A DNA stretch of 64,000 nucleotides, from positions 3,525 through 67,524 of the forward strand of contig JABJHR010000015.1 of NCBI GenBank assembly GCA_018661705.1, written 5' to 3'. Of this stretch, positions 1 to 64,000 are shown one piece after another. The notes under the pieces are model-generated. The model was given only the letters and a program-made list of their open reading frames with translations, was not told the origin of the DNA and ran no database searches. The translations under genes were made by a program, and so were the position numbers. The DNA is from Candidatus Woesearchaeota archaeon. GTDB lineage: Archaea; Nanobdellota; Nanobdellia; Woesearchaeales; DSVV01. Positions within the stretch are counted from its first letter, which is position 1. Every line of letters begins with the position of its first letter.

Positions 1-1
1 T

Positions 2-79
2 GAAGATAAAGAAGTAGCAGATGGTTTTAAAGCTTTTTTTGAGATTCAATGGGATATTGCTAAGAAAGTAAAAAAATAG
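2..79 (+). CDS. 3' end of a CDS that starts upstream of the window (hypothetical protein)
   Basis: Open frame from the window edge to TAG at 77-79. Only 26 codons are visible. Confidence 0.25.
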   Translation, partial: EDKEVADGFKAFFEIQWDIAKKVKK

Positions 80-240
80 TTTTGGGTAATGAGTCTTGGG
101 TTATGGGTGGGTGATCAGTAAGTAGTTATGGGTATCACAGTAGTTGCTCAGAACTTATTTTACTCATAACCAAACCCCATAACTGATTTACCCACAACCA
201 ACTCATTACTCATTACTCAAGACTCAAAACTTAAGAAATA
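80..240. repeat. Long imperfect inverted repeat (palindrome) upstream of nadK
   Basis: The left arm gggtaatgagtcttgggttatgggtgggtgatcagtaagtagttatggg is approximately reverse-complementary to the right arm ccataactgatttacccacaaccaactcattactcattactcaagactc. It contains GGGTNATG and TTACTCA word repeats. Confidence 0.4.
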
Positions 241-270
241 TTTATATACAATAGAGGTTATCATAATAAT

Positions 271-1044
271 ATGCCAAATATATACGTTGTTTATTATAAA
301 CCAAGTGATAAGGAAGAGAGATTATCATTAAAGACAGTTCTTACTACATTAGATAAATATAATATGAAATACAAGGCTATTGAGAGAAAGTTTTGTTATA
401 AAGGTGAATTTAGGGGGGCAAAGTTAATTATTGTTGTTGGTGGTGATGGAACATTCTTAAGAGTTTCACATTATGTAAAAGATGCACCTTTATTTGGAGT
501 AAATTCTCATCATATGAAAAAAGAAGGCTTTTTTATGCATTCTACAAGAATGAATTTTGAAAAAAAGATTAAAAAATTAATAAAAGGGTTTAAAACAAAA
601 AAATTAACTAGATTAGAGGTTGCGATTAACGGAAAAAAACATAATTATCCTGTGTTAAATGATATCTTTTTTGGTCATCGTATTTCATATAAATTATCAC
701 GGTTTGATTTAACAGTAAAAGGGAAGAAAGAACATCAGAAATGTTCAGGACTAATAGCTTCAACACCTGCTGGAAGTTATGCATGGGCTGTAAGTGCAGG
801 TGGTAAAAAAATGCCATTAACATCACAAAAATGGCAATATCTTGTGAGAGAGCAATATGAATTACGATTACATAAGCATAAATTAAAAAAAGGATTTCTT
901 AATAAGAATGATAAGATCAAAATTAACGTTTTAAGAGATACATATGTTCTTGCTTTGGATTCATTGGAAGAGATTAAATTAAAAAAAGGAGATGTTATTA
1001 CAATCTCTATGTCAAAAAAACCATTAAATTATGTTGTGATATAA
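271..1044 (+). CDS. nadK: NAD(+) kinase
   Basis: GGDGTFL motif (VVGGDGTFLR), NDIFF motif, and a size of about 257 aa typical of the archaeal PpnK/NadK family. Confidence 0.8.
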   Translation: MPNIYVVYYKPSDKEERLSLKTVLTTLDKYNMKYKAIERKFCYKGEFRGAKLIIVVGGDGTFLRVSHYVKDAPLFGVNSHHMKKEGFFMHSTRMNFEKKIKKLIKGFKTKKLTRLEVAINGKKHNYPVLNDIFFGHRISYKLSRFDLTVKGKKEHQKCSGLIASTPAGSYAWAVSAGGKKMPLTSQKWQYLVREQYELRLHKHKLKKGFLNKNDKIKINVLRDTYVLALDSLEEIKLKKGDVITISMSKKPLNYVVI

Positions 1045-1677
1045 ATGGAAACTAAAGAAAAATTACATAAATTAAGAAATATTGGGTTTTATTTTATTAC
1101 TGATTCAAACTTAACAAAACTAAGTTCTATAAAACAAGTTGAAATTGCTATTAAAGAAGGTGTTGAAGTTATCCAATACAGAGAAAAATTTCTTGATAGG
1201 AGACAAATGCATGAAACAGCTGTAAAAATAAGAAAAATGACATCTGAAGCAGGTATTTTGTTTATTGTAAATGATTATGTGGATGTTGCAATTAAAGCAA
1301 AAGCAGATGGTGTGCATCTTGGTCAAAATGATTTTGCATTTGAAGAAGCAAGACGAATTGTTCCAGAGGAAATGATGATTGGATTAACTGTTTCAACAGT
1401 AAAACAAGCAATTGAAGCTGAAAAGAAAGGCGCAGATTATATTGCCTTTGGGCCAATTTTTAAGGCTTTAAATCCTAAAAATAAAATTTTAGGTGTTGAT
1501 AAAATTGTTAAGGTTAAAGAAAAAATAGATATTCCAGTTGTTGTGTTTGGTGGTGTTAATAAAAATAATGTTAAAAAAGTTATTGATGTAGAAACAGATG
1601 GTTATATTATTGTTTCTGAGCTATTTTCTAAAAAAGACTTAAATAAAGAAATTAAAGAAGTAATTAAAAAAAAGTAG
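1045..1677 (+). CDS. thiE: Thiamine-phosphate synthase
   Basis: FYFITD, IQYREK, ADGVHLGQND, GADYIAFGPIF and PVVVFGGV motifs match the TMP-TENI fold. The ATG directly abuts the nadK stop. Confidence 0.8.
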   Translation: METKEKLHKLRNIGFYFITDSNLTKLSSIKQVEIAIKEGVEVIQYREKFLDRRQMHETAVKIRKMTSEAGILFIVNDYVDVAIKAKADGVHLGQNDFAFEEARRIVPEEMMIGLTVSTVKQAIEAEKKGADYIAFGPIFKALNPKNKILGVDKIVKVKEKIDIPVVVFGGVNKNNVKKVIDVETDGYIIVSELFSKKDLNKEIKEVIKKK

Positions 1678-1930
1678 GCAGGCATGCCCAATAATGGCCA
1701 TATAAATCAGCTCAAGGTTTAATCCCTGTCCATTCTCCATCTGGCGACCTTGCAAGCACCTGTGCAAAAGCTTAATGCTGCTCCGATCAAGGCCTGACAT
1801 GGTTCGCAAAAGCATAAGTCCTGCAAGACCAAATTTCATTGGCAAGACAAGGACCTTGTGCTAAAATATATGACGCTTACCAGGCTTCAGCTCCTACATA
1901 AGTCCGTTGTAGGTAACAGGTGAGGACTAA
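1678..1930. ncRNA. GC-rich island, candidate structured ncRNA (possibly SRP/7S-like). Strand and identity unresolved
   Basis: About 250 nt with sharply elevated G+C relative to the flanks. Multiple local hairpins, for example CCTACAtaagtccgtTGTAGG. The minus strand carries GUCAGGCC...GGAGCAGCA, reminiscent of the SRP RNA helix-8 motif. It shares a GTCCGT word with repeat families A and B. Confidence 0.3.
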
Positions 1931-2028
1931 CCACCCAGCCTAGCCTACCTAAGTACTTGGAAGAAAGATTGATTTAAAAAGGTTGTGATGATAACTGCTA
2001 TTTCGTAAGATTTTTATATTAGATAAAT

Positions 2029-2697
2029 TTGGATTATATTAGAGGTGTATGGATGGATTTGGCAGTATTATTTGAAGATGTTAAAGGATTGAAACAAGAT
2101 TTCTCTATAGTGAGAGCTGCCAAGATTAAAACAAGTGAAAAAAGATCTCATACAAGTAATCTTAAAAGTCAAGCAAAAGAGCCTCGAGAAAATAATACAA
2201 ATAAAACAGGAAAATCAAAAAAAGAATCAGATAAAAAACAAAAAGACACAACAAGTATTGCAGAGCTTCTTAATACAGTTATTGAAATTGAGGAAAAAGA
2301 TGTAATTGATGTGCAAATTGATTCTATTGATAATAAGGGATATGAAATATCACATATGAAACAATATGCAAAATTAATGCTTCAATATCAACGATTTTTA
2401 GATGCATACTTAAAAGATTATAAACCAGGAGATGCAAATTCTGGAGTAGAGATGCCTGAATATACTGATGCCTTTGCAAGAACAGATGTTGTTGTGCCAA
2501 AAAGAAATTTTGGAGTAGGGCAAGACGTAATGACTCATTCTGAGATAAGAGATATTGTTAGAAGAAAAAGAATGAACTGGGCAATGGGTGGAGAACATAA
2601 CTATGTTTCACCTGACGAAAAAGACAGATACAAAATGTGGAAAATGTGCAGTAAGTTTAATTATATAATGTCAGAAGGATGCTGGTTTACTTTATGA
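2029..2697 (+). CDS. Hypothetical protein
   Basis: 222-aa ORF with no recognised motif. It has a K/E-rich low-complexity segment near the N-terminus. Confidence 0.45.
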   Translation: MDYIRGVWMDLAVLFEDVKGLKQDFSIVRAAKIKTSEKRSHTSNLKSQAKEPRENNTNKTGKSKKESDKKQKDTTSIAELLNTVIEIEEKDVIDVQIDSIDNKGYEISHMKQYAKLMLQYQRFLDAYLKDYKPGDANSGVEMPEYTDAFARTDVVVPKRNFGVGQDVMTHSEIRDIVRRKRMNWAMGGEHNYVSPDEKDRYKMWKMCSKFNYIMSEGCWFTL

Positions 2698-2770
2698 TCT
2701 TATTATTTTATTGAATAGTAATCCCTGATTTTTCATTAACTTTTTATACTATCTTCTCTTGTGAAAGAAT

Positions 2771-3565
2771 ATGATTAATTTTAACTTAGATCCTACAATC
2801 TTTGCAATTGGGCCATTTGAAGTACGTTATTATGGATTAGTTTATGTTATTGGGTTTTTACTAGCGTACCTTTGGTTATGGTGGGGAGTTAAGAAAAAGA
2901 AAATTGATCTTTCAATGGAAGATGTAGATACATTAATTCTTTATCTAATGTTAGGTGTTATCTTAGGTTCTAGACTCTTTCATGTTATTTTTTGGCAGCC
3001 AGTTTATTATTTTACCAATCCTTTGCAGATATTTGCATTTTGGAAAGGCGGAATGGCTTTTCATGGTGGTTTAATTGGTGGTCTTTTAGGGATCTGGTTG
3101 TTTTGTAGGAAAAATGAAATAAAAGAAAAAATAACCTTAGCAAGATTAGCTGATTATTTAGTAATTCCAACTGTTTTTGCTTTGGCATTAGGAAGACTTG
3201 CTAATTTTCTTAATGGAGAATTACCTGGAACAACTACAAATGTAAGTTGGTGTTTTAATTTTCCTGGCTATGAAGGTTGTAGACATCCTTCTCAGCTATA
3301 TGGTGCCTTGAAAAGATTTATTATTTTAGGTATTCTTGTTGTTGTTGATAAATTATATATTGAAAAAAGTTTTGCTGCGGGAAAAAGAATTAAAGATGGT
3401 TTCTTATTCTGGGTGTTTGTTGGATTATTTGGTATTGGTAGATTTATTATTAATTTCTACAGGGATGATCCAAGATGGTTGGGATTAAGTTTAGGACAGT
3501 ATTTAGGAGTAGGAATGTTCTTGTTGGCAGTGGTTGTTTGGTGGAAGTATTATAGAAGGAATTAA
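2771..3565 (+). CDS. lgt: Prolipoprotein diacylglyceryl transferase (bacterial-type Lgt)
   Basis: The whole protein follows E. coli Lgt order. Examples are IGPFEVRYYGLVYVIGF, FWKGGMAFHGGLIGG and ALGRLANFLNGELPG, corresponding to the Lgt signature G-R-x-x-N-F-x-N-x-E-L-x-G. Confidence 0.8.
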   Translation: MINFNLDPTIFAIGPFEVRYYGLVYVIGFLLAYLWLWWGVKKKKIDLSMEDVDTLILYLMLGVILGSRLFHVIFWQPVYYFTNPLQIFAFWKGGMAFHGGLIGGLLGIWLFCRKNEIKEKITLARLADYLVIPTVFALALGRLANFLNGELPGTTTNVSWCFNFPGYEGCRHPSQLYGALKRFIILGILVVVDKLYIEKSFAAGKRIKDGFLFWVFVGLFGIGRFIINFYRDDPRWLGLSLGQYLGVGMFLLAVVVWWKYYRRN

Positions 3566-3593
3566 ACTTAATTAGAAAATAATTAATTTAAAA

Positions 3594-4262
3594 TTACTTC
3601 TCTATAACAAACACACAATGATCTAATTCTAATGGATCTAATGTTTTATAGTCGATAATGTTGATCTTTGCTTCTAATAGTTGTCTTCTGACCATTTCAA
3701 AGATCTTTCTAGGTTGTTTTGTTACATCAATGCTTCTTGCTTTTATAGATAAGAAAGCTCTACCACCTTTTTTCAAGAATTTTAGGTTTTTTAGGAAAAT
3801 ACCAACTTGTGATTTTTGAGAAATATCTTGTATCAGAAAATCTACTTTACAAATCTTTTTTGTATATGTGTCTGGTAAAGCACAATCAGCTAATATTGGA
3901 ATAATATTTTTTCTTTTATGAGCAAGAAAGTATAATTCTCTTAAAACTCTTGATGAAACATCTAACCCAAAGATTAAACCTTTATCACCAACAATATCTG
4001 ATAAATGAGAAGCAGTTGTTCCTGAAGCAACCCCTAAATATAAAATATAATCGCCTTTATTTAGTTTTAAAGGACAGACATTCTTTGCTAATGCAGCTCC
4101 AACTTTACTTTTTGTTGTGCTCCATTCTCTGTATTCTATGCCTCTATCTCTATATAATCTTTCATCATAAACTCTCTTGCCTGGGTTTAAATTTTCAGTG
4201 TAAAATCTAAATCTATTACCTTTCTTTTCCATGTACACTCCAGAGTTTTTTGTTTCCATCAT
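3594..4262 (-). CDS. flpA: Fibrillarin-like rRNA/tRNA 2'-O-methyltransferase
   Basis: About 222 aa. SAM-binding LYLGVASGTTASHLSDIV, an archaeal fibrillarin N-terminus (KRVYDERLY) and a KIINIIDYKTLDP-like C-terminus. Confidence 0.9.
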   Translation of the reverse strand: MMETKNSGVYMEKKGNRFRFYTENLNPGKRVYDERLYRDRGIEYREWSTTKSKVGAALAKNVCPLKLNKGDYILYLGVASGTTASHLSDIVGDKGLIFGLDVSSRVLRELYFLAHKRKNIIPILADCALPDTYTKKICKVDFLIQDISQKSQVGIFLKNLKFLKKGGRAFLSIKARSIDVTKQPRKIFEMVRRQLLEAKINIIDYKTLDPLELDHCVFVIEK

Positions 4263-4876
4263 TTTGATTGTGCCATCTCTAATAATTTTTTGATTTTTTC
4301 TTTCTGTATAACCTTGCCGTGGCCAGGATAAATAACATCCGCAATCTTCAAAATTTTAATTGCAGTTTCTTTTGCTTCTTCATTCTTGAAAAATCCTTCT
4401 TCCATATAATCTTTTCTTATTGCATCGCCTGAAATAATGTGGTTTTCTCCATCTATTTCAACTAAAGCAGAGATGTGAGATTGTACATGCCCCTCTGTAT
4501 TAATAATTTTGACTCCCGCTATGTCCATGTCCTCAGTTTTTCTATATTTTTCTGCGCCACCATCTGGAAACCAAATAAATCTTTTCCCAGAAACGATTTT
4601 TGCATTCTTGAATAAATGAATATTTGAACAATGATCTAAATGCCAGTGACTTTGAATAACATAATCAACTTCATCTGGATTAATATTATTTTCTTCTAAT
4701 GCTTTTACTAATTTTTCTTTTACATACCTATTTCCAGTATCAAAGATGATGTTTTTTTCTCCTTTTATGAAATATACATTGGAACAACTTCGTTTGTATA
4801 TTAAAGCAAGCTTACTATCTTTATCTTGAACTTCTTTTTCGTGTTCTCCTTCTAATATAATCTTTATTTCTGTCAT
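4259..4876 (-). CDS. MBL-fold metallo-hydrolase
   Basis: HxHxDH motif (SHWHLDHCSN) plus downstream His and Asp ligands (GHVQSH, SGDA). It lies between flpA and nop5. Confidence 0.7.
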   Translation of the reverse strand: MTEIKIILEGEHEKEVQDKDSKLALIYKRSCSNVYFIKGEKNIIFDTGNRYVKEKLVKALEENNINPDEVDYVIQSHWHLDHCSNIHLFKNAKIVSGKRFIWFPDGGAEKYRKTEDMDIAGVKIINTEGHVQSHISALVEIDGENHIISGDAIRKDYMEEGFFKNEEAKETAIKILKIADVIYPGHGKVIQKEKIKKLLEMAQSK

Positions 4877-4908
4877 TTTGTGGTTTATTTTTTTAATTTA
4901 ACACTTTA

Positions 4909-4998
4909 GCAAAAAATAATAACATGGCCAGATGAGGCGAAGCCGAGTAGGACTTTCATAGAAAGTCCGTCTGTGCCGGTGTTGTTATTGTTTTTTGC
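4909..4998 (+). repeat. Family A GC-rich palindromic intergenic repeat, copy A1
   Basis: Core GGCCAGatgaGGCGAAGCCGAGTAGGACTTTCatagAAAGTCCGTCTGTGCC. It is flanked by the inverted A/T arms gcaaaaaataataac and gttattgttttttgc. It is shared with the copies near 13996, 28489 and 57221. Confidence 0.6.
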
Positions 4999-5028
4999 AT
5001 CTTATTATCATTTTTTATAACAACATTA

Positions 5029-5904
5029 TTATTTTAATTGTTTCTTTACTTTTGCCATTAATTTTTTTCCATAATCTTTGTTTGGTTTGCCTTTTTCATG
5101 GAAATAATCTACTTTTGCAGCCATTGAAATTGCACTTGCAAGATGTCGTGCTGCTTTTCCATGATCTTTTTGTCTTGAACTAGCAACAATTGGATGATTA
5201 ATTATAATTCCATGCTTTGGGCATGACGATCTTTTATTTTTTAGGTGTCTAAATAATGCTTTCTCTGCTCCAAGCAATTGTATAGTTGAAGAAGTCATTT
5301 CTGCAAGGTTTTCAAGGCTGCCTGCATGAGCAATTAATTCTGCACCAATTTGTGCAGTTGCAACTTCAGTTGTGTTAGGGCAAAGTTTTGCCATTAATTT
5401 TTCAATATATAACTTTTGTTTTTCTCTTAGCTTTACTAATAATGTTATTTCTGTTGCTAAAACCTTTATTTGTGTTACATCTGCTTTGTCAAGGTCTGCA
5501 CCAACACTTTTTACTCCATATTTTTTACTTAATTGTTCTTTGTTCTTATCTAATACTAATTTTGCATAAATTTCATTGTCATTAATCTGCGAATTTAGCT
5601 CTGGAAAGTATAACCCAAACCATTCTCTTAATCTTTTTCCTAGCAAATTAATAGTTCTGTTTAATTCATCAATATTATTAACAGATTGTGAGATTAAATT
5701 GTCTGTTTTAACAGAATTAATAATGTCTTTTGCAGTTTGCTTCATATTTAGTTCATAAAACTGTTTCTGAAACTCAGGTAATTTAGGAAATATAAAATCA
5801 GGATCTTCATCCATTTTTTTGGTTGTTTTTATATCTCTAGCTATCATTTTGTCTTCCTTGAACAAAAATGTGCCAATTATGTTAGTATATTGTCTTTTCT
5901 GCAT
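5029..5904 (-). CDS. nop5: Box C/D snoRNP protein Nop56/58 (Nop5), short form
   Basis: NOP domain motifs (IAHAGSLENLAEM, TIQLLGAEKALFRH, KHGIIINHPIV) and a K-rich C-terminal tail. At 291 aa it is shorter than typical archaeal Nop5, so the coiled-coil insert appears reduced. Confidence 0.8.
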   Translation of the reverse strand: MQKRQYTNIIGTFLFKEDKMIARDIKTTKKMDEDPDFIFPKLPEFQKQFYELNMKQTAKDIINSVKTDNLISQSVNNIDELNRTINLLGKRLREWFGLYFPELNSQINDNEIYAKLVLDKNKEQLSKKYGVKSVGADLDKADVTQIKVLATEITLLVKLREKQKLYIEKLMAKLCPNTTEVATAQIGAELIAHAGSLENLAEMTSSTIQLLGAEKALFRHLKNKRSSCPKHGIIINHPIVASSRQKDHGKAARHLASAISMAAKVDYFHEKGKPNKDYGKKLMAKVKKQLK

Positions 5905-6654
5905 AAAACTAATGTTTGTTCCTGTTGTTTAAAAAGTTTATTGAAAGTAAACTTTATATATCATGAGGTTGCAGCGATAAAAATGCAAGATAAATTACTT
6001 AGTTGGATTAAACCAATTGTAAATCGGAATAGTGAACTTAGAGAGGAAGTACAATATTTAAATGTAGTTTTAGGTACAAATTTACCACACGGAGCGTTAT
6101 TTGATAATTACCGTCCAGATGCGGAACTTTTTCTTAATGGTCCAGACGGTGTTCATGGTGTTGGACATTCAACTAGAGTTTTGATACTTACTGAATTACT
6201 TTCAAGGATGTATCTTGCTAATAATCCTAATTCAATTGATATAATTGCATTAAGAGAAGCAGCAAGATTTCATGATATGGGCAGAATTTATGATTCTTAT
6301 GATTCAGATCATGGTGTTCGTGGTGCTGAATTATATTTAGAAAGGAGTAATGGTCATGTTGATAGTGGAAAAGTGGCATATCTGGTAGAATGGCATGTTC
6401 CTGATGATAAACATGCACCAGAAATGATACCAGAATTAGCTATCCTCAAAGATGCAGATGCTTTAGACCGCGCAAGAGTTCAACATAAAGGTTATGGTTT
6501 AAATCCAAAATTTCTTAGAACAAAAGAAGCAAAAAAATTAATTATAACTGCAGAACATTTATTCTTGGTTAGTCACGGATTAACTTATGTTAATGGCTCT
6601 GATGAATATAGATCAGTTATTCATGCTGCAAAGGCAATAGAGATAGTAAAGTAA
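5890..6654 (+). CDS. HD-domain phosphohydrolase
   Basis: HGVGHSTRV and RFHDMGR match an H...HD metal-binding pattern. An alternative start at M32 (about 5983) would avoid the overlap with the nop5 start. Confidence 0.5.
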   Translation: MSFLHKTNVCSCCLKSLLKVNFIYHEVAAIKMQDKLLSWIKPIVNRNSELREEVQYLNVVLGTNLPHGALFDNYRPDAELFLNGPDGVHGVGHSTRVLILTELLSRMYLANNPNSIDIIALREAARFHDMGRIYDSYDSDHGVRGAELYLERSNGHVDSGKVAYLVEWHVPDDKHAPEMIPELAILKDADALDRARVQHKGYGLNPKFLRTKEAKKLIITAEHLFLVSHGLTYVNGSDEYRSVIHAAKAIEIVK

Positions 6655-6690
6655 TTGTTTGTTGAGATGTTATAATAACAAAATTTTTTA

Positions 6691-6814
6691 TTTGTGCTTT
6701 TATTTTTTAATAATAAATATTTGTGAGAAACATTGGCTCCGCCCTGGTGTAGAAGAATTATACACTGTGTGTTACTCTGCTAAATTAGGTCCGTTAGGAC
6801 ATATCATTCACTAA
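6691..6814. repeat. Family B GC-rich intergenic repeat, copy B1 (between convergent genes)
   Basis: TTTGTGCTTTT...CATTGGCTCCGCCCTGGTGTAGAAGAATTATACACTG...AGGTCCGTTAGGACATATCA. It is nearly identical in layout to the copy at 18728-18836. Confidence 0.5.
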
Positions 6815-6856
6815 TTAATTGGTTCAATATTATTGATCTCTTGTAATGGAAAAAAA

Positions 6857-7540
6857 TCAACCAAGTATAGTTCCCTTAAACTTTTTCCCTTCTAAATAAT
6901 TCTTTATATTACCTAAATCATTGCCGTTAATGATTATTACTTTCATCTTAAATTTCATACATTTCTTTGCAGCAATTGGATCAAATGGTGTGTTTTTGCC
7001 AGGAACCCATCTTCTACCAATAATATCAAGAAATTTATTCCACGTAAGTTTTTTTAATGGTTTTGCATCTTTAAATTTTCTTGGATCTTTATCATAAACA
7101 TAATCAACATTTGTTAAATTCATCATAACATTTGCTTTAATGTTGTGTGCTAATAATACTGCATCCATATCACTGCTATGGCCTGGAGAATATCCTGCCC
7201 CAATAATTATTTTTTTATTTGTTTTAATTGGATCTTCTGGATTATCAATAACTACTCTGTGTGCATCCTTGCCAAACATAATTCTAACAAGCTCTGCATT
7301 TAATCTGGTTGATTTTATACCAACCCAATCTAAATCTACATCTGTTATTTTCTTACCAACAAGGTCTTTAGCTGCACCCTGGTAAATTCTACAAGTTCTA
7401 CCACCGCCACAAACCATTGCTGCTTTGTTTCCTTTCTTTGTAAAATCTAATATTAATTTTCTAAAATTCTTTAAGAATTTAGTATCAACTTTATCTGGAA
7501 CAATCATTGAACCGCCTAATGATAATACAACTGATTTCAT
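6857..7540 (-). CDS. pyrH: Uridylate (UMP) kinase, archaeal type
   Basis: LSLGGS...VCGGG...IIGAGYSPGHSSD matches the amino-acid kinase fold in the archaeal PyrH layout. Length is about 227 aa. Confidence 0.85.
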   Translation of the reverse strand: MKSVVLSLGGSMIVPDKVDTKFLKNFRKLILDFTKKGNKAAMVCGGGRTCRIYQGAAKDLVGKKITDVDLDWVGIKSTRLNAELVRIMFGKDAHRVVIDNPEDPIKTNKKIIIGAGYSPGHSSDMDAVLLAHNIKANVMMNLTNVDYVYDKDPRKFKDAKPLKKLTWNKFLDIIGRRWVPGKNTPFDPIAAKKCMKFKMKVIIINGNDLGNIKNYLEGKKFKGTILG

Positions 7541-7621
7541 GTTTTCACCTTTTTTAATATGTTATGTTCAATATGTTATAATAATCATAAATTTAATCTT
7601 GTATTAATAATTTTGATTAGT

Positions 7622-7966
7622 TTAACTTCCAAATCCAATCAAACTAACGCCGGCAATTATTAATAAAACTCCTACCCATTTACCCATATTCATTTTTTCG
7701 TTTAAATACTTTACTGACAATAGGCAGGTCCAAACATAAGATAATGATATAAATGGATAAAGATACGATAAATCTGCAAATTTAAGAGCAAAGATAAATA
7801 TAAGACTTCCAACAAAATATAAGAATAATCCCATGATTAATTGCCAATTTTTCATTAATTCAAGAATATTAAATTTAAATGTGTTTGAACCCTTTTTTAA
7901 TAATAAACTTGCGGTAGCGCCCATGAAAGTTGCAAAGATTGTTAAGGCAATAGCTATTTGGATCAT
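7622..7966 (-). CDS. Small DMT/EamA-like membrane transporter subunit (half-size)
   Basis: Four predicted TM helices. The start is taken at internal Met19, which gives a 4-nt overlap with the upstream paralog. The ORF track extends it to 8020. Confidence 0.45.
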   Translation of the reverse strand: MIQIAIALTIFATFMGATASLLLKKGSNTFKFNILELMKNWQLIMGLFLYFVGSLIFIFALKFADLSYLYPFISLSYVWTCLLSVKYLNEKMNMGKWVGVLLIIAGVSLIGFGS

Positions 7967-8313
7967 GATTTTGCCCCCAATACACCAACACCAATAATTA
8001 TCAATACAATGCCCGCCCATTTAAACGTATTAATTGTTTCACCAAAAACAAAATGTGAAAGTATAACAACTAAAAAATAACCTAATGCAATCATTGGATA
8101 TAATGTTGATAATTCTCCTCGTTGTAACGCTAATATCAATAATAATGCCGCAATTGCATATAAGAATAAACCAATCCATAACGAATAATTAAAAATAAGT
8201 TCTGTACTAAAAACTAAGTTTTGTGATGCTAACTTATAGAATATTTGGGCAATTGAAATGAATAATGTAGAAATTATGACCAGAATTATTGCACTTAATT
8301 TTGTTTTACCCAT
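7963..8313 (-). CDS. Small DMT/EamA-like membrane transporter subunit (half-size)
   Basis: 116 aa with four TM helices. It is a paralog of the adjacent gene, as in paired small multidrug-resistance-type transporters. Confidence 0.45.
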   Translation of the reverse strand: MGKTKLSAIILVIISTLFISIAQIFYKLASQNLVFSTELIFNYSLWIGLFLYAIAALLLILALQRGELSTLYPMIALGYFLVVILSHFVFGETINTFKWAGIVLIIIGVGVLGAKS

Positions 8314-8348
8314 CTTTTTTCCTTAATTAAACTATTGTAATTAATAAT

Positions 8349-10133
8349 TTAATTTTTAAACAAGACTTCAATCATTGCTGCAAACGCAGGTCTTGTTACA
8401 AACACACCAAATGTTACACCTGCTATTGTTGTTAATGCAAAACCCTTTAACAAACCAGCGCCAGCTGTTAATAATGGTAACATTGCAACGACTGTTGTGA
8501 AATAAGCAGCCATGATAATAAAGAATGCCCTTTTTAATTTTTCTTTCCAATTAAGGTAAAGATCTCCTTTACTTTTTAATGTTTCATCTGTTATAACAAT
8601 CTGATCATCTACACCTGTACCAACAGCAACAATTATAGCTGCAATTGCTGCTAAGTCTAATTGCCAATTTACTAATGTTGCAAAGCCCAAGATTAAGGTG
8701 ACTTCTCCAAGCATTGTTATTAGCATAGGCAGAGCAATTTTTACTTTTTTATATCTCATACTTACTACAAAAATAACAGCTAAGATTGCAAATAAACCAA
8801 CTAATAATGCATTGTTTACAAACTCTTTTCCAAGAGCTGGAGAAACAGTATCGATTTTTTCAATATTAAGTTTAACAGGCAAACTTCCAGTGATTAAAAC
8901 AGTTTGCATACTCTTCATATTTTTTACAGTATCAAGCCTTGCTTCTTGTAATGAGTTACCTGCGCCAGGTCCTGAAATTGCAATGTCTGTTTCTGCTTTT
9001 CCTCTAAGGCCTGCGCCAATTCTTAAACTTTCAACTAATTCATCATCTAAGTAAAGATCAATATTTTTACTTAAGAATTTATCTCCGCCTTCTTCAATGA
9101 TTTCAAGATCTTTAGTTGCTTCTGCTTGTCTTTCTGCTGCTTCTATATCTAATGTTACACCAAATGAGAAACTACATTGATAAACACCATCGCCAATTGG
9201 GCCGCAAGGTCTTCTATGATCAATTGGGAAACTACATTGTGGTGTTCTACATACATTTTTAACATCACTGCCGCCTCTGAAAACAGTTGTATTACCAACT
9301 TTTGCTTCAAACTTACCTTGTCTTCCAATTAAATCTTTTACATCATCTTCATTTGCACCAGCAACTTCTACAATAATATATTTATTGCCAGAAATAAAAT
9401 CTCCAGCTTCTTTAACAACAATATCACTTAAGCCATAAACATTTAACCTTTGTTTTAAGTTCGCAATAATAATTTCCATATCATCTTGTGAAACTTCTAT
9501 TTCTGGTTGTAATAATACTCTTGTTCCACCTTCTAAGTCTAAACCCTTTTTCAAGTTTGTTTGAGGTGCGTCATAAACTGTAAATCCTAAATCTTCAACA
9601 CCAATCACTTCTTCTAATGTTTTTGGGACAGTAATGACTTCTTCAATTTCTTTAGTTACAAGCTCAATACTTCCATTTTCTAATGTTTCATTAACTTCGA
9701 TTGTTTTATTTATTCTTATTTCTTCTGTTTCATTTAATTCTGTTATCTTTATTAATGGTTTTACAATTAATGTGTGTTCTTTCTTTTTCTTGAAGAATGA
9801 ATATGATCGCTTATCTCCATTTTTTTCATAATTACTTAGAGTTTCAAGATTAATAATGTCTCCTTCTTCTAAATTTATAATTGTTTTTTCATAATCTTCT
9901 ACATCATTAATTATTTTTCCATTAATTTTAGTAATAACTTCTCTAAACATTGGCTTATCTTTTGGTTCTGGGTTAAAAATTCCAGCTAAATATGCTGCAC
10001 TATCTTTTTCTACACTTCTAATAGCTACTCCCTTTGCCCATGGATTAGGATGGATTGTAATAATTGCAAATATTAATAATATAATTAGAATAATTACTCT
10101 GCCTTTTTTTATAATCTTTTTAAGGTCGCTCAT
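8349..10133 (-). CDS. secD: Protein-export membrane protein SecD
   Basis: 594 aa. An N-terminal TM is followed by a large extracytoplasmic domain and then a C-terminal six-TM bundle (LVGLFAILAVIFVV...). It overlaps the upstream secF by 4 nt. Confidence 0.75.
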   Translation of the reverse strand: MSDLKKIIKKGRVIILIILLIFAIITIHPNPWAKGVAIRSVEKDSAAYLAGIFNPEPKDKPMFREVITKINGKIINDVEDYEKTIINLEEGDIINLETLSNYEKNGDKRSYSFFKKKKEHTLIVKPLIKITELNETEEIRINKTIEVNETLENGSIELVTKEIEEVITVPKTLEEVIGVEDLGFTVYDAPQTNLKKGLDLEGGTRVLLQPEIEVSQDDMEIIIANLKQRLNVYGLSDIVVKEAGDFISGNKYIIVEVAGANEDDVKDLIGRQGKFEAKVGNTTVFRGGSDVKNVCRTPQCSFPIDHRRPCGPIGDGVYQCSFSFGVTLDIEAAERQAEATKDLEIIEEGGDKFLSKNIDLYLDDELVESLRIGAGLRGKAETDIAISGPGAGNSLQEARLDTVKNMKSMQTVLITGSLPVKLNIEKIDTVSPALGKEFVNNALLVGLFAILAVIFVVSMRYKKVKIALPMLITMLGEVTLILGFATLVNWQLDLAAIAAIIVAVGTGVDDQIVITDETLKSKGDLYLNWKEKLKRAFFIIMAAYFTTVVAMLPLLTAGAGLLKGFALTTIAGVTFGVFVTRPAFAAMIEVLFKN

Positions 10134-11059
10134 TCTGTGCTAACCTCATGTTTTTTTGCTTTTTTCTCTTTGTATTCCATATAAAGTCTTAGAATACCAA
10201 CATTTTGAATCCAAGTATTAAGACTGTCTATTATTAATCCTATTAGAAGAATTGTCATAATTTGAGTAATTACTTCTGATTTTGAAACAATTAATGCAAC
10301 AGTAACAGCTGCTAAAGTTGTTAAATTCATTGTTAAACCAGTTTTAATTGAACTAAATATTCTATCCATATAGTGTCCTTCTTTTCTTTTTAGAACCCTA
10401 ACTGTTAATAGAATGTCTGTATCAACACTGTAACCAATTAATAATAGGAAAGCAACAATTCCTGCAGTGCTTAATTTCATACCCATAATATTAACTATTG
10501 CTAATGTTACTACCATATCACTAAAGGCTGCTAGAATAACCGCAAAACTAGGAACTAATGTTCTAAAATAAATAAATACTACAACGCCCATAAATACAAA
10601 CGCAATTAACAATGCAAACAAAATATCTTTAAAGAAACTTTTTCCTAAACTGGAACCGGTCATTTCAACATTGAATAAATTATGAGCAACATTTGTTTCT
10701 TCTTCAATTGAATCTAAAAATGTATTACTTTCATCTTTGTCTGTTATGTCTGCTTCAATAATCACTGCCATTTGCTTCCCTGCTTCAGTTATTGATTTAA
10801 TATTAATATCTCTTTCAGGATATGAGGCTCTTAATGCGTTTTCTAAAATTTCTTGATCAATGAACTCATCAGTTGGTACAGTAACAACAAGACCACCTTT
10901 CAAAGATACGCCTTTGCTAATAAAATCACCAGTTGTCGCATGCTGAAATCCAAGCTGCATTAAAGCAAGAATTAGTAAAACAATTGGAATTATCAATAGT
11001 TTTTTATAATGCTTAACATAAAACTCTTTTAGCTTGTTTGTTTTGCTATCTTCACTCAT
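10130..11059 (-). CDS. secF: Protein-export membrane protein SecF
   Basis: 309 aa. A TM, a periplasmic loop of about 100 aa, and an SSD-like TM bundle. It is translationally coupled to secD. Confidence 0.7.
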   Translation of the reverse strand: MSEDSKTNKLKEFYVKHYKKLLIIPIVLLILALMQLGFQHATTGDFISKGVSLKGGLVVTVPTDEFIDQEILENALRASYPERDINIKSITEAGKQMAVIIEADITDKDESNTFLDSIEEETNVAHNLFNVEMTGSSLGKSFFKDILFALLIAFVFMGVVVFIYFRTLVPSFAVILAAFSDMVVTLAIVNIMGMKLSTAGIVAFLLLIGYSVDTDILLTVRVLKRKEGHYMDRIFSSIKTGLTMNLTTLAAVTVALIVSKSEVITQIMTILLIGLIIDSLNTWIQNVGILRLYMEYKEKKAKKHEVSTE

Positions 11060-11122
11060 AGCTTAGCAAAAACCTAATTTATTTAAATAGTTTATCATAT
11101 TACAATCATAATAAAGTACAAT

Positions 11123-11914
11123 TTGGGATATAAAATGGCAAAAAAAATACCTCCTTCAAGTGGGGAAAAAACCACTAAAAAGGCAAATTCAGCAGTAAAC
11201 AAAGCAGTTGCTGAGAAAAAACGTAGAAATGTACAAATCAGACTAGTTGGAACATCACATATTGCTAAACAATCTGTTAATGAAGTTAAGGAAAATATAG
11301 CTAAGTTTAAGCCAGATGTTGTAGCAATTGAATTAGATAAACGAAGATTACATGCACTTCTTACAAAAGCTGAATCTAAAACCCCTTTTATGTTAATATT
11401 TAAGATTGGATTTGTAGGTTGGTTATTTGCTAAGATTGGTAGTTGGGGTTCAAAGAAACTTGGAAATACAGTTGGAATGGATCCTGGAGAAGAAATGTTA
11501 ACTGCAGTTAGAGAAGCAAAAAAGAATAATATAAAGATTGCATTGATTGACCAACCAATTGAAATTACATTGGCAAGGTTTTCTAGAAGAATAACATTTA
11601 AGGAGAAAATGAGATTTTTTAAGGATTTAATTAAATCAATATTTTTTCCTAAGAAAGTAATGCGAGAAATGGGTGTAGACATAAAACAAATGGATTTAAC
11701 AAAAGTGCCATCTGCTACATTAATTAAAGGTTTAGTTAAAGTAATGAAAGCAAAGTATCCAAATGCATATTCTGTCTTAGTAGATGAAAGAAATAAAGTA
11801 ATGGCCATGAACTTAATGAGACTAGCAAAGAAACATGATAAGATCCTTGCAATCGTTGGTGCAGGACATTTAGAAGGAATGAAAGAAGATCTGGCAAGGA
11901 TGGCTGGGAAATAA
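11123..11914 (+). CDS. TraB/PrgY-like family protein
   Basis: LVGTSHIAKQS motif and an IVGAGHLEGM C-terminus, typical of the TraB family. Confidence 0.6.
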   Translation: MGYKMAKKIPPSSGEKTTKKANSAVNKAVAEKKRRNVQIRLVGTSHIAKQSVNEVKENIAKFKPDVVAIELDKRRLHALLTKAESKTPFMLIFKIGFVGWLFAKIGSWGSKKLGNTVGMDPGEEMLTAVREAKKNNIKIALIDQPIEITLARFSRRITFKEKMRFFKDLIKSIFFPKKVMREMGVDIKQMDLTKVPSATLIKGLVKVMKAKYPNAYSVLVDERNKVMAMNLMRLAKKHDKILAIVGAGHLEGMKEDLARMAGK

Positions 11915-11976
11915 AAAGGCTATTAAAAATTAGGGTAAAAATAATTAATGGGTAAATTTAATTTAAGAAATAAAAA

Positions 11977-13488
11977 TCAGGGTAAAAACACAGTAAACTT
12001 TGTTCCTTCTCCAATATCTGATTCAACATCAATTACTCCACTATGTAGTTCTATTATTTTCTTTACTATTGCTAGGCCTAAGCCTGTTCCACCTTTTTCT
12101 CTGGTCATGTAATTCTCTGCTTGATAGAATTTATCAAATAAATAAGGAAGTTTACCTTTTTCAATACCTTTTCCTGTGTCTTGAATAGAAAATTCAAAAC
12201 CTTTCTTTTGTTTTTTGGCATTAAAAATTATTTTTCCACTTTTTTCTGTAAATTTAAGAGCATTTGAAAATAAATTAATAATTACTTGCTTAAACAGGTT
12301 TTCATCAATATTAACTATAAGATTTTTTGGAATTTTATTAATAATCTTGATGCCTTTTTTCTTTGCCATTTGGTGATATACTGTTTTATCAACAATCTCA
12401 TGTAGTTTTATTTGGCTCAATTTTAATTTTTGCTTTTTTGCTTCTAACTTTGCTAAACTGAGAATATCATTTATTAGATTATTTAATCTCTCACCTTCAC
12501 TTTTTACTATTATTAATGGTTCTTTCTGTTTTTTTCCTAATTTTCCAAATTCTCCACTTAATAACAAAGAGAGGTAAAGTTTAATATTTGTAAGAGGGGT
12601 TCTTAATTCATGGCTTACAGTGCTGACAAACTCATCTTTTAATTTAGCTAGTTCTTTTTGATGTTCATATTTTTGTTTTGTTTTAGATAATTGTTCTCTT
12701 AATGTTGCTTTATCTACTAGTTTTAGAAATACAACCCTCATGAAAAACAACATTGATAATAATGGAAATGGGTGTTCCATAATAATTAATGCTTGGCTAC
12801 TTCCACCATACATTAAATAGTTCAGGAGGTTAATTATTGGGCTAACTAAGAATAGCATAAAAGCAAAAATAATTGAATTTGCATACCTCCCAGTGATTTT
12901 CCTGTGTTTTTTTGTATTAATAGAAAATATTGGATAAATGAAAACAAGGAATTTTAATGCTTCATAAAAAAAGAAACCAAGGGATTGTCTAAACCCAACA
13001 TGTGTATGGACACTTAACCAGTATAATTGAATTAATGAAGTTATAATTAAAAATCCTATGATTTGAATAAATATGTTTGATTTAAAACCTTCAAGTTTCT
13101 TTTTATGGAGTGGGTATAAAAATGCATTTGCTACTAACAGCAATGCAATTATTTCTAAAGTATTATCTATAATTGGTAAGAAAACTTCTACATTTGGGAC
13201 AGTTATATTGGTAAATGCAATGTATGTAAAAGCAATTGTAATAATTAATCTACTTATCATAAGACTAAAAAATCCAAATATTAAATATTTGAGCTCTTGT
13301 TTCCTTGATTTTCTAAATTCACTAATTAACATATAAGAAATAACAGTGAAAATAATAAATTCTACTAGGCTTTTTAATAATTCTCCATCTGTTGTGCTAA
13401 AAAATAAAGAAATTTTGTTAAATACCTGGATAGTTAATACAAGGAAAATATTCCATACAGATAATAATATTGTTGCTAAATCATTCAT
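11977..13488 (-). CDS. Membrane sensor histidine kinase
   Basis: An N-terminal region of about 270 aa with multiple TM helices. H-box VSHELRTPLT, an N-box, and G-boxes DTGKGI / GGTGLGLAI. Confidence 0.8.
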   Translation of the reverse strand: MNDLATILLSVWNIFLVLTIQVFNKISLFFSTTDGELLKSLVEFIIFTVISYMLISEFRKSRKQELKYLIFGFFSLMISRLIITIAFTYIAFTNITVPNVEVFLPIIDNTLEIIALLLVANAFLYPLHKKKLEGFKSNIFIQIIGFLIITSLIQLYWLSVHTHVGFRQSLGFFFYEALKFLVFIYPIFSINTKKHRKITGRYANSIIFAFMLFLVSPIINLLNYLMYGGSSQALIIMEHPFPLLSMLFFMRVVFLKLVDKATLREQLSKTKQKYEHQKELAKLKDEFVSTVSHELRTPLTNIKLYLSLLLSGEFGKLGKKQKEPLIIVKSEGERLNNLINDILSLAKLEAKKQKLKLSQIKLHEIVDKTVYHQMAKKKGIKIINKIPKNLIVNIDENLFKQVIINLFSNALKFTEKSGKIIFNAKKQKKGFEFSIQDTGKGIEKGKLPYLFDKFYQAENYMTREKGGTGLGLAIVKKIIELHSGVIDVESDIGEGTKFTVFLP

Positions 13489-13894
13489 TTTCTAGGTCTG
13501 GGTTACTGTTATTATTTTTATCACTATTTAAGACCTGGGTTATTACATGCTTTAATTCAACACCTTCAAAAGGTTTCATTATATAATCGTCTGCTCCAAT
13601 ATCCATGCCCATTGCTTCGTCTCTATCTTCGTTTTTAGCTGTAACCATTACTACTTTGGTATTAGCAAGTTCTGGATTTGATTTAATTTTTTTACATACC
13701 TCGTAACCATGAAGTTTTGGAATCATTAAATCAAGAATTACTATGTCTGGCTTTTTCTCTACTACTAGATTGTGGCCAGCTTCCCCATCATGTGCTAAAT
13801 GCACATCATAATCCTTTTCAAGGATCATGGCTTCTGCTTTTGCTATGTTTATATCGTCCTCAACAATCACTATGCTCTTTTTCATGATTAACAC
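13481..13894 (-). CDS. Response regulator, stand-alone receiver domain
   Basis: CheY-like layout: VEDD, phospho-acceptor D in IVILDLMIP, and a conserved T/K (VVMVTAK). It overlaps the histidine kinase start by 8 nt. Confidence 0.8.
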   Translation of the reverse strand: MLIMKKSIVIVEDDINIAKAEAMILEKDYDVHLAHDGEAGHNLVVEKKPDIVILDLMIPKLHGYEVCKKIKSNPELANTKVVMVTAKNEDRDEAMGMDIGADDYIMKPFEGVELKHVITQVLNSDKNNNSNPDLENE

Positions 13895-13995
13895 CTTTTT
13901 GTTTATGATCTTTTTCTATTCTTTTGTGTTTATATATCTTATGGAATAAAGAGATTTGTTTGAATTTTTTTATCTTTTTGTATATGGTGTATACG

Positions 13996-14094
13996 AAAAA
14001 AATAACAACAACCTTGGCACAGACAGACATTTTTTCGCTTTGCTCAAAAATATCCTACTCGGTTTCACCTCGCCTGGCCTTATTGTTATTTCTC
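13996..14094 (-). repeat. Family A GC-rich palindromic intergenic repeat, copy A4 (minus orientation)
   Basis: Reverse complement reads GGCCAGGCGAGGTGAAACCGAGTAGGATATTTTTGAGCAAAGCGAAAAAATGTCTGTCTGTGCC, with A-rich and T-rich inverted flanks. It abuts the stop of the 14086..14874 gene. Confidence 0.55.
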
Positions 14095-14874
14095 TCTAAT
14101 TAAATTTAAAAAATAAACTCTGTTGATTAAATACAACAAATATCCAAACGCAACACTACAGACAATTACAATCTTAGCAAAATTCTGCATAACTAGGATG
14201 TTTTGGCTTGTTTTAAACACAACCCCTGCTACAATGAAGTTAATCAAATAAACTACAATGTAAAATGCAATAAATGCAACTAAAAAGAATATATTAGGCA
14301 TATATGCAAAAGACTTTGATAATGATTTCAAACTAAAGCTAAAACTTTTTTTAATGCTTTTATGCTTGCAAAAACTGTAGTGGACTAAATTAACAAAAGG
14401 ATACAAGAAAAACATTAAAATTAATCCAGCTACTACAAAAATGCTTTGATGGTATTCTTGTTTTATTAAATAAGTAACTATCAATGAAATTGTAAAGTTT
14501 ATTATAATAATTATTAGAAATAATAATATGTTAAGACTCCAAAATTTTTTAAAATCAGACCATTGAAGAGGTTTTTCATTTAGATAACCAAAAACAATGT
14601 TCAGCAATTTTAATTTTGTTAGAGTATAAATAGCAGTCATTATTAATGCGTTGATTAAAACTACTATGGAAAATAAGATAATTGAGCTAAGTTCAAACCT
14701 AGTAAAAACAAAATTAGTCTGGATGCTGAATAACATTATTAATGCAATAAGTACAAGATCAACTAATATCATAAACAATATTTTGCTTGGTTTTGAGAAG
14801 AATAATTTTAATGATTGGAAAATAGTGGACTTATTGATTTTTTCTTTTATTGTAGCAAATTTACTCTTTTTCAT
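14086..14874 (-). CDS. Hypothetical polytopic membrane protein
   Basis: 262 aa with about six hydrophobic helices and no recognised motif. Confidence 0.45.
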   Translation of the reverse strand: MKKSKFATIKEKINKSTIFQSLKLFFSKPSKILFMILVDLVLIALIMLFSIQTNFVFTRFELSSIILFSIVVLINALIMTAIYTLTKLKLLNIVFGYLNEKPLQWSDFKKFWSLNILLFLIIIIINFTISLIVTYLIKQEYHQSIFVVAGLILMFFLYPFVNLVHYSFCKHKSIKKSFSFSLKSLSKSFAYMPNIFFLVAFIAFYIVVYLINFIVAGVVFKTSQNILVMQNFAKIVIVCSVAFGYLLYLINRVYFLNLIREK

Positions 14875-14981
14875 ATGTTCACCCCTTTACACATTTATTC
14901 GTGATAATCTTCTATTATATCTAATAATATAAAAAGGTATTGACAAAATTTATAAGTGATATTGGATAATTTTTATCTAGG

Positions 14982-15257
14982 ATGGAAGAATTATTTACTC
15001 TTGAGCAATGTAAGACAGATCTTAGCTGTAAAGCAAAACTTATTAAAAGGAAAAAGCTTAACTTAGCTAATATTAAAGATAAATTTGATGTTGTTACAGA
15101 TGCTGGGATTGCATTGGTTTTATCCATCAATAAGTTAGAAGTTGTTGTTCATGGTTTTGGAGAAATTGTATTCAAAACAGGGAAAAACATAGAAAAGGTA
15201 AAGTTGAAGAAAATTGCCCAGAAAGTATTTGAATGTGGATTGAATGTAAAGAAATGA
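14982..15257 (+). CDS. Hypothetical small protein
   Basis: 91-aa ORF immediately upstream of cysS and possibly co-transcribed with it. A TATA-like tttataag lies about 30 nt upstream. Confidence 0.3.
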   Translation: MEELFTLEQCKTDLSCKAKLIKRKKLNLANIKDKFDVVTDAGIALVLSINKLEVVVHGFGEIVFKTGKNIEKVKLKKIAQKVFECGLNVKK

Positions 15258-15266
15258 TCTAATAAA

Positions 15267-16664
15267 ATGGCATTAAGATTTTTTAACACATTAACACGAA
15301 AAAAACAAAACTTTAAACCTTTAAAAAAAGGTCAAGTTAGTATTTATAGTTGTGGCCCTACTGTTTATAATTATGCCCATATTGGTAACTACAGGGCTTT
15401 TTTGTCGTCTGATATTCTTAAAAGATATCTCCAATTTAAGAGTTTTAAAGTCAAACATGTAATGAATGTTACTGATGTTGATGATAAAACAATAAGAGAC
15501 TCTAAAAAAGAAGGTAAAAGCCTAAAAGAGTTTACTAAATTTTATACAAAAGCATTTTTAGATGATCTTAACATCTTAAATGTAGAAATTCCAGAATTAA
15601 TGCCTAAAGCAACAGAATGTGTGCCAGATATGATTAAATTAATTCAAACTTTGCTTAAGAAAGGTGTTGCGTATAAAGCAAAGGATGGAATTTACTTTGA
15701 TATCTCTAAACATAAAACTTATGGTAAACTTTCTAAAATTGATCTTACTCAAACAAAGAAAGGTAAAAGAGTAAACAGCGACGAGTATGATAAGACTAAT
15801 CCAAATGATTTTGCGTTATGGAAGTTTTGGGATAAGGAAGATGGTGATGTTTTCTGGGAAGCAGAGTTTGGTAAAGGAAGACCTGGATGGCATATTGAAT
15901 GTAGTGCAATGTCTGAGAAAAATTTAGGTAAAAGCTTTGATATTCATACTGGTGGTGTTGATCTTATTTTTCCTCATCATGAAAATGAAATTGCACAAAG
16001 TGAAGCTGCTTCTGGGAAAGACTTTGTTAAATATTGGTTGCATAATGAATATATTCTTGTAGACGGGAAAAAGATGAGCAAAAGTATGGGGAATTTCTAT
16101 ACTTTAAGGGATTTATTGGATAAAGGTTATTCTGCTAAAGCAATTAGATATTTGCTTATTTCTACTCATTATCGTCAACAATTGAATTTTACACTTGAAG
16201 GTCTAAAAAGTGCTGAAAACACCATTGAAAGAATTAAAGAGTTTGTTGATACACTTAATCGAAAGCTTAAATTAGGTGGGACTAAACATAATAAAGGGAT
16301 TACTAAAATTATTGAAAATATTAACATTGGTTTTGAGGAAGCAATGGATGACGACTTAAATGTATCAGAAGCAGAAGGGTTTTTGTTTGAATTTATCAAG
16401 GAAATGAATAAGATTATGGATACAATTTCTGCAAAAGATGCAAAAACAATACTTGATTTTTTAGGACATCTTGACAAGGTATTGGGGGTAATGGTATTTG
16501 AAGATGAGAAGATCCCTGCAAAAGTAATGACGTTAGCAGAACAAAGACAAAAAGCAAGGGCAGATAAAGATTTTAAGGCTGCTGATAAGTTAAGAGATGA
16601 ACTTAAAGAAAAAGGCTATGAAGTTAAAGATACGAAAGATGGCTTTGTTGTAAAAAAAATCTAA
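15267..16664 (+). CDS. cysS: Cysteine--tRNA ligase
   Basis: Class I HIGH motif (YNYAHIGNYR), KMSKS motif (KMSKSMGN), zinc/Cys ligands (CGPT, HIEC) and a C-terminal DALR-like domain. Confidence 0.9.
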   Translation: MALRFFNTLTRKKQNFKPLKKGQVSIYSCGPTVYNYAHIGNYRAFLSSDILKRYLQFKSFKVKHVMNVTDVDDKTIRDSKKEGKSLKEFTKFYTKAFLDDLNILNVEIPELMPKATECVPDMIKLIQTLLKKGVAYKAKDGIYFDISKHKTYGKLSKIDLTQTKKGKRVNSDEYDKTNPNDFALWKFWDKEDGDVFWEAEFGKGRPGWHIECSAMSEKNLGKSFDIHTGGVDLIFPHHENEIAQSEAASGKDFVKYWLHNEYILVDGKKMSKSMGNFYTLRDLLDKGYSAKAIRYLLISTHYRQQLNFTLEGLKSAENTIERIKEFVDTLNRKLKLGGTKHNKGITKIIENINIGFEEAMDDDLNVSEAEGFLFEFIKEMNKIMDTISAKDAKTILDFLGHLDKVLGVMVFEDEKIPAKVMTLAEQRQKARADKDFKAADKLRDELKEKGYEVKDTKDGFVVKKI

Positions 16665-16807
16665 TTTTTGTTTTATTCTTGTATTTGTTATTACTGTTGT
16701 TCTAATTTTTTTATGTTTATATTTATTAAAAAACATTAAACTATCGCAAAATTCACGACGAGAAATAAAAAGTAAAAAAAAATAAAAAAACAAGTTAAAG
16801 TAAGTTA

Positions 16808-17023
16808 TTATCTTTTCTTTTTCTTAACAACTTTCTTTTTAGCTTTTTTCTTAACGACTTTTTTCTTTTTCACAACTTTCTTCTTAGCTTTCTTTTTCTT
16901 GCCGCCTCGATTCATTGCTACCATAGAAATGTCTCCCTTCTTATCAACGAAGTAAAGATAGCCGCCTTTTTTCTTAATTCCAACTTTTGCTACTTTTATA
17001 ACTTTTGCCATTTTGTATTTCAC
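16808..17023 (-). CDS. Small lysine-rich basic protein (possible nucleic-acid-binding protein)
   Basis: 71 aa. An N-terminal beta-rich segment of about 35 aa (KVGIKKKGGYLYFVDKKGDI) followed by a (K)n/VVKKKK repeat tail. Confidence 0.4.
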   Translation of the reverse strand: MKYKMAKVIKVAKVGIKKKGGYLYFVDKKGDISMVAMNRGGKKKKAKKKVVKKKKVVKKKAKKKVVKKKKR

Positions 17024-17039
17024 CCCTCTAGGTTTTTAA

Positions 17040-17350
17040 GATTTCTTACGGGTTGCTAGTATTTAAATCTTTTGTTTTTTGACGAGGAGGAATTCGGGTA
17101 GTTTGCTAATAATAGTAATTATTCTTTTAATTAATGGGCATATGTCTTTTAAATTTGCTTCTAATCTATGCTTAGGTTTCTTTTAGAATTTTCTTATTGG
17201 GTATGAAAATGATTGACCCCAGCACCGAAGTACTGGAGCCAGAAAACAATGTGCCCGCTGTTTGTTCCAGCTAAAGACTTTGTTGGGGGTGTCTAGACAT
17301 TAGACGGAGAGTCTTTAGCTTTATGAACTTACAGTTTTCGCACATAAGTA
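17040..17350. other. Structured intergenic region (possible leader or ncRNA)
   Basis: Locally GC-enriched. It contains nested hairpins, for example CTAAAGACT...(GTCTAgacatTAGAC)...AGTCTTTAG and CCAGcaccgaagtaCTGG. Confidence 0.25.
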
Positions 17351-17354
17351 TGAT

Positions 17355-17648
17355 TTATGGTATTCCTCTAATCTCAATATGGTGATCTGCAATCACATTT
17401 TGCGTTGTATAATCTAAATTCCATACTTTGAAAAATTGTTTTACTTCTTCTTCGTATGTATATGGTACTAATAACACGCCTTTTCCAATATGTTTTATTT
17501 TTGCTCTCTTTACAATGCCTGATTTTCCATCTCGGCCTTTGAGGGCATAATAATATCTTACTTTATCTTTTTTTTGTAGGTGTTTTGTTGAAAAAGTACA
17601 AAGCACCATTCTTTTTCCATCTTTGATAAAGTTTTCATAATCTTGCAT
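17355..17648 (-). CDS. Hypothetical protein
   Basis: 97-aa ORF with no recognised motif. A palindromic operator-like site lies immediately upstream. Confidence 0.4.
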   Translation of the reverse strand: MQDYENFIKDGKRMVLCTFSTKHLQKKDKVRYYYALKGRDGKSGIVKRAKIKHIGKGVLLVPYTYEEEVKQFFKVWNLDYTTQNVIADHHIEIRGIP

Positions 17649-17741
17649 GTTAACTACTTTAACATTACTTATATATAAATCTTCTTATGTTAATTAAGTT
17701 AACATTAATTAGATTAAATAATTTTAATAAAGTTAACATCC
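17646..17741. promoter_or_regulatory. Repeated ATGTTAAC half-sites including a 19-bp near-perfect palindrome (candidate operator)
   Basis: The site atgttaac appears at 17646. The palindrome ATGTTAATTAAGTTAACAT starts at about 17687. A third site, aagttaacat, lies near 17731. All sit between divergently oriented genes. Confidence 0.3.
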
Positions 17742-18021
17742 CCCTCTTTTTCCCGTGCTTTTGTTAATCTATATAACACAATATTGTATCTACTATTTAA
17801 ACTTTTTTATTTTTTAATATTTTTTTCTAAATTATTTGTTACTTTATTAACTTTAATACTTTTTTTAACTTTTTTTGTTAATTAATATAACTTATTTATT
17901 TACTTTTCTATGAAACTTAATTAACGGGAATTAATAAATAATTATTCTTTGTTAGTTTAATTAACTTTTATGCTTTCTGGTAAAAAAACATATAAATCAT
18001 AGTATCTATTGTGTTAATCAT

Positions 18022-18705
18022 ATGGTTTATGACGACACAACAATAATTATTCCAACTTTTAACGAGGAAAAAAATATTGGGAAATTATTGAAGAAACTTA
18101 AACAAATTCTTCCTAAAGCAAAGATTATTGTTAGTGATGATGGGTCTAGAGATAGAACTCAGGAAATTGCAGTAGAAAAAGGAGCAATATTGCTAGACAG
18201 AAAAAGAAAACCAGTACATGGTTTAACAGTTAGTGTGTTAGATGCAATAATTAAATGTAAAACTGATTTTTTTGTTGTAATAGATGCAGATTTTCAACAC
18301 CCTCCTGAGAAAATTTTAGAAGTGGTTGGTAAACTAAGATCTGGTAAGGATTTAATAATTGGTAATAGAGTTAAAATTCAGGGTGAATGGGGTTTTTTAA
18401 GACTTTTAATCTCAAGGACTGCGTTTTACATGGGATATCTTCGTTTGATTTTCAAGAAATTTCCTAAATATGATCTTGTAAGTGGTTTTTTTGGAGGAAA
18501 AACTAAACTTGCCAAGGAAATTGCTCTCCATAACCAGAAAAAGTTTGAATTAAGAGGCTATAAAGTATTATTTGACCTTCTTAAGTATATGCCAAACACA
18601 ACAAAAGTAGATAAAGTTGATTATGAATTTGGTTTAAGAACAAAAGGTGATTCAAAACTTAGCAAGAAGATTATGTTTTATTATTTTAGGTCTATGTTTA
18701 AGTAA
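18022..18705 (+). CDS. GT2 family glycosyltransferase (dolichyl-phosphate sugar synthase-like)
   Basis: N-terminal IIIPTFNEEKNI, a DDGSRD motif and a DXD-like VIDADFQH, typical of the GT-A fold DPM/DPG synthase-like proteins. Confidence 0.7.
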   Translation: MVYDDTTIIIPTFNEEKNIGKLLKKLKQILPKAKIIVSDDGSRDRTQEIAVEKGAILLDRKRKPVHGLTVSVLDAIIKCKTDFFVVIDADFQHPPEKILEVVGKLRSGKDLIIGNRVKIQGEWGFLRLLISRTAFYMGYLRLIFKKFPKYDLVSGFFGGKTKLAKEIALHNQKKFELRGYKVLFDLLKYMPNTTKVDKVDYEFGLRTKGDSKLSKKIMFYYFRSMFK

Positions 18706-18727
18706 AAAAATTTAAGTAAATAATTCT

Positions 18728-18836
18728 TTTTGTGCTTTTTCATGAGTGACATTGGCTTCGCCCTGGTGTTGAAAAGTATTACACTGCATGTTATGCTACA
18801 ACACTAGGTCCGTTAGGACATGTCACTCACTAAGAC
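18728..18836. repeat. Family B GC-rich intergenic repeat, copy B2 (between convergent genes)
   Basis: TTTGTGCTTTTtcatGAGTGACATTGGCTTCGCCCTGGTGTTGAAAAGTATTACACTG...AGGTCCGTTAGGACATGTCACTCAC. The terminal GAGTGACAT/ATGTCACTC 9-bp stem is specific to this copy. Confidence 0.5.
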
Positions 18837-18862
18837 TTTTTAATTTTTATCTTGGGTAAAAG

Positions 18863-20470
18863 TTATTCTACATAATAAATACTCTTTACTTCTTCATACT
18901 TTTTTTCAAATACAAGTTTATTATTAGGATTCTCTTTTATCTTACTAAATAGTTCTGGTTTTAATTTATCTCTACAATCATTATCAAAGCATACAAAAGG
19001 ACCTGGTATAAAGACAATTGCTGTTACTTGTTCTTTTAATTCAGATGTATCCTTCTTGCTTATCCATTTGTCATATATTGGACTAGCTTCTATTGTAGAA
19101 AAGTAATATGGTATCATTTTAATATCTGTGTAAGCAACATGTACTGGATCTGCTGTTAATATTACTCCTTCAAAATTGTCTGGGAAAAAGTTATAGTATT
19201 CGTCAACAATCACAGGTTTTTCTGCAGGAAATGAATTATATTTTTGATAATTCATATACATTGAACTTCCAAATGAATAGATTATGAAAATGATTAAAAG
19301 AGCGATAGGTAAGATCTTTAACCATGTTTGTTTAATTGTGATGTTGTGATTTGCTGTCTTTTTGTTTGTTTGTGAGAAAATTAATTCCAGAACTTGATTT
19401 AGGCCATAACCACTTAAAATTGCTAAAAAAGGAATAATTACTATTCCAAACCTTGCTTGTTTATTTACTATAATTGTTAAGTAACTATAAAACAAAATAA
19501 TAGACAAAACAATAATTATGAGCTTGTTGTAAGTTTTATTGATTGGTTTTTTTCTTATAATCTGCCAAATAGCAATAACAAAACCAAGCACACCTAAACA
19601 AAGCAAAAGATTATGCTGCAATAATGCAATTAAGTAAAAAAATAATCCTGTAATCTTACTCTCTACGGCGTGTACTAAATTTCCTCCATGGGAAAATGCA
19701 CTAATAAATGGGTATAGGGCAGAACCATACTTGTAATAATTAAAAATAAATAATACAATTATCAATGGCAAAAATCCACTCAGGAAATAGGTAAAATCTT
19801 TGATTAACCTTTTTATTCTTATTTTTAGTTGTTTAGGTTGTTTAAATTGTTCTTTACTTAGTAAAAACTCAAGGAGTAATGTGAGAAGGCAGATTAGAAC
19901 TATCAATCCTTGAGGGTAACGAAAGATAAATGCTAATGCCGCCCCTAAACCAGCCCAGAATAATTGTTTCTTAATAAAAAAGTATGTTGCTAATAATACG
20001 AAAAATGTTGAAGGGACTCCAGTCATTAATCTTAAGCTATTATAAAAAAATAATGGTGTGATGACGTAAATTACAATATTGATAGAAGCAATCTTTTTAT
20101 TGAAGATTTCTTTTGAAATTAGATAAACTAATGAGATTGTGCCTATACTAAACAACAACTCAATAACTCTGCCGGCAATTACTGGATTAAGACCCAGTTT
20201 CCATGCCCCTCCAAATAATAATGGAATCCCTAATGGTCTGATCTCTTCCCATAATCCCACTTGGCCAGAAGAGAAAAGATATTTACCAATTCCAATATAA
20301 ACAGCTTCATCCCACAATACAAAATGATACTTTAATATGAGATGTGAAACATAAGCTACTAAAAAAGTTAATACTATAACATAGAACCAATTAATGTTTT
20401 TGACTCTTTTCAAGATTTTCAAAAAGCCTTTATTCTTTGTTTTAACTAAATTCAACATTAATATCACCAA
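18863..20470 (-). CDS. Polytopic membrane glycosyltransferase, GT-C fold (PMT/ArnT/AglB-like)
   Basis: 535 aa with more than 10 TM helices in the N-terminal two-thirds and a soluble C-terminal domain. Architecture only; no catalytic motif was verified. Confidence 0.5.
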   Translation of the reverse strand: MVILMLNLVKTKNKGFLKILKRVKNINWFYVIVLTFLVAYVSHLILKYHFVLWDEAVYIGIGKYLFSSGQVGLWEEIRPLGIPLLFGGAWKLGLNPVIAGRVIELLFSIGTISLVYLISKEIFNKKIASINIVIYVITPLFFYNSLRLMTGVPSTFFVLLATYFFIKKQLFWAGLGAALAFIFRYPQGLIVLICLLTLLLEFLLSKEQFKQPKQLKIRIKRLIKDFTYFLSGFLPLIIVLFIFNYYKYGSALYPFISAFSHGGNLVHAVESKITGLFFYLIALLQHNLLLCLGVLGFVIAIWQIIRKKPINKTYNKLIIIVLSIILFYSYLTIIVNKQARFGIVIIPFLAILSGYGLNQVLELIFSQTNKKTANHNITIKQTWLKILPIALLIIFIIYSFGSSMYMNYQKYNSFPAEKPVIVDEYYNFFPDNFEGVILTADPVHVAYTDIKMIPYYFSTIEASPIYDKWISKKDTSELKEQVTAIVFIPGPFVCFDNDCRDKLKPELFSKIKENPNNKLVFEKKYEEVKSIYYVE

Positions 20471-22640
20471 AAGTAACTTGGTTAGGAAATTCTTTGAACA
20501 TTAAATAACCATATGGGTATGGGGCAGAATGAAATAAAATTGCGTTGTTTTGAATGGAGGTATTTAACCATGATTTAAGTTTATGATAATCATCAGAGTT
20601 AAAAATTCTTGTTGCAATTACATCTGCATTATTATCAATGGCAGCTTTAGTTAATCTCTCTGTTTGATTAAAATCATTTATTGTAATGTAAACAGGCTTT
20701 ATCTTAGTAATTTTAGATAATTCTGAGAAGTAATCAGCAGGGGTTTGATAATACCATAAAGCATAAGGTTTATTTGTAGAGTTTACAACAATAATTTTTT
20801 CATTAAGATTAATTTTTAATGGTTGACCACCAATAATCGCTTTTCCTCCCTTACCATTATCAGTTTCTATAATTTTCAGAGGTGGAGACATTAGCACGTT
20901 ATTTTTAGTTTTTGTGTCTTGATTTTTTAACATAAGATAACTAAATTTATCTGTAAAACATATAACCTTCTTATTTTTCTTAGCAAGATATGTTGCTGCT
21001 TTTATTTTTGCTGGATGATCACAACAACCAATAACAATGCTGGCATTTTTTCTAATAGCTTGTTCTACTAACATATTAATGCCGTGTGTATCAATTATTA
21101 TGGCAACATCTTTCCTTAAGAATCTGGTTGTTGGATAAAGAACTTTATCAAGAGGCACTTCAAATATAAATTCTCCTTTTTCATTCGGTGCAAACCATTT
21201 TCCTGCATTCTCCATAACTATTGTGCCTGTTGCAAGTTTATTTTCAACACCTGTTAATTTTAATTCTTTTATTCTTCCCCCTTCGTGCCATCCTATATCT
21301 TCTCTTAACTCTTCTTTATCATAAATTAGTTTCTCAGAAAATGTGGCAAGAATTTCTTTACTTGTTGGATTTTTAATTTCTAATCCTAACCAATCTCTTG
21401 TAACTCTATCAACTTGTGAAACAATTATGTCTTTATTTGTTATTTCTACCATGGTTTTTCCTAAGGCCATAGTGTTTGCTTTTTTTAATTCTTTTAATGG
21501 CGGTTTATCTGATAGGGTTTCTTCTGCTTGTGTTGCACTAAATTCAAAATTTGTTTTAAAGCTAATTGGTAATGGTTTGTTGTTTGCAAGTGCATGATCT
21601 ATCTCTGCCCTAATATTATTTCCTACTTTTTTCCAAGAATTAGAAGCTAATTCTAAAAACGCTTTTTTATTTCTACCACAACCAATGGCAACAGTTGTTT
21701 CATAAATAATTGCTTTTAACTCCTCATCTTGTGTTTCTAATGCTGCTTGATCATAATACTTTAATGAGTCACACATCATGCTAACATTTTCTGTTAACCT
21801 TCCTAACATAAATGTTAATTCTGCTATTGTTAAGGAATTATTTGAGTCAAGAGAATAATTAATTTTTGCTTCATCTAAAATCTTGTTTGTTTCTTCAATA
21901 TATTGTGTTTTATTTATGCCTATGCTTTGAAATAAATAATTGAAATCATAATCCTGCGCATATTTATCTGTTGTTGAGTTTCTAATTATCTCTTTTATAG
22001 TTGCGTTTATCTCTCCACCATATTTAAACTCCTCTATCTTAATGTCATTGATTATCATTGTTGGGGCAGTTGTAATGTTATGACTTTTAACAAGAGATGG
22101 AACTAACGGTTCATCTTCATAATCTTTGTCTAATGAAAGAACCACAACATTATCCTTGTATGATTGGCTAACATCATCTAAAACAAAACCTTGAGTAAGA
22201 CTTTCCCCATGATCTTTTTCATAGAAAAACATGATTGTTACATAATCAGCATCACAATCTCTATTTAATTTTTTGATTAAAGAGAAAAATTCTAATTCTA
22301 ACAAGAAGTAATGTCTTTTTAGATAATCAAAATCAATTGTTTTCATCATACTTCTTCCACCAAAACTATTTAATGCAATCCCTACTTTGTGTATGTCTGT
22401 TTTAAGATCAAAAAAACGTTGATTCATAACTGCACACTTATCTCCTCCAATAAATTCAATAAACTCTTGTTCAAGAAAATAGGCGGCTTTATCAACTTCA
22501 TGTGTTTCAATTTCTCTACTGATCTCATCCATCCTATAAAAGTCCAATACATAACTCATAAGAAGTCCAATTGTAAATATCAAAATAGTTAAAACTAAGC
22601 TTGTTACAAAAATCTTTTTTTTAACTTCGTTTGGTGTCAT
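20442..22640 (-). CDS. Membrane-anchored hypothetical protein (732 aa), N-terminal domain paralogous to the next gene
   Basis: A single N-terminal TM. Residues about 30-230 align with the 22666..23301 product (FFVEQELIGE / YFLEQEFIEF; NCDSEEHIVLFYYG / DCDADYVTIMFFYE; NITGPPAVVIDH / NITTAPTMIIND). Confidence 0.5.
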   Translation of the reverse strand: MTPNEVKKKIFVTSLVLTILIFTIGLLMSYVLDFYRMDEISREIETHEVDKAAYFLEQEFIEFIGGDKCAVMNQRFFDLKTDIHKVGIALNSFGGRSMMKTIDFDYLKRHYFLLELEFFSLIKKLNRDCDADYVTIMFFYEKDHGESLTQGFVLDDVSQSYKDNVVVLSLDKDYEDEPLVPSLVKSHNITTAPTMIINDIKIEEFKYGGEINATIKEIIRNSTTDKYAQDYDFNYLFQSIGINKTQYIEETNKILDEAKINYSLDSNNSLTIAELTFMLGRLTENVSMMCDSLKYYDQAALETQDEELKAIIYETTVAIGCGRNKKAFLELASNSWKKVGNNIRAEIDHALANNKPLPISFKTNFEFSATQAEETLSDKPPLKELKKANTMALGKTMVEITNKDIIVSQVDRVTRDWLGLEIKNPTSKEILATFSEKLIYDKEELREDIGWHEGGRIKELKLTGVENKLATGTIVMENAGKWFAPNEKGEFIFEVPLDKVLYPTTRFLRKDVAIIIDTHGINMLVEQAIRKNASIVIGCCDHPAKIKAATYLAKKNKKVICFTDKFSYLMLKNQDTKTKNNVLMSPPLKIIETDNGKGGKAIIGGQPLKINLNEKIIVVNSTNKPYALWYYQTPADYFSELSKITKIKPVYITINDFNQTERLTKAAIDNNADVIATRIFNSDDYHKLKSWLNTSIQNNAILFHSAPYPYGYLMFKEFPNQVTFGDINVEFS

Positions 22641-22665
22641 TTTTTATTTTCGTAATTCAATAAAT

Positions 22666-23301
22666 TTAACTAATGCTATTTACAATTTCTTCATAGCTAG
22701 TTAATTCATTGTTAACATTTGTGTGATCTATAACTACTGCTGGTGGACCTGTAATATTATAATAACCTTCTAAGAATGTTAACTCTTTTGTATAATTAAA
22801 TTCAATTGCAAACACATTTACATCATAATTTTTAACGACTTCATCAAGAATATGCCCTTGTTCTTTTGAATCTTTATTGTCCCGTCCATAGTAAAATAAA
22901 ACTATATGTTCTTCACTGTCACAATTTTCGCTAGATGATTGATATAACAAGTAAGTTCTTATTTGCATTAAATGAAACTTTTTTTTAAGTAAAGCAAAAT
23001 TCTCCTTTCCTAAACTTGATTCCGTATTTGGATTTGTTAATAATAACCCAATATCATAAAGCTCTGTAGATAATGCATTAATTCTTTCTTTTGCTAAACT
23101 GCAATCTAATGTCTCTCCAATAAGTTCTTGCTCAACAAAAAAGCTTTCTGTATTTAGTTCTAAATGTTTTATGAAACGTACTACTTCCTCTTGGTTTCTT
23201 GTTTCTAAATGTTTTCCCAGCAATATTCCCACAACAAACACTATTGCTAAGATTATGATAATTGTTAAAAACCTTTGTTGTTTGTATTTTTTTTGCATCA
23301 T
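22666..23301 (-). CDS. Membrane-anchored hypothetical protein, paralog of the N-terminal domain of the 732-aa neighbour
   Basis: 211 aa with an N-terminal TM. The colinear similarity is listed under 20442..22640. Confidence 0.5.
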   Translation of the reverse strand: MMQKKYKQQRFLTIIIILAIVFVVGILLGKHLETRNQEEVVRFIKHLELNTESFFVEQELIGETLDCSLAKERINALSTELYDIGLLLTNPNTESSLGKENFALLKKKFHLMQIRTYLLYQSSSENCDSEEHIVLFYYGRDNKDSKEQGHILDEVVKNYDVNVFAIEFNYTKELTFLEGYYNITGPPAVVIDHTNVNNELTSYEEIVNSIS

Positions 23302-23327
23302 TATATCACCTTTTTAATATCTTTGGA

Positions 23328-24560
23328 TCACCATTGTTTTTTTGTTTTTAGGACTTCCCCAAATAATGCACCTAACCAATGTAGGACAGTTAATATTGGC
23401 AGTATTACAAAAAAAGCCCAGATTGTAAATGGAAATTTAATTTTTTCTTTTACTTCTTTATGTGCAATGTAAAATATTAATATTCCTAAAAATAGTGCAA
23501 TTAAGATTGGTACCATAATTTTAATATTTTGACCAAGTAAAAATGATTTTGGACTAGTTAAACTAAATATGTGTGACCAAAAAAATCCTTTTATTAACAT
23601 GCTTCTTCTAATTATATGATAAACATTTATTATACTGCCATAACTAACAAAAGCAACACTTCCAACTAATAATAATATCCCCATTACATTTAATGGTAAT
23701 TGGAAGTATGCAAAAAACCCATACTTTTTGTTGAGAAACATTTTTCTATACTTTGTATGGCTTTCTACAAAACCTCTATACCATCTAACTCTTTGTCGCC
23801 ATAATGTCCAGAAACTAGCTGGAACAGAGGTATAAGTTAATGCACTTGTTTCAATATCAATGTCATAACCATAAAACTTTAATCTCATGGCTATTTCAAA
23901 GTCCTCTGTTAAACTTTTTTCATCAAATCCCCCTATTTTGCTTAATATTTTAGTTCTGTATACGCTTAATACACCAGGGGTTACGGAAAGAGTTTTGATA
24001 AAACCCATGAGTTTTCTTGTAATAACTGCTATAATATACTCCATTCTTTGTAATTTTTCATATAGGTTTTTAGGTTTATCAACCATAATAGAGCTAATTG
24101 TAGCACCCATGTTTTTATCTTCAAAATGTTTAACCATTCTCTTCAATGAATCTTCTTTTACATAAGAATCAGCATCAAGGCAAGCAAATAATTCTGTTTT
24201 GCATTTTGCAAGTGCTATGTTTAAAGCAGCTGCTTTTCCTTGATTTTTAGTATTAATTAATGTGAAATTATATTTCTTTTTTAGTGATTCAACTATTTTT
24301 CTTGTTTTATCAGTTGAACCATCATTAACAACTACTATTTTTAGTTTGTTCTTTGGATAATCTAAGTTAAAAGCAGAAATAATTGTTTTTTTAATTCCTT
24401 TTTCTTCATTGTATGCAGGAATTACAATTGTAACCTCTGGTGTTTCTTTCTTTTTAGGGTCTCTTGGTTCATATAAATGTAAAAAGCTAATCCACACTAT
24501 TGTTATGTACAAGCTAATGAAAACAATTATGGCAATTAAAATGCTTGTAATATTAATCAT
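23328..24560 (-). CDS. Processive GT2 glycosyltransferase (cellulose/chitin synthase-like)
   Basis: A TM N-terminus, GT-A motifs (VNDGSTD, LDADS) and the Q-x-x-R-W motif (RQRVRWYRGF), with C-terminal TM helices. Confidence 0.75.
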   Translation of the reverse strand: MINITSILIAIIVFISLYITIVWISFLHLYEPRDPKKKETPEVTIVIPAYNEEKGIKKTIISAFNLDYPKNKLKIVVVNDGSTDKTRKIVESLKKKYNFTLINTKNQGKAAALNIALAKCKTELFACLDADSYVKEDSLKRMVKHFEDKNMGATISSIMVDKPKNLYEKLQRMEYIIAVITRKLMGFIKTLSVTPGVLSVYRTKILSKIGGFDEKSLTEDFEIAMRLKFYGYDIDIETSALTYTSVPASFWTLWRQRVRWYRGFVESHTKYRKMFLNKKYGFFAYFQLPLNVMGILLLVGSVAFVSYGSIINVYHIIRRSMLIKGFFWSHIFSLTSPKSFLLGQNIKIMVPILIALFLGILIFYIAHKEVKEKIKFPFTIWAFFVILPILTVLHWLGALFGEVLKTKKQW

Positions 24561-24594
24561 GACTTAATCCTCTTTTTCTTGTTTTAATTTTGTA

Positions 24595-26061
24595 TTATTT
24601 TGTTTTTTCATATCTCCAAAGCTCTACATTTGGATTTACAAAAATTCTTTTAAACTTATTTGAATTTTCTAATAAAAATAACATGCCTTGTTCATCTTTT
24701 TCCCAAGTTAAACCATTTTTCATTTCTTTTGTGATTAAAATATAATTAATATTGTATCTTTGAAGTAATTCTTCAACTTTTTTTAAGGATCGTGATTGAA
24801 ATAATGTATCTACAAGACTTAAATAATAATCATAATCATCTATAAACTTACTTTTTGAGTCAATTAGAACTTTTCGTTCTGTATAGTATTTAACAATATT
24901 TCCATATGATGGATGTGTAAGAATAATTTCATCTTGAGGAACTTGTTTTCTTACATTAGATAATGCACTTATGAATTCAGCATTTGGTTCTAGCATAGCT
25001 GTTCTTTTAATAAATGAAACCCCTGAAAAAACAATGCCCAAAATAATAATCAACACAGTAATTTGTTTTATTAATTTAAGTTCCCATTTCATTTCAAACA
25101 AAAACAAGAAGCCAAGGCCTGCAAAGATCATAACTATGAAATTTAGATAGCTCACATATTGATGATATACAAATGAAAATACAAATAACAAGATTAGAAG
25201 CAAATAAACTAAAATGTATCTTCTAGTATATTTATCTTGCCAGGTTTTAATTATTCCAAATACACCAAGTATTAATGCAAAAATTCCAAAGCCTTGCGTG
25301 CTCCCTAAATCAGTGATGTATGTTTGTAATATATTTGAAGAAATTATTTGTGTTTTAATAAAACCAAATTTATAATAAACTGGTAGGTAATAATAAAGAG
25401 AAAGCAGTGTGGAAGCAGCCCCTAAAAGCAATGCATATTTCCATTTTTTATTCACATAGGTGTCATAACCTAAAATTAATACAACTCCAATTATTGTATG
25501 AATAATACCAAAAGATGATAATATCAGATAAGGTATTGCTGCAAGATATCTTAAATAATTAATTTTTCGGCTTGAAAATAAGTAAAATCCTAATAATTGT
25601 AGAAAAATAATAAAATAAGTTTGGTCTGGAATTAAAAACGTACGGAGGAATAATGGGGAAAGAATTAATATCATTAATATTGCAAATCTTTGAAAATAAA
25701 CAATTTTAAACCTTTTTAGAATCCTGTTAAATAAAAATACACTTAATAATCCTAATATCATTGCTAATATAAAACTAAGCCACCCTATTGAGACATATCC
25801 ATTTAGAAAACCTAACATTTTATGATATGGTGTGGTAATAACTGGCTTATAAGGAACAATTAAATTATCATGTGGAAGATCTGCAGTAAAAAACTCTTTA
25901 TTTTGTGTTGCAACATAAATATCATAATAACTTTCATCACCCGGTAATATTGGTGCATCTTGTATATATCTTGCAACAGTAGGTATTAATAATAAGATAA
26001 ATGTAACTATTAGGATGTGTGTGAGATAATTCTTTTGTTTTATGTATTTTTTTAATTCCAT
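24595..26061 (-). CDS. Polytopic membrane protein (GT-C-like, hypothetical)
   Basis: 488 aa with about 11 TM helices and a soluble C-terminal domain. It is tandem with a similar gene. Confidence 0.45.
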   Translation of the reverse strand: MELKKYIKQKNYLTHILIVTFILLLIPTVARYIQDAPILPGDESYYDIYVATQNKEFFTADLPHDNLIVPYKPVITTPYHKMLGFLNGYVSIGWLSFILAMILGLLSVFLFNRILKRFKIVYFQRFAILMILILSPLFLRTFLIPDQTYFIIFLQLLGFYLFSSRKINYLRYLAAIPYLILSSFGIIHTIIGVVLILGYDTYVNKKWKYALLLGAASTLLSLYYYLPVYYKFGFIKTQIISSNILQTYITDLGSTQGFGIFALILGVFGIIKTWQDKYTRRYILVYLLLILLFVFSFVYHQYVSYLNFIVMIFAGLGFLFLFEMKWELKLIKQITVLIIILGIVFSGVSFIKRTAMLEPNAEFISALSNVRKQVPQDEIILTHPSYGNIVKYYTERKVLIDSKSKFIDDYDYYLSLVDTLFQSRSLKKVEELLQRYNINYILITKEMKNGLTWEKDEQGMLFLLENSNKFKRIFVNPNVELWRYEKTK

Positions 26062-26070
26062 TTTTTGTAT

Positions 26071-27573
26071 TTAATTAATCATCATACTTTTTATAACTCT
26101 ACACTTGTTTCTGAATATTTGGACACTATTTACTTTATTGCTAACAAAACATTTATCACCCTCTACACTTAATTTTTTGATCTTGTGTTCTTGAGCATTT
26201 TCTGGAGTAAACACCATGTAATCTACATGATACTTATCTAAAATTTCATTTACTTTTATTTTGGAGATTGTTGTGAATAATACATCTAAATCTGATACTA
26301 CTTCATTTGCATTTTCTAAAAATAAGAAGTTAGAGTCTGCAAGATTTTTTCTTTCAGAAAAGTAAGTTACTGCATGTCCCTCTGATATTGAGGAGGCAAT
26401 TCTTGCATCTATTGGTGAGTTTTCTTTCAATTTATTAAGAGCTAAAATTAAATCTGGATTTGTTTGTTCTTGAATAGTTGTTTTTGCAAGCATGATTGAA
26501 GGAACAATGGATGTCGCAATGAATAAAATACATATTAATACAAACAAAGGTTTTTCTATGTATGCAAATCTTGTTGTTTTCAGATAATTATTCAAATGAT
26601 TGTAGGCAATTCCAAATAAAATTACAAGAATAACCCCTAAAAATATAAGTGCAAATTCTAATTTAATTAGTTTCATCCATAATAGGCAAGTTGTTGTTAA
26701 AGCAAAGCTAATAAGTAAATACACTTTTTTATTTTTCCTGTTGAAAAGATAATGATAAGTGATAAATAATCCCAGAACAAACGGAATTATACCAATTAAG
26801 TAAATTGCTTCCCAAATAGGGATCTGATGAAAATATGTTGTGAGGTATTTTGTTGGCATGTTTTGCCAGATAAAGCTAAATCCGTGTTTTAAAAAAGCTT
26901 TCTTGAACACTAACAAATACATCCAAAGCATGACAAATGCTGAAAATAATGTAGTTTCAATCTCAGATTGTTTTAATTTTAAATCTTCTATCTTAACTAA
27001 AACCAAATAAACAATAAGAGATAAAACAAGTAAGATAACTGATGTGTGTGTTAACATCAGAAAGATTATAGTAATTAAAAATAATTTTGTATTTGCACCT
27101 TTATCAATATTAATAAATAAATATAGTAATAACACACTCAATGGAACTGATATTGAGTAAAGGCTAATGGTATTTAATGTTTTATAGAAGTATATTGGAA
27201 TAAAAGCAGAGAAAACAGAAGTAAACAATGAAATATTTTCATTCTTAGTGATTTCTTTAACAAGTAAATAAACTACAAACACAATCGAGCTTGCAAATAA
27301 GTTAGGTAAAACTTTTGCAACAATTATTGGATTGAACAATGTAGTGAAAAATGCAAGGATGTAATGAAATAATGGCAAAAAAACATGTGTTCTACCACCA
27401 TAACTAAGATTATCTCCATACAATGGCACAAAAGTTTCTTTTATGTGCTCAATTTGCCTTAATGTAAAATAAGAGTAATCATCACTAAAATAGTCAGCTT
27501 GAAAGGCAAAAAATATTCTAATTCCTGCCACAATTATGAATATTGCTAATAAAATACCCCACTCTTTCTTCAT
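26071..27573 (-). CDS. Polytopic membrane protein (GT-C-like, hypothetical)
   Basis: 500 aa with the same architecture as the upstream neighbour (TM bundle plus a C-terminal soluble domain of about 120 aa). Confidence 0.45.
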   Translation of the reverse strand: MKKEWGILLAIFIIVAGIRIFFAFQADYFSDDYSYFTLRQIEHIKETFVPLYGDNLSYGGRTHVFLPLFHYILAFFTTLFNPIIVAKVLPNLFASSIVFVVYLLVKEITKNENISLFTSVFSAFIPIYFYKTLNTISLYSISVPLSVLLLYLFINIDKGANTKLFLITIIFLMLTHTSVILLVLSLIVYLVLVKIEDLKLKQSEIETTLFSAFVMLWMYLLVFKKAFLKHGFSFIWQNMPTKYLTTYFHQIPIWEAIYLIGIIPFVLGLFITYHYLFNRKNKKVYLLISFALTTTCLLWMKLIKLEFALIFLGVILVILFGIAYNHLNNYLKTTRFAYIEKPLFVLICILFIATSIVPSIMLAKTTIQEQTNPDLILALNKLKENSPIDARIASSISEGHAVTYFSERKNLADSNFLFLENANEVVSDLDVLFTTISKIKVNEILDKYHVDYMVFTPENAQEHKIKKLSVEGDKCFVSNKVNSVQIFRNKCRVIKSMMIN

Positions 27574-27608
27574 AATTCCCTTAATGAGTATATTTATTTA
27601 TATATGTT

Positions 27609-28346
27609 TTGAATAAAAATAGTATGAAAAAGTATATATATCACGGGAAATTACACCTTACTATGGAAAATACAGAGGAAAGACTGAGTGTAGGGAGTTC
27701 ATTTATTGATGATTTCTTAAATGGCGGTTATGAGAAGGACATTATTACAACTATCTATGGTCCTGCAAGCAGTGGAAAAACAACTTTTTGTTTACTTGCA
27801 TGTATTTCTGCAGTAAAACAAGGTAAAAAAGTAATTTTTATAGATACTGAAGGAGGATTTTCAATTTCTAGATTTAAGCAACTTTGTGATGAAGAAGGTG
27901 TACTAGAAAATATCTTTATTCTAAAACCAACTAATTTTCAAGAACAAAATCAATCAATTACTAGGCTTAATAACATGATTAATGAACATGTTGGATTAAT
28001 AGTAGTGGATACAATTGGAATGCTATATAGGGTGGAGTATGGAAAAAAATCAAATATTAGGGATGTTAATAATTTGTTGAGCCAGCAAATTAATTTATTA
28101 ATTGAAATAACTAGAAAACATAACATTCCGGTATTATTAACAAATCAAGTGTATAGTGACTTTGAAATAAAGGATGCAGTTAAGATAGTTGGTGGCGATC
28201 TTATTAATTATGCTAGCAAATGCATGATTGAACTAAAAAAAGCAAAAGGTAGTGTAAGGGGAGCAGTCCTTAGAAAACATAGAAGTTTACCTGAAAAAAA
28301 TATTGCATTCAAGATTGTTGAAAAAGGATTTGAGATGGCAGATTAG
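27609..28346 (+). CDS. radB: RecA-superfamily ATPase, RadB/KaiC-like
   Basis: Walker A GPASSGKTTFCL, Walker B LIVVDTI, and a size of about 230 aa typical of archaeal RadB. The true start may be Met19 (MENTEERL). Confidence 0.7.
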   Translation: MNKNSMKKYIYHGKLHLTMENTEERLSVGSSFIDDFLNGGYEKDIITTIYGPASSGKTTFCLLACISAVKQGKKVIFIDTEGGFSISRFKQLCDEEGVLENIFILKPTNFQEQNQSITRLNNMINEHVGLIVVDTIGMLYRVEYGKKSNIRDVNNLLSQQINLLIEITRKHNIPVLLTNQVYSDFEIKDAVKIVGGDLINYASKCMIELKKAKGSVRGAVLRKHRSLPEKNIAFKIVEKGFEMAD

Positions 28347-28443
28347 ATTTTAATTTTAATTTTGTTTATGCTAATTTCTTAGGTATGTTTTGTAATTTTA
28401 TTGAATGTTTATTATTTGAAATAAAAAAATCCTAGTGAAAAAA

Positions 28444-28478
28444 AGCCTGGCGGCGAGTGTAGAAGAGTATTTTCATAA
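28444..28478. repeat. Family B-like fragment adjacent to repeat A2
   Basis: gcctggcggcgagtgtagaagagtattttcata resembles the B core GCCCTGGTGTAGAAGAATTATACA. Confidence 0.3.
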
Positions 28479-28488
28479 TTTTTTTAAT

Positions 28489-28571
28489 ACAAAAAACAAT
28501 AAAGGCCAGGCGAAGCGAAGCTGAGTAGGACTTTTGAAAAAAGTCCGTCTGTGCCATTATTGTTGTTTTTT
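28489..28571 (+). repeat. Family A GC-rich palindromic intergenic repeat, copy A2
   Basis: caaaaaacaataaa|GGCCAGGCGAAGCGAAGCTGAGTAGGACTTTTGaaaAAAGTCCGTCTGTGCC|attattgttgttttttg. Confidence 0.6.
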
Positions 28572-28695
28572 GTTATTCTACTGTATTCTGAAAATAAACA
28601 TTAGGTCCAAAGGACGTGTTTCCCGTGATTTTTTTCTTTCTAATTATAATAAAATCATCAAAACATTTAAATAACTAATAACAAATAAACAACTT

Positions 28696-29955
28696 ATGAA
28701 AAAAGAGGAGTTTTATGCATTAATGGCTGTTATCATAGTTATTGGTGGGTTGATTGTTGTTGTATTTAGTGATTCTGACAAAGTTGGTCAAGGTATTCAA
28801 GCAGTTAGTACATTAAAAACACTTTCTGAAATTAAATGTTATGACAAAGATGATGGAATTAATTTTGAAGTTGCGAGTGAAACAGCAGGATTAATGAAAC
28901 TGCGTAATGGTCTTGAGCAATATAGTGTTAAGAAAGATGGGTGTTTAAATGAAAAAGTTGTTGAGTATTATTGCGATGCGCAATATATTAAAGTAGAACT
29001 TGGTGTTTGTGATGCAGGGAAAACTTGTATTAGTGGTAAATGTCAAAAAATGAGTATGTTAAAGAAAATTGTGCCGCCAAGAATTGATCCTTCTTTTTTA
29101 AAACCAAAAAGAAGAGTTATAGAAAAAGTATTTATTCCAAATAATTGGGTTGTTCCAGACATAGTAAGTCCTTATAAGGAATCAGGAGAAGAATGTGAAA
29201 CTCATGTAGAATGTAAAAGTAAAACCTGTACTAAACCAGTTGATCAATTAATGGATTCTGGTTCTGAAAATTATTGTGCATATATCTCTGAAGAAATTAA
29301 ATATTGGTTACAATCAGGACAACAAACACAAGCTAACAAGTTTATTAATCAAAATTTAGTTAATTTTCCAACACAAGGGAAAACTAATGAAGAAGTTTTA
29401 AAGTCAATTTCTAAATGGATTCATAATAATATTATGGATAACGTTAATTTAAGTAGTACTGAAAAAGGAGCTTATACTGCAGAAGATTATGTTTCTAATC
29501 AAATTGATGCACAAGGTTGTACGGATTTTGGTGTTATTTTTGCTGCATTTGCAAGAGCAAAAGGTTTTCCTACAATTTTAGTTGAAACTTATTCGTTAGC
29601 ATACCTTCATGAATTAGAACAAGGTAATAAACCAAACTATATTCCTGGGCATTTCTTTGCTAATGTTTATTTTGGTGGAGAATGGCATGTTTATAATCCA
29701 AATAATAATGATGGTGTGGGTGGGACAGGTACTTTTTTAACTCCAATTTATAATGAAGATTGTTTTGAGGACGATTCTTTATCTGGTCCTGAAGGTTGTT
29801 ATGAATTTGTAAATTCTTATAACGAAAATCTAGAATTAGATTATCAAAAATATGTTGTTACTAACAAAGGCCTAGATTTCTGGGATATGCATGGAGAAGG
29901 AAGTTGTATTGTTGATGCAAATACTGCATTGTTAGGGGTTTATGGATTACAGTAG
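28696..29955 (+). CDS. Secreted transglutaminase-like (Cys-His-Asp core) protein with N-terminal Cys-rich module
   Basis: N-terminal signal/TM anchor. A six-Cys module of about 70 aa (CYDKDDGIN...DGC...VEYYC...C..GK.C.SGKC) is shared with the next gene. A transglutaminase-like core follows (QGCTDFGVIFAAFARAKG ... HFFANVYFGGEWHVYNP). Confidence 0.55.
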   Translation: MKKEEFYALMAVIIVIGGLIVVVFSDSDKVGQGIQAVSTLKTLSEIKCYDKDDGINFEVASETAGLMKLRNGLEQYSVKKDGCLNEKVVEYYCDAQYIKVELGVCDAGKTCISGKCQKMSMLKKIVPPRIDPSFLKPKRRVIEKVFIPNNWVVPDIVSPYKESGEECETHVECKSKTCTKPVDQLMDSGSENYCAYISEEIKYWLQSGQQTQANKFINQNLVNFPTQGKTNEEVLKSISKWIHNNIMDNVNLSSTEKGAYTAEDYVSNQIDAQGCTDFGVIFAAFARAKGFPTILVETYSLAYLHELEQGNKPNYIPGHFFANVYFGGEWHVYNPNNNDGVGGTGTFLTPIYNEDCFEDDSLSGPEGCYEFVNSYNENLELDYQKYVVTNKGLDFWDMHGEGSCIVDANTALLGVYGLQ

Positions 29956-30226
29956 ATAACAGCTGTTCTAACTTTTTTATTTAGCAAATTAAAAAAATAT
30001 AATCGGCCAAATGAAAAAGAACATTATTTTTTGAATTGTGTTTGGTTCTGGAACAAAAAACCCACCACTGATTGCAACATATAAACCAATAATGAAATAT
30101 ATTACTACTAGCCAGAACCACCATTTCTTAATTAGTTTTTTACATTCCATGTTTTTATTATTATTTTTTCAGTTTATATGTTTTTCTACAAAAGTTTTAA
30201 ATATGATATAATATAATTATAGATAT

Positions 30227-33200
30227 ATGAAAAAAGAGTTTAAGATTATCTTTATTATTTTAATGCTTGTTTTAGCTGTATTTCTAACTGCATGTGATGG
30301 TGATTTAGCAGGGGAAGCACGTAAAGCAATAAAGAGAGTAAAAGGTTTACCAGCATATGATAATGTTAAGATAAAATGTACTGATTCTGATGGTGGAATA
30401 AACCTGAATGAAAAAGGAATTACAAAAGGAATGTATAGGGGCAAATATAAAATAAAAAGAGATGGTTGTAATAAAAGAGGAAAGGTTGTTGAGTATTTTT
30501 GTGATAGAAATAATAAGGTAAAAAGGATTGTTAAGAAATGCCCTAGTGGTGGTAAGTGTTATAAAGGTAGTTGTTTAAAATGTACTGATTCTGATGGTGG
30601 AATAAACCTAGAAGAAAAAGGTGAAACAAAAGGATTAATCTTGATGAAAAATGGAAAAAAGAAACAGGTTACTAAAAATGATTATTGTAAAAGAGGTAAG
30701 TTGAGAGAATACTTTTGTGGTCGCGATAATAAAATTAAATCTAAACTAAAAAGTTGTGATGGTGGTGGGGTTTGTGAATCTGGTGAATGTGTGGGGGGTT
30801 CTTTATGGACGTCTCTAGATGGTCCGCCTGGAGCAGGAAGAATAAGAAAATTAATCCAAAATCCTAACCAGCCTTATGAATTATACACACTTAACCGTCT
30901 AGGAGTTTATAAGTCTGTAAATAAGGGAGAAAACTGGCAATTAATTATTGATTCTAAAAATGTTGAAGTTGAGTCTATTGTTATTTTTGAAGATAAATTG
31001 TTTGTTTCTGGTGATGGTGTTTATTATTTAAATGAAGGTAATAATGATTTAATTAAAATTAATGGTGGTTGGTGGAATGAAATATTTGTAAGTGATAACA
31101 AACTTTTGATTTCTAGAAGAGACGGGGCAATTGAAGACGTTAAACTAATGTATGTAGATTTGGAGAATTCGTATACGGATTTGGATTCTTCCGACTGGAA
31201 TTATATCTCCCCCTCTGTTGAAGAATTAATAGATTTAGAGCCACCAAGTGAGAGCCAATACCAATTTAGTGTAGGAATTCCTCAAGTCTTAGCAATTGAA
31301 AACAGAATTTTTGCTAATGTTATTCTTGAAGTTGATGAAGCAAGCGAGTACACTAATGGTCATTTGTATGTCTCAAAGAATAATGGGGAAACATGGGATA
31401 AAGTTGATCTTGACCTTGATATTCCTCCTAACAAAATTCAGCCAATTATTAGTAATATTATCCAAAATCCTAATAATCCAAACCATATTTTATTGATGTT
31501 AAGGCATCCCATTATTCATGAATATAAATATCCTATTTCTCAATTATTAAGAGAATCTTATGATGGTGGAATAACTTGGCAACCAGTAACAGATTTAGAT
31601 GATATAGAATCTAATGGATTTCTTGGTGGAAGTATAGATGGATTGATTTATTATTTACTGGATGCTTATAGTGGTTTATCTATATTTAAATTAGATGGTT
31701 CTAATCACAAAATAATTGATATGCCAGAAATTGCTGGTCACGAAATGAGATTAGAGGATTTCCTAGTTGATCCTTATGATTCAAATATTGTATATGGAAA
31801 AACTGGACAAATTTGGGAATTTGGTTTAGTTAAGTCAGAAGATAAGATGAAAACTTGGAAAAAAATGGATAAGGATATTACAGCTTCATCACCCACTATT
31901 GTAAAAATTGATCCAACAGATCCAAACACTATTTTTACTTCTTCAAATATTCTTCAGGAAGATTACTACACTAATGACGGTGGGGTTACTTGGAAATATT
32001 TTTCACCCACAGCTTCAGTAGATGAAGTTAGCATTGATCCTCATAACCCTAATAATATTCTCATTGTAGATGAAATGACCCATGTTTTTTCCTCAAAAAA
32101 TGGGGGTCAAAATTTTGAAGAAATTAATTATAATGGATTTTATGGAAATAAAATATTTGATTTTGAAATAACTTCTGGCAATAATAAAAAAATATATGTC
32201 TCAAACTTGGGCACAGGTATTTCACAATCTGATGATTTTTCAGACTACAAAGAATTAGGTCAATGGAGTTGGAGGCATTTAACTAGTTCCTCTGATTATG
32301 CTTATGATATTGAAATTGATCCAGATGACGAGAATATTCTTTATGCCAGTTACTCACCTAAAATATTTGAAAATCATTCTGCAATCTTGAAATATGATCC
32401 TAATGATGATGGCTTTGGTTGGAGTGAAATATTAAAGGTAGAAAAATCAAAAGGAATAACCTCATTAGAATTTGATAAGATTAATTCAAATAATTTTTAT
32501 GCAGGTGTAGTTGGTGAAAAGGGAGTAATTTATCATAGCAATGATAAAGGAGATAGTTGGTCTAATTTAAATGAAGATTTAACTTTCTCAACTATTCATG
32601 CAATTGCTGTTGATCCTAATAATGAAAATGTTGTTTATGCTGCTCCTTGGGGTGGTGGTTTATTTGTTTCTCAAGATAATGGTGATTCTTGGCAAAAGAT
32701 AGAAACTCCAACAATTTCTATCCCTGCAATTATTGTTGATCCTGAATATTCTAATCACTTAATTATTGCAGATAGAACAGCACCTAAAATCTATGAGTCT
32801 TTCAATGCTGGCCAGAACTGGAACGAGCTTGTTAGTTTAGATAAAAGGGATTATTATAGGATTAGTACTATGGTTTTACATAATGGTGAACTTTATTTTA
32901 ATGTATTCAATAAAGTTACTGGTATGATCTCTTTGTTTGTTAATGGTCCTATGTCTGGGACAACATTTAAACTAGATGTTGGCGGAACATCACTTAAAAA
33001 TTCTAATGCTGGTACGCCAGTGGAAATTTCTAATGGTGTTGAGGGCGATATTATCATAAACTTTTTTTCTGATGATAATAATCTTTATTCAATTAGTCAC
33101 ATTTATGGTGTGAATAAATTAGAAGGAAGTAATTGGGTTGATATCTCTCCTGAAGTTAACATGGGTTTTAATAATATTATCTCTGATGGGGATAACAATC

Positions 33201-35020
33201 TTTACATCAGCGGGGCTTCAGATATTGATATGGATTTAAATTTTAGAATTGGTGATCCCAATATTGTTAATAATATCTATAAAAGTACAAATAATGGAGC
33301 AACTTGGGTTCCACTTTTAGAAAACAATCAATTTAATAGTGGAATTAAGAAAGTATTACAACATCCAACTAATAATAATATTCTTTTTGCTGCTACAGGT
33401 ACTGGTTTATATATTTCATTAGATCAAGGAAATAGTTGGGCTTTGCAAAATGGTTTAAACTTTAAGAACATTGGTTCAATGAGTGTTACTAATGATAATG
33501 TTTATGTTGGAACACTTGGTGGTGGTGTTTATGTTGGAAAAATAAAACCAGGTGTTATAATATCAACATTTGATGAGGGTTATGTTGGGAACATAAATCC
33601 AAATTTTTTAGTAACTTGGTCTGCTACCAATGGACCATTTCCAGAGATCTTTAACATTCAGCTAAAAGTTGATCCAACTAATTCAAATATAATTTATGCT
33701 ACTTCATTTCCTGGTGGTGTGTTTAAATCTACAGATGGTGGAATAACATGGATGGAAAGTAATTTTGCCTTGCCAAGTTTTGAAGTTCTAGATCCTTTTA
33801 CACAAGGGTATTATAGTTTAGAAATAGATCCAAATAATTCTGATGTCCTTTATTTAGGTATATTTGGTAAAGGTGTTTACAAATCAGAGGATGGGGCATC
33901 TACTTGGATTCCAATGTATGGTTCCATGGGACAAAATAAAAAAATCATGAAAAAAGGTATTACTCAAATAAAAGTTGATTCCACTGATTCAAACAAAGTA
34001 TACTTAGCAACTAATGACGGTGTTTATATCTCTGATAATGGGGCGGAAAGTTGGGAAGAGATAAATAAAGGTCTACAAACGCCTGATATAAAATCATTAA
34101 GGGTTGTTGATGATATAGTGTATGTTGGAACAGCAGGATATGGTATGTATGTTTTTAATCCAACAGAAGAAGAATGGCAAAATTTAGGAAGGACATTATC
34201 TGGTGGTTGGTGGAAACCATGGGGTAGAAGAATGTATCAATTTTCTACATTGTTATTTGATCCAGATGTGCCAGGTAAAATTTATTTTGGGAATTTCCCG
34301 GGTGGTTTTTATATTAGCGAGGATAATGGTGGTAGTTGGAAAGATTCAAGTATTGGTTTAGGAAATGACGGTGTTTTCTCTTTAAGTGTACAGCCAGATA
34401 ATCATAATATTCTTTGGGCAGGAACATATAATGGTATATCAAAATCAACAGATAAAGGAAAAACGTGGGTTATGAAAGGAAAGAATGGTGTTGAAGATTT
34501 GAAACAGAATGAAGCTTGGGAAGCTTGGGAAAATAATGTTCCTGGAATAATTCCTCCTGAGCAATGGCCCTATAATATTGTTATTGATAATAATGATCTT
34601 GAAATTATGTATATCTCAACAAAAAATGGTAGGAACATGGGGTTCTGTAATAGAAACTGTGAAAAAGAAAATTGTGATGAAAATAATTTTTGTGGGATTG
34701 TTATGAAATCAATAAATGGAGGAGAAAGTTGGTTTGAAATAATGAATGGATTAGATTGGAGCAGTGAATTTTATACTCTTATAATTTATCCGCCTAACCA
34801 TGATGTTTTATTTTTAAGTACTGATTATGGTGTTTTTCTAAGTATGGACGCAGGAAGTAATTGGGAGTCCATGGATGATGGATTACCAACTAAAAATAAT
34901 AATGTAAGAGATAATGTGGCAGATAATTTGGCTCTGAGCGTAGATAATCAATATTTATTCTTAGGCCTTGTAAAATATGGTGTTTGGAAAGCAGATTTAA
35001 GTAAGTTGGATTTATCCTAA
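30227..35020 (+). CDS. Giant secreted BNR/Asp-box repeat lipoprotein (multi-beta-propeller, sortilin/Ycf48-like) with duplicated N-terminal Cys-rich module
   Basis: Signal peptide with lipobox LTAC. Two tandem copies of the six-Cys module (CTDSDGGIN...EYFC...C..G.C). About 18 S-x-D-x-G-x-[ST]-W BNR repeats (STDGGITW, SNDKGDSW, SQDNGDSW, STDKGKTW, SINGGESW and others) spread over about 1400 aa. Confidence 0.8.
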   Translation: MKKEFKIIFIILMLVLAVFLTACDGDLAGEARKAIKRVKGLPAYDNVKIKCTDSDGGINLNEKGITKGMYRGKYKIKRDGCNKRGKVVEYFCDRNNKVKRIVKKCPSGGKCYKGSCLKCTDSDGGINLEEKGETKGLILMKNGKKKQVTKNDYCKRGKLREYFCGRDNKIKSKLKSCDGGGVCESGECVGGSLWTSLDGPPGAGRIRKLIQNPNQPYELYTLNRLGVYKSVNKGENWQLIIDSKNVEVESIVIFEDKLFVSGDGVYYLNEGNNDLIKINGGWWNEIFVSDNKLLISRRDGAIEDVKLMYVDLENSYTDLDSSDWNYISPSVEELIDLEPPSESQYQFSVGIPQVLAIENRIFANVILEVDEASEYTNGHLYVSKNNGETWDKVDLDLDIPPNKIQPIISNIIQNPNNPNHILLMLRHPIIHEYKYPISQLLRESYDGGITWQPVTDLDDIESNGFLGGSIDGLIYYLLDAYSGLSIFKLDGSNHKIIDMPEIAGHEMRLEDFLVDPYDSNIVYGKTGQIWEFGLVKSEDKMKTWKKMDKDITASSPTIVKIDPTDPNTIFTSSNILQEDYYTNDGGVTWKYFSPTASVDEVSIDPHNPNNILIVDEMTHVFSSKNGGQNFEEINYNGFYGNKIFDFEITSGNNKKIYVSNLGTGISQSDDFSDYKELGQWSWRHLTSSSDYAYDIEIDPDDENILYASYSPKIFENHSAILKYDPNDDGFGWSEILKVEKSKGITSLEFDKINSNNFYAGVVGEKGVIYHSNDKGDSWSNLNEDLTFSTIHAIAVDPNNENVVYAAPWGGGLFVSQDNGDSWQKIETPTISIPAIIVDPEYSNHLIIADRTAPKIYESFNAGQNWNELVSLDKRDYYRISTMVLHNGELYFNVFNKVTGMISLFVNGPMSGTTFKLDVGGTSLKNSNAGTPVEISNGVEGDIIINFFSDDNNLYSISHIYGVNKLEGSNWVDISPEVNMGFNNIISDGDNNLYISGASDIDMDLNFRIGDPNIVNNIYKSTNNGATWVPLLENNQFNSGIKKVLQHPTNNNILFAATGTGLYISLDQGNSWALQNGLNFKNIGSMSVTNDNVYVGTLGGGVYVGKIKPGVIISTFDEGYVGNINPNFLVTWSATNGPFPEIFNIQLKVDPTNSNIIYATSFPGGVFKSTDGGITWMESNFALPSFEVLDPFTQGYYSLEIDPNNSDVLYLGIFGKGVYKSEDGASTWIPMYGSMGQNKKIMKKGITQIKVDSTDSNKVYLATNDGVYISDNGAESWEEINKGLQTPDIKSLRVVDDIVYVGTAGYGMYVFNPTEEEWQNLGRTLSGGWWKPWGRRMYQFSTLLFDPDVPGKIYFGNFPGGFYISEDNGGSWKDSSIGLGNDGVFSLSVQPDNHNILWAGTYNGISKSTDKGKTWVMKGKNGVEDLKQNEAWEAWENNVPGIIPPEQWPYNIVIDNNDLEIMYISTKNGRNMGFCNRNCEKENCDENNFCGIVMKSINGGESWFEIMNGLDWSSEFYTLIIYPPNHDVLFLSTDYGVFLSMDAGSNWESMDDGLPTKNNNVRDNVADNLALSVDNQYLFLGLVKYGVWKADLSKLDLS

Positions 35021-35106
35021 ATTAAATGAATTAATTTTAAATATTTATAGATAGAAATCTTGGAATAGGTTAAAGAAAAGAAATAATTAAGAAAAAATAA
35101 AAATAC

Positions 35107-35706
35107 TTATTCTTCCATGAATACTTCTACATCATACTTCATTTCTTTTTCATCTTTGATCATGCCTTTTGCTTTCATGTAGTCTCTTGCAAAGATGTAG
35201 AATAGTAAGCCTAAGCTTTTCTTTCCTTTGTTGTTACATGGTATAACTAAATCAATGTTATTTGATTGATTGTTTGTATCACATAAAGCAACAACTGGAA
35301 TACCAACATGTAATGCGTCTCCGATTGCATTTCTGTCTGGCCATGAATCAGTTACAACTATAACTTTTGCTTCCATAAAGCTTTCAAGGTTTGGATTAGT
35401 TAAAATACCTGGTGGATATCTTCCTGGGAAAACTCTGATTCCAGTCATCTCATTAACCATCTTTAATGCTTTCCAACCATTTTCTCTCTTACTGATAAGT
35501 ATGATGTCTTCTGGTTCATATTGTGAAAGAAAACTAATCATTGTTCTAATTCTTTCATCTACTTTTTCTAGGTTTAATACGCATAAACCATCTGGTCTAA
35601 TCTTGTAAATGAATTTTTCCATATATTTTGTTTTAAATTTTGTCCCAATGTGTATGCCTGCTTTAAGGTATGTTTTTGTAGGCATTAGGAATTGTTCGTC
35701 AGCCAT
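35107..35706 (-). CDS. rps2: 30S ribosomal protein uS2
   Basis: Archaeal/eukaryal-type S2 (YLKAGIHIGTK...; GIPVVALCDTNN). A GGAGG motif lies 8 nt upstream of the ATG. Confidence 0.9.
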   Translation of the reverse strand: MADEQFLMPTKTYLKAGIHIGTKFKTKYMEKFIYKIRPDGLCVLNLEKVDERIRTMISFLSQYEPEDIILISKRENGWKALKMVNEMTGIRVFPGRYPPGILTNPNLESFMEAKVIVVTDSWPDRNAIGDALHVGIPVVALCDTNNQSNNIDLVIPCNNKGKKSLGLLFYIFARDYMKAKGMIKDEKEMKYDVEVFMEE

Positions 35707-35985
35707 TTTATTTGTCCTCCAATTAAATTGTTAAAATGAATCTTTTCATTTAACTTTTTTTTAATCAGCACAGAATAAGTCTTGTGCTGCAATATTCTCA
35801 GCCTTGCAACTGTTGATATTTGGTCCTTTTCAGCTATTCCAAATATCTGGCTAATATACATAAGGATCTTCTGGCCCTTTATAAAGGTTTTCCTGGATGT
35901 AGGGGTTTTTATGTGTGCTTAAGACTGTATATCATCTAAATTTAACAAACTAATAAAAAAATTAAGAAATAAAAAAACCATATGC

Positions 35986-36519
35986 TTATTCAGCAGGTGG
36001 TGGTTCATCAAGTTTTTCTTCTTCTGTGTCATCACTTGTTTCTTCTGCAACTTCTTCTGTTGTTTCTTCTTGAGGTGGTTCTGGTAATTCCTCTTCTGTG
36101 TTTTCACTTGTTTCTTCTGTAACTTCTTCAGTTTTTTCTTCTTCAACTGTAGCTTCTTCTTCAGGTTCTGCTGTTGCTTCTTCTGCAACTTCTTCAGCAG
36201 GAGCTTCTTCACCAAAGTCTTCTGAATCATTTCCTTCTGGAATTAACTCATCTTCTACTTTAGCTTTTTCTTTTTTTGGAGCTGCTTCTTCTGGTTTAGA
36301 TTGAGCTTCACCAACAACTTCCGCAAACCCTACTTTTTTGAGGACTTTTGATACTCTTACTCTTACTTCATCTCCCTCTTTAGTATTTGGAATGAATAGT
36401 ACAAATCCTTGTTTTCTAGCTATCCCATCTCCTTTTTCGCCAACTGCCTCTATCTTTACATCTATTTCTTCCCCTTCTTTAACTGGGGCAAAATTTCTTC
36501 CATGTCCACTTCTTTCCAT
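35986..36519 (-). CDS. TRAM-domain protein with long acidic E/T/P-rich C-terminal tail
   Basis: An N-terminal TRAM-like OB fold of about 65 aa (EEIDVKIEAVGEKGDGIARKQGFVLFIPNTKEGDEVRVRV). The tail of about 110 aa is low-complexity acidic. Confidence 0.6.
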   Translation of the reverse strand: MERSGHGRNFAPVKEGEEIDVKIEAVGEKGDGIARKQGFVLFIPNTKEGDEVRVRVSKVLKKVGFAEVVGEAQSKPEEAAPKKEKAKVEDELIPEGNDSEDFGEEAPAEEVAEEATAEPEEEATVEEEKTEEVTEETSENTEEELPEPPQEETTEEVAEETSDDTEEEKLDEPPPAE

Positions 36520-36715
36520 TTTTTATATTTCACCTACTACCTAATATTGTATGTTAAATACAACTTAAAGCCTAGAGAACATATTGGAATTTTTAAAGGT
36601 TACTAAAATTTCAGGTGTTTTGCATGTTTTTGAGTTTGTATCTTAGGTTATTTTAACTATCATCCAAACACAAATACTAACAACATTTAAAAAGCCACAC
36701 CCTAATCTCTTTGAT

Positions 36716-37249
36716 ATGCCAGAATATAGTTATGATATTAAAATTCCCAAAGATAGGGTTGCTGTGTTAATAGGAAAAAACGGCGAAGTAAAGAAAGCAC
36801 TAGAAGAACTTACACACACCAAGATTTCAGTTGATAGTAGAGAAGGTGATGTGATTGTTGTAGGTGAAGATCCATTAACATTATTTTCTACTAGAGATAT
36901 TATTAGGGCTATTGCAAGAGGTTTTAACCCAGATTTAGCTCAGTTATTACTTAAATCTGATTATATGTTTGAGCTTGTTGAACTCAAAGATTTTGTTAAA
37001 AATAAAAATCAAATGCCGCGAATTAAAGGAAGGATAATTGGGAAAGATGGTAAATCTAGGGAGATTATTGAATCTTTAACAGACACATATGTCTGTATAT
37101 ATGGTAAAACCATTGGGATCATTGGTTTAGGAGAAGACGTTGCAGTTGCTAGGAGAGCAATAGAAAGCCTTGTTGCAGGAAGCCCGCATTCTAATGTTTA
37201 TAAGTGGTTAGAGAAAAAAAGAAGAGAAAAAAAGCTTGACTTTGTTTAG
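36716..37249 (+). CDS. KH-domain RNA-binding protein (archaeal Dim2/Pno1-like aKH)
   Basis: Two KH-like modules with VLIGKNGE and IIGKDGKSRE GxxG loops, in about 177 aa. Confidence 0.7.
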   Translation: MPEYSYDIKIPKDRVAVLIGKNGEVKKALEELTHTKISVDSREGDVIVVGEDPLTLFSTRDIIRAIARGFNPDLAQLLLKSDYMFELVELKDFVKNKNQMPRIKGRIIGKDGKSREIIESLTDTYVCIYGKTIGIIGLGEDVAVARRAIESLVAGSPHSNVYKWLEKKRREKKLDFV

Positions 37250-37268
37250 TCAAACTTGTTTTGTTGTT

Positions 37269-38171
37269 CTATGATTTCAATTGTTTATTAATTTCAGCTT
37301 TTATAACTTTGTAAGGCTGTGCCCCTTGAAGTACTTCCCCATTAATTATTAATGTTGGGGTAAACTTAACTCCATTTGCTTTACCTTCTGTTATATCTTT
37401 ATCAACTTCTTCAGATTTTTCATGATTTGTTAAGCATTCCACAAATAAATCATAATCATCAAAATCCATTAACTCTGCCATATCTAATAAATCTTGTTCT
37501 GTTTCTTTTGGCAAATCACTGAAATATAACGCGTTATGAAATTCAATAAATCTATTTTGATCGTTTGCACATTCTGAAGCTTCTGCAGCAAGCTTAGACA
37601 GTGGATGTAATTCTTCGTTTGGAAATTGTTTATGATATATTAGAATTTTATTTCCAAAATCTTTTTTAATGTCTTTTAGTGTAACTTGCATCTCTGCGCA
37701 GTATTCACAATAAAAGTCAGAATACTCATAAATTGTTACTGTTTTTGTAATTGGAGTAACTGGTTGTGTATACTTATAAACAAAAAATAAAACCATCACA
37801 ATAATTACTAATAATATTAAATAACTCCAAAAGCTACCTTCTTTTTTTCCATTTTTTCCATTTTTTCCCATTACTATCACCCTTGTGTCTTCTTCACCTT
37901 TTTGTTTTTTAGGTGTAAGATTTTTTTTAGAATTTTTTTTAATTGTTTTTTTATCTGCCTCTTTTGGATCTACTTTTGCAGGTTTATTTATTATATCTTT
38001 AACTGCTTTTTTCTTTTTTTCCTCTTCTTTAATTTTTTTATCAACCACTTTTAGTTTTTCTTCAATCTTTTTTTTACCTTTTATATACTCCTCTTTTTTT
38101 ACAATGCCTGCTCTATAAGTTTTTTCAAAATGATCTAATTGTTTTTTTAACCGCTTTTTTTCGTTTTTCAT
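37269..38171 (-). CDS. Membrane-anchored DsbA/thioredoxin-like oxidoreductase with K-rich N-terminal region
   Basis: CEYC redox motif, a single TM (LILLVIIVMVLFFVY) and a lysine-rich coiled N-terminus. Confidence 0.55.
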   Translation of the reverse strand: MKNEKKRLKKQLDHFEKTYRAGIVKKEEYIKGKKKIEEKLKVVDKKIKEEEKKKKAVKDIINKPAKVDPKEADKKTIKKNSKKNLTPKKQKGEEDTRVIVMGKNGKNGKKEGSFWSYLILLVIIVMVLFFVYKYTQPVTPITKTVTIYEYSDFYCEYCAEMQVTLKDIKKDFGNKILIYHKQFPNEELHPLSKLAAEASECANDQNRFIEFHNALYFSDLPKETEQDLLDMAELMDFDDYDLFVECLTNHEKSEEVDKDITEGKANGVKFTPTLIINGEVLQGAQPYKVIKAEINKQLKS

Positions 38172-38435
38172 TTTTATCCACTCTCTTATTGCTATGTTTT
38201 ATCGTATTATGTACTATTATATTAACTTTTTTGATTTTTACTTTATATTTTGTTTTGCCATATATTTATAACTATTAAGTAACTTAATTAACCCATAAGG
38301 TTTTTGAGTTTATATTAATTTATGTTTCAGAGTAATCAATTCAGTGATATTTGGCATAATTAATGCCTTGTTATTTAAAATAGTCTCTTATCTAATTCAA
38401 TAATATTTATATAAAGTCCTAACATCCTGGTTTAT

Positions 38436-40022
38436 ATGGATTCCATAAAATCAAAAAAGAATGATGATATCATCAAAGGCACAATTATTGGTGGTGCTTT
38501 TAATAAGATTTTAATTAGACAAAAAACTAATCAAAATATTGAATTAGGGGAGCTTCTTGTTTCAGGAAAAAATCCTAAAATTCTACTTCAAGCATATGAT
38601 CTTATATATGGGAGCCAACTTTCACAAAATCATTTGGAATTGATTTCTGGTATGAAATTAGAACAAGGATCTTCATTAGAATTTATGGATGGGGAGCTAA
38701 GAAATTATAATCTTGTTGTTGCAAAAAATCTTATGGCATTAGATACAAACAATATTAGTAAATCTTTGCCATCTTTTTTTTCAGATGTAAATGCTTTGTC
38801 TAACGATGATTTAAAATTCTTTTCCCTGCCAAATAATCCTTTATTTTTTGGTAATCTTAGAAGTGGTTCTAATGTTTTAGAACAAACAATTAACTTAGAT
38901 GCCAAAAAAGTTTTACCTGAACATATACTTATTACTGCATCAACAGGTAAAGGAAAAAGTAATCTCACCTCTTGTTTGTTATGGTCTTTGATTGATAAAG
39001 ATGCGTGCGGCATTTTAATTTTAGATCCCCATGATGAATATTATGGTAGAAATAAAATTGGATTAAAGGATTTTTCAAAGAATTCTTTAGACAATACAAC
39101 ACAAAAAAATAAAGTGGTTTATTATTCTAAATCTCCACTTCCTGGCACAATGTCATTAAAAATTAATCTCAGTAAAATTAAACCATCACATTTTAATGGT
39201 GTGGTTAATTGGAGTGATGCACAGTATGAAGCACTTATAGCTTATCATCGTAAATATAAACAAGATTGGATTAAAGCAATATTAACTGAACAAGAAATTA
39301 ATGGTTTTCATGAAACAACATTAGCGGTTATTAAAAGGCGATTGTTAAACATATTAGACCTCCAATCTTTTGATGGGAAAATAATTTGTCAAGGTATATT
39401 TGATTTTGATGCTGGTGAAACCACTATTAGTGATGTTTGTCATGAACTAGAATTAGCAAATACAGTAATCATTGATACTTCTAATCTTTCTAGTAATGTT
39501 GAAGTTTTAGTTGGTTCTTTGATAAGTACTGAACTTTTTTATAAATATAAACGATATAAAACAACAGGCGTGTTAAAAGAAAAACCAGTTATTTCAATTG
39601 TAATTGAAGAAGCGCCGCGTGTTTTGGGAAAAGAAGTTCTAGAAAAAGGATCAAACATTTTTAGTACTCTAGCTAGGGAAGGAAGGAAATTTAAGGTTGG
39701 ATTAATTGCAATTACTCAACTCCCATCCCTTATTCCAAGACAAATCCTTGCAAATATGAACACTAAAATTATTTTAGGTATGGAAATGGGTGTTGAAAGA
39801 AGAGCAATTATTGAGTCTTCTGCACAAGATCTTAGTGATGATGAGAAAAATATTGCTTTATTAGATAAAGGAGAGGCAATTATTACTAGTAATTTTGTAA
39901 AATTTGCAACACCTATTAAAATGCCACTTTTTGAAGAAATGGTGAAAAAAGAGCAAAATTCAGCTAAAAACTCACAAAATTTAAATGTTAGGAATGATTA
40001 TACTAGTATTGGGGGTGCTTAA
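38436..40022 (+). CDS. herA: HerA/FtsK-like hexameric ATPase (HerA helicase family)
   Basis: N-terminal HAS-barrel-like region, Walker [15 protein letters not shown] and Walker B VIIDTSN, and an arginine-finger region. The size matches archaeal HerA. Confidence 0.7.
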
Positions 40023-40023
40023 T

Positions 40024-40611
40024 ATGGCATTTATTAATATGACACAGAATAAAAGAACAATTAATAAAATAGTATTCTTTTTTACATTAGTATTTTTAAT
40101 CAGTATTTTATCAAATATTGTTGTTGCAGATAAATTTTATATCTTTGAAAAAACTAATGAATTAATCCAAGTAGATGGTCATAAGATAATTTTGGTTGAT
40201 GCTACAACAGAAAGTGAATGTATCTTTACAATTGATGGTGAAGGATTTGTTATTGCTAAAGATCATGAAGATGGAACTAATGAAGTTGATATCTTTGTTA
40301 AAGAAGCAATTCCAATAAGAACAAAAGGAGAAAATTCAGTATATTGTTCTGCTCTAATTGATGTTAAAATTCCAAGGAAAGTTCAGGAAGTGGAAACTGT
40401 TGATGAAACAGATAATTCTGATGATCAAACTGCAGTACAAGACCTTGATGAAAATGTAGTAGAATCTGCAGATACAACTGATGTAACCGATACAACAGAT
40501 GATGCTGTCGAAGACTCAACAGAAGATACAACAAAAAAAGAAGCTAAAAAAGGGTGGTTTACTAGATTAATTAATTCAATTACAAACTGGCTTGATAGCT
40601 TGGTGAATTAA
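40024..40611 (+). CDS. Membrane-anchored protein with acidic D/T/E-rich C-terminal tail
   Basis: ATG 1 nt after the herA stop. A TM (IVFFFTLVFLISILSNIVVA), a beta-rich middle segment and a D/T-rich tail. The ORF track extends the start to 39985, inside herA. Confidence 0.4.
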   Translation: MAFINMTQNKRTINKIVFFFTLVFLISILSNIVVADKFYIFEKTNELIQVDGHKIILVDATTESECIFTIDGEGFVIAKDHEDGTNEVDIFVKEAIPIRTKGENSVYCSALIDVKIPRKVQEVETVDETDNSDDQTAVQDLDENVVESADTTDVTDTTDDAVEDSTEDTTKKEAKKGWFTRLINSITNWLDSLVN

Positions 40612-40614
40612 TAA

Positions 40615-41865
40615 ATGAAGTTTGCACACTTAGCAGATGCACATATTGGAAGTTGGAGAGACCCTAAGTTAAGTGATGCAAGTTTAATTGCATTTCTTAA
40701 AGCAATGGATCTTTGTGTAAGTAAGGCTGTAGATTTTATTTTAATTAGTGGGGATTTGTTTAATACTTCATTGCCTTCTATTGATCGTTTAAAAGAGGTT
40801 GTTAAGAAATTAAAACAAGTTAAAGAATCAAATATTGAGGTATATATCGTGCCAGGGAGCCATGATTTCTCTCCAAGTGGAAAAACCATGTTGGATGTTC
40901 TTGAATATGCGGGATTGGTTAAAAACGTTGTTAAAGGAGAAGTAAGAGATGATAAACTTTACTTGAAATTTACAACTGATCAAAAAACAGGTGTAAAGAT
41001 TACAGGCATGCTAGGTAAAAGGGGCATGCTGGAAAAAAGTTTTTATGAAACTCTAGATCTAGAATCACTTGAACAAAAACAAGGATTTAAAATTTTTATG
41101 TTTCATACTGCTTTAACAGAACTTAAACCTAAAGACTTAGCGGAAATGGACTCTGCACCATTATCATTTTTACCCAAAGGTTTTGATTACTATGCGGGTG
41201 GCCATATACATCAGGTTATTGAAAAACGTGAAACTGATTATGGATTAATCACTTACCCTGGGGCATTGTTTCCTAATTCATTCAAAGAAATAGAGCAATT
41301 TAATCCAGGTGGTTTTTATATTTATGAAGAAGGGAAGGTTGAATATTGTCCTGTTCCTGTATTTGATGTTGTTTCTATTAATTTAAATTGTAATCAAAAA
41401 TCTCCCCAAGAAATTAGAACAATGATTTTACAGGAGATAAACAGATTATTGCCAGATGATAATACAAATGTAAAAGATTATTCAAAAACAATTGTTACTC
41501 TTAGATTGCACGGAGTGTTAAGTGAAGGCAAGGTAACAAATATTGGATTTAGTGATGTATTTGAAAGAATATATGAAAAAGGAGTTTATTTTATTATGAA
41601 GAATACATTGAGATTAACAACAAAGGATTTTGAAGAAATAATGATCGCAGCTGATAAGAGTCATGATTTTGAAAGTAGTTTAATTAAGGAGCATTTGGGA
41701 AAAGCAAAACTTGAATTAAACTTAGAAAAAAAGTATAAATTTGATGATCCTGAATTTTTAAAAGAATTTATGATGGTATTAGATATTGAAAAACAAGAAG
41801 GGGAAAGAAATATTGATTTTGAACAACGTTTAGAAAATAATTTTGATAAGTTCTTAGAAATTTGA
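40615..41865 (+). CDS. mre11: Mre11/SbcD-like calcineurin-fold nuclease
   Basis: Phosphoesterase motifs I (HLADAHIG), II (GDLFN), III (GSHD) and V (GGHIH) in Mre11 order. No rad50 or nurA follows. Confidence 0.65.
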   Translation: MKFAHLADAHIGSWRDPKLSDASLIAFLKAMDLCVSKAVDFILISGDLFNTSLPSIDRLKEVVKKLKQVKESNIEVYIVPGSHDFSPSGKTMLDVLEYAGLVKNVVKGEVRDDKLYLKFTTDQKTGVKITGMLGKRGMLEKSFYETLDLESLEQKQGFKIFMFHTALTELKPKDLAEMDSAPLSFLPKGFDYYAGGHIHQVIEKRETDYGLITYPGALFPNSFKEIEQFNPGGFYIYEEGKVEYCPVPVFDVVSINLNCNQKSPQEIRTMILQEINRLLPDDNTNVKDYSKTIVTLRLHGVLSEGKVTNIGFSDVFERIYEKGVYFIMKNTLRLTTKDFEEIMIAADKSHDFESSLIKEHLGKAKLELNLEKKYKFDDPEFLKEFMMVLDIEKQEGERNIDFEQRLENNFDKFLEI

Positions 41866-41899
41866 TACTAAAATAAAAAGTAAGAAAAAAATAAAAAAG

Positions 41900-43459
41900 T
41901 TATACCTCTGCTGTTTCTAGTGGCTCTTCTATTGCTGGTGTTGTTTCTCCAGATACTTCTTCTAATAATTCGTCAATTACTTTTCTAAACTCTGTATCTT
42001 CTGCTACTAAATCACCTTCTACTTCATAGCCATTTCCAAGTCTATGGTATCTGCAACCAAAAACAAAACTAGGGACACCACCATAAGAATTGAATTTACT
42101 AAAGATTGCTTCATGTTCTTGAGGAATTGTTTTTTCTATTTCTTCTGTTATTGTGTTATCTTTTGTATCAAATTCCCAATGATAAGCTTCAATCTTTCCT
42201 TGTTCTACATATTCTTTAACAACACCATCGTATGTTGCCTTAATCCATTTACAGTGTGGGCAAGTTGTAGTTGAAAACATAAATACTAATGGTTTTCCAT
42301 CTTCAGACAAACAAAGATCTCCTTCTGCAATTGAAAATGTTCCAATTCCTTTCTCAGCAAGTTCTGTGTTTTCTTCTACGTTATCAATGGAGTTAACATA
42401 TACAACTTTTGCTTTTGTTTTTAGATCTTCAATATATGTTCCAACTTCTGTTTGTAAGGCTGTATTTGTGACTGATTCAATTATATCATTTTTTAAGTCT
42501 TCTAATGTTGATTTTTTCTCTGCTACTTTAATTACATGGTAACCAAAGCTAGTTTTTACTGCTTCAGAAACTTCATCAACATTAAGATCAAATGCAGTAT
42601 TTTCAAATTCAGGAACCATCATACCTCTGCCGAACCATCCTAAATCTCCGCCCATTGGAGCAGAAGGCCCATCAGAATATTCTTTTGCTAATTCTGCAAA
42701 ATCATCTCCTGCTTTTGCTTTTCCAATAACTTCTTCAATTATTGTTAAAGCTTCTTCTTCTGTTCTTTCTTTTTCACAGGTATCGATGCCTTCATAACAA
42801 ACTAAAATATGTGATGCTTTTACAGAAGTTAATGTGTCTTTATTTGCATCGTAATATGCTTTAATTTCTTCTTCTGTTGGTTCTTGTCCACCAAGTTCAG
42901 ATTCAATTAATTTGTTAAGTAGTAATTGTTCTCTATAATTTGCAACTAATTCATCATAAGTTAAGCCTTCTTCTGCTAATCTTACTTTAAATTCTTCTTC
43001 AGTAATGCCCATTTGCAAATATAATTCTTCTATTTTTGCTACAACTTCTGAACTACTAACTTCTAATTCTAATTCTGTTGCTTTTTGTACTAATAATTCT
43101 TTAACAATCATTTGTTCAAGAATATTTTCTTTAAATTCAGTTGTTTCTGCAGCTTGTTTATAATATTCTGGTAGTTTTGCTATTTCTGCATTTAAATCAT
43201 CAACTGTTATTTCCTTTCCATCAACTGTTACAAGGAGATTAGCATCAACTTGGTCTGGCTTTGGTAAAAGTTTGCCCATGTTTACTATGAAAATACCAAT
43301 TGCAATTATTGCAACAACAGAAAGAACAATTGTCCAAATGTTTGATTTTTCATCTTTTTCTTTAGAAGAAACATGATGTTGGTGAGTTTTTGTTTTGTGC
43401 GTGTGCTGTGTTTTGTGGTTTTCTACTTTTTTATTATTTTTTTCTGTCAAGAATATCAT
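41900..43459 (-). CDS. Membrane-anchored parvulin-type peptidyl-prolyl isomerase fused to a C-terminal thioredoxin-like domain
   Basis: An N-terminal TM and a SurA-like helical region. A parvulin domain (KASHILV...GGDLGWF...GYHVIKV) is followed by a thioredoxin-like domain with a CPHC motif. Confidence 0.6.
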   Translation of the reverse strand: MIFLTEKNNKKVENHKTQHTHKTKTHQHHVSSKEKDEKSNIWTIVLSVVAIIAIGIFIVNMGKLLPKPDQVDANLLVTVDGKEITVDDLNAEIAKLPEYYKQAAETTEFKENILEQMIVKELLVQKATELELEVSSSEVVAKIEELYLQMGITEEEFKVRLAEEGLTYDELVANYREQLLLNKLIESELGGQEPTEEEIKAYYDANKDTLTSVKASHILVCYEGIDTCEKERTEEEALTIIEEVIGKAKAGDDFAELAKEYSDGPSAPMGGDLGWFGRGMMVPEFENTAFDLNVDEVSEAVKTSFGYHVIKVAEKKSTLEDLKNDIIESVTNTALQTEVGTYIEDLKTKAKVVYVNSIDNVEENTELAEKGIGTFSIAEGDLCLSEDGKPLVFMFSTTTCPHCKWIKATYDGVVKEYVEQGKIEAYHWEFDTKDNTITEEIEKTIPQEHEAIFSKFNSYGGVPSFVFGCRYHRLGNGYEVEGDLVAEDTEFRKVIDELLEEVSGETTPAIEEPLETAEV

Positions 43460-43737
43460 CCTCCGTTTTTTGTTGTTTTTTATTTTATGTTAATTTTAAA
43501 TTGTACTTTGTGTGTACTTGATTAGCGGGACATTCTTCATTAATATATTTTGTGTATCTTTTAATAATTTAATACCTTTAATTCTCTCTAATTCTTAGTC
43601 ATAAAAATCGAAAGATTTAAAAACAAATAGACTAAACTTGGTCTAACTTAAGAAGGTGTATGCGTGTAAATGCATTCAAAGGGATGCGTACTTGTTTATG
43701 CAACATAATACCAAATAATGTGGGTTGACAATTATGG

Positions 43738-44088
43738 ATGAGGAAAATCAAGATGACGATGGGGCATCACATCATTGCAAGCCTAAGGGGATGCTCTATA
43801 AATTTAATAAATAATACTTCTAGATTAAACTCTCTTCTAAACCAAGTTGTTATTGAAGCAAATTTTCATAAAGTTGGAGAAATTTCTACAATTATTAAAG
43901 AAGATACATTATCATCTTTTGTTTTGTTATCTGAATCTCACATTAGTATATATTCAAACCCAGAAAATGGCCATGTTGAATTGGATGTTTTTTGCTGCAG
44001 TGGCGAAGATTCTGCAAGATTAGCCATAAATTCATTAATCAAGCATTTAAACCCAGAATCTCATCAGGTTAAGGAGATACCAAGGTAA
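43738..44088 (+). CDS. Pyruvoyl-dependent decarboxylase proenzyme, SpeH family (AdoMetDC or derived arginine decarboxylase), paralog 1
   Basis: The self-cleavage motif LSESHISIY and an FCCSGE motif match the small archaeal/bacterial SpeH family. Confidence 0.7.
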   Translation: MRKIKMTMGHHIIASLRGCSINLINNTSRLNSLLNQVVIEANFHKVGEISTIIKEDTLSSFVLLSESHISIYSNPENGHVELDVFCCSGEDSARLAINSLIKHLNPESHQVKEIPR

Positions 44089-44162
44089 GCGACACTTAAT
44101 GGTTGTTAAAATTCAATTAAAAATGGCAATATTTATAAAAGATAAATGGAGTTTTTATTAAA

Positions 44163-44504
44163 ATGACGGGGACAATGGGTGTGCATCTACTGGCAAATAT
44201 TTTTGGTTGTCCAGTTGAGGTTTTAAATTATGAAGCAGATGTGGCTAGGCTTCTTAATGAAGTTGTTGTTGATGCTAAATTAACTAAAGTTAGTGAAAGT
44301 CATTTTCAATTTGATCCTGTCGGTGTTACTTCAGTTATTTTATTAGCAGAGTCTCATATTAGCATTCATACTTGGCCAGAGCACGGAAGTGCTGCCGTTG
44401 ATATTTTCTGTTGTAGCGGTGAAGAAGCTGCAAATCGTGCATTTAAGGCTTTGCTTGAACGGTTTAAACCCGAAAAACATGATTGTCAGATTATCAAGAG
44501 ATGA
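44163..44504 (+). CDS. speH: S-adenosylmethionine decarboxylase proenzyme (SpeH family), paralog 2
   Basis: LAESHISIHTWPE and FCCSGE motifs, colinear with the upstream paralog. Confidence 0.8.
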   Translation: MTGTMGVHLLANIFGCPVEVLNYEADVARLLNEVVVDAKLTKVSESHFQFDPVGVTSVILLAESHISIHTWPEHGSAAVDIFCCSGEEAANRAFKALLERFKPEKHDCQIIKR

Positions 44505-44858
44505 CCTATAGTTTGAAGTTAGTAGTCTTAAGTTAATGGTTCTAAATTAGTGGTTTTAAGTTCGGAATTCTCTGTTGGGTTTTACATTCTCCAGTGATTA
44601 CCATTCAAAAACTATATGTTGCATAACAAAAATATTTATATATCAGAAGAAATTAAAATTATCAGGCATCTTGTGGTGGCTTACTTCTCACTACACAATA
44701 TGTTGTGTTTGTTGTTTTGTGTTATGACAATTGTGAAGTTTGCCAAGTCGAGTAATTAAAACTCATGATGATGTAATTTTTTAAATTTGAATTATCCAAA
44801 ATTAAAAAATTTGAAGAGATGTCAAGAACCACCATATTATTGTATGATGGAATTTTAA

Positions 44859-47333
44859 ATGTTTAAAAAGGGTGTTAACATGGAAGGAACTGTTGGAGAA
44901 ATATTACATATTAAAAAAAGAGACGGAGATTTAATGAATTTTGATCTTTCAAAGATTGCTGCTGCTATTTTTAGGGCAGCTAAAGAAGTTGGCGGTACAG
45001 ATCCAACGTTAGCAGATGAACTTGCAAAGGAAGTTTATTCTCATCTTAAAACAAAGGGGTTTCCAAATAATGCTCCTACAGTAGAAGAAATTCAGGATTC
45101 TATAGAAAAAGTTTTAATTGAAAAAGGGCATGCTCAAACTGCAAAAGCATTTATTCTTTATAGAGTTAAAAGGAAAAAACTTAGAGACGCAAAAACAGCA
45201 ATTGGTGTTAAAGATGATATCAAAATGACACTAAATGCCGTAAAAGTTCTAGAACGAAGATATTTACTTAAGGATAAGGATGGTAGAGTTATTGAAACTT
45301 GTGGTCAAATGTTTAGAAGGGTTGCTAGTTTTATTGCAGAAGCTGATAGAAATTATGGAGCGTCAGAAGAAAATGTAAAAGCTTGTGAAGGAGAATTTTA
45401 TGATTTAATGACAAAACTTGAGTTTTTACCAAATAGTCCTACATTTACTGGTGCAAATACTAAAGTTGGGCAATTAAGCGCTTGTTTTGTATTACCTATT
45501 GGGGATTCAATGGAAGAAATCTTTGAAGCAATTAAACAAACTGCATTAATTCACAAAAGTGGTGGTGGTACAGGATTTAGTTTTTCTCGTCTAAGACCTC
45601 ATAATGATCGTGTTTTATCTACAAAAGGGGTGGCATCTGGTCCTGTATCTTTTATGGCTGTGTTTGATGCTGCAACAGAAACAGTAAAACAAGGTGGTAC
45701 AAGAAGAGGAGCAAACATGGGGATCTTGAGAATTGATCATCCAGACATAATGGATTTTATTACAGCAAAAGAAAAAACAAATAGATTAAACAATTTTAAT
45801 ATTTCTATTGCCATTACAGATAAATTCATGGATGCTTTAGAAAAAGATGAAGAATATGAGTTGTTAAGTCCTAGAGATCAAACTGTGATAGATAAACTTA
45901 AAGCAAAAAATGTGTTTGAATTAATTGTAACTAAGGCTTGGGAAAATGGAGAACCAGGGATTATTTTTATTGATAAAATAAACAAATATAATCCTACTCC
46001 AGAAGTTGCTGAGATTGAAAGTACAAATCCTTGTGGAGAACAACCATTATTGCCTTTTGAGTCTTGTAATTTAGGTTCTATTAACCTTTCTACTACTCTT
46101 AAAGAAGAGAATGGAGAAACAAAAGTAGATTATGATAAACTTAAAAGAATTATTTATTCTGCAGTACATTTTCTTGATAATGTAATTGATATGAATAAAT
46201 TTCCTTTACTTCAAATTGAAGAAATGACTAGAGCTAATAGAAAAATAGGTCTTGGTGTTATGGGATTTGCTAACATGTTGTTAAGGTTGGGTGTTCGTTA
46301 TAATTCTGATGAAGGAATTAAAATTGCAGAAGAAGTTATGGGATTTGTTGATAGAGAATCAAAAAAAGCATCTCAGGAATTAGCTAAGAAAAGAGGGCCT
46401 TTCCCAAATTATAGTAAAAGTATTTACAAAGATGGGGAATTAATGAGAAATGCAACTACAACAACAATTGCTCCAACAGGGACATTAAGTATTCTTGCTA
46501 ATTGTTCTAGTGGTGTTGAACCATTATTTGCAATTTCTTACATTAGAAATATTATGGATAATACTGAACTTGTTGAAACAAACCCGGTGTTTTTAGATGT
46601 TGCAAAGAAAGAAGGTTTTTATTCTGAAGAATTACTAAAAAAAGTGGCAATGCAAGGTAGTATTCAAAATATGGAAGAAATTCCTGAAGAAATTAGAAAG
46701 CCGTTTGTAATTTCACACGACATTTCACCTGTTTGGCACACTAGGATGCAAGCTGCTTTCCAAAAGCATGTTGATAATGCAGTTTCAAAAACAGTTAATT
46801 TCCCAAATTCTGCAACAATTGAAGAAGTAAGAGAAGTTTATTTATTAGCTTACAAACTTGGTTGTAAAGGAGTAACTGTTTATAGGGATGGTAGTAGAGA
46901 TGAACAAGTTTTGAATATTGGTGTTGTTAATAAAGGAGATAAATCTAACCCTGTTGTTAAAGAAATAACTCCGGAAGTTATTCCAACTATAATACAAGAA
47001 ACAACAAATGATACTAGTGAAGTTAAAGAAGCAACAATTGATCCGACAGTTTCAAATGATCCTAACATTGTTGCAAATCTTCAAGCACAATCAACAGGAA
47101 ATGTCATTGATTCAAACATAACAGATTCAAATGTAATTCCTCCAACTGTAAATGTTTCAAACATAACAGCTAGTTCGGTAGCGGTTGATGCAACTAAAGA
47201 AGCTATTCTTAAGGCACAAGAAGCATTGCCAGACAAGAAAAAAATATACTGTCCAGAATGCAATGAAAAACTTACACAACAAGAAGGGTGTGTGATTTGT
47301 CCTAATTGTAGTTTTTCAGCCTGTCATATGTGA
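44859..47333 (+). CDS. nrdJ: Class II (adenosylcobalamin-dependent) ribonucleotide reductase NrdJ, with C-terminal low-complexity linker and zinc ribbon
   Basis: ATP cone (KRDGDLMNFDLSKI), catalytic-site Cys/Asn/Glu region (NPCGEQPLLPFESCNLGSINL), and C-terminal CPECN...CVICPNC. The probable true start is Met8 (44880). Confidence 0.85.
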   Translation: MFKKGVNMEGTVGEILHIKKRDGDLMNFDLSKIAAAIFRAAKEVGGTDPTLADELAKEVYSHLKTKGFPNNAPTVEEIQDSIEKVLIEKGHAQTAKAFILYRVKRKKLRDAKTAIGVKDDIKMTLNAVKVLERRYLLKDKDGRVIETCGQMFRRVASFIAEADRNYGASEENVKACEGEFYDLMTKLEFLPNSPTFTGANTKVGQLSACFVLPIGDSMEEIFEAIKQTALIHKSGGGTGFSFSRLRPHNDRVLSTKGVASGPVSFMAVFDAATETVKQGGTRRGANMGILRIDHPDIMDFITAKEKTNRLNNFNISIAITDKFMDALEKDEEYELLSPRDQTVIDKLKAKNVFELIVTKAWENGEPGIIFIDKINKYNPTPEVAEIESTNPCGEQPLLPFESCNLGSINLSTTLKEENGETKVDYDKLKRIIYSAVHFLDNVIDMNKFPLLQIEEMTRANRKIGLGVMGFANMLLRLGVRYNSDEGIKIAEEVMGFVDRESKKASQELAKKRGPFPNYSKSIYKDGELMRNATTTTIAPTGTLSILANCSSGVEPLFAISYIRNIMDNTELVETNPVFLDVAKKEGFYSEELLKKVAMQGSIQNMEEIPEEIRKPFVISHDISPVWHTRMQAAFQKHVDNAVSKTVNFPNSATIEEVREVYLLAYKLGCKGVTVYRDGSRDEQVLNIGVVNKGDKSNPVVKEITPEVIPTIIQETTNDTSEVKEATIDPTVSNDPNIVANLQAQSTGNVIDSNITDSNVIPPTVNVSNITASSVAVDATKEAILKAQEALPDKKKIYCPECNEKLTQQEGCVICPNCSFSACHM

Positions 47334-47343
47334 TTATAATAAG

Positions 47344-47416
47344 TTTGGAAGGTTATGGGTTTGGAAGGTTTGGAAGGATTTTATCTTCCTAACTTTCTAT
47401 ACTTTCCTAACCTTCA
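47344..47416. repeat. Family C repeat: a GGTTTGGAAGG tandem array opposed to an AACCTTC/CTTCCTAAC array, copy C1
   Basis: tttggaaggttatgggtttggaaggtttggaagga...tcttcctaactttctatactttcctaaccttc forms an imperfect hairpin built from roughly 10-bp units. Confidence 0.45.
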
Positions 47417-47432
47417 ATACATTTAAAAGAAA

Positions 47433-48077
47433 ATGGTACCAAGAAAATTTGGTTTTGTACATGTTTACACTGGTGATGGTAAAGGGAAAACTACTGCGGC
47501 TATGGGATTAGCATTGAGAGCAATTGGTCAAGGATTTAAGGTTTTTATTATCCAATTTCTTAAAGGTGGAGCGTATACTGGAGAATTTATCTCTATGAAG
47601 AATTTTCTCCCTAAAGAAAATAAAGAAATTGTACAATTTGGAGAAGGATGTGTTAAGGAACTTAAACAATTCAAATTACAAGGTTTTCAAAAAGGAGCAC
47701 GAAAAGAAAATTGTGAATATTTTGATTATATCAGAGAAGATATTGAATGTGGGAATTGTCGTGAATGTTTTTTAGATGATGAAAAACAAAAAAAATCATC
47801 GCGAGAAGCATTTGCTCTTGCAAGCGATATTCTTAGTAGTGAAAAATATGATCTTGTGGTATTAGATGAAATTAATAATGCAATAAGTCATAAATACATT
47901 TCAGTTAATGAAGTAATTGAATTAATTCAAAAAAAAGCACCGCGGATAGAATTGGTTTTAACTGGAAGGTGTGCACCACCAGAAATTATTCAGGTGGCAG
48001 ATTTAGTAACAGAAATGAAATGTATTAAACATTACTATGAAAATGGTGTGTTTGCAAGGAGAGGAATTGAATATTAA
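47433..48077 (+). CDS. cobO: Corrinoid adenosyltransferase (CobO/CobA-like)
   Basis: P-loop HVYTGDGKGKTTAA, conserved FIIQFLKGG and VLDEIN motifs, and a size of about 214 aa. Confidence 0.75.
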   Translation: MVPRKFGFVHVYTGDGKGKTTAAMGLALRAIGQGFKVFIIQFLKGGAYTGEFISMKNFLPKENKEIVQFGEGCVKELKQFKLQGFQKGARKENCEYFDYIREDIECGNCRECFLDDEKQKKSSREAFALASDILSSEKYDLVVLDEINNAISHKYISVNEVIELIQKKAPRIELVLTGRCAPPEIIQVADLVTEMKCIKHYYENGVFARRGIEY

Positions 48078-48256
48078 CAAAAATTTAAGGCAAAGTTAAG
48101 TCATCAACAATATTGCTTCGCTTCAATATGATAGACAACAAAGTATGTTAAAGCATTAAATTGTGAAAATGACAACTAATCGGTAAACACAATTAACTTA
48201 ACATTGCCAAAATTTAAAAATACTTAAGTATACCTTAAGTATATGGGGGACTTTAA

Positions 48257-50350
48257 ATGCCTGTTTTAAAGGTTAGTAAAAGAGACGGAAGCCTAGTTGT
48301 TTTTAATAAAGAAAAAATATCTGGTGCTATTTTCAATGCAGCGTATGCAGTAGGAGGCTCTGATAAAGATAGGGCTGATCACCTAGCAGATATTGTTGTT
48401 AAGAAAGTTAATGAAAAATATGGGGATGAAGTTCCAACGGTAGAAGATATTCAAGATTTAGTTGAAAGAGTTTTAATTGAAGAACATCATATTAAAACTG
48501 CTAAAGCATATATCCTATATCGTGAAAAAAAGACAAGATTAAGAGAACTAAAAAAATCCTTGGTTGGAACTTTTGTAGCTAAGAAACTTAGTTATAATGC
48601 ATTAAAAATATTGAAAGAAAGATATTTGATGAAGGATGAAAATGGAGCAATTGCTGAAACCCCTTTGGGTATGTTTCGTAGAGTAGCACATAATGTTGCA
48701 AAAGCAGATAAGATTTATAACGATTTTGATCCAAAAAAATCAGAAGAGATTTTTAATGAAGCAATGGATAATCTTTATTTCTTACCAAATTCTCCTACCT
48801 TAATGAATGCAGGAACACAAATGCAACAACTTAGTGCATGTTTTGTTCTTCCAATTGAAGATTCTATTGAGAGTATTTACATGGCACTGAGAAATGCTGC
48901 CATTATCCATCAAAGTGGTGGTGGAACAGGATTTAGTTTTTCTGGTTTAAGACCAAAAGGAGACATTATTGGTTCAACAAGAGGACCTAGTTCTGGGCCA
49001 AAATCCTTTATTGAATTGTTTGATAAGTCAACAGAAATAATAAAAAAAGGTGGTAGAAGAAGGGGCGCAAATATGGGTGTTCTTAGAGTTGATCATCCTG
49101 ATGTTTTAGATTTTATCAATGCAAAAGAAAATACAGAAGTATTAACAAATTTTAATCTTTCAGTTGGATTAACAAGTAAATTTATTCAGGCACTAAAGAG
49201 AGATAACATGTATGATCTTATTAACCCTAAAACGGGAGAGGTAGTTCGTAAATTACCTGCGAGGGAAGTTTTTGATTTAATTGCAACCATGGCTTGGAAA
49301 AATGGTGAACCAGGAATACTTTTCTTAGATACTATTAATAAAGAAAATCCCTTGGCAAGTTTGGGAGAGATAAAAACAACAAATCCTTGTGGAGAAGTTC
49401 CTTTGTTACCCTATGAATCATGTAATTTAGGATCTATTAACTTATATCACATGGTTGAAGGAAAAGAAGTTGATTATGAAAAGCTAAGAAAAACAGTTTG
49501 GTTAGCGATACATTTTCTTGATAATGTTATTGAAATGAATAAATACCCACTTAAAGAAATTGAAACTATTACTAAAGCAAATAGGAAGATTGGGCTTGGT
49601 GTAATGGGTTTTTCAGATATGCTTTATAGGTTAGGAATTAAATATGATAGCGAGGAGGGTTTAAAGTTTGCTGAAAAATTAATTGGATTTATTTATGAAG
49701 AAGCAAAAAAAGCATCAATAGAACTTGCAAAGCGAAGAGGAGTTTTTACAAATTGGAAAAAAAGTAAATATGTCGAAGAAGGAATTAAACTAAGAAATGG
49801 AACACTTCTTTCAATTGCACCAACCGGAACATTAAGTATGATTGCAGATTGTAGTGGTAGTATTGAACCAAATTTTGCCTTGTCTTACATTAAACGAGTT
49901 ATGGGTGGAGAAGAATTTTTATTTGTGAACAAACATTTTGCAGATGTTGCCAGAGAAAGAGGATTTTATTCAGAGGAATTAATGAAAAAAATTGCAAATA
50001 AAGGATCAATACAAAGTTTTAGGGAAATTCCTAAAGATGTTAGAGATGTTTTTGTTACTAGTCACGATATTTCTGCAGAATATCATGTTAGAATGCAGGC
50101 TGCATTTCAGAAACATGTTGATAATGCAGTTTCTAAAAGTGTAAATCTAAGATATACTGCACAAAAAGACGATATGGCTAACATTTTTAAATTAGCACAT
50201 GAGTTGGGTTGTAAAGGAATTACTGTATATAGGGATGGTAGTAGAGATAATCAAGTTTTGAATGTTGAGTATGATAAAAATTTATCACAAAAGCAAGAAA
50301 GAAGAATTGTTAAAAAACGTAGAGTTCCTAATAAATGTGAAACTTGTTGA
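48257..50350 (+). CDS. nrdJ: Class II (adenosylcobalamin-dependent) ribonucleotide reductase NrdJ, second paralog
   Basis: ATP cone (SKRDGSLVVFNKEKI), NPCGEVPLLPYESCNLGSINL, and a C-terminal CETC tail. It is colinear with the upstream nrdJ. Confidence 0.85.
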   Translation: MPVLKVSKRDGSLVVFNKEKISGAIFNAAYAVGGSDKDRADHLADIVVKKVNEKYGDEVPTVEDIQDLVERVLIEEHHIKTAKAYILYREKKTRLRELKKSLVGTFVAKKLSYNALKILKERYLMKDENGAIAETPLGMFRRVAHNVAKADKIYNDFDPKKSEEIFNEAMDNLYFLPNSPTLMNAGTQMQQLSACFVLPIEDSIESIYMALRNAAIIHQSGGGTGFSFSGLRPKGDIIGSTRGPSSGPKSFIELFDKSTEIIKKGGRRRGANMGVLRVDHPDVLDFINAKENTEVLTNFNLSVGLTSKFIQALKRDNMYDLINPKTGEVVRKLPAREVFDLIATMAWKNGEPGILFLDTINKENPLASLGEIKTTNPCGEVPLLPYESCNLGSINLYHMVEGKEVDYEKLRKTVWLAIHFLDNVIEMNKYPLKEIETITKANRKIGLGVMGFSDMLYRLGIKYDSEEGLKFAEKLIGFIYEEAKKASIELAKRRGVFTNWKKSKYVEEGIKLRNGTLLSIAPTGTLSMIADCSGSIEPNFALSYIKRVMGGEEFLFVNKHFADVARERGFYSEELMKKIANKGSIQSFREIPKDVRDVFVTSHDISAEYHVRMQAAFQKHVDNAVSKSVNLRYTAQKDDMANIFKLAHELGCKGITVYRDGSRDNQVLNVEYDKNLSQKQERRIVKKRRVPNKCETC

Positions 50351-50547
50351 TTTTCTTTCTGAGTTGTTTGTTCTGTTTTTTCTTAAAATACGTTTTTTTT
50401 TAATTTATACAGTATATTTATAGGGTCTAATCTGTTTGTTTAGAGTGATTTTAGGAGTATTTTTATAAGAAACTATATAAACAAGATATTATCTATATAT
50501 TAAGTTATATTAGTTAGTAGAATATATGTTAGATAGGTGTTAAAAAG

Positions 50548-51000
50548 ATGACAAACCCAGGTGAAAGTCCAGGTGGAAACGCCGGTGGTGGCTTTGGATC
50601 GAGCATTGGTGGATTATTTTCCCAAAAGAAATCTCCACAACAGCAAGTAGATTTAGAACTTGGTGGTGTTGTAAGGGATGTAACTAGGAGATTAAAGGTT
50701 TTAGAAGAAAGGCTTACAACAGATCGGAAAAATATTCAATTAAATCAACAAAATGTTCTTGCAGCTAGTAAAAAAGTTAATGTTGAAATTAAGAATACTT
50801 ATCTTGAAATTAATGAATTAAAGAAAGAATTATCTCTTATTAAAGAGCAAATTGCTATGCTGATGACTGCTTTGAAAGAAACAGCAAGTAAAGAAGATGT
50901 AAAAACAATGGAAAAATATGTTGATCTTTGGGAACCATTAAATTTTGTTACAAAAAGAGAAGTGGAATCTTTAATTAGAAGAATTATTAACGAGAAATAG
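50548..51000 (+). CDS. Hypothetical coiled-coil protein with Gly-rich N-terminus
   Basis: 150 aa. An N-terminal G/S-rich segment is followed by heptad-like coiled coil. Confidence 0.4.
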   Translation: MTNPGESPGGNAGGGFGSSIGGLFSQKKSPQQQVDLELGGVVRDVTRRLKVLEERLTTDRKNIQLNQQNVLAASKKVNVEIKNTYLEINELKKELSLIKEQIAMLMTALKETASKEDVKTMEKYVDLWEPLNFVTKREVESLIRRIINEK

Positions 51001-51034
51001 GATTAAGAAAAATAAAATAGCAGATAAGTAAAAA

Positions 51035-51778
51035 ATGGGATTTTTGAATAATATCATTGGAAAACCTTCAGGGCCTGGAGAACCTGCGCCAGCAACAAAA
51101 GTAGAAATGAAAGGCCCACCTACTGACAGAGTCATTGCAATGAGACAGCATGGCTTAAGTAATAATCAAATTATTCAGGCACTTCAAAATGAAGGCCATA
51201 ATTCAACTGAGATTTTGGATGCAATAAATCAAGCTGATTTAAAAGGAGGTGTTGAAATGTCACCAAATCAATCAGGACAACCTGTACCAGCACAAATGCC
51301 GGGACAACCGTCACAACCACCACAACAACCACCAGGAGCTTCTCCTGCGCAAGGCCCAGGACCAATGAGTCCACCAGGACAGCCTTTACCGCCAGGATTT
51401 GGTTCGCCTGCACCAGCAATGGGACAGGAAGCTAGAGAAGAGGGTCCAGCACTAGAAAGAATTGAAGAACTAGCAGAAGCTATTATTGATGAAAAGTGGA
51501 ATGAGATTGTCAAGAGCATTAATAAAATTGCTGAGTGGAAAGAACGGACAGATGCAAAAATTACTCAAATGGAACAAAAGTTTGAGGATTTAAAGCATAA
51601 TTTTGATACTTTACACAAAGGTGTCTTAGGGAAAATAGGAGACTATGACAGTACATTAACAAATATCAGTTCAGAAATTAAGGCAATGGATAAAGTGTTT
51701 CAAAAAGTATTGCCTGTTATGACAGAAAATGTTAATGAGCTTAGTAGGATAACACAAGACATGAAGAAAAAAGCTTAA
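51035..51778 (+). CDS. Hypothetical protein with small helical N-domain, P/Q-rich linker and C-terminal coiled coil
   Basis: A P/Q/G-rich linker (QPVPAQMPGQPSQPPQQPPGASPAQGPGPMSPPGQP) sits between an N-terminal module of about 70 aa and a helical region of about 110 aa. Confidence 0.4.
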   Translation: MGFLNNIIGKPSGPGEPAPATKVEMKGPPTDRVIAMRQHGLSNNQIIQALQNEGHNSTEILDAINQADLKGGVEMSPNQSGQPVPAQMPGQPSQPPQQPPGASPAQGPGPMSPPGQPLPPGFGSPAPAMGQEAREEGPALERIEELAEAIIDEKWNEIVKSINKIAEWKERTDAKITQMEQKFEDLKHNFDTLHKGVLGKIGDYDSTLTNISSEIKAMDKVFQKVLPVMTENVNELSRITQDMKKKA

Positions 51779-51897
51779 TGCTAATGCATTGCTTTTTAAT
51801 TTTTTTAATTCCTTGTCTTTTACATTATGCTTTTCATATATGTATTTTATTATAATTTATCAAGATTACAACTTACTAACTGTTGTGGGGTAATTAA

Positions 51898-52539
51898 ATG
51901 AATCTGTTGTGGCAAAGTTTTTGGTTTTTTATGGTTGTTCTTGTTTTAATTATTTTTTTCTACCATATTTGGTTTCTAAGAAATCCTAAGGTTAAACCTA
52001 CTAAAAAGGGATATGTCATAAGTCCTGCGTCTGGAAAAATCATACATATCATTAAATATAATCAGAACACAGCTAAAATTAAAAAAGGAAGATTTGGAAA
52101 AATAATGACCCTCACTAAAGATGTTTCTAAGAAAGGTTATTTAATTTGTATTGCAATGAATATCTTTAATGTGCATTTTCAACGTTCTCCTATTCCAGGG
52201 AATGTAAAAAAAGTTAATTACTTTAAAGGAAAATTAAGAAATATATTTCTTAATCCAGATGGGTTAAGATTTATTGATAATGAGAGAAATGAAATCTTAA
52301 TTGGGGCAAGATCAGAAAATAAGAATTTTAATGTTAAAATTATCCAAATTGCAGGAATGGCTGCAAGGCGAATTCATTGTTATGTTAAAAATAATCAAAA
52401 ACTCAAGACTACTGATTTATTAGGTGTTATTAAATTTGGTAGCATGGTTGTATTAGTTATACCTGATCATATTAATCTTATGGTTAAGGAAAATGAGAAA
52501 GTTCATGTTGGTAAAACAAAAATAGGGAAACTCTCATAG
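51898..52539 (+). CDS. psd: Phosphatidylserine (archaetidylserine) decarboxylase-like proenzyme, archaeal short type
   Basis: 213 aa with an N-terminal TM and a candidate G-S self-cleavage site (KFGSMVV). It is adjacent to a CDP-alcohol phosphatidyltransferase. Confidence 0.55.
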   Translation: MNLLWQSFWFFMVVLVLIIFFYHIWFLRNPKVKPTKKGYVISPASGKIIHIIKYNQNTAKIKKGRFGKIMTLTKDVSKKGYLICIAMNIFNVHFQRSPIPGNVKKVNYFKGKLRNIFLNPDGLRFIDNERNEILIGARSENKNFNVKIIQIAGMAARRIHCYVKNNQKLKTTDLLGVIKFGSMVVLVIPDHINLMVKENEKVHVGKTKIGKLS

Positions 52540-52563
52540 GTAAACTTTCATAGAGGTGAAAAG

Positions 52564-53100
52564 ATGAAATATTTTAATATACATAAATTACTGAAACTTG
52601 CCGATTTTGTTACTTTATTGAATGTTGTTTCTGGTGTTTTAGCAATTATGTTTGCTATTTCTGGAAATTTTAATTTAGCAGCAATATTTCTTATAGGGGC
52701 TGTTATGTTTGATGCTTTGGATGGCAGAGTTGCGAGAATGTTTTTCCATAAAACTTCAGAAAAACAAAAGGATTTTGGAAAACAATTAGATAGTCTGGCA
52801 GATGTTATTAGTTTTGGTGTTGCCCCAGCAATTATTGGTTATATGATGGGGTTTAGATCATGGTATTGGATAATTGTGTTATTGCTTTATGTTTGTTGCG
52901 GTGTTTTAAGATTAGCGAGGTTTAACATTACAAAATCACAAACTCTTTTTGAAGGACTTCCAATTACTGTTGGCGGTGTTATTATTGCTTTGTTGATATT
53001 TGTAGCAAATTTTCAAACTTGGCCATTGTTAATTATGCCTTATGTTTATTTAATCATGGCAATATTAATGATTTCATCAATTTCAATTAAGAAAATATAA
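52564..53100 (+). CDS. CDP-alcohol phosphatidyltransferase (archaetidylserine synthase-like)
   Basis: D-x2-D-G-x2-A-R-x(8-16)-G-x3-D-x3-D motif (DALDGRVARMFF...GKQLDSLADVISFG) in a multi-TM protein. Confidence 0.75.
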   Translation: MKYFNIHKLLKLADFVTLLNVVSGVLAIMFAISGNFNLAAIFLIGAVMFDALDGRVARMFFHKTSEKQKDFGKQLDSLADVISFGVAPAIIGYMMGFRSWYWIIVLLLYVCCGVLRLARFNITKSQTLFEGLPITVGGVIIALLIFVANFQTWPLLIMPYVYLIMAILMISSISIKKI

Positions 53101-53118
53101 TTAATAGGTGGTGTTAAT

Positions 53119-53583
53119 ATGATTCAAGAATTGATATATACAATGTTCACAAATAAAGTAGTTTTAAGTCTTATCTTTGTTTTTATTGCAGCGGAAATTA
53201 TTAAATTAATTACTTTTGCCTATAAACAAAAGTGTTTTTCCCCCTCTTGTTTAGTTAAGGGCGGTGGGATGCCAAGTACACACACATCATTGGTAAGCAC
53301 ATTAACATTTTCAGTGTTATTTAATTTTGGTTTTTCTATTCTATGGGTTGCGATTGCAGTTTTTTCCATAATTGTTGCAAGAGACGCATTTGGTGTTAGA
53401 AAACATGCTGGAGAACATGCAAAGTTATTGAACATTATGTTGCAAGACTCTAAGCTAAGAAAAAAATATGAAAATAAGTCTGGGAAAAAGCAAATGCAGG
53501 AAAGTATTGGTCATACGCCAATTGAAGTTTTTGCAGGCGTTATTCTTGGCTTAATAATTTCATTAATAATCTTCATTATTTAG
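53119..53583 (+). CDS. Divergent PAP2/DUF212-family membrane protein
   Basis: A GGMPSTHTS motif and four TM helices, resembling the acid phosphatase/vanadium haloperoxidase-related DUF212 family. Confidence 0.5.
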   Translation: MIQELIYTMFTNKVVLSLIFVFIAAEIIKLITFAYKQKCFSPSCLVKGGGMPSTHTSLVSTLTFSVLFNFGFSILWVAIAVFSIIVARDAFGVRKHAGEHAKLLNIMLQDSKLRKKYENKSGKKQMQESIGHTPIEVFAGVILGLIISLIIFII

Positions 53584-53593
53584 AGGTGTAAAA

Positions 53594-54142
53594 ATGATTT
53601 TGAAACTTATGCTACAAACATTATGGTTGTTTTTACCTGCTTTATTAGCAAATTTAACGCCCCCTTTAGTTAGAAATTATTTTAAATTTATGGCAAAACC
53701 AATTGATATGGGGCTAAAGTTTAGGGGGAAACGATTATTAGGAAATAATAAAACGATTAGAGGTATAGTTTGTGGTGTTATTGTGGGTATTCTCGTGGCA
53801 GGTATACAAAGATTACTTTATACCCTTGAAGCATTCCAATGGCTTAGTTTAATTGATTATTCTCAAACTTGTGTGCTTTTGCTTGGATTCTTATTAGGGT
53901 TTGGAGCATTATTTGGAGATGTTGTAGAAAGCTTTTTCAAAAGGCAATTTAATGTTAAACCAGGAAAACCATTTATTCCTTTTGACCAAATTGACTTTTT
54001 AGTTGGGGCGTGGTTGTTTTTATTATTTGTTTATGTTCCGTCTTGGCAAGTTATTGTAATCTTACTGGTTATGGGGATATTATTACATCTATTATCTAAT
54101 ATCATTGGTTATCTAATTGGTGTAAATAAAGAAATGTTTTAA
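53594..54142 (+). CDS. carS: CDP-archaeol synthase (CDP-2,3-bis-O-geranylgeranyl-sn-glycerol synthase)
   Basis: About 180 aa with five TM helices, a conserved GNNKTIRG loop and the C-terminal region typical of CarS (DUF46). Confidence 0.7.
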   Translation: MILKLMLQTLWLFLPALLANLTPPLVRNYFKFMAKPIDMGLKFRGKRLLGNNKTIRGIVCGVIVGILVAGIQRLLYTLEAFQWLSLIDYSQTCVLLLGFLLGFGALFGDVVESFFKRQFNVKPGKPFIPFDQIDFLVGAWLFLLFVYVPSWQVIVILLVMGILLHLLSNIIGYLIGVNKEMF

Positions 54143-54153
54143 TTTTATTATGA

Positions 54154-55740
54154 TTATTTTTTATTTCCTTTGCCTTTTTTGTTTTTTTTTGTTTTTTTAA
54201 TTGGTTTATTATTGATATTTTTAATTACTTTTTTCTTTGGTTTTATCTTAACTGCTTTTACAATTACTTTTTTAGTTTTTTCAACAACTCTTTTTACTGT
54301 TTTTTTAGGTTCTGTTGTTGTTTTGACTTTTTTAGAAAACTTTTCAACCTCATCAATATCCTTTTTTAAATTGTTAATTTTGGAACTTAGGTTTATTATT
54401 TCCTTGTTTATTTCATCTTTGCTTGACTTATCTTTTACTTCTTTACTTATCTTTGAGATTTGTGTTGTTATATTTGCAAGATCTTTTTCTTTCAAGGAAA
54501 TATGTGATAAAGCGTCTGTAGTTAATTCTAACTTTTCTTTTAATTTGTCTAAGTCTTTTTTACCTACAAATTCATCTAATTTACTGAGTTTTTTAGTTTC
54601 TTTTAAAAGATAACTTGTTCTTTCTTCTAATTCATCTATTTCTTTCTTTAAATTTTGGTATTTTGAAGTATTTGCTTCTAATAACTTTTCGACTTCTTTT
54701 TTTAAGACAATATTATTTTTAATTTTATCAAGGTCTTCTTTTACTTTCCCAAATTCGTTGTCAAGCTTATTAATTTCTTTCTTTGTTAAATCTTTTTTCC
54801 CTTCGGCTTTTTTAATCTTAAATTGAAGATTTTCAACAGAAAATTGTATGTCTTTGAATCTGTTTTCTGTTTTTTTAAGTTCATTTTCAAAGCTTTTCTT
54901 ATCAGTTACCTTTTCAAGAGCTTTTTTCATTTCTTCTATGTTTACAAGTGGTTTAATTGAATTAGAAAGTTTTAATATTGTACTGTTGAGTTCATTTGTT
55001 TCTGACCACACATTATTAATTTTTTTTGTTAATTCTTGTCTTTGTTCATCTATTTTTTTATTAGTTGTTTTTTCAATATTTTTTCTTGTTTTCTCAGTTT
55101 TTTCAAGTGATTTAATAGACTTGGATTGTTTTGATATCTTGTCATTAAGTCCATTTGTTTCTGACCAAACCCCGCTGATCTTTTTGTTCATTTCTTGTTT
55201 TTGTTTGTGTATTTCTTTATTTACTTCTTTTCTTGGAATAAAATTTCTCTCAACATCTTCGACTTCTACTCCAAAATTAAATAAATGGTCTAAACGTTTA
55301 TCTATTTCTTTTAAACTTCTATCTATTTTTAATGTAAATTTATTAAATTCTAACTTTTTTATGAATTTATTTTTTAAATCAGAAATTTCATTACGGAATG
55401 CAGTAACGTCATTCTTTAATCCTAATGCTTTTTTTAGTTCAGATCTTTTATATTTCTCTTTCTCTACATGTTTCATTAATTTTTTATTTAATTTGTTGCT
55501 AGACTTTACTTCTGAATCTATTCTTTTATTTATTTTGTTTGTAGTATTCTTAAGATCATCTTTTAAATCTTTTATTAGACTATTATGCTCCTTTCTAAGC
55601 TGAGTTACTTCTGCAAAAAGCTTTACATAGTCTTCTTTGCTTATGAATTTCTCATCTGAATTTTCTTTAAGTAGTTTCATATCTTTTTTTACATTAGAAA
55701 AAGCCCTAGTTACTCTTTTATCAAGTTTGTTAACATCCAT
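54154..55740 (-). CDS. Long coiled-coil protein with lysine-rich C-terminal tail
   Basis: 528 aa, almost entirely heptad-like K/E/L-rich coiled coil, with a terminal KKxK basic tail. Confidence 0.5.
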   Translation of the reverse strand: MDVNKLDKRVTRAFSNVKKDMKLLKENSDEKFISKEDYVKLFAEVTQLRKEHNSLIKDLKDDLKNTTNKINKRIDSEVKSSNKLNKKLMKHVEKEKYKRSELKKALGLKNDVTAFRNEISDLKNKFIKKLEFNKFTLKIDRSLKEIDKRLDHLFNFGVEVEDVERNFIPRKEVNKEIHKQKQEMNKKISGVWSETNGLNDKISKQSKSIKSLEKTEKTRKNIEKTTNKKIDEQRQELTKKINNVWSETNELNSTILKLSNSIKPLVNIEEMKKALEKVTDKKSFENELKKTENRFKDIQFSVENLQFKIKKAEGKKDLTKKEINKLDNEFGKVKEDLDKIKNNIVLKKEVEKLLEANTSKYQNLKKEIDELEERTSYLLKETKKLSKLDEFVGKKDLDKLKEKLELTTDALSHISLKEKDLANITTQISKISKEVKDKSSKDEINKEIINLSSKINNLKKDIDEVEKFSKKVKTTTEPKKTVKRVVEKTKKVIVKAVKIKPKKKVIKNINNKPIKKTKKNKKGKGNKK

Positions 55741-55761
55741 AATTACACCTCACTATTAAAA

Positions 55762-55847
55762 GTTTGAAAGGTTTGGAGGGTTTGAAGGGTTTGGAAGGTT
55801 TTAATAAACCTTTTTAACCTTTCATACCATTAGAACCTTTATAATCC
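55762..55847. repeat. Family C repeat: a GTTTGRARGG tandem array opposed to an AACCTTT array, copy C2
   Basis: gtttgaaaggtttggagggtttgaagggtttggaaggtttt...aaacctttttaacctttcataccattagaacctttataatcc. Confidence 0.45.
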
Positions 55848-55998
55848 TTTTATTTTCTGTTACTATAACTATAATATCTGCTTATTATATCTATTAATAT
55901 ATAAACTTTATTGTAATGTAGACGAGAAATTTGGAAATTAATTGTTGACTGGTGACGAAAAAGGGTTTTTTGTATGTTTGTTTAGATGTTTTAAAATT

Positions 55999-57177
55999 TT
56001 ACTCTTCCAATACTTTCAACGCAATTAACTCTTTCCCTTCAAATAGTTTTAAAGAAGCTCCACCACCTGTGCTGACATGGGTCATGTGTTTATCAAAACC
56101 AAATTTCTCTAATGCAGCTGCGCTGTCTCCACCACCAACAATTGTTGTTGCATTTGTTTCAGCCATTGCATCTGCAATTAGTTTTGTACCATCTGCAAAT
56201 TCTGGTTTTTCATACATGCCCATTGGTCCATTCCAAGAAATTGTTTCAGCTTGTTGAATTATAATTCTATATCTTTCTATTGTTTTTGGGCCAATGTCAA
56301 GCGCCATTTGATTATCTTGAATCTGATTAATATCTACTACCTCTGGTGTTGATTCTGGTGTTTCTGCAACAACTGCATCAATTGGTAAGGTTATTTTTGG
56401 ATTATTAAGGAATTCTTTTATTAGAAATTCATTATCTTCTGTAAATCCTTCTTTATCTATTTTTGTTTTTCCAATGTTATTTCCTGCAACTTTACAAAAT
56501 AAAAATCCTAATGAACCACCAAGAAGAATTTTATCAGCTGTTTTGAATAAATTTTGTATTGCACTAAGTTTATCTGCTTTTATCCCGCCAATAATTGAAA
56601 CAAATGGTGTTTTTGGATTTTCAATTGTACGTTTAATCATATCAAGTTCTTTTTTAATGAGTAATCCAACACATTTTTCTTCTACAAATTTTGGAACAGA
56701 AGTCATTGAAGCATGGTCACGATGACAATTACTAAATGCATCTTCAACAAATACATCCATGTCTTTTGCTAATAACTTACCAAATTCATCTCTTTCTTCT
56801 TGCAATTCAGATTTTTCATTAGGATTAAACCGTAAATTTTCTAACATGATTAAACAATTATCTGGATTATTTGCATCATGATTGCTTGTATTCCAATCAT
56901 CAATTTTTTTAATTGGCATGTCTATTAATTTACCTAATAATTCAGAAATTTTGTCTGTTTTTAAGTAAGGTTCATTATTTTTTGGTCTTCCAGCATGACA
57001 TGCAAAAATTACTTGTTTTGGCATTTGCTTAAGAATGAAATTTATTGTTGGTACTGTTAACTTTATTCTAAAATCGTTAGTTATCTCTCCTGTTTTCTCG
57101 TCTATTGGAACATTATAGTCAACTCTGATGAAAACTTTCTTATCTTTGAAGTCAATGTCTTCTACTGTTTTTAACAT
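55999..57177 (-). CDS. pgk: Phosphoglycerate kinase
   Basis: N-terminal VFIRVDYNVP, conserved GGGASLKLFEGKEL, and ATP-binding GGGDSAAA motifs. Confidence 0.9.
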   Translation of the reverse strand: MLKTVEDIDFKDKKVFIRVDYNVPIDEKTGEITNDFRIKLTVPTINFILKQMPKQVIFACHAGRPKNNEPYLKTDKISELLGKLIDMPIKKIDDWNTSNHDANNPDNCLIMLENLRFNPNEKSELQEERDEFGKLLAKDMDVFVEDAFSNCHRDHASMTSVPKFVEEKCVGLLIKKELDMIKRTIENPKTPFVSIIGGIKADKLSAIQNLFKTADKILLGGSLGFLFCKVAGNNIGKTKIDKEGFTEDNEFLIKEFLNNPKITLPIDAVVAETPESTPEVVDINQIQDNQMALDIGPKTIERYRIIIQQAETISWNGPMGMYEKPEFADGTKLIADAMAETNATTIVGGGDSAAALEKFGFDKHMTHVSTGGGASLKLFEGKELIALKVLEE

Positions 57178-57220
57178 ATCTTCACCTTTTTTAATTCCAT
57201 TATTAATTTATAGTGTTGAA

Positions 57221-57310
57221 CAAAATAACATCATGGCCAGGCGAGCCGTTAGGCGAGTAGGATATTTGCGTAGCAAATTTCCGTCTGTGCCGTTATTGTT
57301 GTTATTTTGT
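57221..57310 (+). repeat. Family A GC-rich palindromic intergenic repeat, copy A3
   Basis: acaaaataacatca|GGCCAGGCGAGCCGTTAGGCGAGTAGGATATTTGCgtaGCAAATTTCCGTCTGTGCC|gttattgttgttattttgt. Compensatory changes occur in the inner stem relative to A1 and A2. Confidence 0.6.
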
Positions 57311-57339
57311 ATGTCTATTACTAGTAATAATTAACAAAT

Positions 57340-58353
<1,014 letters not shown>

Positions 58354-58442
58354 TTATTTTTATTAATTATTACTCATATTAATGCCAATTATTATATCGT
58401 ATATAAATATTATGAAGAATTAGATCTAATTAGCTAAATTCA

Positions 58443-59699
58443 TTACTTTAAACTTTGTAGATATTCTATTCTTTGAGTGTAAATTTTCCTTAGTTCTTGG
58501 TGTGTATCAGGATGTCTGTCAAGCATTACATTCTTTTTGTCAATAATTTCTTGAATAAATGAGCTTGGTATTGAAGCTCTGTCTTGCCAACCAAAATGAT
58601 GTGCTCGCCATTCTCCAACATCGTTTATATCTAAATATGGGCATCTTTCTAATAATGCTTCATATAATGTTTCTTTAGAGTATGAGCTGAAGATTTTTAA
58701 TGTCTCAAAATGGTCTAAAACATTTTCTAATGCAACCTGTGGATCACATCTTTTTCCACCACCATCATAAATAATACATTTTTCTAAAAGGTAAACAGCT
58801 TTACTTACCCATTCTTGTTCAAATTCAGGAGAAATTAAAACACCTTCTCCGATCCCTGGCAAAAAGTCAGTGCCTGGTTTTTGATTAGGAACATTAGTTT
58901 CATCTTGTTTTGCTAGCCCAAATCTTCCTTCTAAATAAATGAGATTAAATACAAAATCATCTGTGAAGTATTGTTGATTTTCTGCTACAAATCTTTGAAC
59001 TTCTTTTTCTGTATTTATACAGCCAATTGTTGTTAATGTGATTGAGCCAATTGTATATCTTGCATCTGAATAATAAGGCTCCTCTCTGAACTCGGCATGT
59101 TTTTCTTCCATTCTTTCAACAAATTTTTCTAAACCATCTCTTATGGAAGCACCACTTGCACTTATATCTCCTAAAACCATATGTATTTTTCTTACATGTT
59201 GTGGTTCCTCTTTTTCAAAAATCTTTTTTTCTCCAGAGCTATATACAACCCAGCTTTTTCCATCTCCATCTGGGTTTTCTCTTTGTGCTAATCGCATTTG
59301 TTGTTTTGCTCTATAACCTAATTTATATATAACTTTAGAAATGTCAAAATTAAGTGCGCCCCTAAGAATTACATATTGGTCAATGTAATTTCTTTCACCA
59401 CATTCTTGTTTTCCATTTTCATCTGCTTTTCTTCTATCTCCCCATGTTTCTTTTAACATTGAGGCCATTGTATCAGATAACATAATTCTTTCTATGCCTG
59501 CTTTTAATACATCACTAAAGAAATCTTTATGAACATAATCAATTAGATCAGATTGTGTACAAACTCTTCTTGTTTCAGGGGTAGAAGCAATAAATCTTTG
59601 TATTCTTTCATCTAATTCAAAATCCTTGCTAGAATTCTCTATTTTGTATAATGCAAAATTAGGCCCTGGGTCTCTTTCTACTATCTTTAATAAATCCAT
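58443..59699 (-). CDS. Hypothetical protein (418 aa)
   Basis: No recognised motif. Amino-acid composition (R/D/G/W-rich) differs somewhat from the K/I/N-rich neighbours. Confidence 0.5.
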   Translation of the reverse strand: MDLLKIVERDPGPNFALYKIENSSKDFELDERIQRFIASTPETRRVCTQSDLIDYVHKDFFSDVLKAGIERIMLSDTMASMLKETWGDRRKADENGKQECGERNYIDQYVILRGALNFDISKVIYKLGYRAKQQMRLAQRENPDGDGKSWVVYSSGEKKIFEKEEPQHVRKIHMVLGDISASGASIRDGLEKFVERMEEKHAEFREEPYYSDARYTIGSITLTTIGCINTEKEVQRFVAENQQYFTDDFVFNLIYLEGRFGLAKQDETNVPNQKPGTDFLPGIGEGVLISPEFEQEWVSKAVYLLEKCIIYDGGGKRCDPQVALENVLDHFETLKIFSSYSKETLYEALLERCPYLDINDVGEWRAHHFGWQDRASIPSSFIQEIIDKKNVMLDRHPDTHQELRKIYTQRIEYLQSLK

Positions 59700-59785
59700 T
59701 ACTTCACCAGATTAAAAGGGAAGGTGGATTTGTTTATAAAATTTATGTGATTAATTTTTTCTTTTTCTTTCTATTTCACACAAGA

Positions 59786-59797
59786 TTTATATATAAA
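59786..59797 (+). promoter_or_regulatory. Candidate TATA box for alaS (leaderless-type spacing)
   Basis: tttatatataaaaa is centred about 28 nt upstream of the alaS ATG, in a divergent intergenic region. Confidence 0.35.
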
Positions 59798-59818
59798 AAC
59801 CCTCTTTTCACATAGATA

Positions 59819-62332
59819 ATGGGAGACAAAGACTTAAAGAGGAAGTTTAAGGCAATCGCTAGTAAAGATCCTGATAAATATTATGCTACGTCTGTATTAA
59901 AACAAGAAGGTTTTGTGAGAAAGCAGTGTAAATGTGGTACATTCTTTTGGACAACTAATTCAGATCAAAAGATTTGTGATGATCCTGCTTGTTCTGGCGG
60001 ATTTAGATTTATAGGTAAGGGCTTAGTTAAAGAAGAATTAGATTATGTTGGTGTATGGCAGAAATTTGCTAAGCATTTTAAGAAATTAGGATATACACCA
60101 ATTCAAAGATATCCAGTTGTAGCAAGATGGAGAGATGATACTGATTTTGTTCAGGCTTCCATATATGATTTTCAACCTTATGTTGTTTCTGGAGAGGTTA
60201 AACCACCAGCTAACCCATTAGTTGTGCCTCAATTTTGTTTAAGATTTAATGATATTGATAATGTTGGAATTACAGGGGCGCATTTTACAGGGTTTGTAAT
60301 GATTGGACAGCATGCATTTTTACCTCCAAAAGAATTTAACCAAACTCAATATTTCAAAGACATTCATTCTTGGCTTACTAAAGGTTTGGGCTTACCAAAT
60401 CATGAGATTACTTACCATGAAGATGCATGGGCAGGCGGTGGAAATTTTGGGCCGTGTATGGAATTTTTTTGCCGTGGATTAGAATTAGGTAATCAAGTTT
60501 ATATGCAATATGAAGTACTTCCGGGTGGAAAACAAAAAGAACTTAATCTTAAAGTATTGGATATGGGGATGGGCCATGAAAGAAATGCATGGTTTGCTAA
60601 AGCATCTGCTACTAGTTATGAAGCTGTTTTTCCAACTGTTTGTAAAAAATTATATAGTTCAACTGGATTAAAAGTTGATCAACAACTTATGAAGAAATTT
60701 TTACCTTATGCGTCTTACCTTAACGTAGATGAAGTTGATAATATTGATAAAGCATGGCAGATGGTAGCTAAAAAAGTAGGGGTTAATGTAAAAGAACTAA
60801 AAGAATTTATTCAACCATTATCTGGCATTTATTCTATTGGTGATCATACTAGAAGTTTGCTTGTTGCATTAAATGATGGTGCTTTGCCAAGTAATGTTGG
60901 TGGTGGTTATAATCTGCGTGTAATATTAAGACGAGCTTTAAGTTTTATTGATCAGTATGGCTGGGATATTGATTATATTAAAGTAGCAGAATGGCATGCT
61001 GATTATTTGAAGAAATTATTTCCAGAGCTAAAAGAAAATCTTAATGAAGTTGCTGAAATATTAAAAGTAGAGAAAAATAAATATGAAAATACTAAACAAA
61101 AATCTTCTCAAATTGTTGAAAGGTTGATTAAAAGTAAGGAAAAGATTGATAATGCGAAATTAATGAATCTTTATGATTCTCAAGGAATCTCTCCTGAAAT
61201 AATTAGAGAAGCAGCAGTAAAACAGAAAATGAAAGTAATTATTCCTGATAACTTCTATGCACAAGTTGCTGAATTACATGAAAAGAAAGAACAAAAACAT
61301 GCAACTGTTAAAAAAGGCAAATTAGATTTAGATGATGTAAAGGAAACAGAAGGATTGTATTTTGATGATTGGAAGAAGTTGAAATTTGCAGGGAAAATTG
61401 TTAAAATAATTGATAATAATGTTGTCTTAAATAAAACCAGCTTTTATCCAACTTCAGGTGGGCAAATTCACGATCTTGGAACCTTAAATGGGAAAGAAGT
61501 AGAGACTGTTTTCAAACAAGGAAATGTTGTTTTGCATAAATTAAAAGATGTTTCGGGCTTTAAAGTTGGGAATGATGTCGAGGGAATTATTGATAAAGAT
61601 AGAAGAAAACAATTATCTCAGCATCATACTGCAACACACATTATTAATGCTGCTGCAAGACGTGTTCTTGGAAGGCATATTAATCAAGCAGGAGCTAAAA
61701 AAACAATGGAAAAAGCACATATTGATCTTACTCATTATAATAGTTTAACTGATGAAGAAGTAAAGAAGATTGAAATAGAAGCAAATAAAATTATTGATAA
61801 AGATATTCCTGTTAGAAAGAAATTTTATAGTAGAGATGGGGCAGAAAAAAAGTTTGGTATGACTATTTATCAAGGCGGAGCTGTTCCAGGTGATAAATTA
61901 AGAATAGTTGAAATTCCTGAAGTAGAGGTAGAAGCATGCGGTGGAACCCATCTTAATTCTACTAAAGAAGTTGATGAAATTAAAATACTAAAAGCTTCAA
62001 AGATCCAAGATGGAATTATTAGAGTTGTATTTACAGCAGGGAAAGCAGCAAAGAAAGAACAAGCGGGCATGCAAGGAATTCTTGAAGGATTGTGTAAAGA
62101 ACTAGAATGTGTTGGTAAGAGTAACTTAATTCCTGCAAGAGCTGATGAATTATTTAGATTATGGAAAAAAGTTGTTAAGAAAAAGAAAGAAGCAAATAAA
62201 GAGTTAGTAAGTAAAGATGAATTTAAAGGCAATTGTGATGAAATTATTTCTAAAACCTGTGATATATTAAGAACACAACCAGAACATTTAGTAAAGGCAG
62301 TTAAAAGGTTTAAGAAAGAATTAGAGATGTGA
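59819..62332 (+). CDS. alaS: Alanine--tRNA ligase, archaeal type
   Basis: 837 aa. Class II catalytic core, an editing domain with HxxxH...CxxxH zinc motifs (HHTATHIINAAARR; ACGGTH), and a C-terminal DHHA1-like region. Confidence 0.9.
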   Translation: MGDKDLKRKFKAIASKDPDKYYATSVLKQEGFVRKQCKCGTFFWTTNSDQKICDDPACSGGFRFIGKGLVKEELDYVGVWQKFAKHFKKLGYTPIQRYPVVARWRDDTDFVQASIYDFQPYVVSGEVKPPANPLVVPQFCLRFNDIDNVGITGAHFTGFVMIGQHAFLPPKEFNQTQYFKDIHSWLTKGLGLPNHEITYHEDAWAGGGNFGPCMEFFCRGLELGNQVYMQYEVLPGGKQKELNLKVLDMGMGHERNAWFAKASATSYEAVFPTVCKKLYSSTGLKVDQQLMKKFLPYASYLNVDEVDNIDKAWQMVAKKVGVNVKELKEFIQPLSGIYSIGDHTRSLLVALNDGALPSNVGGGYNLRVILRRALSFIDQYGWDIDYIKVAEWHADYLKKLFPELKENLNEVAEILKVEKNKYENTKQKSSQIVERLIKSKEKIDNAKLMNLYDSQGISPEIIREAAVKQKMKVIIPDNFYAQVAELHEKKEQKHATVKKGKLDLDDVKETEGLYFDDWKKLKFAGKIVKIIDNNVVLNKTSFYPTSGGQIHDLGTLNGKEVETVFKQGNVVLHKLKDVSGFKVGNDVEGIIDKDRRKQLSQHHTATHIINAAARRVLGRHINQAGAKKTMEKAHIDLTHYNSLTDEEVKKIEIEANKIIDKDIPVRKKFYSRDGAEKKFGMTIYQGGAVPGDKLRIVEIPEVEVEACGGTHLNSTKEVDEIKILKASKIQDGIIRVVFTAGKAAKKEQAGMQGILEGLCKELECVGKSNLIPARADELFRLWKKVVKKKKEANKELVSKDEFKGNCDEIISKTCDILRTQPEHLVKAVKRFKKELEM

Positions 62333-62337
62333 TTCTT

Positions 62338-63456
62338 TTATATTCCAATTCCTAATAATGCCATTGTCCAATTTGAATATAATTCTATGTCATTGCTTTT
62401 TAGGTTTAATGGTTTGGTGTAATCAGTTTGTTTTTCATAAAGCAATTCTTTTTTCCTTATTGATTCAATTAATTCTTCTGCTTTTTCTTCTAAACCAATT
62501 GTAATTAAACATCTAATCAAGGTCATAGATTCTAATTTGTCTAATTTTTCAGTTATTGCTACTGATCTTTTTTTTGTTTCACTGATAACTTCTATTGCTT
62601 CTGTTTTAAATCCTGCTTTGTAGAGGGTTGCTGCCCAATAAAAATTTGTAGAAGATAATGGTTTTTCTTCTCTACCTTTTTCATCTAATACTGCAGAATT
62701 CTTTAATAATCCATTTTCTTGATATAAGTTACTTTGCATTATGCGTTTTATCATATCTCTAGCTTCTTCTAAATGACCTAGCTCTATCATTGTGTTTGTA
62801 TAATCTACATTTGCTCTAGAATAAACTTCGTAGAATGATTGTATACCATGGCTTCTTTTAAATCTATAACTACAGTTTAAAAAACCATCTTCTCTCATTA
62901 GCTTGCTTGATTTTATTGCTTTTAGGGTTTTTTGTGCTTCTTCTTCTAATCCTAATTTATTTAATCTTCTTGCCCAATTAAGGTTAAAGTGTGCTTCTGT
63001 AATCCATACTAAATCATTTTCATAAAAATGTTGTGGAGTATATTCTCTAATTAATATTATTTCTGGTATTTTTTTCTCTTCACTGATAACCCATTCAGGT
63101 TCATCTCCCCATCCTCTTTCCACATGTTTGAAAGTTATACTTTCATCTCCAAACACATATTGTTGATTGTCATTTGCTGATGCATTTATTTCTCTATTTT
63201 TTATCTTTTTATAGAATTCTAATGCAGATTCATCAGAACCTATTTCAGTTAATAATTCAAGATAAGATAGAACATCAATGAAAAAGATTTTATTTTTGTC
63301 ACCACTATGAACATAGAAATTATTTGTGGGTTCTCTCATCATATTATCATATGTTGCAAAACTTGGAATAGAATCAAATATTTGGACTGCTTCTCTTAAT
63401 CTATCTACTTTAAGTTTCATATAAATCCCCCTATTCATAAAGAAATCAATTTGCAT
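62338..63456 (-). CDS. Hypothetical helical-repeat protein
   Basis: 372 aa, predicted all-alpha with TPR-like periodicity and no catalytic motif. Confidence 0.45.
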   Translation of the reverse strand: MQIDFFMNRGIYMKLKVDRLREAVQIFDSIPSFATYDNMMREPTNNFYVHSGDKNKIFFIDVLSYLELLTEIGSDESALEFYKKIKNREINASANDNQQYVFGDESITFKHVERGWGDEPEWVISEEKKIPEIILIREYTPQHFYENDLVWITEAHFNLNWARRLNKLGLEEEAQKTLKAIKSSKLMREDGFLNCSYRFKRSHGIQSFYEVYSRANVDYTNTMIELGHLEEARDMIKRIMQSNLYQENGLLKNSAVLDEKGREEKPLSSTNFYWAATLYKAGFKTEAIEVISETKKRSVAITEKLDKLESMTLIRCLITIGLEEKAEELIESIRKKELLYEKQTDYTKPLNLKSNDIELYSNWTMALLGIGI

Positions 63457-63560
63457 TTATAAAGTTTAAGAAATAGTTTTGGATGTAATTTAGTTTGTTA
63501 GATTCTAATTGACTTGAACCTATCGATAAATTTATATATTTTAGCTACTTATTATATTAT

Positions 63561-63821
63561 ATGAATAAATCTAAGATACTAGGTATTGTGATAATAATGT
63601 TGTTATTATTGTTTGTAGCTTTTGCAGTTTACAAATTCAGTGATGCACCAAGCGTATGTTATGATAGCGCAGAGATTGATCCTGTAACTGATGAAATTAA
63701 ACCTGTTGGTGGATGTAATCCTGAGTATGGGTCAGTTCTTTCAGAAATGACTTTACCATTTATTTTATGGTTGATTATTTTTGTAATATCACTAGTATTA
63801 TATTCCAAATCAAAGAAATAA
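63561..63821 (+). CDS. Small two-TM membrane protein
   Basis: 86 aa with hydrophobic helices at both ends. Confidence 0.3.
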   Translation: MNKSKILGIVIIMLLLLFVAFAVYKFSDAPSVCYDSAEIDPVTDEIKPVGGCNPEYGSVLSEMTLPFILWLIIFVISLVLYSKSKK

Positions 63822-63825
63822 TGGG

Positions 63826-64000
63826 GTTTATATTTATTCTTTTTTCTCAACAGGTTTCATATCAATCTTTAATTTAATTTCTTCAGAAACTTCTATATCT
63901 CCTTTGCCATCAAAGTCAATCTTATCTGCTTTACATACTGCTAAAAGATCTCCCATTGTAAACTCTAGTTCTTTTCTGGTTTTTTCATCACATTCAATTG
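63826..64000 (-). CDS. 3' end of a CDS that starts beyond the window (hypothetical)
   Basis: Open minus-strand frame to the window edge, reading ...ELEFTMGDLLAVCKADKIDFDGKGDIEVSEEIKLKIDMKPVEKKE-stop. Confidence 0.3.

Follow-up and report, generated by a model that had tools for sequence, protein, structure and literature searches.

The locus lies on a roughly 30% GC Woesearchaeota contig, of which a stretch of 64 kb, here called the window, was analyzed; all the features described below are on its + strand. Three intact genes follow one another: nrdJ1 (44859–47333), encoding a class II (AdoCbl) ribonucleotide reductase of 824 residues as called; cobO (47433–48077), encoding a CobA-type ATP:co(I)rrinoid adenosyltransferase of 214 residues; and nrdJ2 (48257–50350), encoding a second class II reductase of 697 residues. 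All three open reading frames of the initial annotation were recovered at these coordinates. The true start of nrdJ1 is probably the ATG at 44880, giving a protein of 817 residues; a GGGTG motif lies 8 nt 5’ of this ATG, orthologs begin ME..GEIL, and the NCBI call is also 817 residues. The spacers in front of nrdJ1, cobO and nrdJ2 are 354, 99 and 179 nt long. Those preceding the two nrdJ genes had been described as long AT-rich leaders, but both their length and their composition are ordinary among the spacers of the window (median 191 nt, others up to 349–392 nt; GC content of 0.28 and 0.27 compared to a spacer mean of 0.26). Nor are they plain leaders, as the nrdJ1 spacer contains a promoter and an operator, and the TATA box of nrdJ2 is only ~40 nt from its ATG.

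Profile searches gave both NrdJ1 and NrdJ2 the same domain order, an ATP-cone followed by the all-alpha domain (PF00317; 80 and 86 bits, respectively) and the barrel (PF02867; 462 and 454 bits). Both scored well above the cut-off of 400 bits for the class II equivalog TIGR02504 (732 bits for NrdJ1 and 706 for NrdJ2), whereas the class I model TIGR02506 reached half of the class II score (355 and 362 bits, just over its cut-off of 341) and matches to class III models were confined to the ATP-cone. NrdJ1 also matched NF006417 with 1043 bits (cut-off 961), and its best solved structure was Thermotoga maritima NrdJ (1xje, E = 4e-129). The assignment of both paralogs to class II thus stands. Alignment to the T. 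maritima enzyme (C134, N320, C322, E324 and C333) showed that NrdJ1 keeps C209, N390, C392, E394 and C403 and that NrdJ2 keeps C195, N376, C378, E380 and C389, such that the radical-site and redox cysteines are present in both and neither copy looks like a pseudo-enzyme.

The two enzymes differ at their C-termini. In NrdJ1 the barrel is followed by ~137 residues rich in V, N, I, T and S that end in YCPECNEKLTQQEGCVICPNCSFSAC. The low-complexity linker itself (~residues 688–790; 46920–47228) varies in length and sequence among orthologs, whose tails span 92–144 residues, and in most other archaeal relatives only ~20–45 residues precede the cysteine array. The array (C798 to C822; 47250–47324) comprises cysteines 798, 801, 811, 814, 817 and 822 in the spacing C-x2-C-x9-C-x2-C-x2-C-x4-C. 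What had been read as a zinc ribbon is the already described six-cysteine zinc-finger domain, with predicted zinc binding; this domain occurs in ~70% of class II enzymes (PMC5704485). Its spacing is almost that of Stackebrandtia nassauensis NrdJd (C920, 923, 933, 936, 939 and 945; C-x2-C-x9-C-x2-C-x2-C-x5-C), the last gap being x4 in NrdJ1 (PMC5704485). The physiological reductant of zinc-finger-type class II enzymes has not been established even for the model enzyme (PMC5704485).

The NrdJ2 tail is only 34 residues long, ends in IVKKRRVPNKCETC and, when searched for the six-cysteine array, did not contain it. Instead it carries a single terminal CETC (C694 and C697; 50336–50347) after a basic IVKKRRV motif, so that the CETC tail reported earlier is real. 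The same ending is found in the NrdJ2 orthologs of L040, L041 and P0003. Those of L042 and P0006 do not have the terminal CETC, with the basic motif and the catalytic cysteines kept, indicating that the cysteine pair is dispensable in part of the clade. It is plausible that the CETC tail works in a class-I-like manner; members of the same clade have CxxC or GGCxxC tails or a fused thioredoxin domain. The proposal that NrdJ1 and NrdJ2 have diverged in reductant coupling is consistent with these tails.

T. maritima NrdJ (a dimeric class II enzyme; 1xje, 3o0o) resembles NrdJ1 in its barrel, in its LSAC...NPCGE...CNLGS motifs and in having a C-terminal cysteine-rich domain, which was cleaved off before crystallization. 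In contrast to it, both window proteins have an ATP-cone at the N-terminus; moreover, the linker of NrdJ1 is a low-complexity sequence specific to the lineage, and NrdJ2 lacks a cysteine-rich domain. In Frankia and some Alphaproteobacteria one of two NrdJ copies carries the domain and the other does not (Loderer et al. 2017, PMC5704485), and thus pairs with and without a zinc finger are already known in bacteria. The window proteins, however, fall within a clade of archaea and the candidate phyla radiation rather than to the NrdJd subclass of S. nassauensis; in addition, the domain-less NrdJ2 has a CxxC tail of its own and the two nrdJ genes flank cobO.

The middle gene product matched PF02572 (CobA/CobO/BtuR) with 197 bits over the full profile, contains the P-loop GDGKGKTT, and could be aligned to CobA structures, in line with its earlier assignment as a corrinoid adenosyltransferase. 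Its scores fell slightly short of two equivalog cut-offs (TIGR00708, 160.9 against 167.75; NF004637, 180.3 against 185), a shortfall that coincides with an insert at residues 71–116 (47643–47780) bearing C73, C106, C109 and C112. This Cys4 insert is newly described here. The four cysteines do not vary in any of the 120 homologs (120 of 120), and neither do R110, F113 and D116. Bacterial relatives lack the insert, as does the second cobO of L041; AlphaFold2 confidence is low across the insert. Salmonella enterica CobA (1g5r, 4hut) shares with CobO the GxGKGKTT P-loop and a C-terminal DLVTEM..KH....G..A..GIEY core, but these structures align only to CobO residues 5–51 and 133–214. Residues ~52–132 have no aligned counterpart, and the insert sits inside this stretch. 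In the Salmonella enzyme this region presumably includes F91 and W93, the residues that push the corrinoid's lower ligand aside. We tentatively suggest, as a possibility that we consider doubtful, that C73 and the C106-x2-C109-x2-C112 motif could bind an Fe-S cluster that donates the electron for reduction of Co(II) to Co(I), making CobO a self-reducing adenosyltransferase that would need no flavodoxin partner. If so, this would suit a reduced genome that can make DNA precursors in no other way than with scavenged B12, which it has to activate. A literature search returned no description of a Cys4 or self-reducing adenosyltransferase variant.

The nrdJ1-cobO-nrdJ2 order is also found in three diverged relatives, L040, L041 and L042 (core identity of orthologs 74–77% for NrdJ1 and 70–72% for NrdJ2), and in a looser version in L043. 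In L044, L045 and L046 nrdJ adjoins cobO, the related Woesearchaeota L045 and L046 having the order nrdR-nrdJ-cobO; nrdR is next to nrdJ in L045, L046 and L047. The linkage of cofactor activation to the reductase noted in the initial annotation therefore extends to seven other archaeal loci. The three-gene cluster represents no novel type of system but a commonplace gene order that relatives share. The adjacency of cobO, kept in 8 loci, gives indirect support to a predicted dependence of both reductases on AdoCbl in place of a radical-generating beta subunit.

Upstream of nrdJ1 we found an archaeal TATA box (TTTATATA, 44635–44642) of the nrdJ1-cobO unit, 18 nt ahead of the first of two 16-bp boxes. 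A TTTATATA or TTTAAATA box is clear at the equivalent place in 7 of the 8 aligned loci and less clear in L046. The NrdR site is made up of two 16-bp boxes, each partly palindromic, with a 15–16-bp linker between them and key positions C4, A6, A8, T9, T11 and G13; NrdR is present in 22% of archaeal genomes (PMC13584703). Box 2 (ACACAATATGTTGTGT, 44693–44708) is an exact match to ACACWANATNTWGTGT, the sole one in 64 kb where 0.00 would be expected (100 shuffles). It has all six key positions; box 1 (ATCAGGCATCTTGTGG, 44661–44676), the left half of which is degenerate, has four (A8, T9, T11 and G13), and a loose score on these six positions gives 10–36 chance box pairs per 64 kb. The right half of box 1 is invariant at A, T, T, G and T in 8 of 8 loci, and in all four nrdJ1-cobO-nrdJ2 loci the linker to box 2 measures exactly 16 bp. 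In 8 loci, the flanks of which cannot be aligned, the whole arrangement is kept: a TATA box, then box 1 after 17–20 nt and box 2 after a further 15 or 16 bp. We conclude that a putative NrdR-type double operator, reported here for the first time, precedes nrdJ1-cobO. A similar arrangement is the nrdRJ unit of Streptomyces coelicolor, in which a class II reductase is under two 16-bp NrdR boxes with a 15–16-bp linker over the transcription start, and in which the nrdR-nrdJ order is the one seen in L045 and L046. In contrast to S. coelicolor, the window has an archaeal TATA promoter, box 1 is degenerate, nrdR is not adjacent, and the second nrdJ is probably outside the reach of the operator.

The second nrdJ has a TATA box of its own (TTTAAAAATA, 48213–48222), 35–44 nt upstream of the ATG, and TTTAAATA or TTTATATA occurs 35–70 nt upstream of nrdJ2 in L040, L041 and L042. 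A search for an NrdR box pair upstream of nrdJ2 found none; this separate promoter with no operator is likewise a new observation. Between nrdJ1 and cobO, GTTTGGAAGG repeats and their complement form an intercistronic stem-loop (47343–47420; -30.8 kcal/mol, z = -4.2), with comparable hairpins in L042 (z = -4.6) and L040 (z = -3.75) and none in L041. In L040 a hairpin and a T run follow cobO; in the window the cobO-nrdJ2 spacer contains an inverted repeat. Both favor a first unit that ends after cobO, although read-through from cobO into nrdJ2 may occur. The T-rich stretch with oligo-T runs after nrdJ2 (50351–50410), read from the sequence, is a probable archaeal terminator.

Together we interpret the locus, with a probability of about 0.68, as a conserved Woesearchaeota deoxyribonucleotide module of two transcription units, an NrdR-controlled nrdJ1-cobO and a separate nrdJ2. 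The first unit would run from the TATA box through the double operator, nrdJ1 and the stem-loop to cobO. The active-site disulfide of NrdJ1 would be re-reduced via its own six-cysteine tail, and CobO would adenosylate salvaged corrinoid to the AdoCbl needed by both reductases. An NrdR-type repressor sensing ATP and dATP, encoded outside the window, would bind both boxes and, because these overlap the expected transcription start, would silence the unit at high dNTP levels. The second unit, transcribed from its own TATA box, would supply an anciently diverged and, to judge from its residues, catalytically competent class II reductase. With a class-I-like CxxC at its end and no zinc-finger domain, NrdJ2 probably uses a thioredoxin-like reductant and would be free of NrdR control.

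Alternatively, the two reductases might be a single interdependent system rather than independent isozymes, with NrdJ2 re-reduced in trans by the NrdJ1 zinc-finger tail in a mixed oligomer. Electron transfer by this domain can run between subunits, and NrdJd copies without it occur only in genomes that also have a domain-bearing copy (Loderer et al., PMC5704485). Each nrdJ2-type gene seen here adjoins an nrdJ1-type gene, and the two NrdJ2 orthologs without the terminal pair still keep their catalytic cysteines. However, NrdJ2 of the window and three orthologs retain their own CETC, the different promoters favor separate expression, and with only 55% identity between the paralogs it is uncertain that they can form a mixed dimer interface. 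We therefore regard re-reduction in trans as unlikely.

We also considered that a different regulator, for example of the TrmB family, might bind the boxes, or that they might belong to an RNA element of the leader. The window contains no nrdR gene or extra ATP-cone open reading frame, TrmB-family genes lie upstream of nrdJ and adjoin it in L043 and L044, and alternative RNA pairings are possible among TTGTG, CACAA and TTGTG segments. Against an RNA element, an Rfam search gave no riboswitch or RNA family match, and the nrdJ1 leader does not fold better than shuffled sequence (z = -0.95). Against another regulator, the sequence, the 16-bp length of the boxes and their 15–16-bp linker fully fit the published NrdR site, and in L045 and L046 nrdR itself is immediately preceded by the best box pairs among the loci, as is typical of autoregulation. 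A site for something other than NrdR is thus quite improbable.

The initial annotation had left to phylogeny whether the paralogs arose by recent tandem duplication. In a neighbor-joining tree from corrected p-distances (not maximum likelihood), 100 of 100 bootstraps placed NrdJ1 and NrdJ2 each in a separate clade, and 0 of 100 made them exclusive sisters; other archaeal NrdJ proteins are nearer to each (median identity 62% to NrdJ1 and 58% to NrdJ2) than the other paralog is. The two are of separate, ancient ancestry. That they are simply redundant recent duplicates, as their co-oriented, neighboring genes and identical domain order might suggest, or that nrdJ2 is decaying or has become a pseudo-enzyme, is contradicted by this tree and by the 55% identity, by the intact ATP-cone and five catalytic residues of NrdJ2, and by the retention of both orthologs in four diverged genomes, leaving it very improbable.

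All three genes of the cluster lie on the + strand, and their open reading frames fall exactly where the initial annotation had placed them: nrdJ1 at 44859-47333 (824 aa), cobO at 47433-48077 (214 aa) and nrdJ2 at 48257-50350 (697 aa). The true start of nrdJ1 is likely the ATG at 44880, which would yield a product of 817 aa. This codon has a GGGTG motif 8 nt 5' of it, the N-termini of orthologs read ME..GEIL, and the NCBI call is likewise 817 aa. GC content is ~30% from end to end of the window. Because identical proteins are encoded on contigs listed as Candidatus Woesearchaeota (e.g. GCA_018698995.1) and the CobO sequence is present in 80 blocks of the searched collection, the locus is not an assembly artefact.

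Both reductases have the domain order ATP-cone, RNR all-alpha, RNR barrel. Against the class II equivalog TIGR02504, with a cut-off of 400 bits, NrdJ1 scored 732 bits and NrdJ2 706 bits, twice the class I score in each case. The class III models matched only the ATP-cone of either protein, and among solved structures the best match is T. maritima NrdJ. When 188 homologs were aligned, both copies proved to keep, in the same order, the full five-residue catalytic set, in which Asn, the thiyl Cys and Glu are flanked by the two redox Cys: C209/N390/C392/E394/C403 in NrdJ1 and C195/N376/C378/E380/C389 in NrdJ2. Given these class II scores and the retained catalytic residues, the objections that one copy might be a pseudo-enzyme, or that either might belong to another class, fail.

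A recent tandem duplication had been raised as a possible origin of the pair. NrdJ1 and NrdJ2 are 55% identical over 675 residues, and across 666 core columns both exceed this mutual identity in their median identity to other archaeal NrdJ proteins (62% for NrdJ1, 58% for NrdJ2). In neighbour-joining bootstraps each paralog grouped with its own orthologs in 100/100 replicates, and an exclusive NrdJ1-NrdJ2 pair was recovered in 0/100. The identities and bootstraps together thus indicate that this is an old pairing and not a recent tandem duplicate.

The two proteins differ in their C-terminal tails. The NrdJ1 tail of ~137 aa consists of a variable low-complexity linker followed by C-x2-C-x9-C-x2-C-x2-C-x4-C, and by this cysteine spacing what was initially described as a zinc ribbon is the known six-cysteine zinc-finger domain found in ~70% of non-monomeric class II enzymes (Loderer et al., PMC5704485). 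In the S. nassauensis enzyme, where the domain cysteines are at 920, 923, 933, 936, 939 and 945, this array binds zinc and passes electrons to the active site, including between subunits, and no thioredoxin or glutaredoxin reduced the enzyme (PMC5704485). The one-with, one-without pattern of the window has precedent, since genomes with two NrdJ copies and the domain in just one of them are on record (Loderer et al., PMC5704485). The 34-aa tail of NrdJ2 carries a basic IVKKRRV motif and then the terminal CETC noted initially, which resembles the cysteine pair of class I enzymes and is also present in three orthologs. Two further NrdJ2 orthologs, P0006 and that of the related locus L042 (11283-13355), keep the basic motif and have no terminal CxxC pair; in both, Ser replaces the catalytic Asn, with the three catalytic cysteines and the Glu kept. 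The loss of the CxxC and the Asn-to-Ser change in this sub-lineage may reflect relaxed or altered function. Tails across the wider clade are highly diverse and include short-linker zinc fingers, GGCxxC, fused thioredoxin domains, or no tail at all.

The adenosyltransferase matches PF02572 across its full length, and its NCBIfam equivalog scores are slightly under their cut-offs. Alignment with the S. enterica CobA structures is confined to residues 5-51 and 133-214 of CobO, and between these two stretches lies a Cys4 insert (residues 71-116), a feature new relative to the initial annotation. Residues C73, C106, C109, C112, R110, F113 and D116 are invariant in 120/120 homologs (55-100% identity, named mostly Woesearchaeota or Nanoarchaeota), and the insert is missing from bacterial relatives at ~40% identity. 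A scan of species-representative genomes returned only bacterial proteins of ~40% identity without the insert, with the window's own species not among the matches, and so added nothing on synteny. The pattern G-x-x-C...C-x2-C-x2-C, in short or long form, was present in 12 of the best 150 of 7,518 family representatives, and the Cys4 variant is therefore wider than this lineage. A metal site at the insert is a reasonable guess. AlphaFold2 modelled the CobO core confidently and gave the insert a pLDDT of 44-63, too low for metal-site geometry, and Pfam searches with the insert and the isolated reductase tails gave weak generic zinc-ribbon matches, all below cut-off. In the literature we found no description of a CobA with an iron-sulfur cluster or a Cys4 insert.

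The long AT-rich leaders singled out in the initial annotation proved unremarkable, in that neither the length nor the GC content of the spacers is unusual for the window, and the spacers have no Rfam match. At the gathering threshold, a search of the whole window for riboswitches and known RNAs recovered only the archaeal SRP RNA (1676-1950, - strand; 133 bits, E 4e-30), a permissive scan of 44400-50650 gave sub-threshold noise only, and folding of the nrdJ1 leader is no more stable than that of its shuffles (z -0.95). The 354-nt spacer 5' of nrdJ1 has no riboswitch leader; it contains a TATA box (44635-44642, + strand) and two NrdR-type boxes on the same strand, box 1, ATCAGGCATCTTGTGG (44661-44676), 18 nt past the TATA box, and box 2, ACACAATATGTTGTGT (44693-44708), exactly 16 bp past box 1. 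Box 2 is an exact match to the NrdR consensus ACACWANATNTWGTGT that is unique in the 64 kb (0.00 expected from 100 shuffles), and it carries 6/6 of the positions reported as highly conserved (PMC13584703). Because loose scoring on these six positions lacks specificity in AT-rich DNA (10-36 chance matches per 64 kb), we relied instead on the full consensus and on conservation across loci. The layout of TATA box, box 1, 15- or 16-bp linker and box 2 was found 5' of nrdJ in 8/8 loci examined, with flanks that are unalignable. At two of the compared loci, L045 and L046, the latter from a genome named Woesearchaeota, both boxes carry 6/6 positions and precede an nrdR-nrdJ-cobO operon.

NrdR has been reported from 22% of archaeal genomes (PMC13584703), and we found nothing in the literature on NrdR in Woesearchaeota. 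In the window there is no nrdR, as phmmer with an approximate E. coli NrdR query and an HMM of the ATP-cone derived from the N-termini of 202 NrdJ proteins each matched only the two NrdJ proteins. NrdR control of nrdJ1 is therefore putative. The cobO-nrdJ2 spacer is without a box pair; its TATA box lies 35-44 nt 5' of the ATG, and the three orthologous spacers have one too. The two reductase genes are apparently under different transcriptional control; this, like their separate ancestry, adds to the initial annotation.

The nrdJ1-cobO-nrdJ2 order also occurs in three diverged relatives (L040, L041 and L042), at core identities of 74-77% for NrdJ1 and 70-72% for NrdJ2. In L041 an extra cobO (7869-8486), 40% identical to that of the module and without the Cys4 insert, lies directly 3' of nrdJ2. 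At L043 the order is an intein-bearing nrdJ, cobO, an opposed AAA gene, a short nrdJ (sister to the NrdJ2 clade) and dcd. The cluster is a conserved Woesearchaeota arrangement of known parts: a CobA-type adenosyltransferase, an NrdR-type operator, and class II reductases of which one has the zinc-finger domain and the other lacks it. The initial observation and its main interpretation, a cofactor activator linked to the reductases that use its product, stand. The host probably cannot make B12, and the cluster shows a small-genome archaeon sustaining the only route to DNA precursors that was seen through an activator linked to its reductase genes, while retaining two isozymes that diverged long ago and differ in their electron-entry tails. 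It offers an archaeal test case for which reductant serves zinc-finger-type reductases and for why domain-less copies co-occur with domain-bearing ones, and a clean example of a predicted bacterial-type NrdR operator on an archaeal TATA promoter. These findings leave the classification of the genes as it was.

Several smaller features were observed in and around these spacers. Within the short nrdJ1-cobO spacer lies a stable stem-loop (z -4.2); L042 and L040 have comparable ones, and L041 does not. This intergenic stem-loop (47343-47420) and another downstream of pgk (55758-55850) are built of GTTTGGAAGG-like repeats and their complement. With one mismatch allowed, the motif occurs 11 times against 3.98 expected, a count reached in no shuffle, and such stem-loops may be a terminator or repeat element peculiar to this lineage. 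A direct repeat at 48223-48243, downstream of the nrdJ2 TATA box and ahead of the start codon, comprises two copies of CTTAAGTATA, each with a CTTAAG palindrome; it could be a site for another regulator and was not seen by eye in L040-L042. A 14-nt tandem repeat, GTTTTAAGTTAGTG, runs for 3.7 copies at 44511-44562, in the gene-distal part of the spacer 5' of nrdJ1. A TrmB-family regulator gene lies just 5' of the NrdR-box-bearing nrdJ promoter in L043 (474-1289) and L044 (744-1481), and the L043 nrdJ (1655-5902) encodes 1415 aa with intein and LAGLIDADG domains.

There are no tRNA genes in the 64 kb. Directly 5' of nrdJ1, and ending immediately before the 14-nt repeat, are tandem S-adenosylmethionine-decarboxylase family genes (PF02675; 43738-44088 and 44163-44504, + strand; 116 and 113 aa), a pair also present in L042 and the further compared locus L001. 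The crenarchaeal arginine decarboxylase evolved from this family, and by analogy one copy might act on a different substrate. Two + strand genes 3' of nrdJ2 (50548-51000 and 51035-51778) encode conserved coiled-coil proteins that belong to no Pfam family; the second has a low-complexity centre rich in P/Q/G, and the pair is also 3' of nrdJ2 in L001 and L002. A SurA-N, parvulin PPIase and thioredoxin-like fusion with a hydrophobic N-terminal segment (41900-43459, - strand) and a DsbA-like protein (37269-38171, - strand) both look extracytoplasmic and are therefore improbable as reductants of the reductase. Finally, the 1597-aa product of the gene at 30227-35020 (+ strand) contains BNR/Asp-box and Sortilin-Vps10 repeats and is probably a large protein of the cell surface.

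Follow-up and report, generated by a model that had tools for sequence, protein, structure and literature searches.

The closest described counterparts of the repeats examined here are the REPINs and REP elements of bacteria, which owe their mobility to RAYT transposases (Bertels & Rainey 2011, PMC3116915; Di Nocera et al. 2013, PMC3733652) and are recognised in part by a palindrome with a conserved GTAG or CGTC tetranucleotide at one of its ends (PMC3733652). Other systems with features in common are the MITEs of prokaryotes, reviewed in PMC3184786, and the palindrome-associated elements derived from IS200/IS605, which are single-strand substrates of HUH endonucleases (PMC6006769). Intergenic, G-rich short tandem repeats of GGGAATC have been described in Xanthomonas and Nostoc (PMC4692102), and TAACTGA direct repeats in marine Beggiatoaceae (PMC4679880). 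Two hairpin-forming elements of a DPANN archaeon, here called R1 and R2, resemble each of these systems in part, and judging from their sequences we put at about even the chance that both belong to a dispersed repeat family, non-coding and almost a palindrome, that is REPIN- or MITE-like, non-autonomous and spreads to new intergenic sites.

Both elements lie in the window, the whole 64,000-nucleotide stretch of a Candidatus Woesearchaeota genome that was analysed. An initial annotation had placed two arrays of roughly 10-bp units there, one between nrdJ and cobO and one between a coiled-coil gene and pgk, each followed by reverse-complement words, and had offered iterated regulator sites or satellite-like structured elements as explanations. 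The arrays were found at the positions it gave and in the gene context it described. With the limits of both elements set by a covariance model, the features are as follows.

44859..47333, + strand: ribonucleotide reductase large-subunit gene, with ATP-cone, all-alpha and barrel domains
47341..47422, 82 nt, + strand (G-rich arm first): element R1, covariance model scores 97 and 88.7 bits
47343-47376, + strand: 5' arm of R1, of GTTTGGAAG units
47377-47384, + strand: loop of R1
47385-47420, + strand: degenerate complementary arm of R1
47433..48077, + strand: cobO (ATP:corrinoid adenosyltransferase)
54154..55740, - strand: 528-aa gene (the coiled-coil gene), without a Pfam domain
55760..55846, 87 nt, + strand (same orientation as R1): element R2, covariance model scores 104.6 and 82.9 bits
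55762-55801, + strand: 5' arm of R2, four GTTTGRARG units
55802-55805, + strand: loop of R2
55806-55845, + strand: complementary arm of R2
55898..55909, - strand: putative promoter AAAGTTTATATA, matching the genome's consensus for BRE plus TATA box
55999..57177, - strand: pgk, its stop codon 152 nt from R2

Each element consists of three to four tandem GTTTGRARG units followed by a degenerate reverse-complement arm. The period measured with Tandem Repeats Finder is 9 bp and not about 10 (4.1 copies at 47343-47377 in R1, 4.9 copies at 55758-55801 in R2), and one unit of R1, GGTTATGG, is irregular. The reverse-complement arm of the initial annotation is present, but in degenerate form (CTTCCTAAC / AACCTTT), and it recurs with a super-period of 18 nt at 47386-47420. 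When the arms pair, T faces T once per unit. R1 and R2 are homologous from end to end, with 84% column identity and common termini (AAGTTTGRAAGG ... CCTTYAWWA). Neither has the 24-48 bp direct repeats and unique spacers of similar length that mark a CRISPR array; the 9-bp units abut one another and the second arm runs in inverted orientation, in agreement with the earlier view that these are not CRISPR repeats.

The double unit GTTTGRARGGTTTGRARG occurs four times, always in R1 or R2, against 0.00 expected from 100 shuffles. Folded as RNA from the + strand, R1 reaches -30.8 kcal/mol (z -4.2) and R2 -38 kcal/mol (z -4.7); in a ranking by stability of 6392 sliding 100-nt windows from the two strands, R2 comes 3rd and R1 about 10th. 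The two elements are thus 24-32-bp imperfect hairpins that count among the most stable 100-nt folds of the 64-kb window, and these ranks are reached at a GC content of only 31-33%. A further candidate at 36588-36695 was rejected as a member, its covariance score being only 17-18 bits (E 0.1-0.4).

Covariance models were also used to seek further members, and four were recovered.

L157:442-525: M3, 77 bits with the first model and 96 with the second
L161:9525-9612: M4
L173:3139-3221: M5
L175:16718-16806: M6, in flanking DNA retrieved without regard to the motif

The expectation that the arrays might be unique to two loci was therefore not borne out: these four members lie in other low-GC contigs, at loci that by tblastn are non-orthologous to those of R1 and R2. 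The family occurs in marine Woesearchaeota (two genomes so named, the second being another NCBI assembly that carries M3 and M6) and on two further low-GC contigs, which hold M4 and M5. The six copies are 82-89 nt long, with arms of 9-nt sub-repeats, GGTTTGGAA facing TTCCTAACC, that fold into a stem of about 30 bp. By covariance model there are two copies in ~78 kb of the present genome, and the second genome yielded one extra copy in ~30 kb of unbiased flanks; the sample as a whole is biased, because four of the six members were retrieved by a motif-based pattern. Rfam returned only generic hairpins (miRNA precursors), with 17-25 bits where the families' gathering scores are 53-90, and no tRNA or tmRNA was found. 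Viral contigs gave no match to the hairpin-type pattern, and 24 of them gave a single match each to the double-unit pattern. Arrays of comparable 9-mers, in part with reverse-complement partners, are present in many unrelated bacteria and especially in Bacteroidota among the matches listed, with which the window's own genome did not appear; the repeat unit was open in most reading frames when Bacteroidota-type arrays were subjected to an open-frame test. Among the same listed matches, GGTTTGRAR/CYTYCAAACC 9-mer arrays abut start codons in many Bacteroidota. Literature searches on the unit sequences produced primer matches only, and those on Woesearchaeota repeats and on 9-bp Bacteroidetes repeats produced no relevant paper.

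All six copies are intergenic and end 0-22 nt ahead of an annotated ATG, and in R1, M4 and M5 the element begins 4-7 nt after a stop codon. The genes next to them (cobO, the coiled-coil protein, a 235-aa unknown, thyX, ROK and DUF371) have no function in common. The reductase stop codon (47333) precedes R1 by 7 nt, and the cobO ATG (47433) follows it by 10 nt with no visible Shine-Dalgarno sequence; the 528-aa gene has a Shine-Dalgarno sequence, GAGGTG (genome consensus AGGTGA), and the end of R2 is 19 nt away from its ATG at 55740. The genome consensus AAAnTTTATATA stands about 32 nt ahead of the ATG in leaderless genes of the window. Use of the putative promoter at 55898..55909 would put the start of transcription near 55874 and R2 within a leader of ~134 nt of the 528-aa gene; a similar TATA box is present in the relative L124. 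On the - strand the pgk stop codon is followed by CCCTTTTTCG, a plausible archaeal oligo-T terminator with a T5 tract.

The hairpin is maintained by compensatory change. Its consensus comprises 32 pairs, with 91.7% of cells paired, and sliding the partners by 1-3 columns reduces pairing to 34-66%. Double-sided changes are found at five pairs and cover 7 cells; the covariation score was reached by only 8 of 500 shuffles. The pairing is also strictly polar: read on the G-first strand, the cells of the six copies comprise 148 Watson-Crick pairs, 24 G·T and no A·C, and G·T is present at 14 column pairs versus none for A·C (p = 1.2e-4), from which we infer that it is one specific single strand on which the hairpin is preserved. 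Conservation is much higher in the arm of G units than in the other arm, and G-to-A changes in it occur only when compensated. This polarity does not follow gene orientation, two copies having the sense and four the antisense orientation with respect to the gene beside them. Gene orientation accounts for most of the bulk GC skew; by the skew at 4-fold sites, R1 and R2 are on the G/T-rich strand and M3 and M6 on the opposite one. A replication-associated C-to-T bias was considered as the cause of the polarity and rejected, since the window fits such a bias but M3 and M6 lie on the strand opposite to the skew.

Two orthologous sites in relatives that share the gene order are empty, with clearly conserved flanks at one of them. 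The reductase-cobO spacer of L124 and L128 measures 53-56 bp, is AT-rich and lacks the element; at the M3 site, L177 keeps both flanks and has 15 AT-rich nt where L174 has ~97 nt. Conservation at these positions, which the initial annotation had proposed to check, is thus absent from the related genomes compared, and the hypervariability it had allowed for was not seen either, each array having the same sequence in 3-4 independent assemblies. For R1 these are the window, L001 and L002, for R2 the window, L003, L004 and L154; M3 is likewise invariant in four assemblies and M4 in two. No unit-number polymorphism of the kind expected of a phase-variable repeat appeared among the compared assemblies, a test of low power because these populations are near-clonal.

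The family is close to the REPINs, which likewise are extragenic imperfect hairpins of ~80-100 nt (here 82-89 nt with a stem of 24-32 bp), are dispersed over unrelated intergenic sites with presence and absence between relatives, and in which the hairpin matters on a single strand and is often transcribed within operons. The host, however, is a DPANN archaeon and not a bacterium, the arms are built of tandem 9-nt sub-repeats in which T·T recurs, where a REPIN consists of two inverted REP units, and the apparent copy number in the DNA scanned, about one per 30-40 kb, looks low for a class with tens to hundreds of copies per genome. No RAYT (Y1 HUH transposase) gene, which is usually flanked by REPs where it occurs, was seen among the scanned window proteins or the Pfam-annotated neighbouring genes. 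The GTAG/CGTC tag is not at the ends (AAGTTTGR... and ...CCTTYAAWAC), GTAG being present only in the M3 flank and the gene upstream of M4. Like MITEs, the elements are small, non-coding, AT-rich and intergenic, lie in either orientation and have filled and empty orthologous sites (R1 against L124 and L128, M3 against L177); their termini, AAGTTTGGAAGG and CCTTCAAWAC(AT), pair, and the terminal inverted repeat spans the whole element. They differ from MITEs in forming one hairpin instead of two inverted ends around an unrelated core, in having no identified parent insertion sequence with matching ends, and in lacking a detectable target-site duplication: the flanks of the six copies contain no direct repeat, and the filled and empty M3 sites, when compared, show nothing beyond an ambiguous AAT. 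A Pfam check of ~40 window proteins revealed no transposase, nor did any locus examined show an insertion sequence.

The IS200/IS605 transposon family is widespread in archaea, and a strand-specific hairpin of that type would explain the occurrence of G·T without A·C; the lack of a target-site duplication is a further point in common. Those elements, though, carry separate hairpins at their left and right ends and integrate 3' of a conserved 4-5-nt target; no such target is visible here, with no conserved flanking sequence across the copies, and the orientation of our elements is not uniform relative to compositional skew. With the GGGAATC and TAACTGA arrays the family shares intergenic tandem units of 7-9 nt, a strand-asymmetric distribution of G and perhaps many loci per genome, but those are direct repeats without a complementary arm, whereas here the array is one half of a hairpin and the units are fixed at three to four.

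Several explanations without mobility have to be weighed against a spreading repeat. REP hairpins protect transcripts of the malE-malF operon in E. coli, and 5' stabiliser hairpins are known elsewhere; an mRNA hairpin selected by the host in a 5' leader or intercistronic spacer, for protection from exonucleases or for tuning translation of the downstream gene, would account for the position of every copy just ahead of an ATG, including the longer spacers of R2 (258 nt) and M3 (159 nt), in which the element is nearest the start codon. Read-through transcription is likely at R1, M4 and M5, where stop codon and element leave no room for a promoter and are separated by no oligo-T, R2 has a consensus BRE/TATA upstream, and the compensatory changes maintain pairing. 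We nevertheless regard this explanation as rather unlikely. In four of the six copies the sense mRNA strand is the weaker one, with A·C mismatches and a fold whose stability is 4-13 kcal/mol below that of the other strand; on its sense strand, the whole 160 nt surrounding the start codon of M6, with the hairpin, give a fold of only -18.6 kcal/mol; the accessibility predicted for the ribosome-binding region is in no way remarkable (0.41-0.84); and the adjacent genes are unrelated in function, with orthologues in relatives that do without the element. An anti-Shine-Dalgarno or thermosensor role was rejected, the CCTTCC units not being complementary to AGGTGA and the accessibility being unremarkable. 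Iterated sites for a DNA- or RNA-binding protein that reads the tandem GGTTTGGAA units, as the initial annotation had suggested, fit the fixed 9-nt period, the proximity of the elements to gene starts and the stronger conservation of the G-unit arm, in which G changes to A only with compensation. That compensatory pattern, however, points to pairing and not to sequence read-out, a 9-bp period leaves successive sites out of phase on B-DNA, and no candidate regulator gene is linked to all copies (a TrmB gene lies near M3 only). The neighbouring genes form no shared regulon, the elements are found in both orientations and the orthologous promoters and spacers of relatives lack them, which leaves regulator sites unsupported and, in our estimate, improbable. 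A G-quadruplex in the G arm was likewise set aside, as the G runs are no longer than GG, so that no more than two tetrads could form, and pairing with the other arm would compete.

Local replication slippage with template switching could build such arms as independent simple repeats, neither mobile nor functional, given that the arms are tandem repeats and that comparable arrays exist in unrelated bacteria. Copies from different loci and genomes nonetheless agree in their termini, in the units proper to each arm (GGTTTGGAA and TTCCTAACC), in the recurring T·T mismatch and roughly in length, which makes independent origin unlikely, and unit number is constant in the 3-4 assemblies per copy; we consider slippage very improbable. 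A portable, orientation-independent archaeal promoter, with the purine arm as a BRE-like sequence and the AT-rich loop as TATA box, draws on a loop centre 52-64 nt from the ATG in R1, R2 and M3-M5, on the replacement of an AT-rich, TATA-like sequence of relatives at the R1 and M3 sites, and on the sense-strand loop of R2, AAAGGTTTATTAAAA, which is close to AAAnTTTATATA. It is hardly credible when the loops of M3 (GTAAAAAC), M5 (GATTACAC) and M6 make poor TATA boxes, no TATA-like motif stands consistently at a fixed distance, and R2 already has a consensus promoter upstream; the loop was rejected as a TATA box for this inconsistency among members. Equally remote, in our view, is a role as terminator for the gene before it or as an independent small RNA gene (an H/ACA-like guide, for example), for which the start of R1, M4 and M5 shortly after a stop codon and the ACA at the end of R1 and M3 could be cited. 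Archaeal termination depends on oligo-T tracts, yet none follows R1 (no run of at least five T), M3, M4 or M6, and the only one, after R2, is on the + strand and antisense to both neighbours; R2 moreover lies 150-152 nt beyond pgk's own T5 tract, and neither R2 nor M6 has a nearby co-directional upstream gene end. As for a small RNA, the stem has only 1x1 mismatches, the Rfam scores stayed within noise, and the four antisense copies lack a TATA box ~30 nt upstream on the G-first strand; an H/ACA guide RNA was rejected for want of a pseudouridylation pocket and a k-turn.

For a non-autonomous mobile repeat, the simplest account of a hairpin kept on one single strand would be its recognition as single-stranded DNA when the element is mobilised, in the manner of HUH/Y1 transposases. 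Within mRNAs the copies would be passive passengers, R2 in a 5' leader and R1 in a co-directional spacer, where the hairpins may incidentally affect the stability or translation of the message of the gene that starts 0-22 nt downstream. Against mobility stand the lack of a transposase, a target-site duplication and a GTAG/CGTC tag in the searches described above, the apparent low copy number, and the non-uniform orientation relative to strand-compositional skew. The position of R2, M3 and M6 near the start codon in longer spacers could also signal a host function. Overall, the family looks like a small parasitic mobile element and not like a demonstrated regulatory site, and the suggestion of satellite-like structured elements came close to this result, the arrays being copies of a dispersed hairpin-forming family.

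DPANN genomes are tiny and streamlined and are thought to be poor in repetitive or mobile DNA; a dispersed hairpin gained at new sites would, if true, mean that selfish DNA persists in these archaea. Should the elements be merely neutral passengers, the finding is an ordinary one. Such hairpin elements can in any case break assemblies and be mistaken for regulatory RNAs. The G·T-only polarity is a clean signature of which strand must fold, and because it names that strand, the mechanism of mobilisation, through single-stranded DNA or through RNA, becomes testable. On a wider reading, the start-codon 9-mer arrays of Bacteroidota and this family may share a translation- or ribosome-related function. 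Since the element replaces a short AT-rich spacer before a gene in two orthologous comparisons, it may reshape gene expression. More tentatively, this could be the first REPIN-like single-strand-hairpin family in DPANN archaea, with arms of 9-nt sub-repeats and one T·T per unit, and with an apparent preference for sites just ahead of start codons, where it would replace the AT-rich promoter or leader and so could rewire housekeeping genes such as cobO, thyX and the ROK kinase in extremely reduced genomes.

Two stretches of the window can be drawn as long hairpins, each with a 5' arm of tandem G-rich units (the G arm) and a second, complementary arm:

R1: 47341-47422, + strand, AAGTTTGGAAGGTTATGGGTTTGGAAGGTTTGGAAGG-ATTTTAT-CTTCCTAACTTTCTATACTTTCCTAACCTTCAATACAT
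R2: 55760-55846, + strand, AAGTTTGAAAGGTTTGGAGGGTTTGAAGGGTTTGGAAGGTTT-TAAT-AAACCTTTTTAACCTTTCATACCATTAGAACCTTTATAATC

The paired arrays that the initial annotation described at both loci are borne out, although the units, taken there to be ~10 bp long, have a measured period of 9 bp; the complementary arm is degenerate and shows a super-period of 18 nt. Zero occurrences of the double unit GTTTGRARGGTTTGRARG were expected in the window, yet four are present, all of them at R1 or R2. Predicted RNA folds reach -30.8 kcal/mol for R1 (z -4.2) and -38 kcal/mol for R2 (z -4.7) on the + strand, and -20.5 and -28.9 kcal/mol on the - strand, ranking R1 about 10th and R2 3rd among 6392 sliding 100-nt windows of both strands, despite a GC content of just 31-33%. 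This enrichment, together with the z-scores and ranks, indicates that the observation is real and beyond chance. R1 and R2 align over their full length, both termini included, with 84% column identity, and of the 24 pairs in their consensus hairpin two are changed on both sides, six exchange G-C for G-U and none is broken; judged from this alignment, they are homologous copies.

A covariance model built from R1 and R2 detected no further copies in the window, in another ~14 kb from its genome (L153, L155) or at loci retrieved from relatives. A search of public metagenome contigs for AACCTTY preceded by two G units gave 18 loci, four of which (GC 0.30-0.31) carry three clear members; a sixth was found by the covariance model in unbiased flanks retrieved for the protein neighbouring M3:

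M3: L157, 442-525, upstream of a gene for a 235-aa protein
M4: L161, 9525-9612, identical in L168, between archease and thyX genes
M5: L173, 3139-3221, upstream of a ROK-family gene (Pfam)
M6: L175, 16718-16806, adjoining a DUF371 gene

None of the M3, M4 and M5 loci is orthologous to those in the window, and the neighbour protein of M3 is identical to one in a second NCBI Woesearchaeota assembly, GCA_018657385.1. A second model, from all six copies, found no additional member in 235 kb. The apparent copy number is low, in a sample biased towards the search pattern. Neither an Rfam family matching the elements nor, in the literature searched, any account of their sequences was found. An imperfect hairpin at 36588-36695, its 5' arm G/T-rich and its 3' arm C/A-rich, occupies the spacer between divergent TRAM-domain and KH-domain genes; its match to the covariance model was weak (17-18 bits, E 0.1-0.4), and it is not counted as a member. 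Among the matches listed, tandem 9-mer arrays of GGTTTGRAR are common in Bacteroidota (Chitinophagales, Saprospiraceae, Bacteroidales and Lentimicrobiaceae; genomes L005-L123, metagenomes L156-L172) and occur in several other phyla, even where GC content is 60%. About 10% of these listed arrays are followed by reverse-complement arrays, giving long hairpins (L027, L012, L156, L162), and their orientation is non-random: a gene starts within 45 nt, with the C-rich strand in the mRNA leader, for 31 of 124 listed arrays, the opposite arrangement being seen for 11.

The six copies measure 82-89 nt and share the termini AAGTTTGRAAGG and CCTTYAAWAC. Their consensus stem has 32 pairs, with 91.7% of cells paired and both-sided changes at five pairs; the covariation score was matched in just 8 of 500 shuffles, and sliding the partners by 1-3 columns drops pairing to 34-66%. 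Nearly every copy has a T opposite a T once in each 9-nt unit. The most informative feature of the family is its strand polarity. On the strand where the G arm comes first (the G-first strand), cells comprise 148 Watson-Crick pairs, 24 G·T and no A·C, the G·T falling in 14 different column pairs (p = 1.2e-4), and predicted folds of this strand surpass those of its complement in stability by 4-13 kcal/mol. G-to-A changes in the G arm are always paired with C-to-T changes opposite, the classic wobble-intermediate route, which argues that the G-first strand in particular must fold. This strand has the sense of the mRNA for R1 and M4 and is antisense for R2, M3, M5 and M6; polarity is independent of the orientation of the neighbouring gene. 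Strand-specific mutation was considered as its source. Fourfold degenerate sites in the window are G- and T-rich on the + strand throughout, in either gene orientation (GC skew 0.21, TA skew 0.13), which suggests a single replication direction across the 64 kb and agrees with R1 and R2. The + strands of L174 and L175 are likewise G/T-rich at these sites, but M3 and M6 lie on the - strand, and this source was rejected.

The window (GC ~30%) contains an archaeal signal-recognition-particle RNA and a CDP-archaeol synthase gene, and its sequence recurs unchanged in contig JABIPR010000002.1 (NCBI assembly GCA_018698995.1) and in HAWL17-prefixed sample contigs. A protein identical to its cobO product carries the NCBI name Candidatus Woesearchaeota. 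The 100% cluster of this protein holds one sequence on 47 contigs, and no other cobO product among 5.8 billion proteins exceeds 71% identity to it, so that the population is near-clonal. Every copy of the element is identical across the independent assemblies available for it.

The 99 nt separating a ribonucleotide reductase gene from cobO (both + strand) are taken up by R1. For R2 the spacer is 258 nt long and flanked by two - strand genes, pgk and one encoding a 528-aa protein that lacks Pfam domains; R2 sits 19 nt from the ATG of the latter, just past its Shine-Dalgarno sequence. Relatives L124-L128 (Woesearchaeota; cobO 67-69% identical) keep the gene order reductase, cobO, reductase, lipid-synthesis genes, with an AT-rich reductase-cobO spacer of 53-56 bp that lacks the element; in L124, unrelated AGTGAA repeats replace R2 upstream of the orthologue of the 528-aa gene. 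Conservation of the arrays in position, a check proposed in the initial annotation, is therefore absent. The M3 site is empty in the relative L177, where GACCAAA and ATAGAAAyGAGGAAAATAAAATG are both conserved as flanks around 15 AT-rich nt, compared with ~97 nt, element included, in L174.

Other features of these surroundings were observed. The reductase gene of one relative (L124:2732-6262) contains an intein with a LAGLIDADG domain, which that of the window lacks. A 14-bp tandem array of GTTTTAAGTTAGTG (44511-44562, 3.7 copies) directly follows the S-adenosylmethionine decarboxylase gene. The first ribonucleotide reductase gene has a consensus TATA sequence, AAATATTTATATAT, near 44632, and in its ~200-nt leader a near-palindrome, ACACAATATGTTGTGT (44693-44708), which resembles an NrdR box. 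A ~60-nt non-coding block (TTTATTGTAATGTAGACGAGAAA..GAAATTAATTGT..GGTGACGAAAAA; 55905-55970, and L124:16036-16095) is kept upstream of the 528-aa gene and its L124 orthologue, although cobO is only 67% identical between the two genomes and the gene on that side is pgk in the window but a mechanosensitive channel gene in L124. The block may represent a small RNA gene or a promoter-adjacent regulatory site; its Rfam matches were at noise level. A second intergenic repeat family, more strongly structured than R1 and R2, has four copies in the window:

4901-5000, + strand
28481-28580, + strand
57221-57320, + strand, between gap and pgk
14001-14100, - strand

Its core, GGCCAGGCGAGGCGAAGCCGAGTAGGAC-loop-GTCCGTCTGTGCC, sits inside AT-rich inverted arms, with predicted folds of -31 to -40 kcal/mol per 100 nt and compensatory changes at five base pairs among the four copies. 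With no Rfam match, and tRNA excluded, this family resembles an as yet undescribed structured RNA or mobile element.

All six copies of the R1/R2 family end 0-22 nt before an annotated start codon. Flanking genes are co-directional in five, M6 lying between divergent genes; in short spacers (R1, M4, M5) the element fills the gap, beginning 4-7 nt past the upstream stop, and in longer ones (R2, M3) it is nearer the downstream ATG. Because copies adjoin start codons, an mRNA hairpin with a host function is the strongest rival explanation; it is undercut by the mRNA carrying the weaker strand in four of the six copies. A highly regular promoter, AAAnTTTATATA, begins ~32 nt ahead of the ATG in many window genes (examples at ATGs 271, 2771, 5983, 38436, 59819 and 63561), which appear to be leaderless, and the others have an AGGTGA-type Shine-Dalgarno sequence; a simple gene caller gave 30 of 55 genes a Shine-Dalgarno-like sequence. 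A AAAnTTTATATA-type sequence lies at 55898-55909 on the - strand, and the transcript of the 528-aa gene would start near 55874, with R2 inside a ~134-nt leader. A portable promoter is a further rival; the cobO gene of relatives carries a TATA-like sequence near -31, a position occupied by R1 in the window. Iterated binding sites for a regulator, as the initial annotation proposed, found no support. Local slippage at each site and a terminator or small RNA gene were the remaining rivals.

Of the readings considered, that of a non-autonomous mobile palindrome akin to REPINs and MITEs has the best support. It is favoured by the scatter of copies over non-orthologous sites in two or more genomes that carry the name Woesearchaeota and on two low-GC contigs with no taxon attached, by absence of the element from two orthologous spacers, one with clearly conserved flanks, by the conserved termini, by the occurrence of both orientations relative to genes, and by a one-strand hairpin kept regardless of transcription. 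Such maintenance would fit a single-stranded DNA hairpin recognised by an HUH-type transposase, and would also fit selection on the element's own propagation alone. What the data show directly is that the copies form a family, that sites are empty in relatives, and that the stem pairs with a fixed polarity; movement of the element, a single-stranded DNA intermediate and any influence on mRNA are inferred from these. Against the mobile reading count that no transposase was found among the window proteins, the lack of a target-site duplication and of a GTAG/CGTC tag, the apparently low copy number and the bias of the sample. On this reading the element comes closest in its working to REPINs (PMC3116915) and MITEs (PMC3184786). 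The element carries no GTAG/CGTC tag, the test for REPs, and no target-site duplication, the test for MITEs, and it should therefore not be filed in either family. It differs from described REPINs and MITEs in its DPANN archaeal host, its arms of tandem 9-mers and its periodic T·T mismatch. Taken together, the R1/R2 copies constitute a genuine dispersed repeat, structured and restricted to a lineage.
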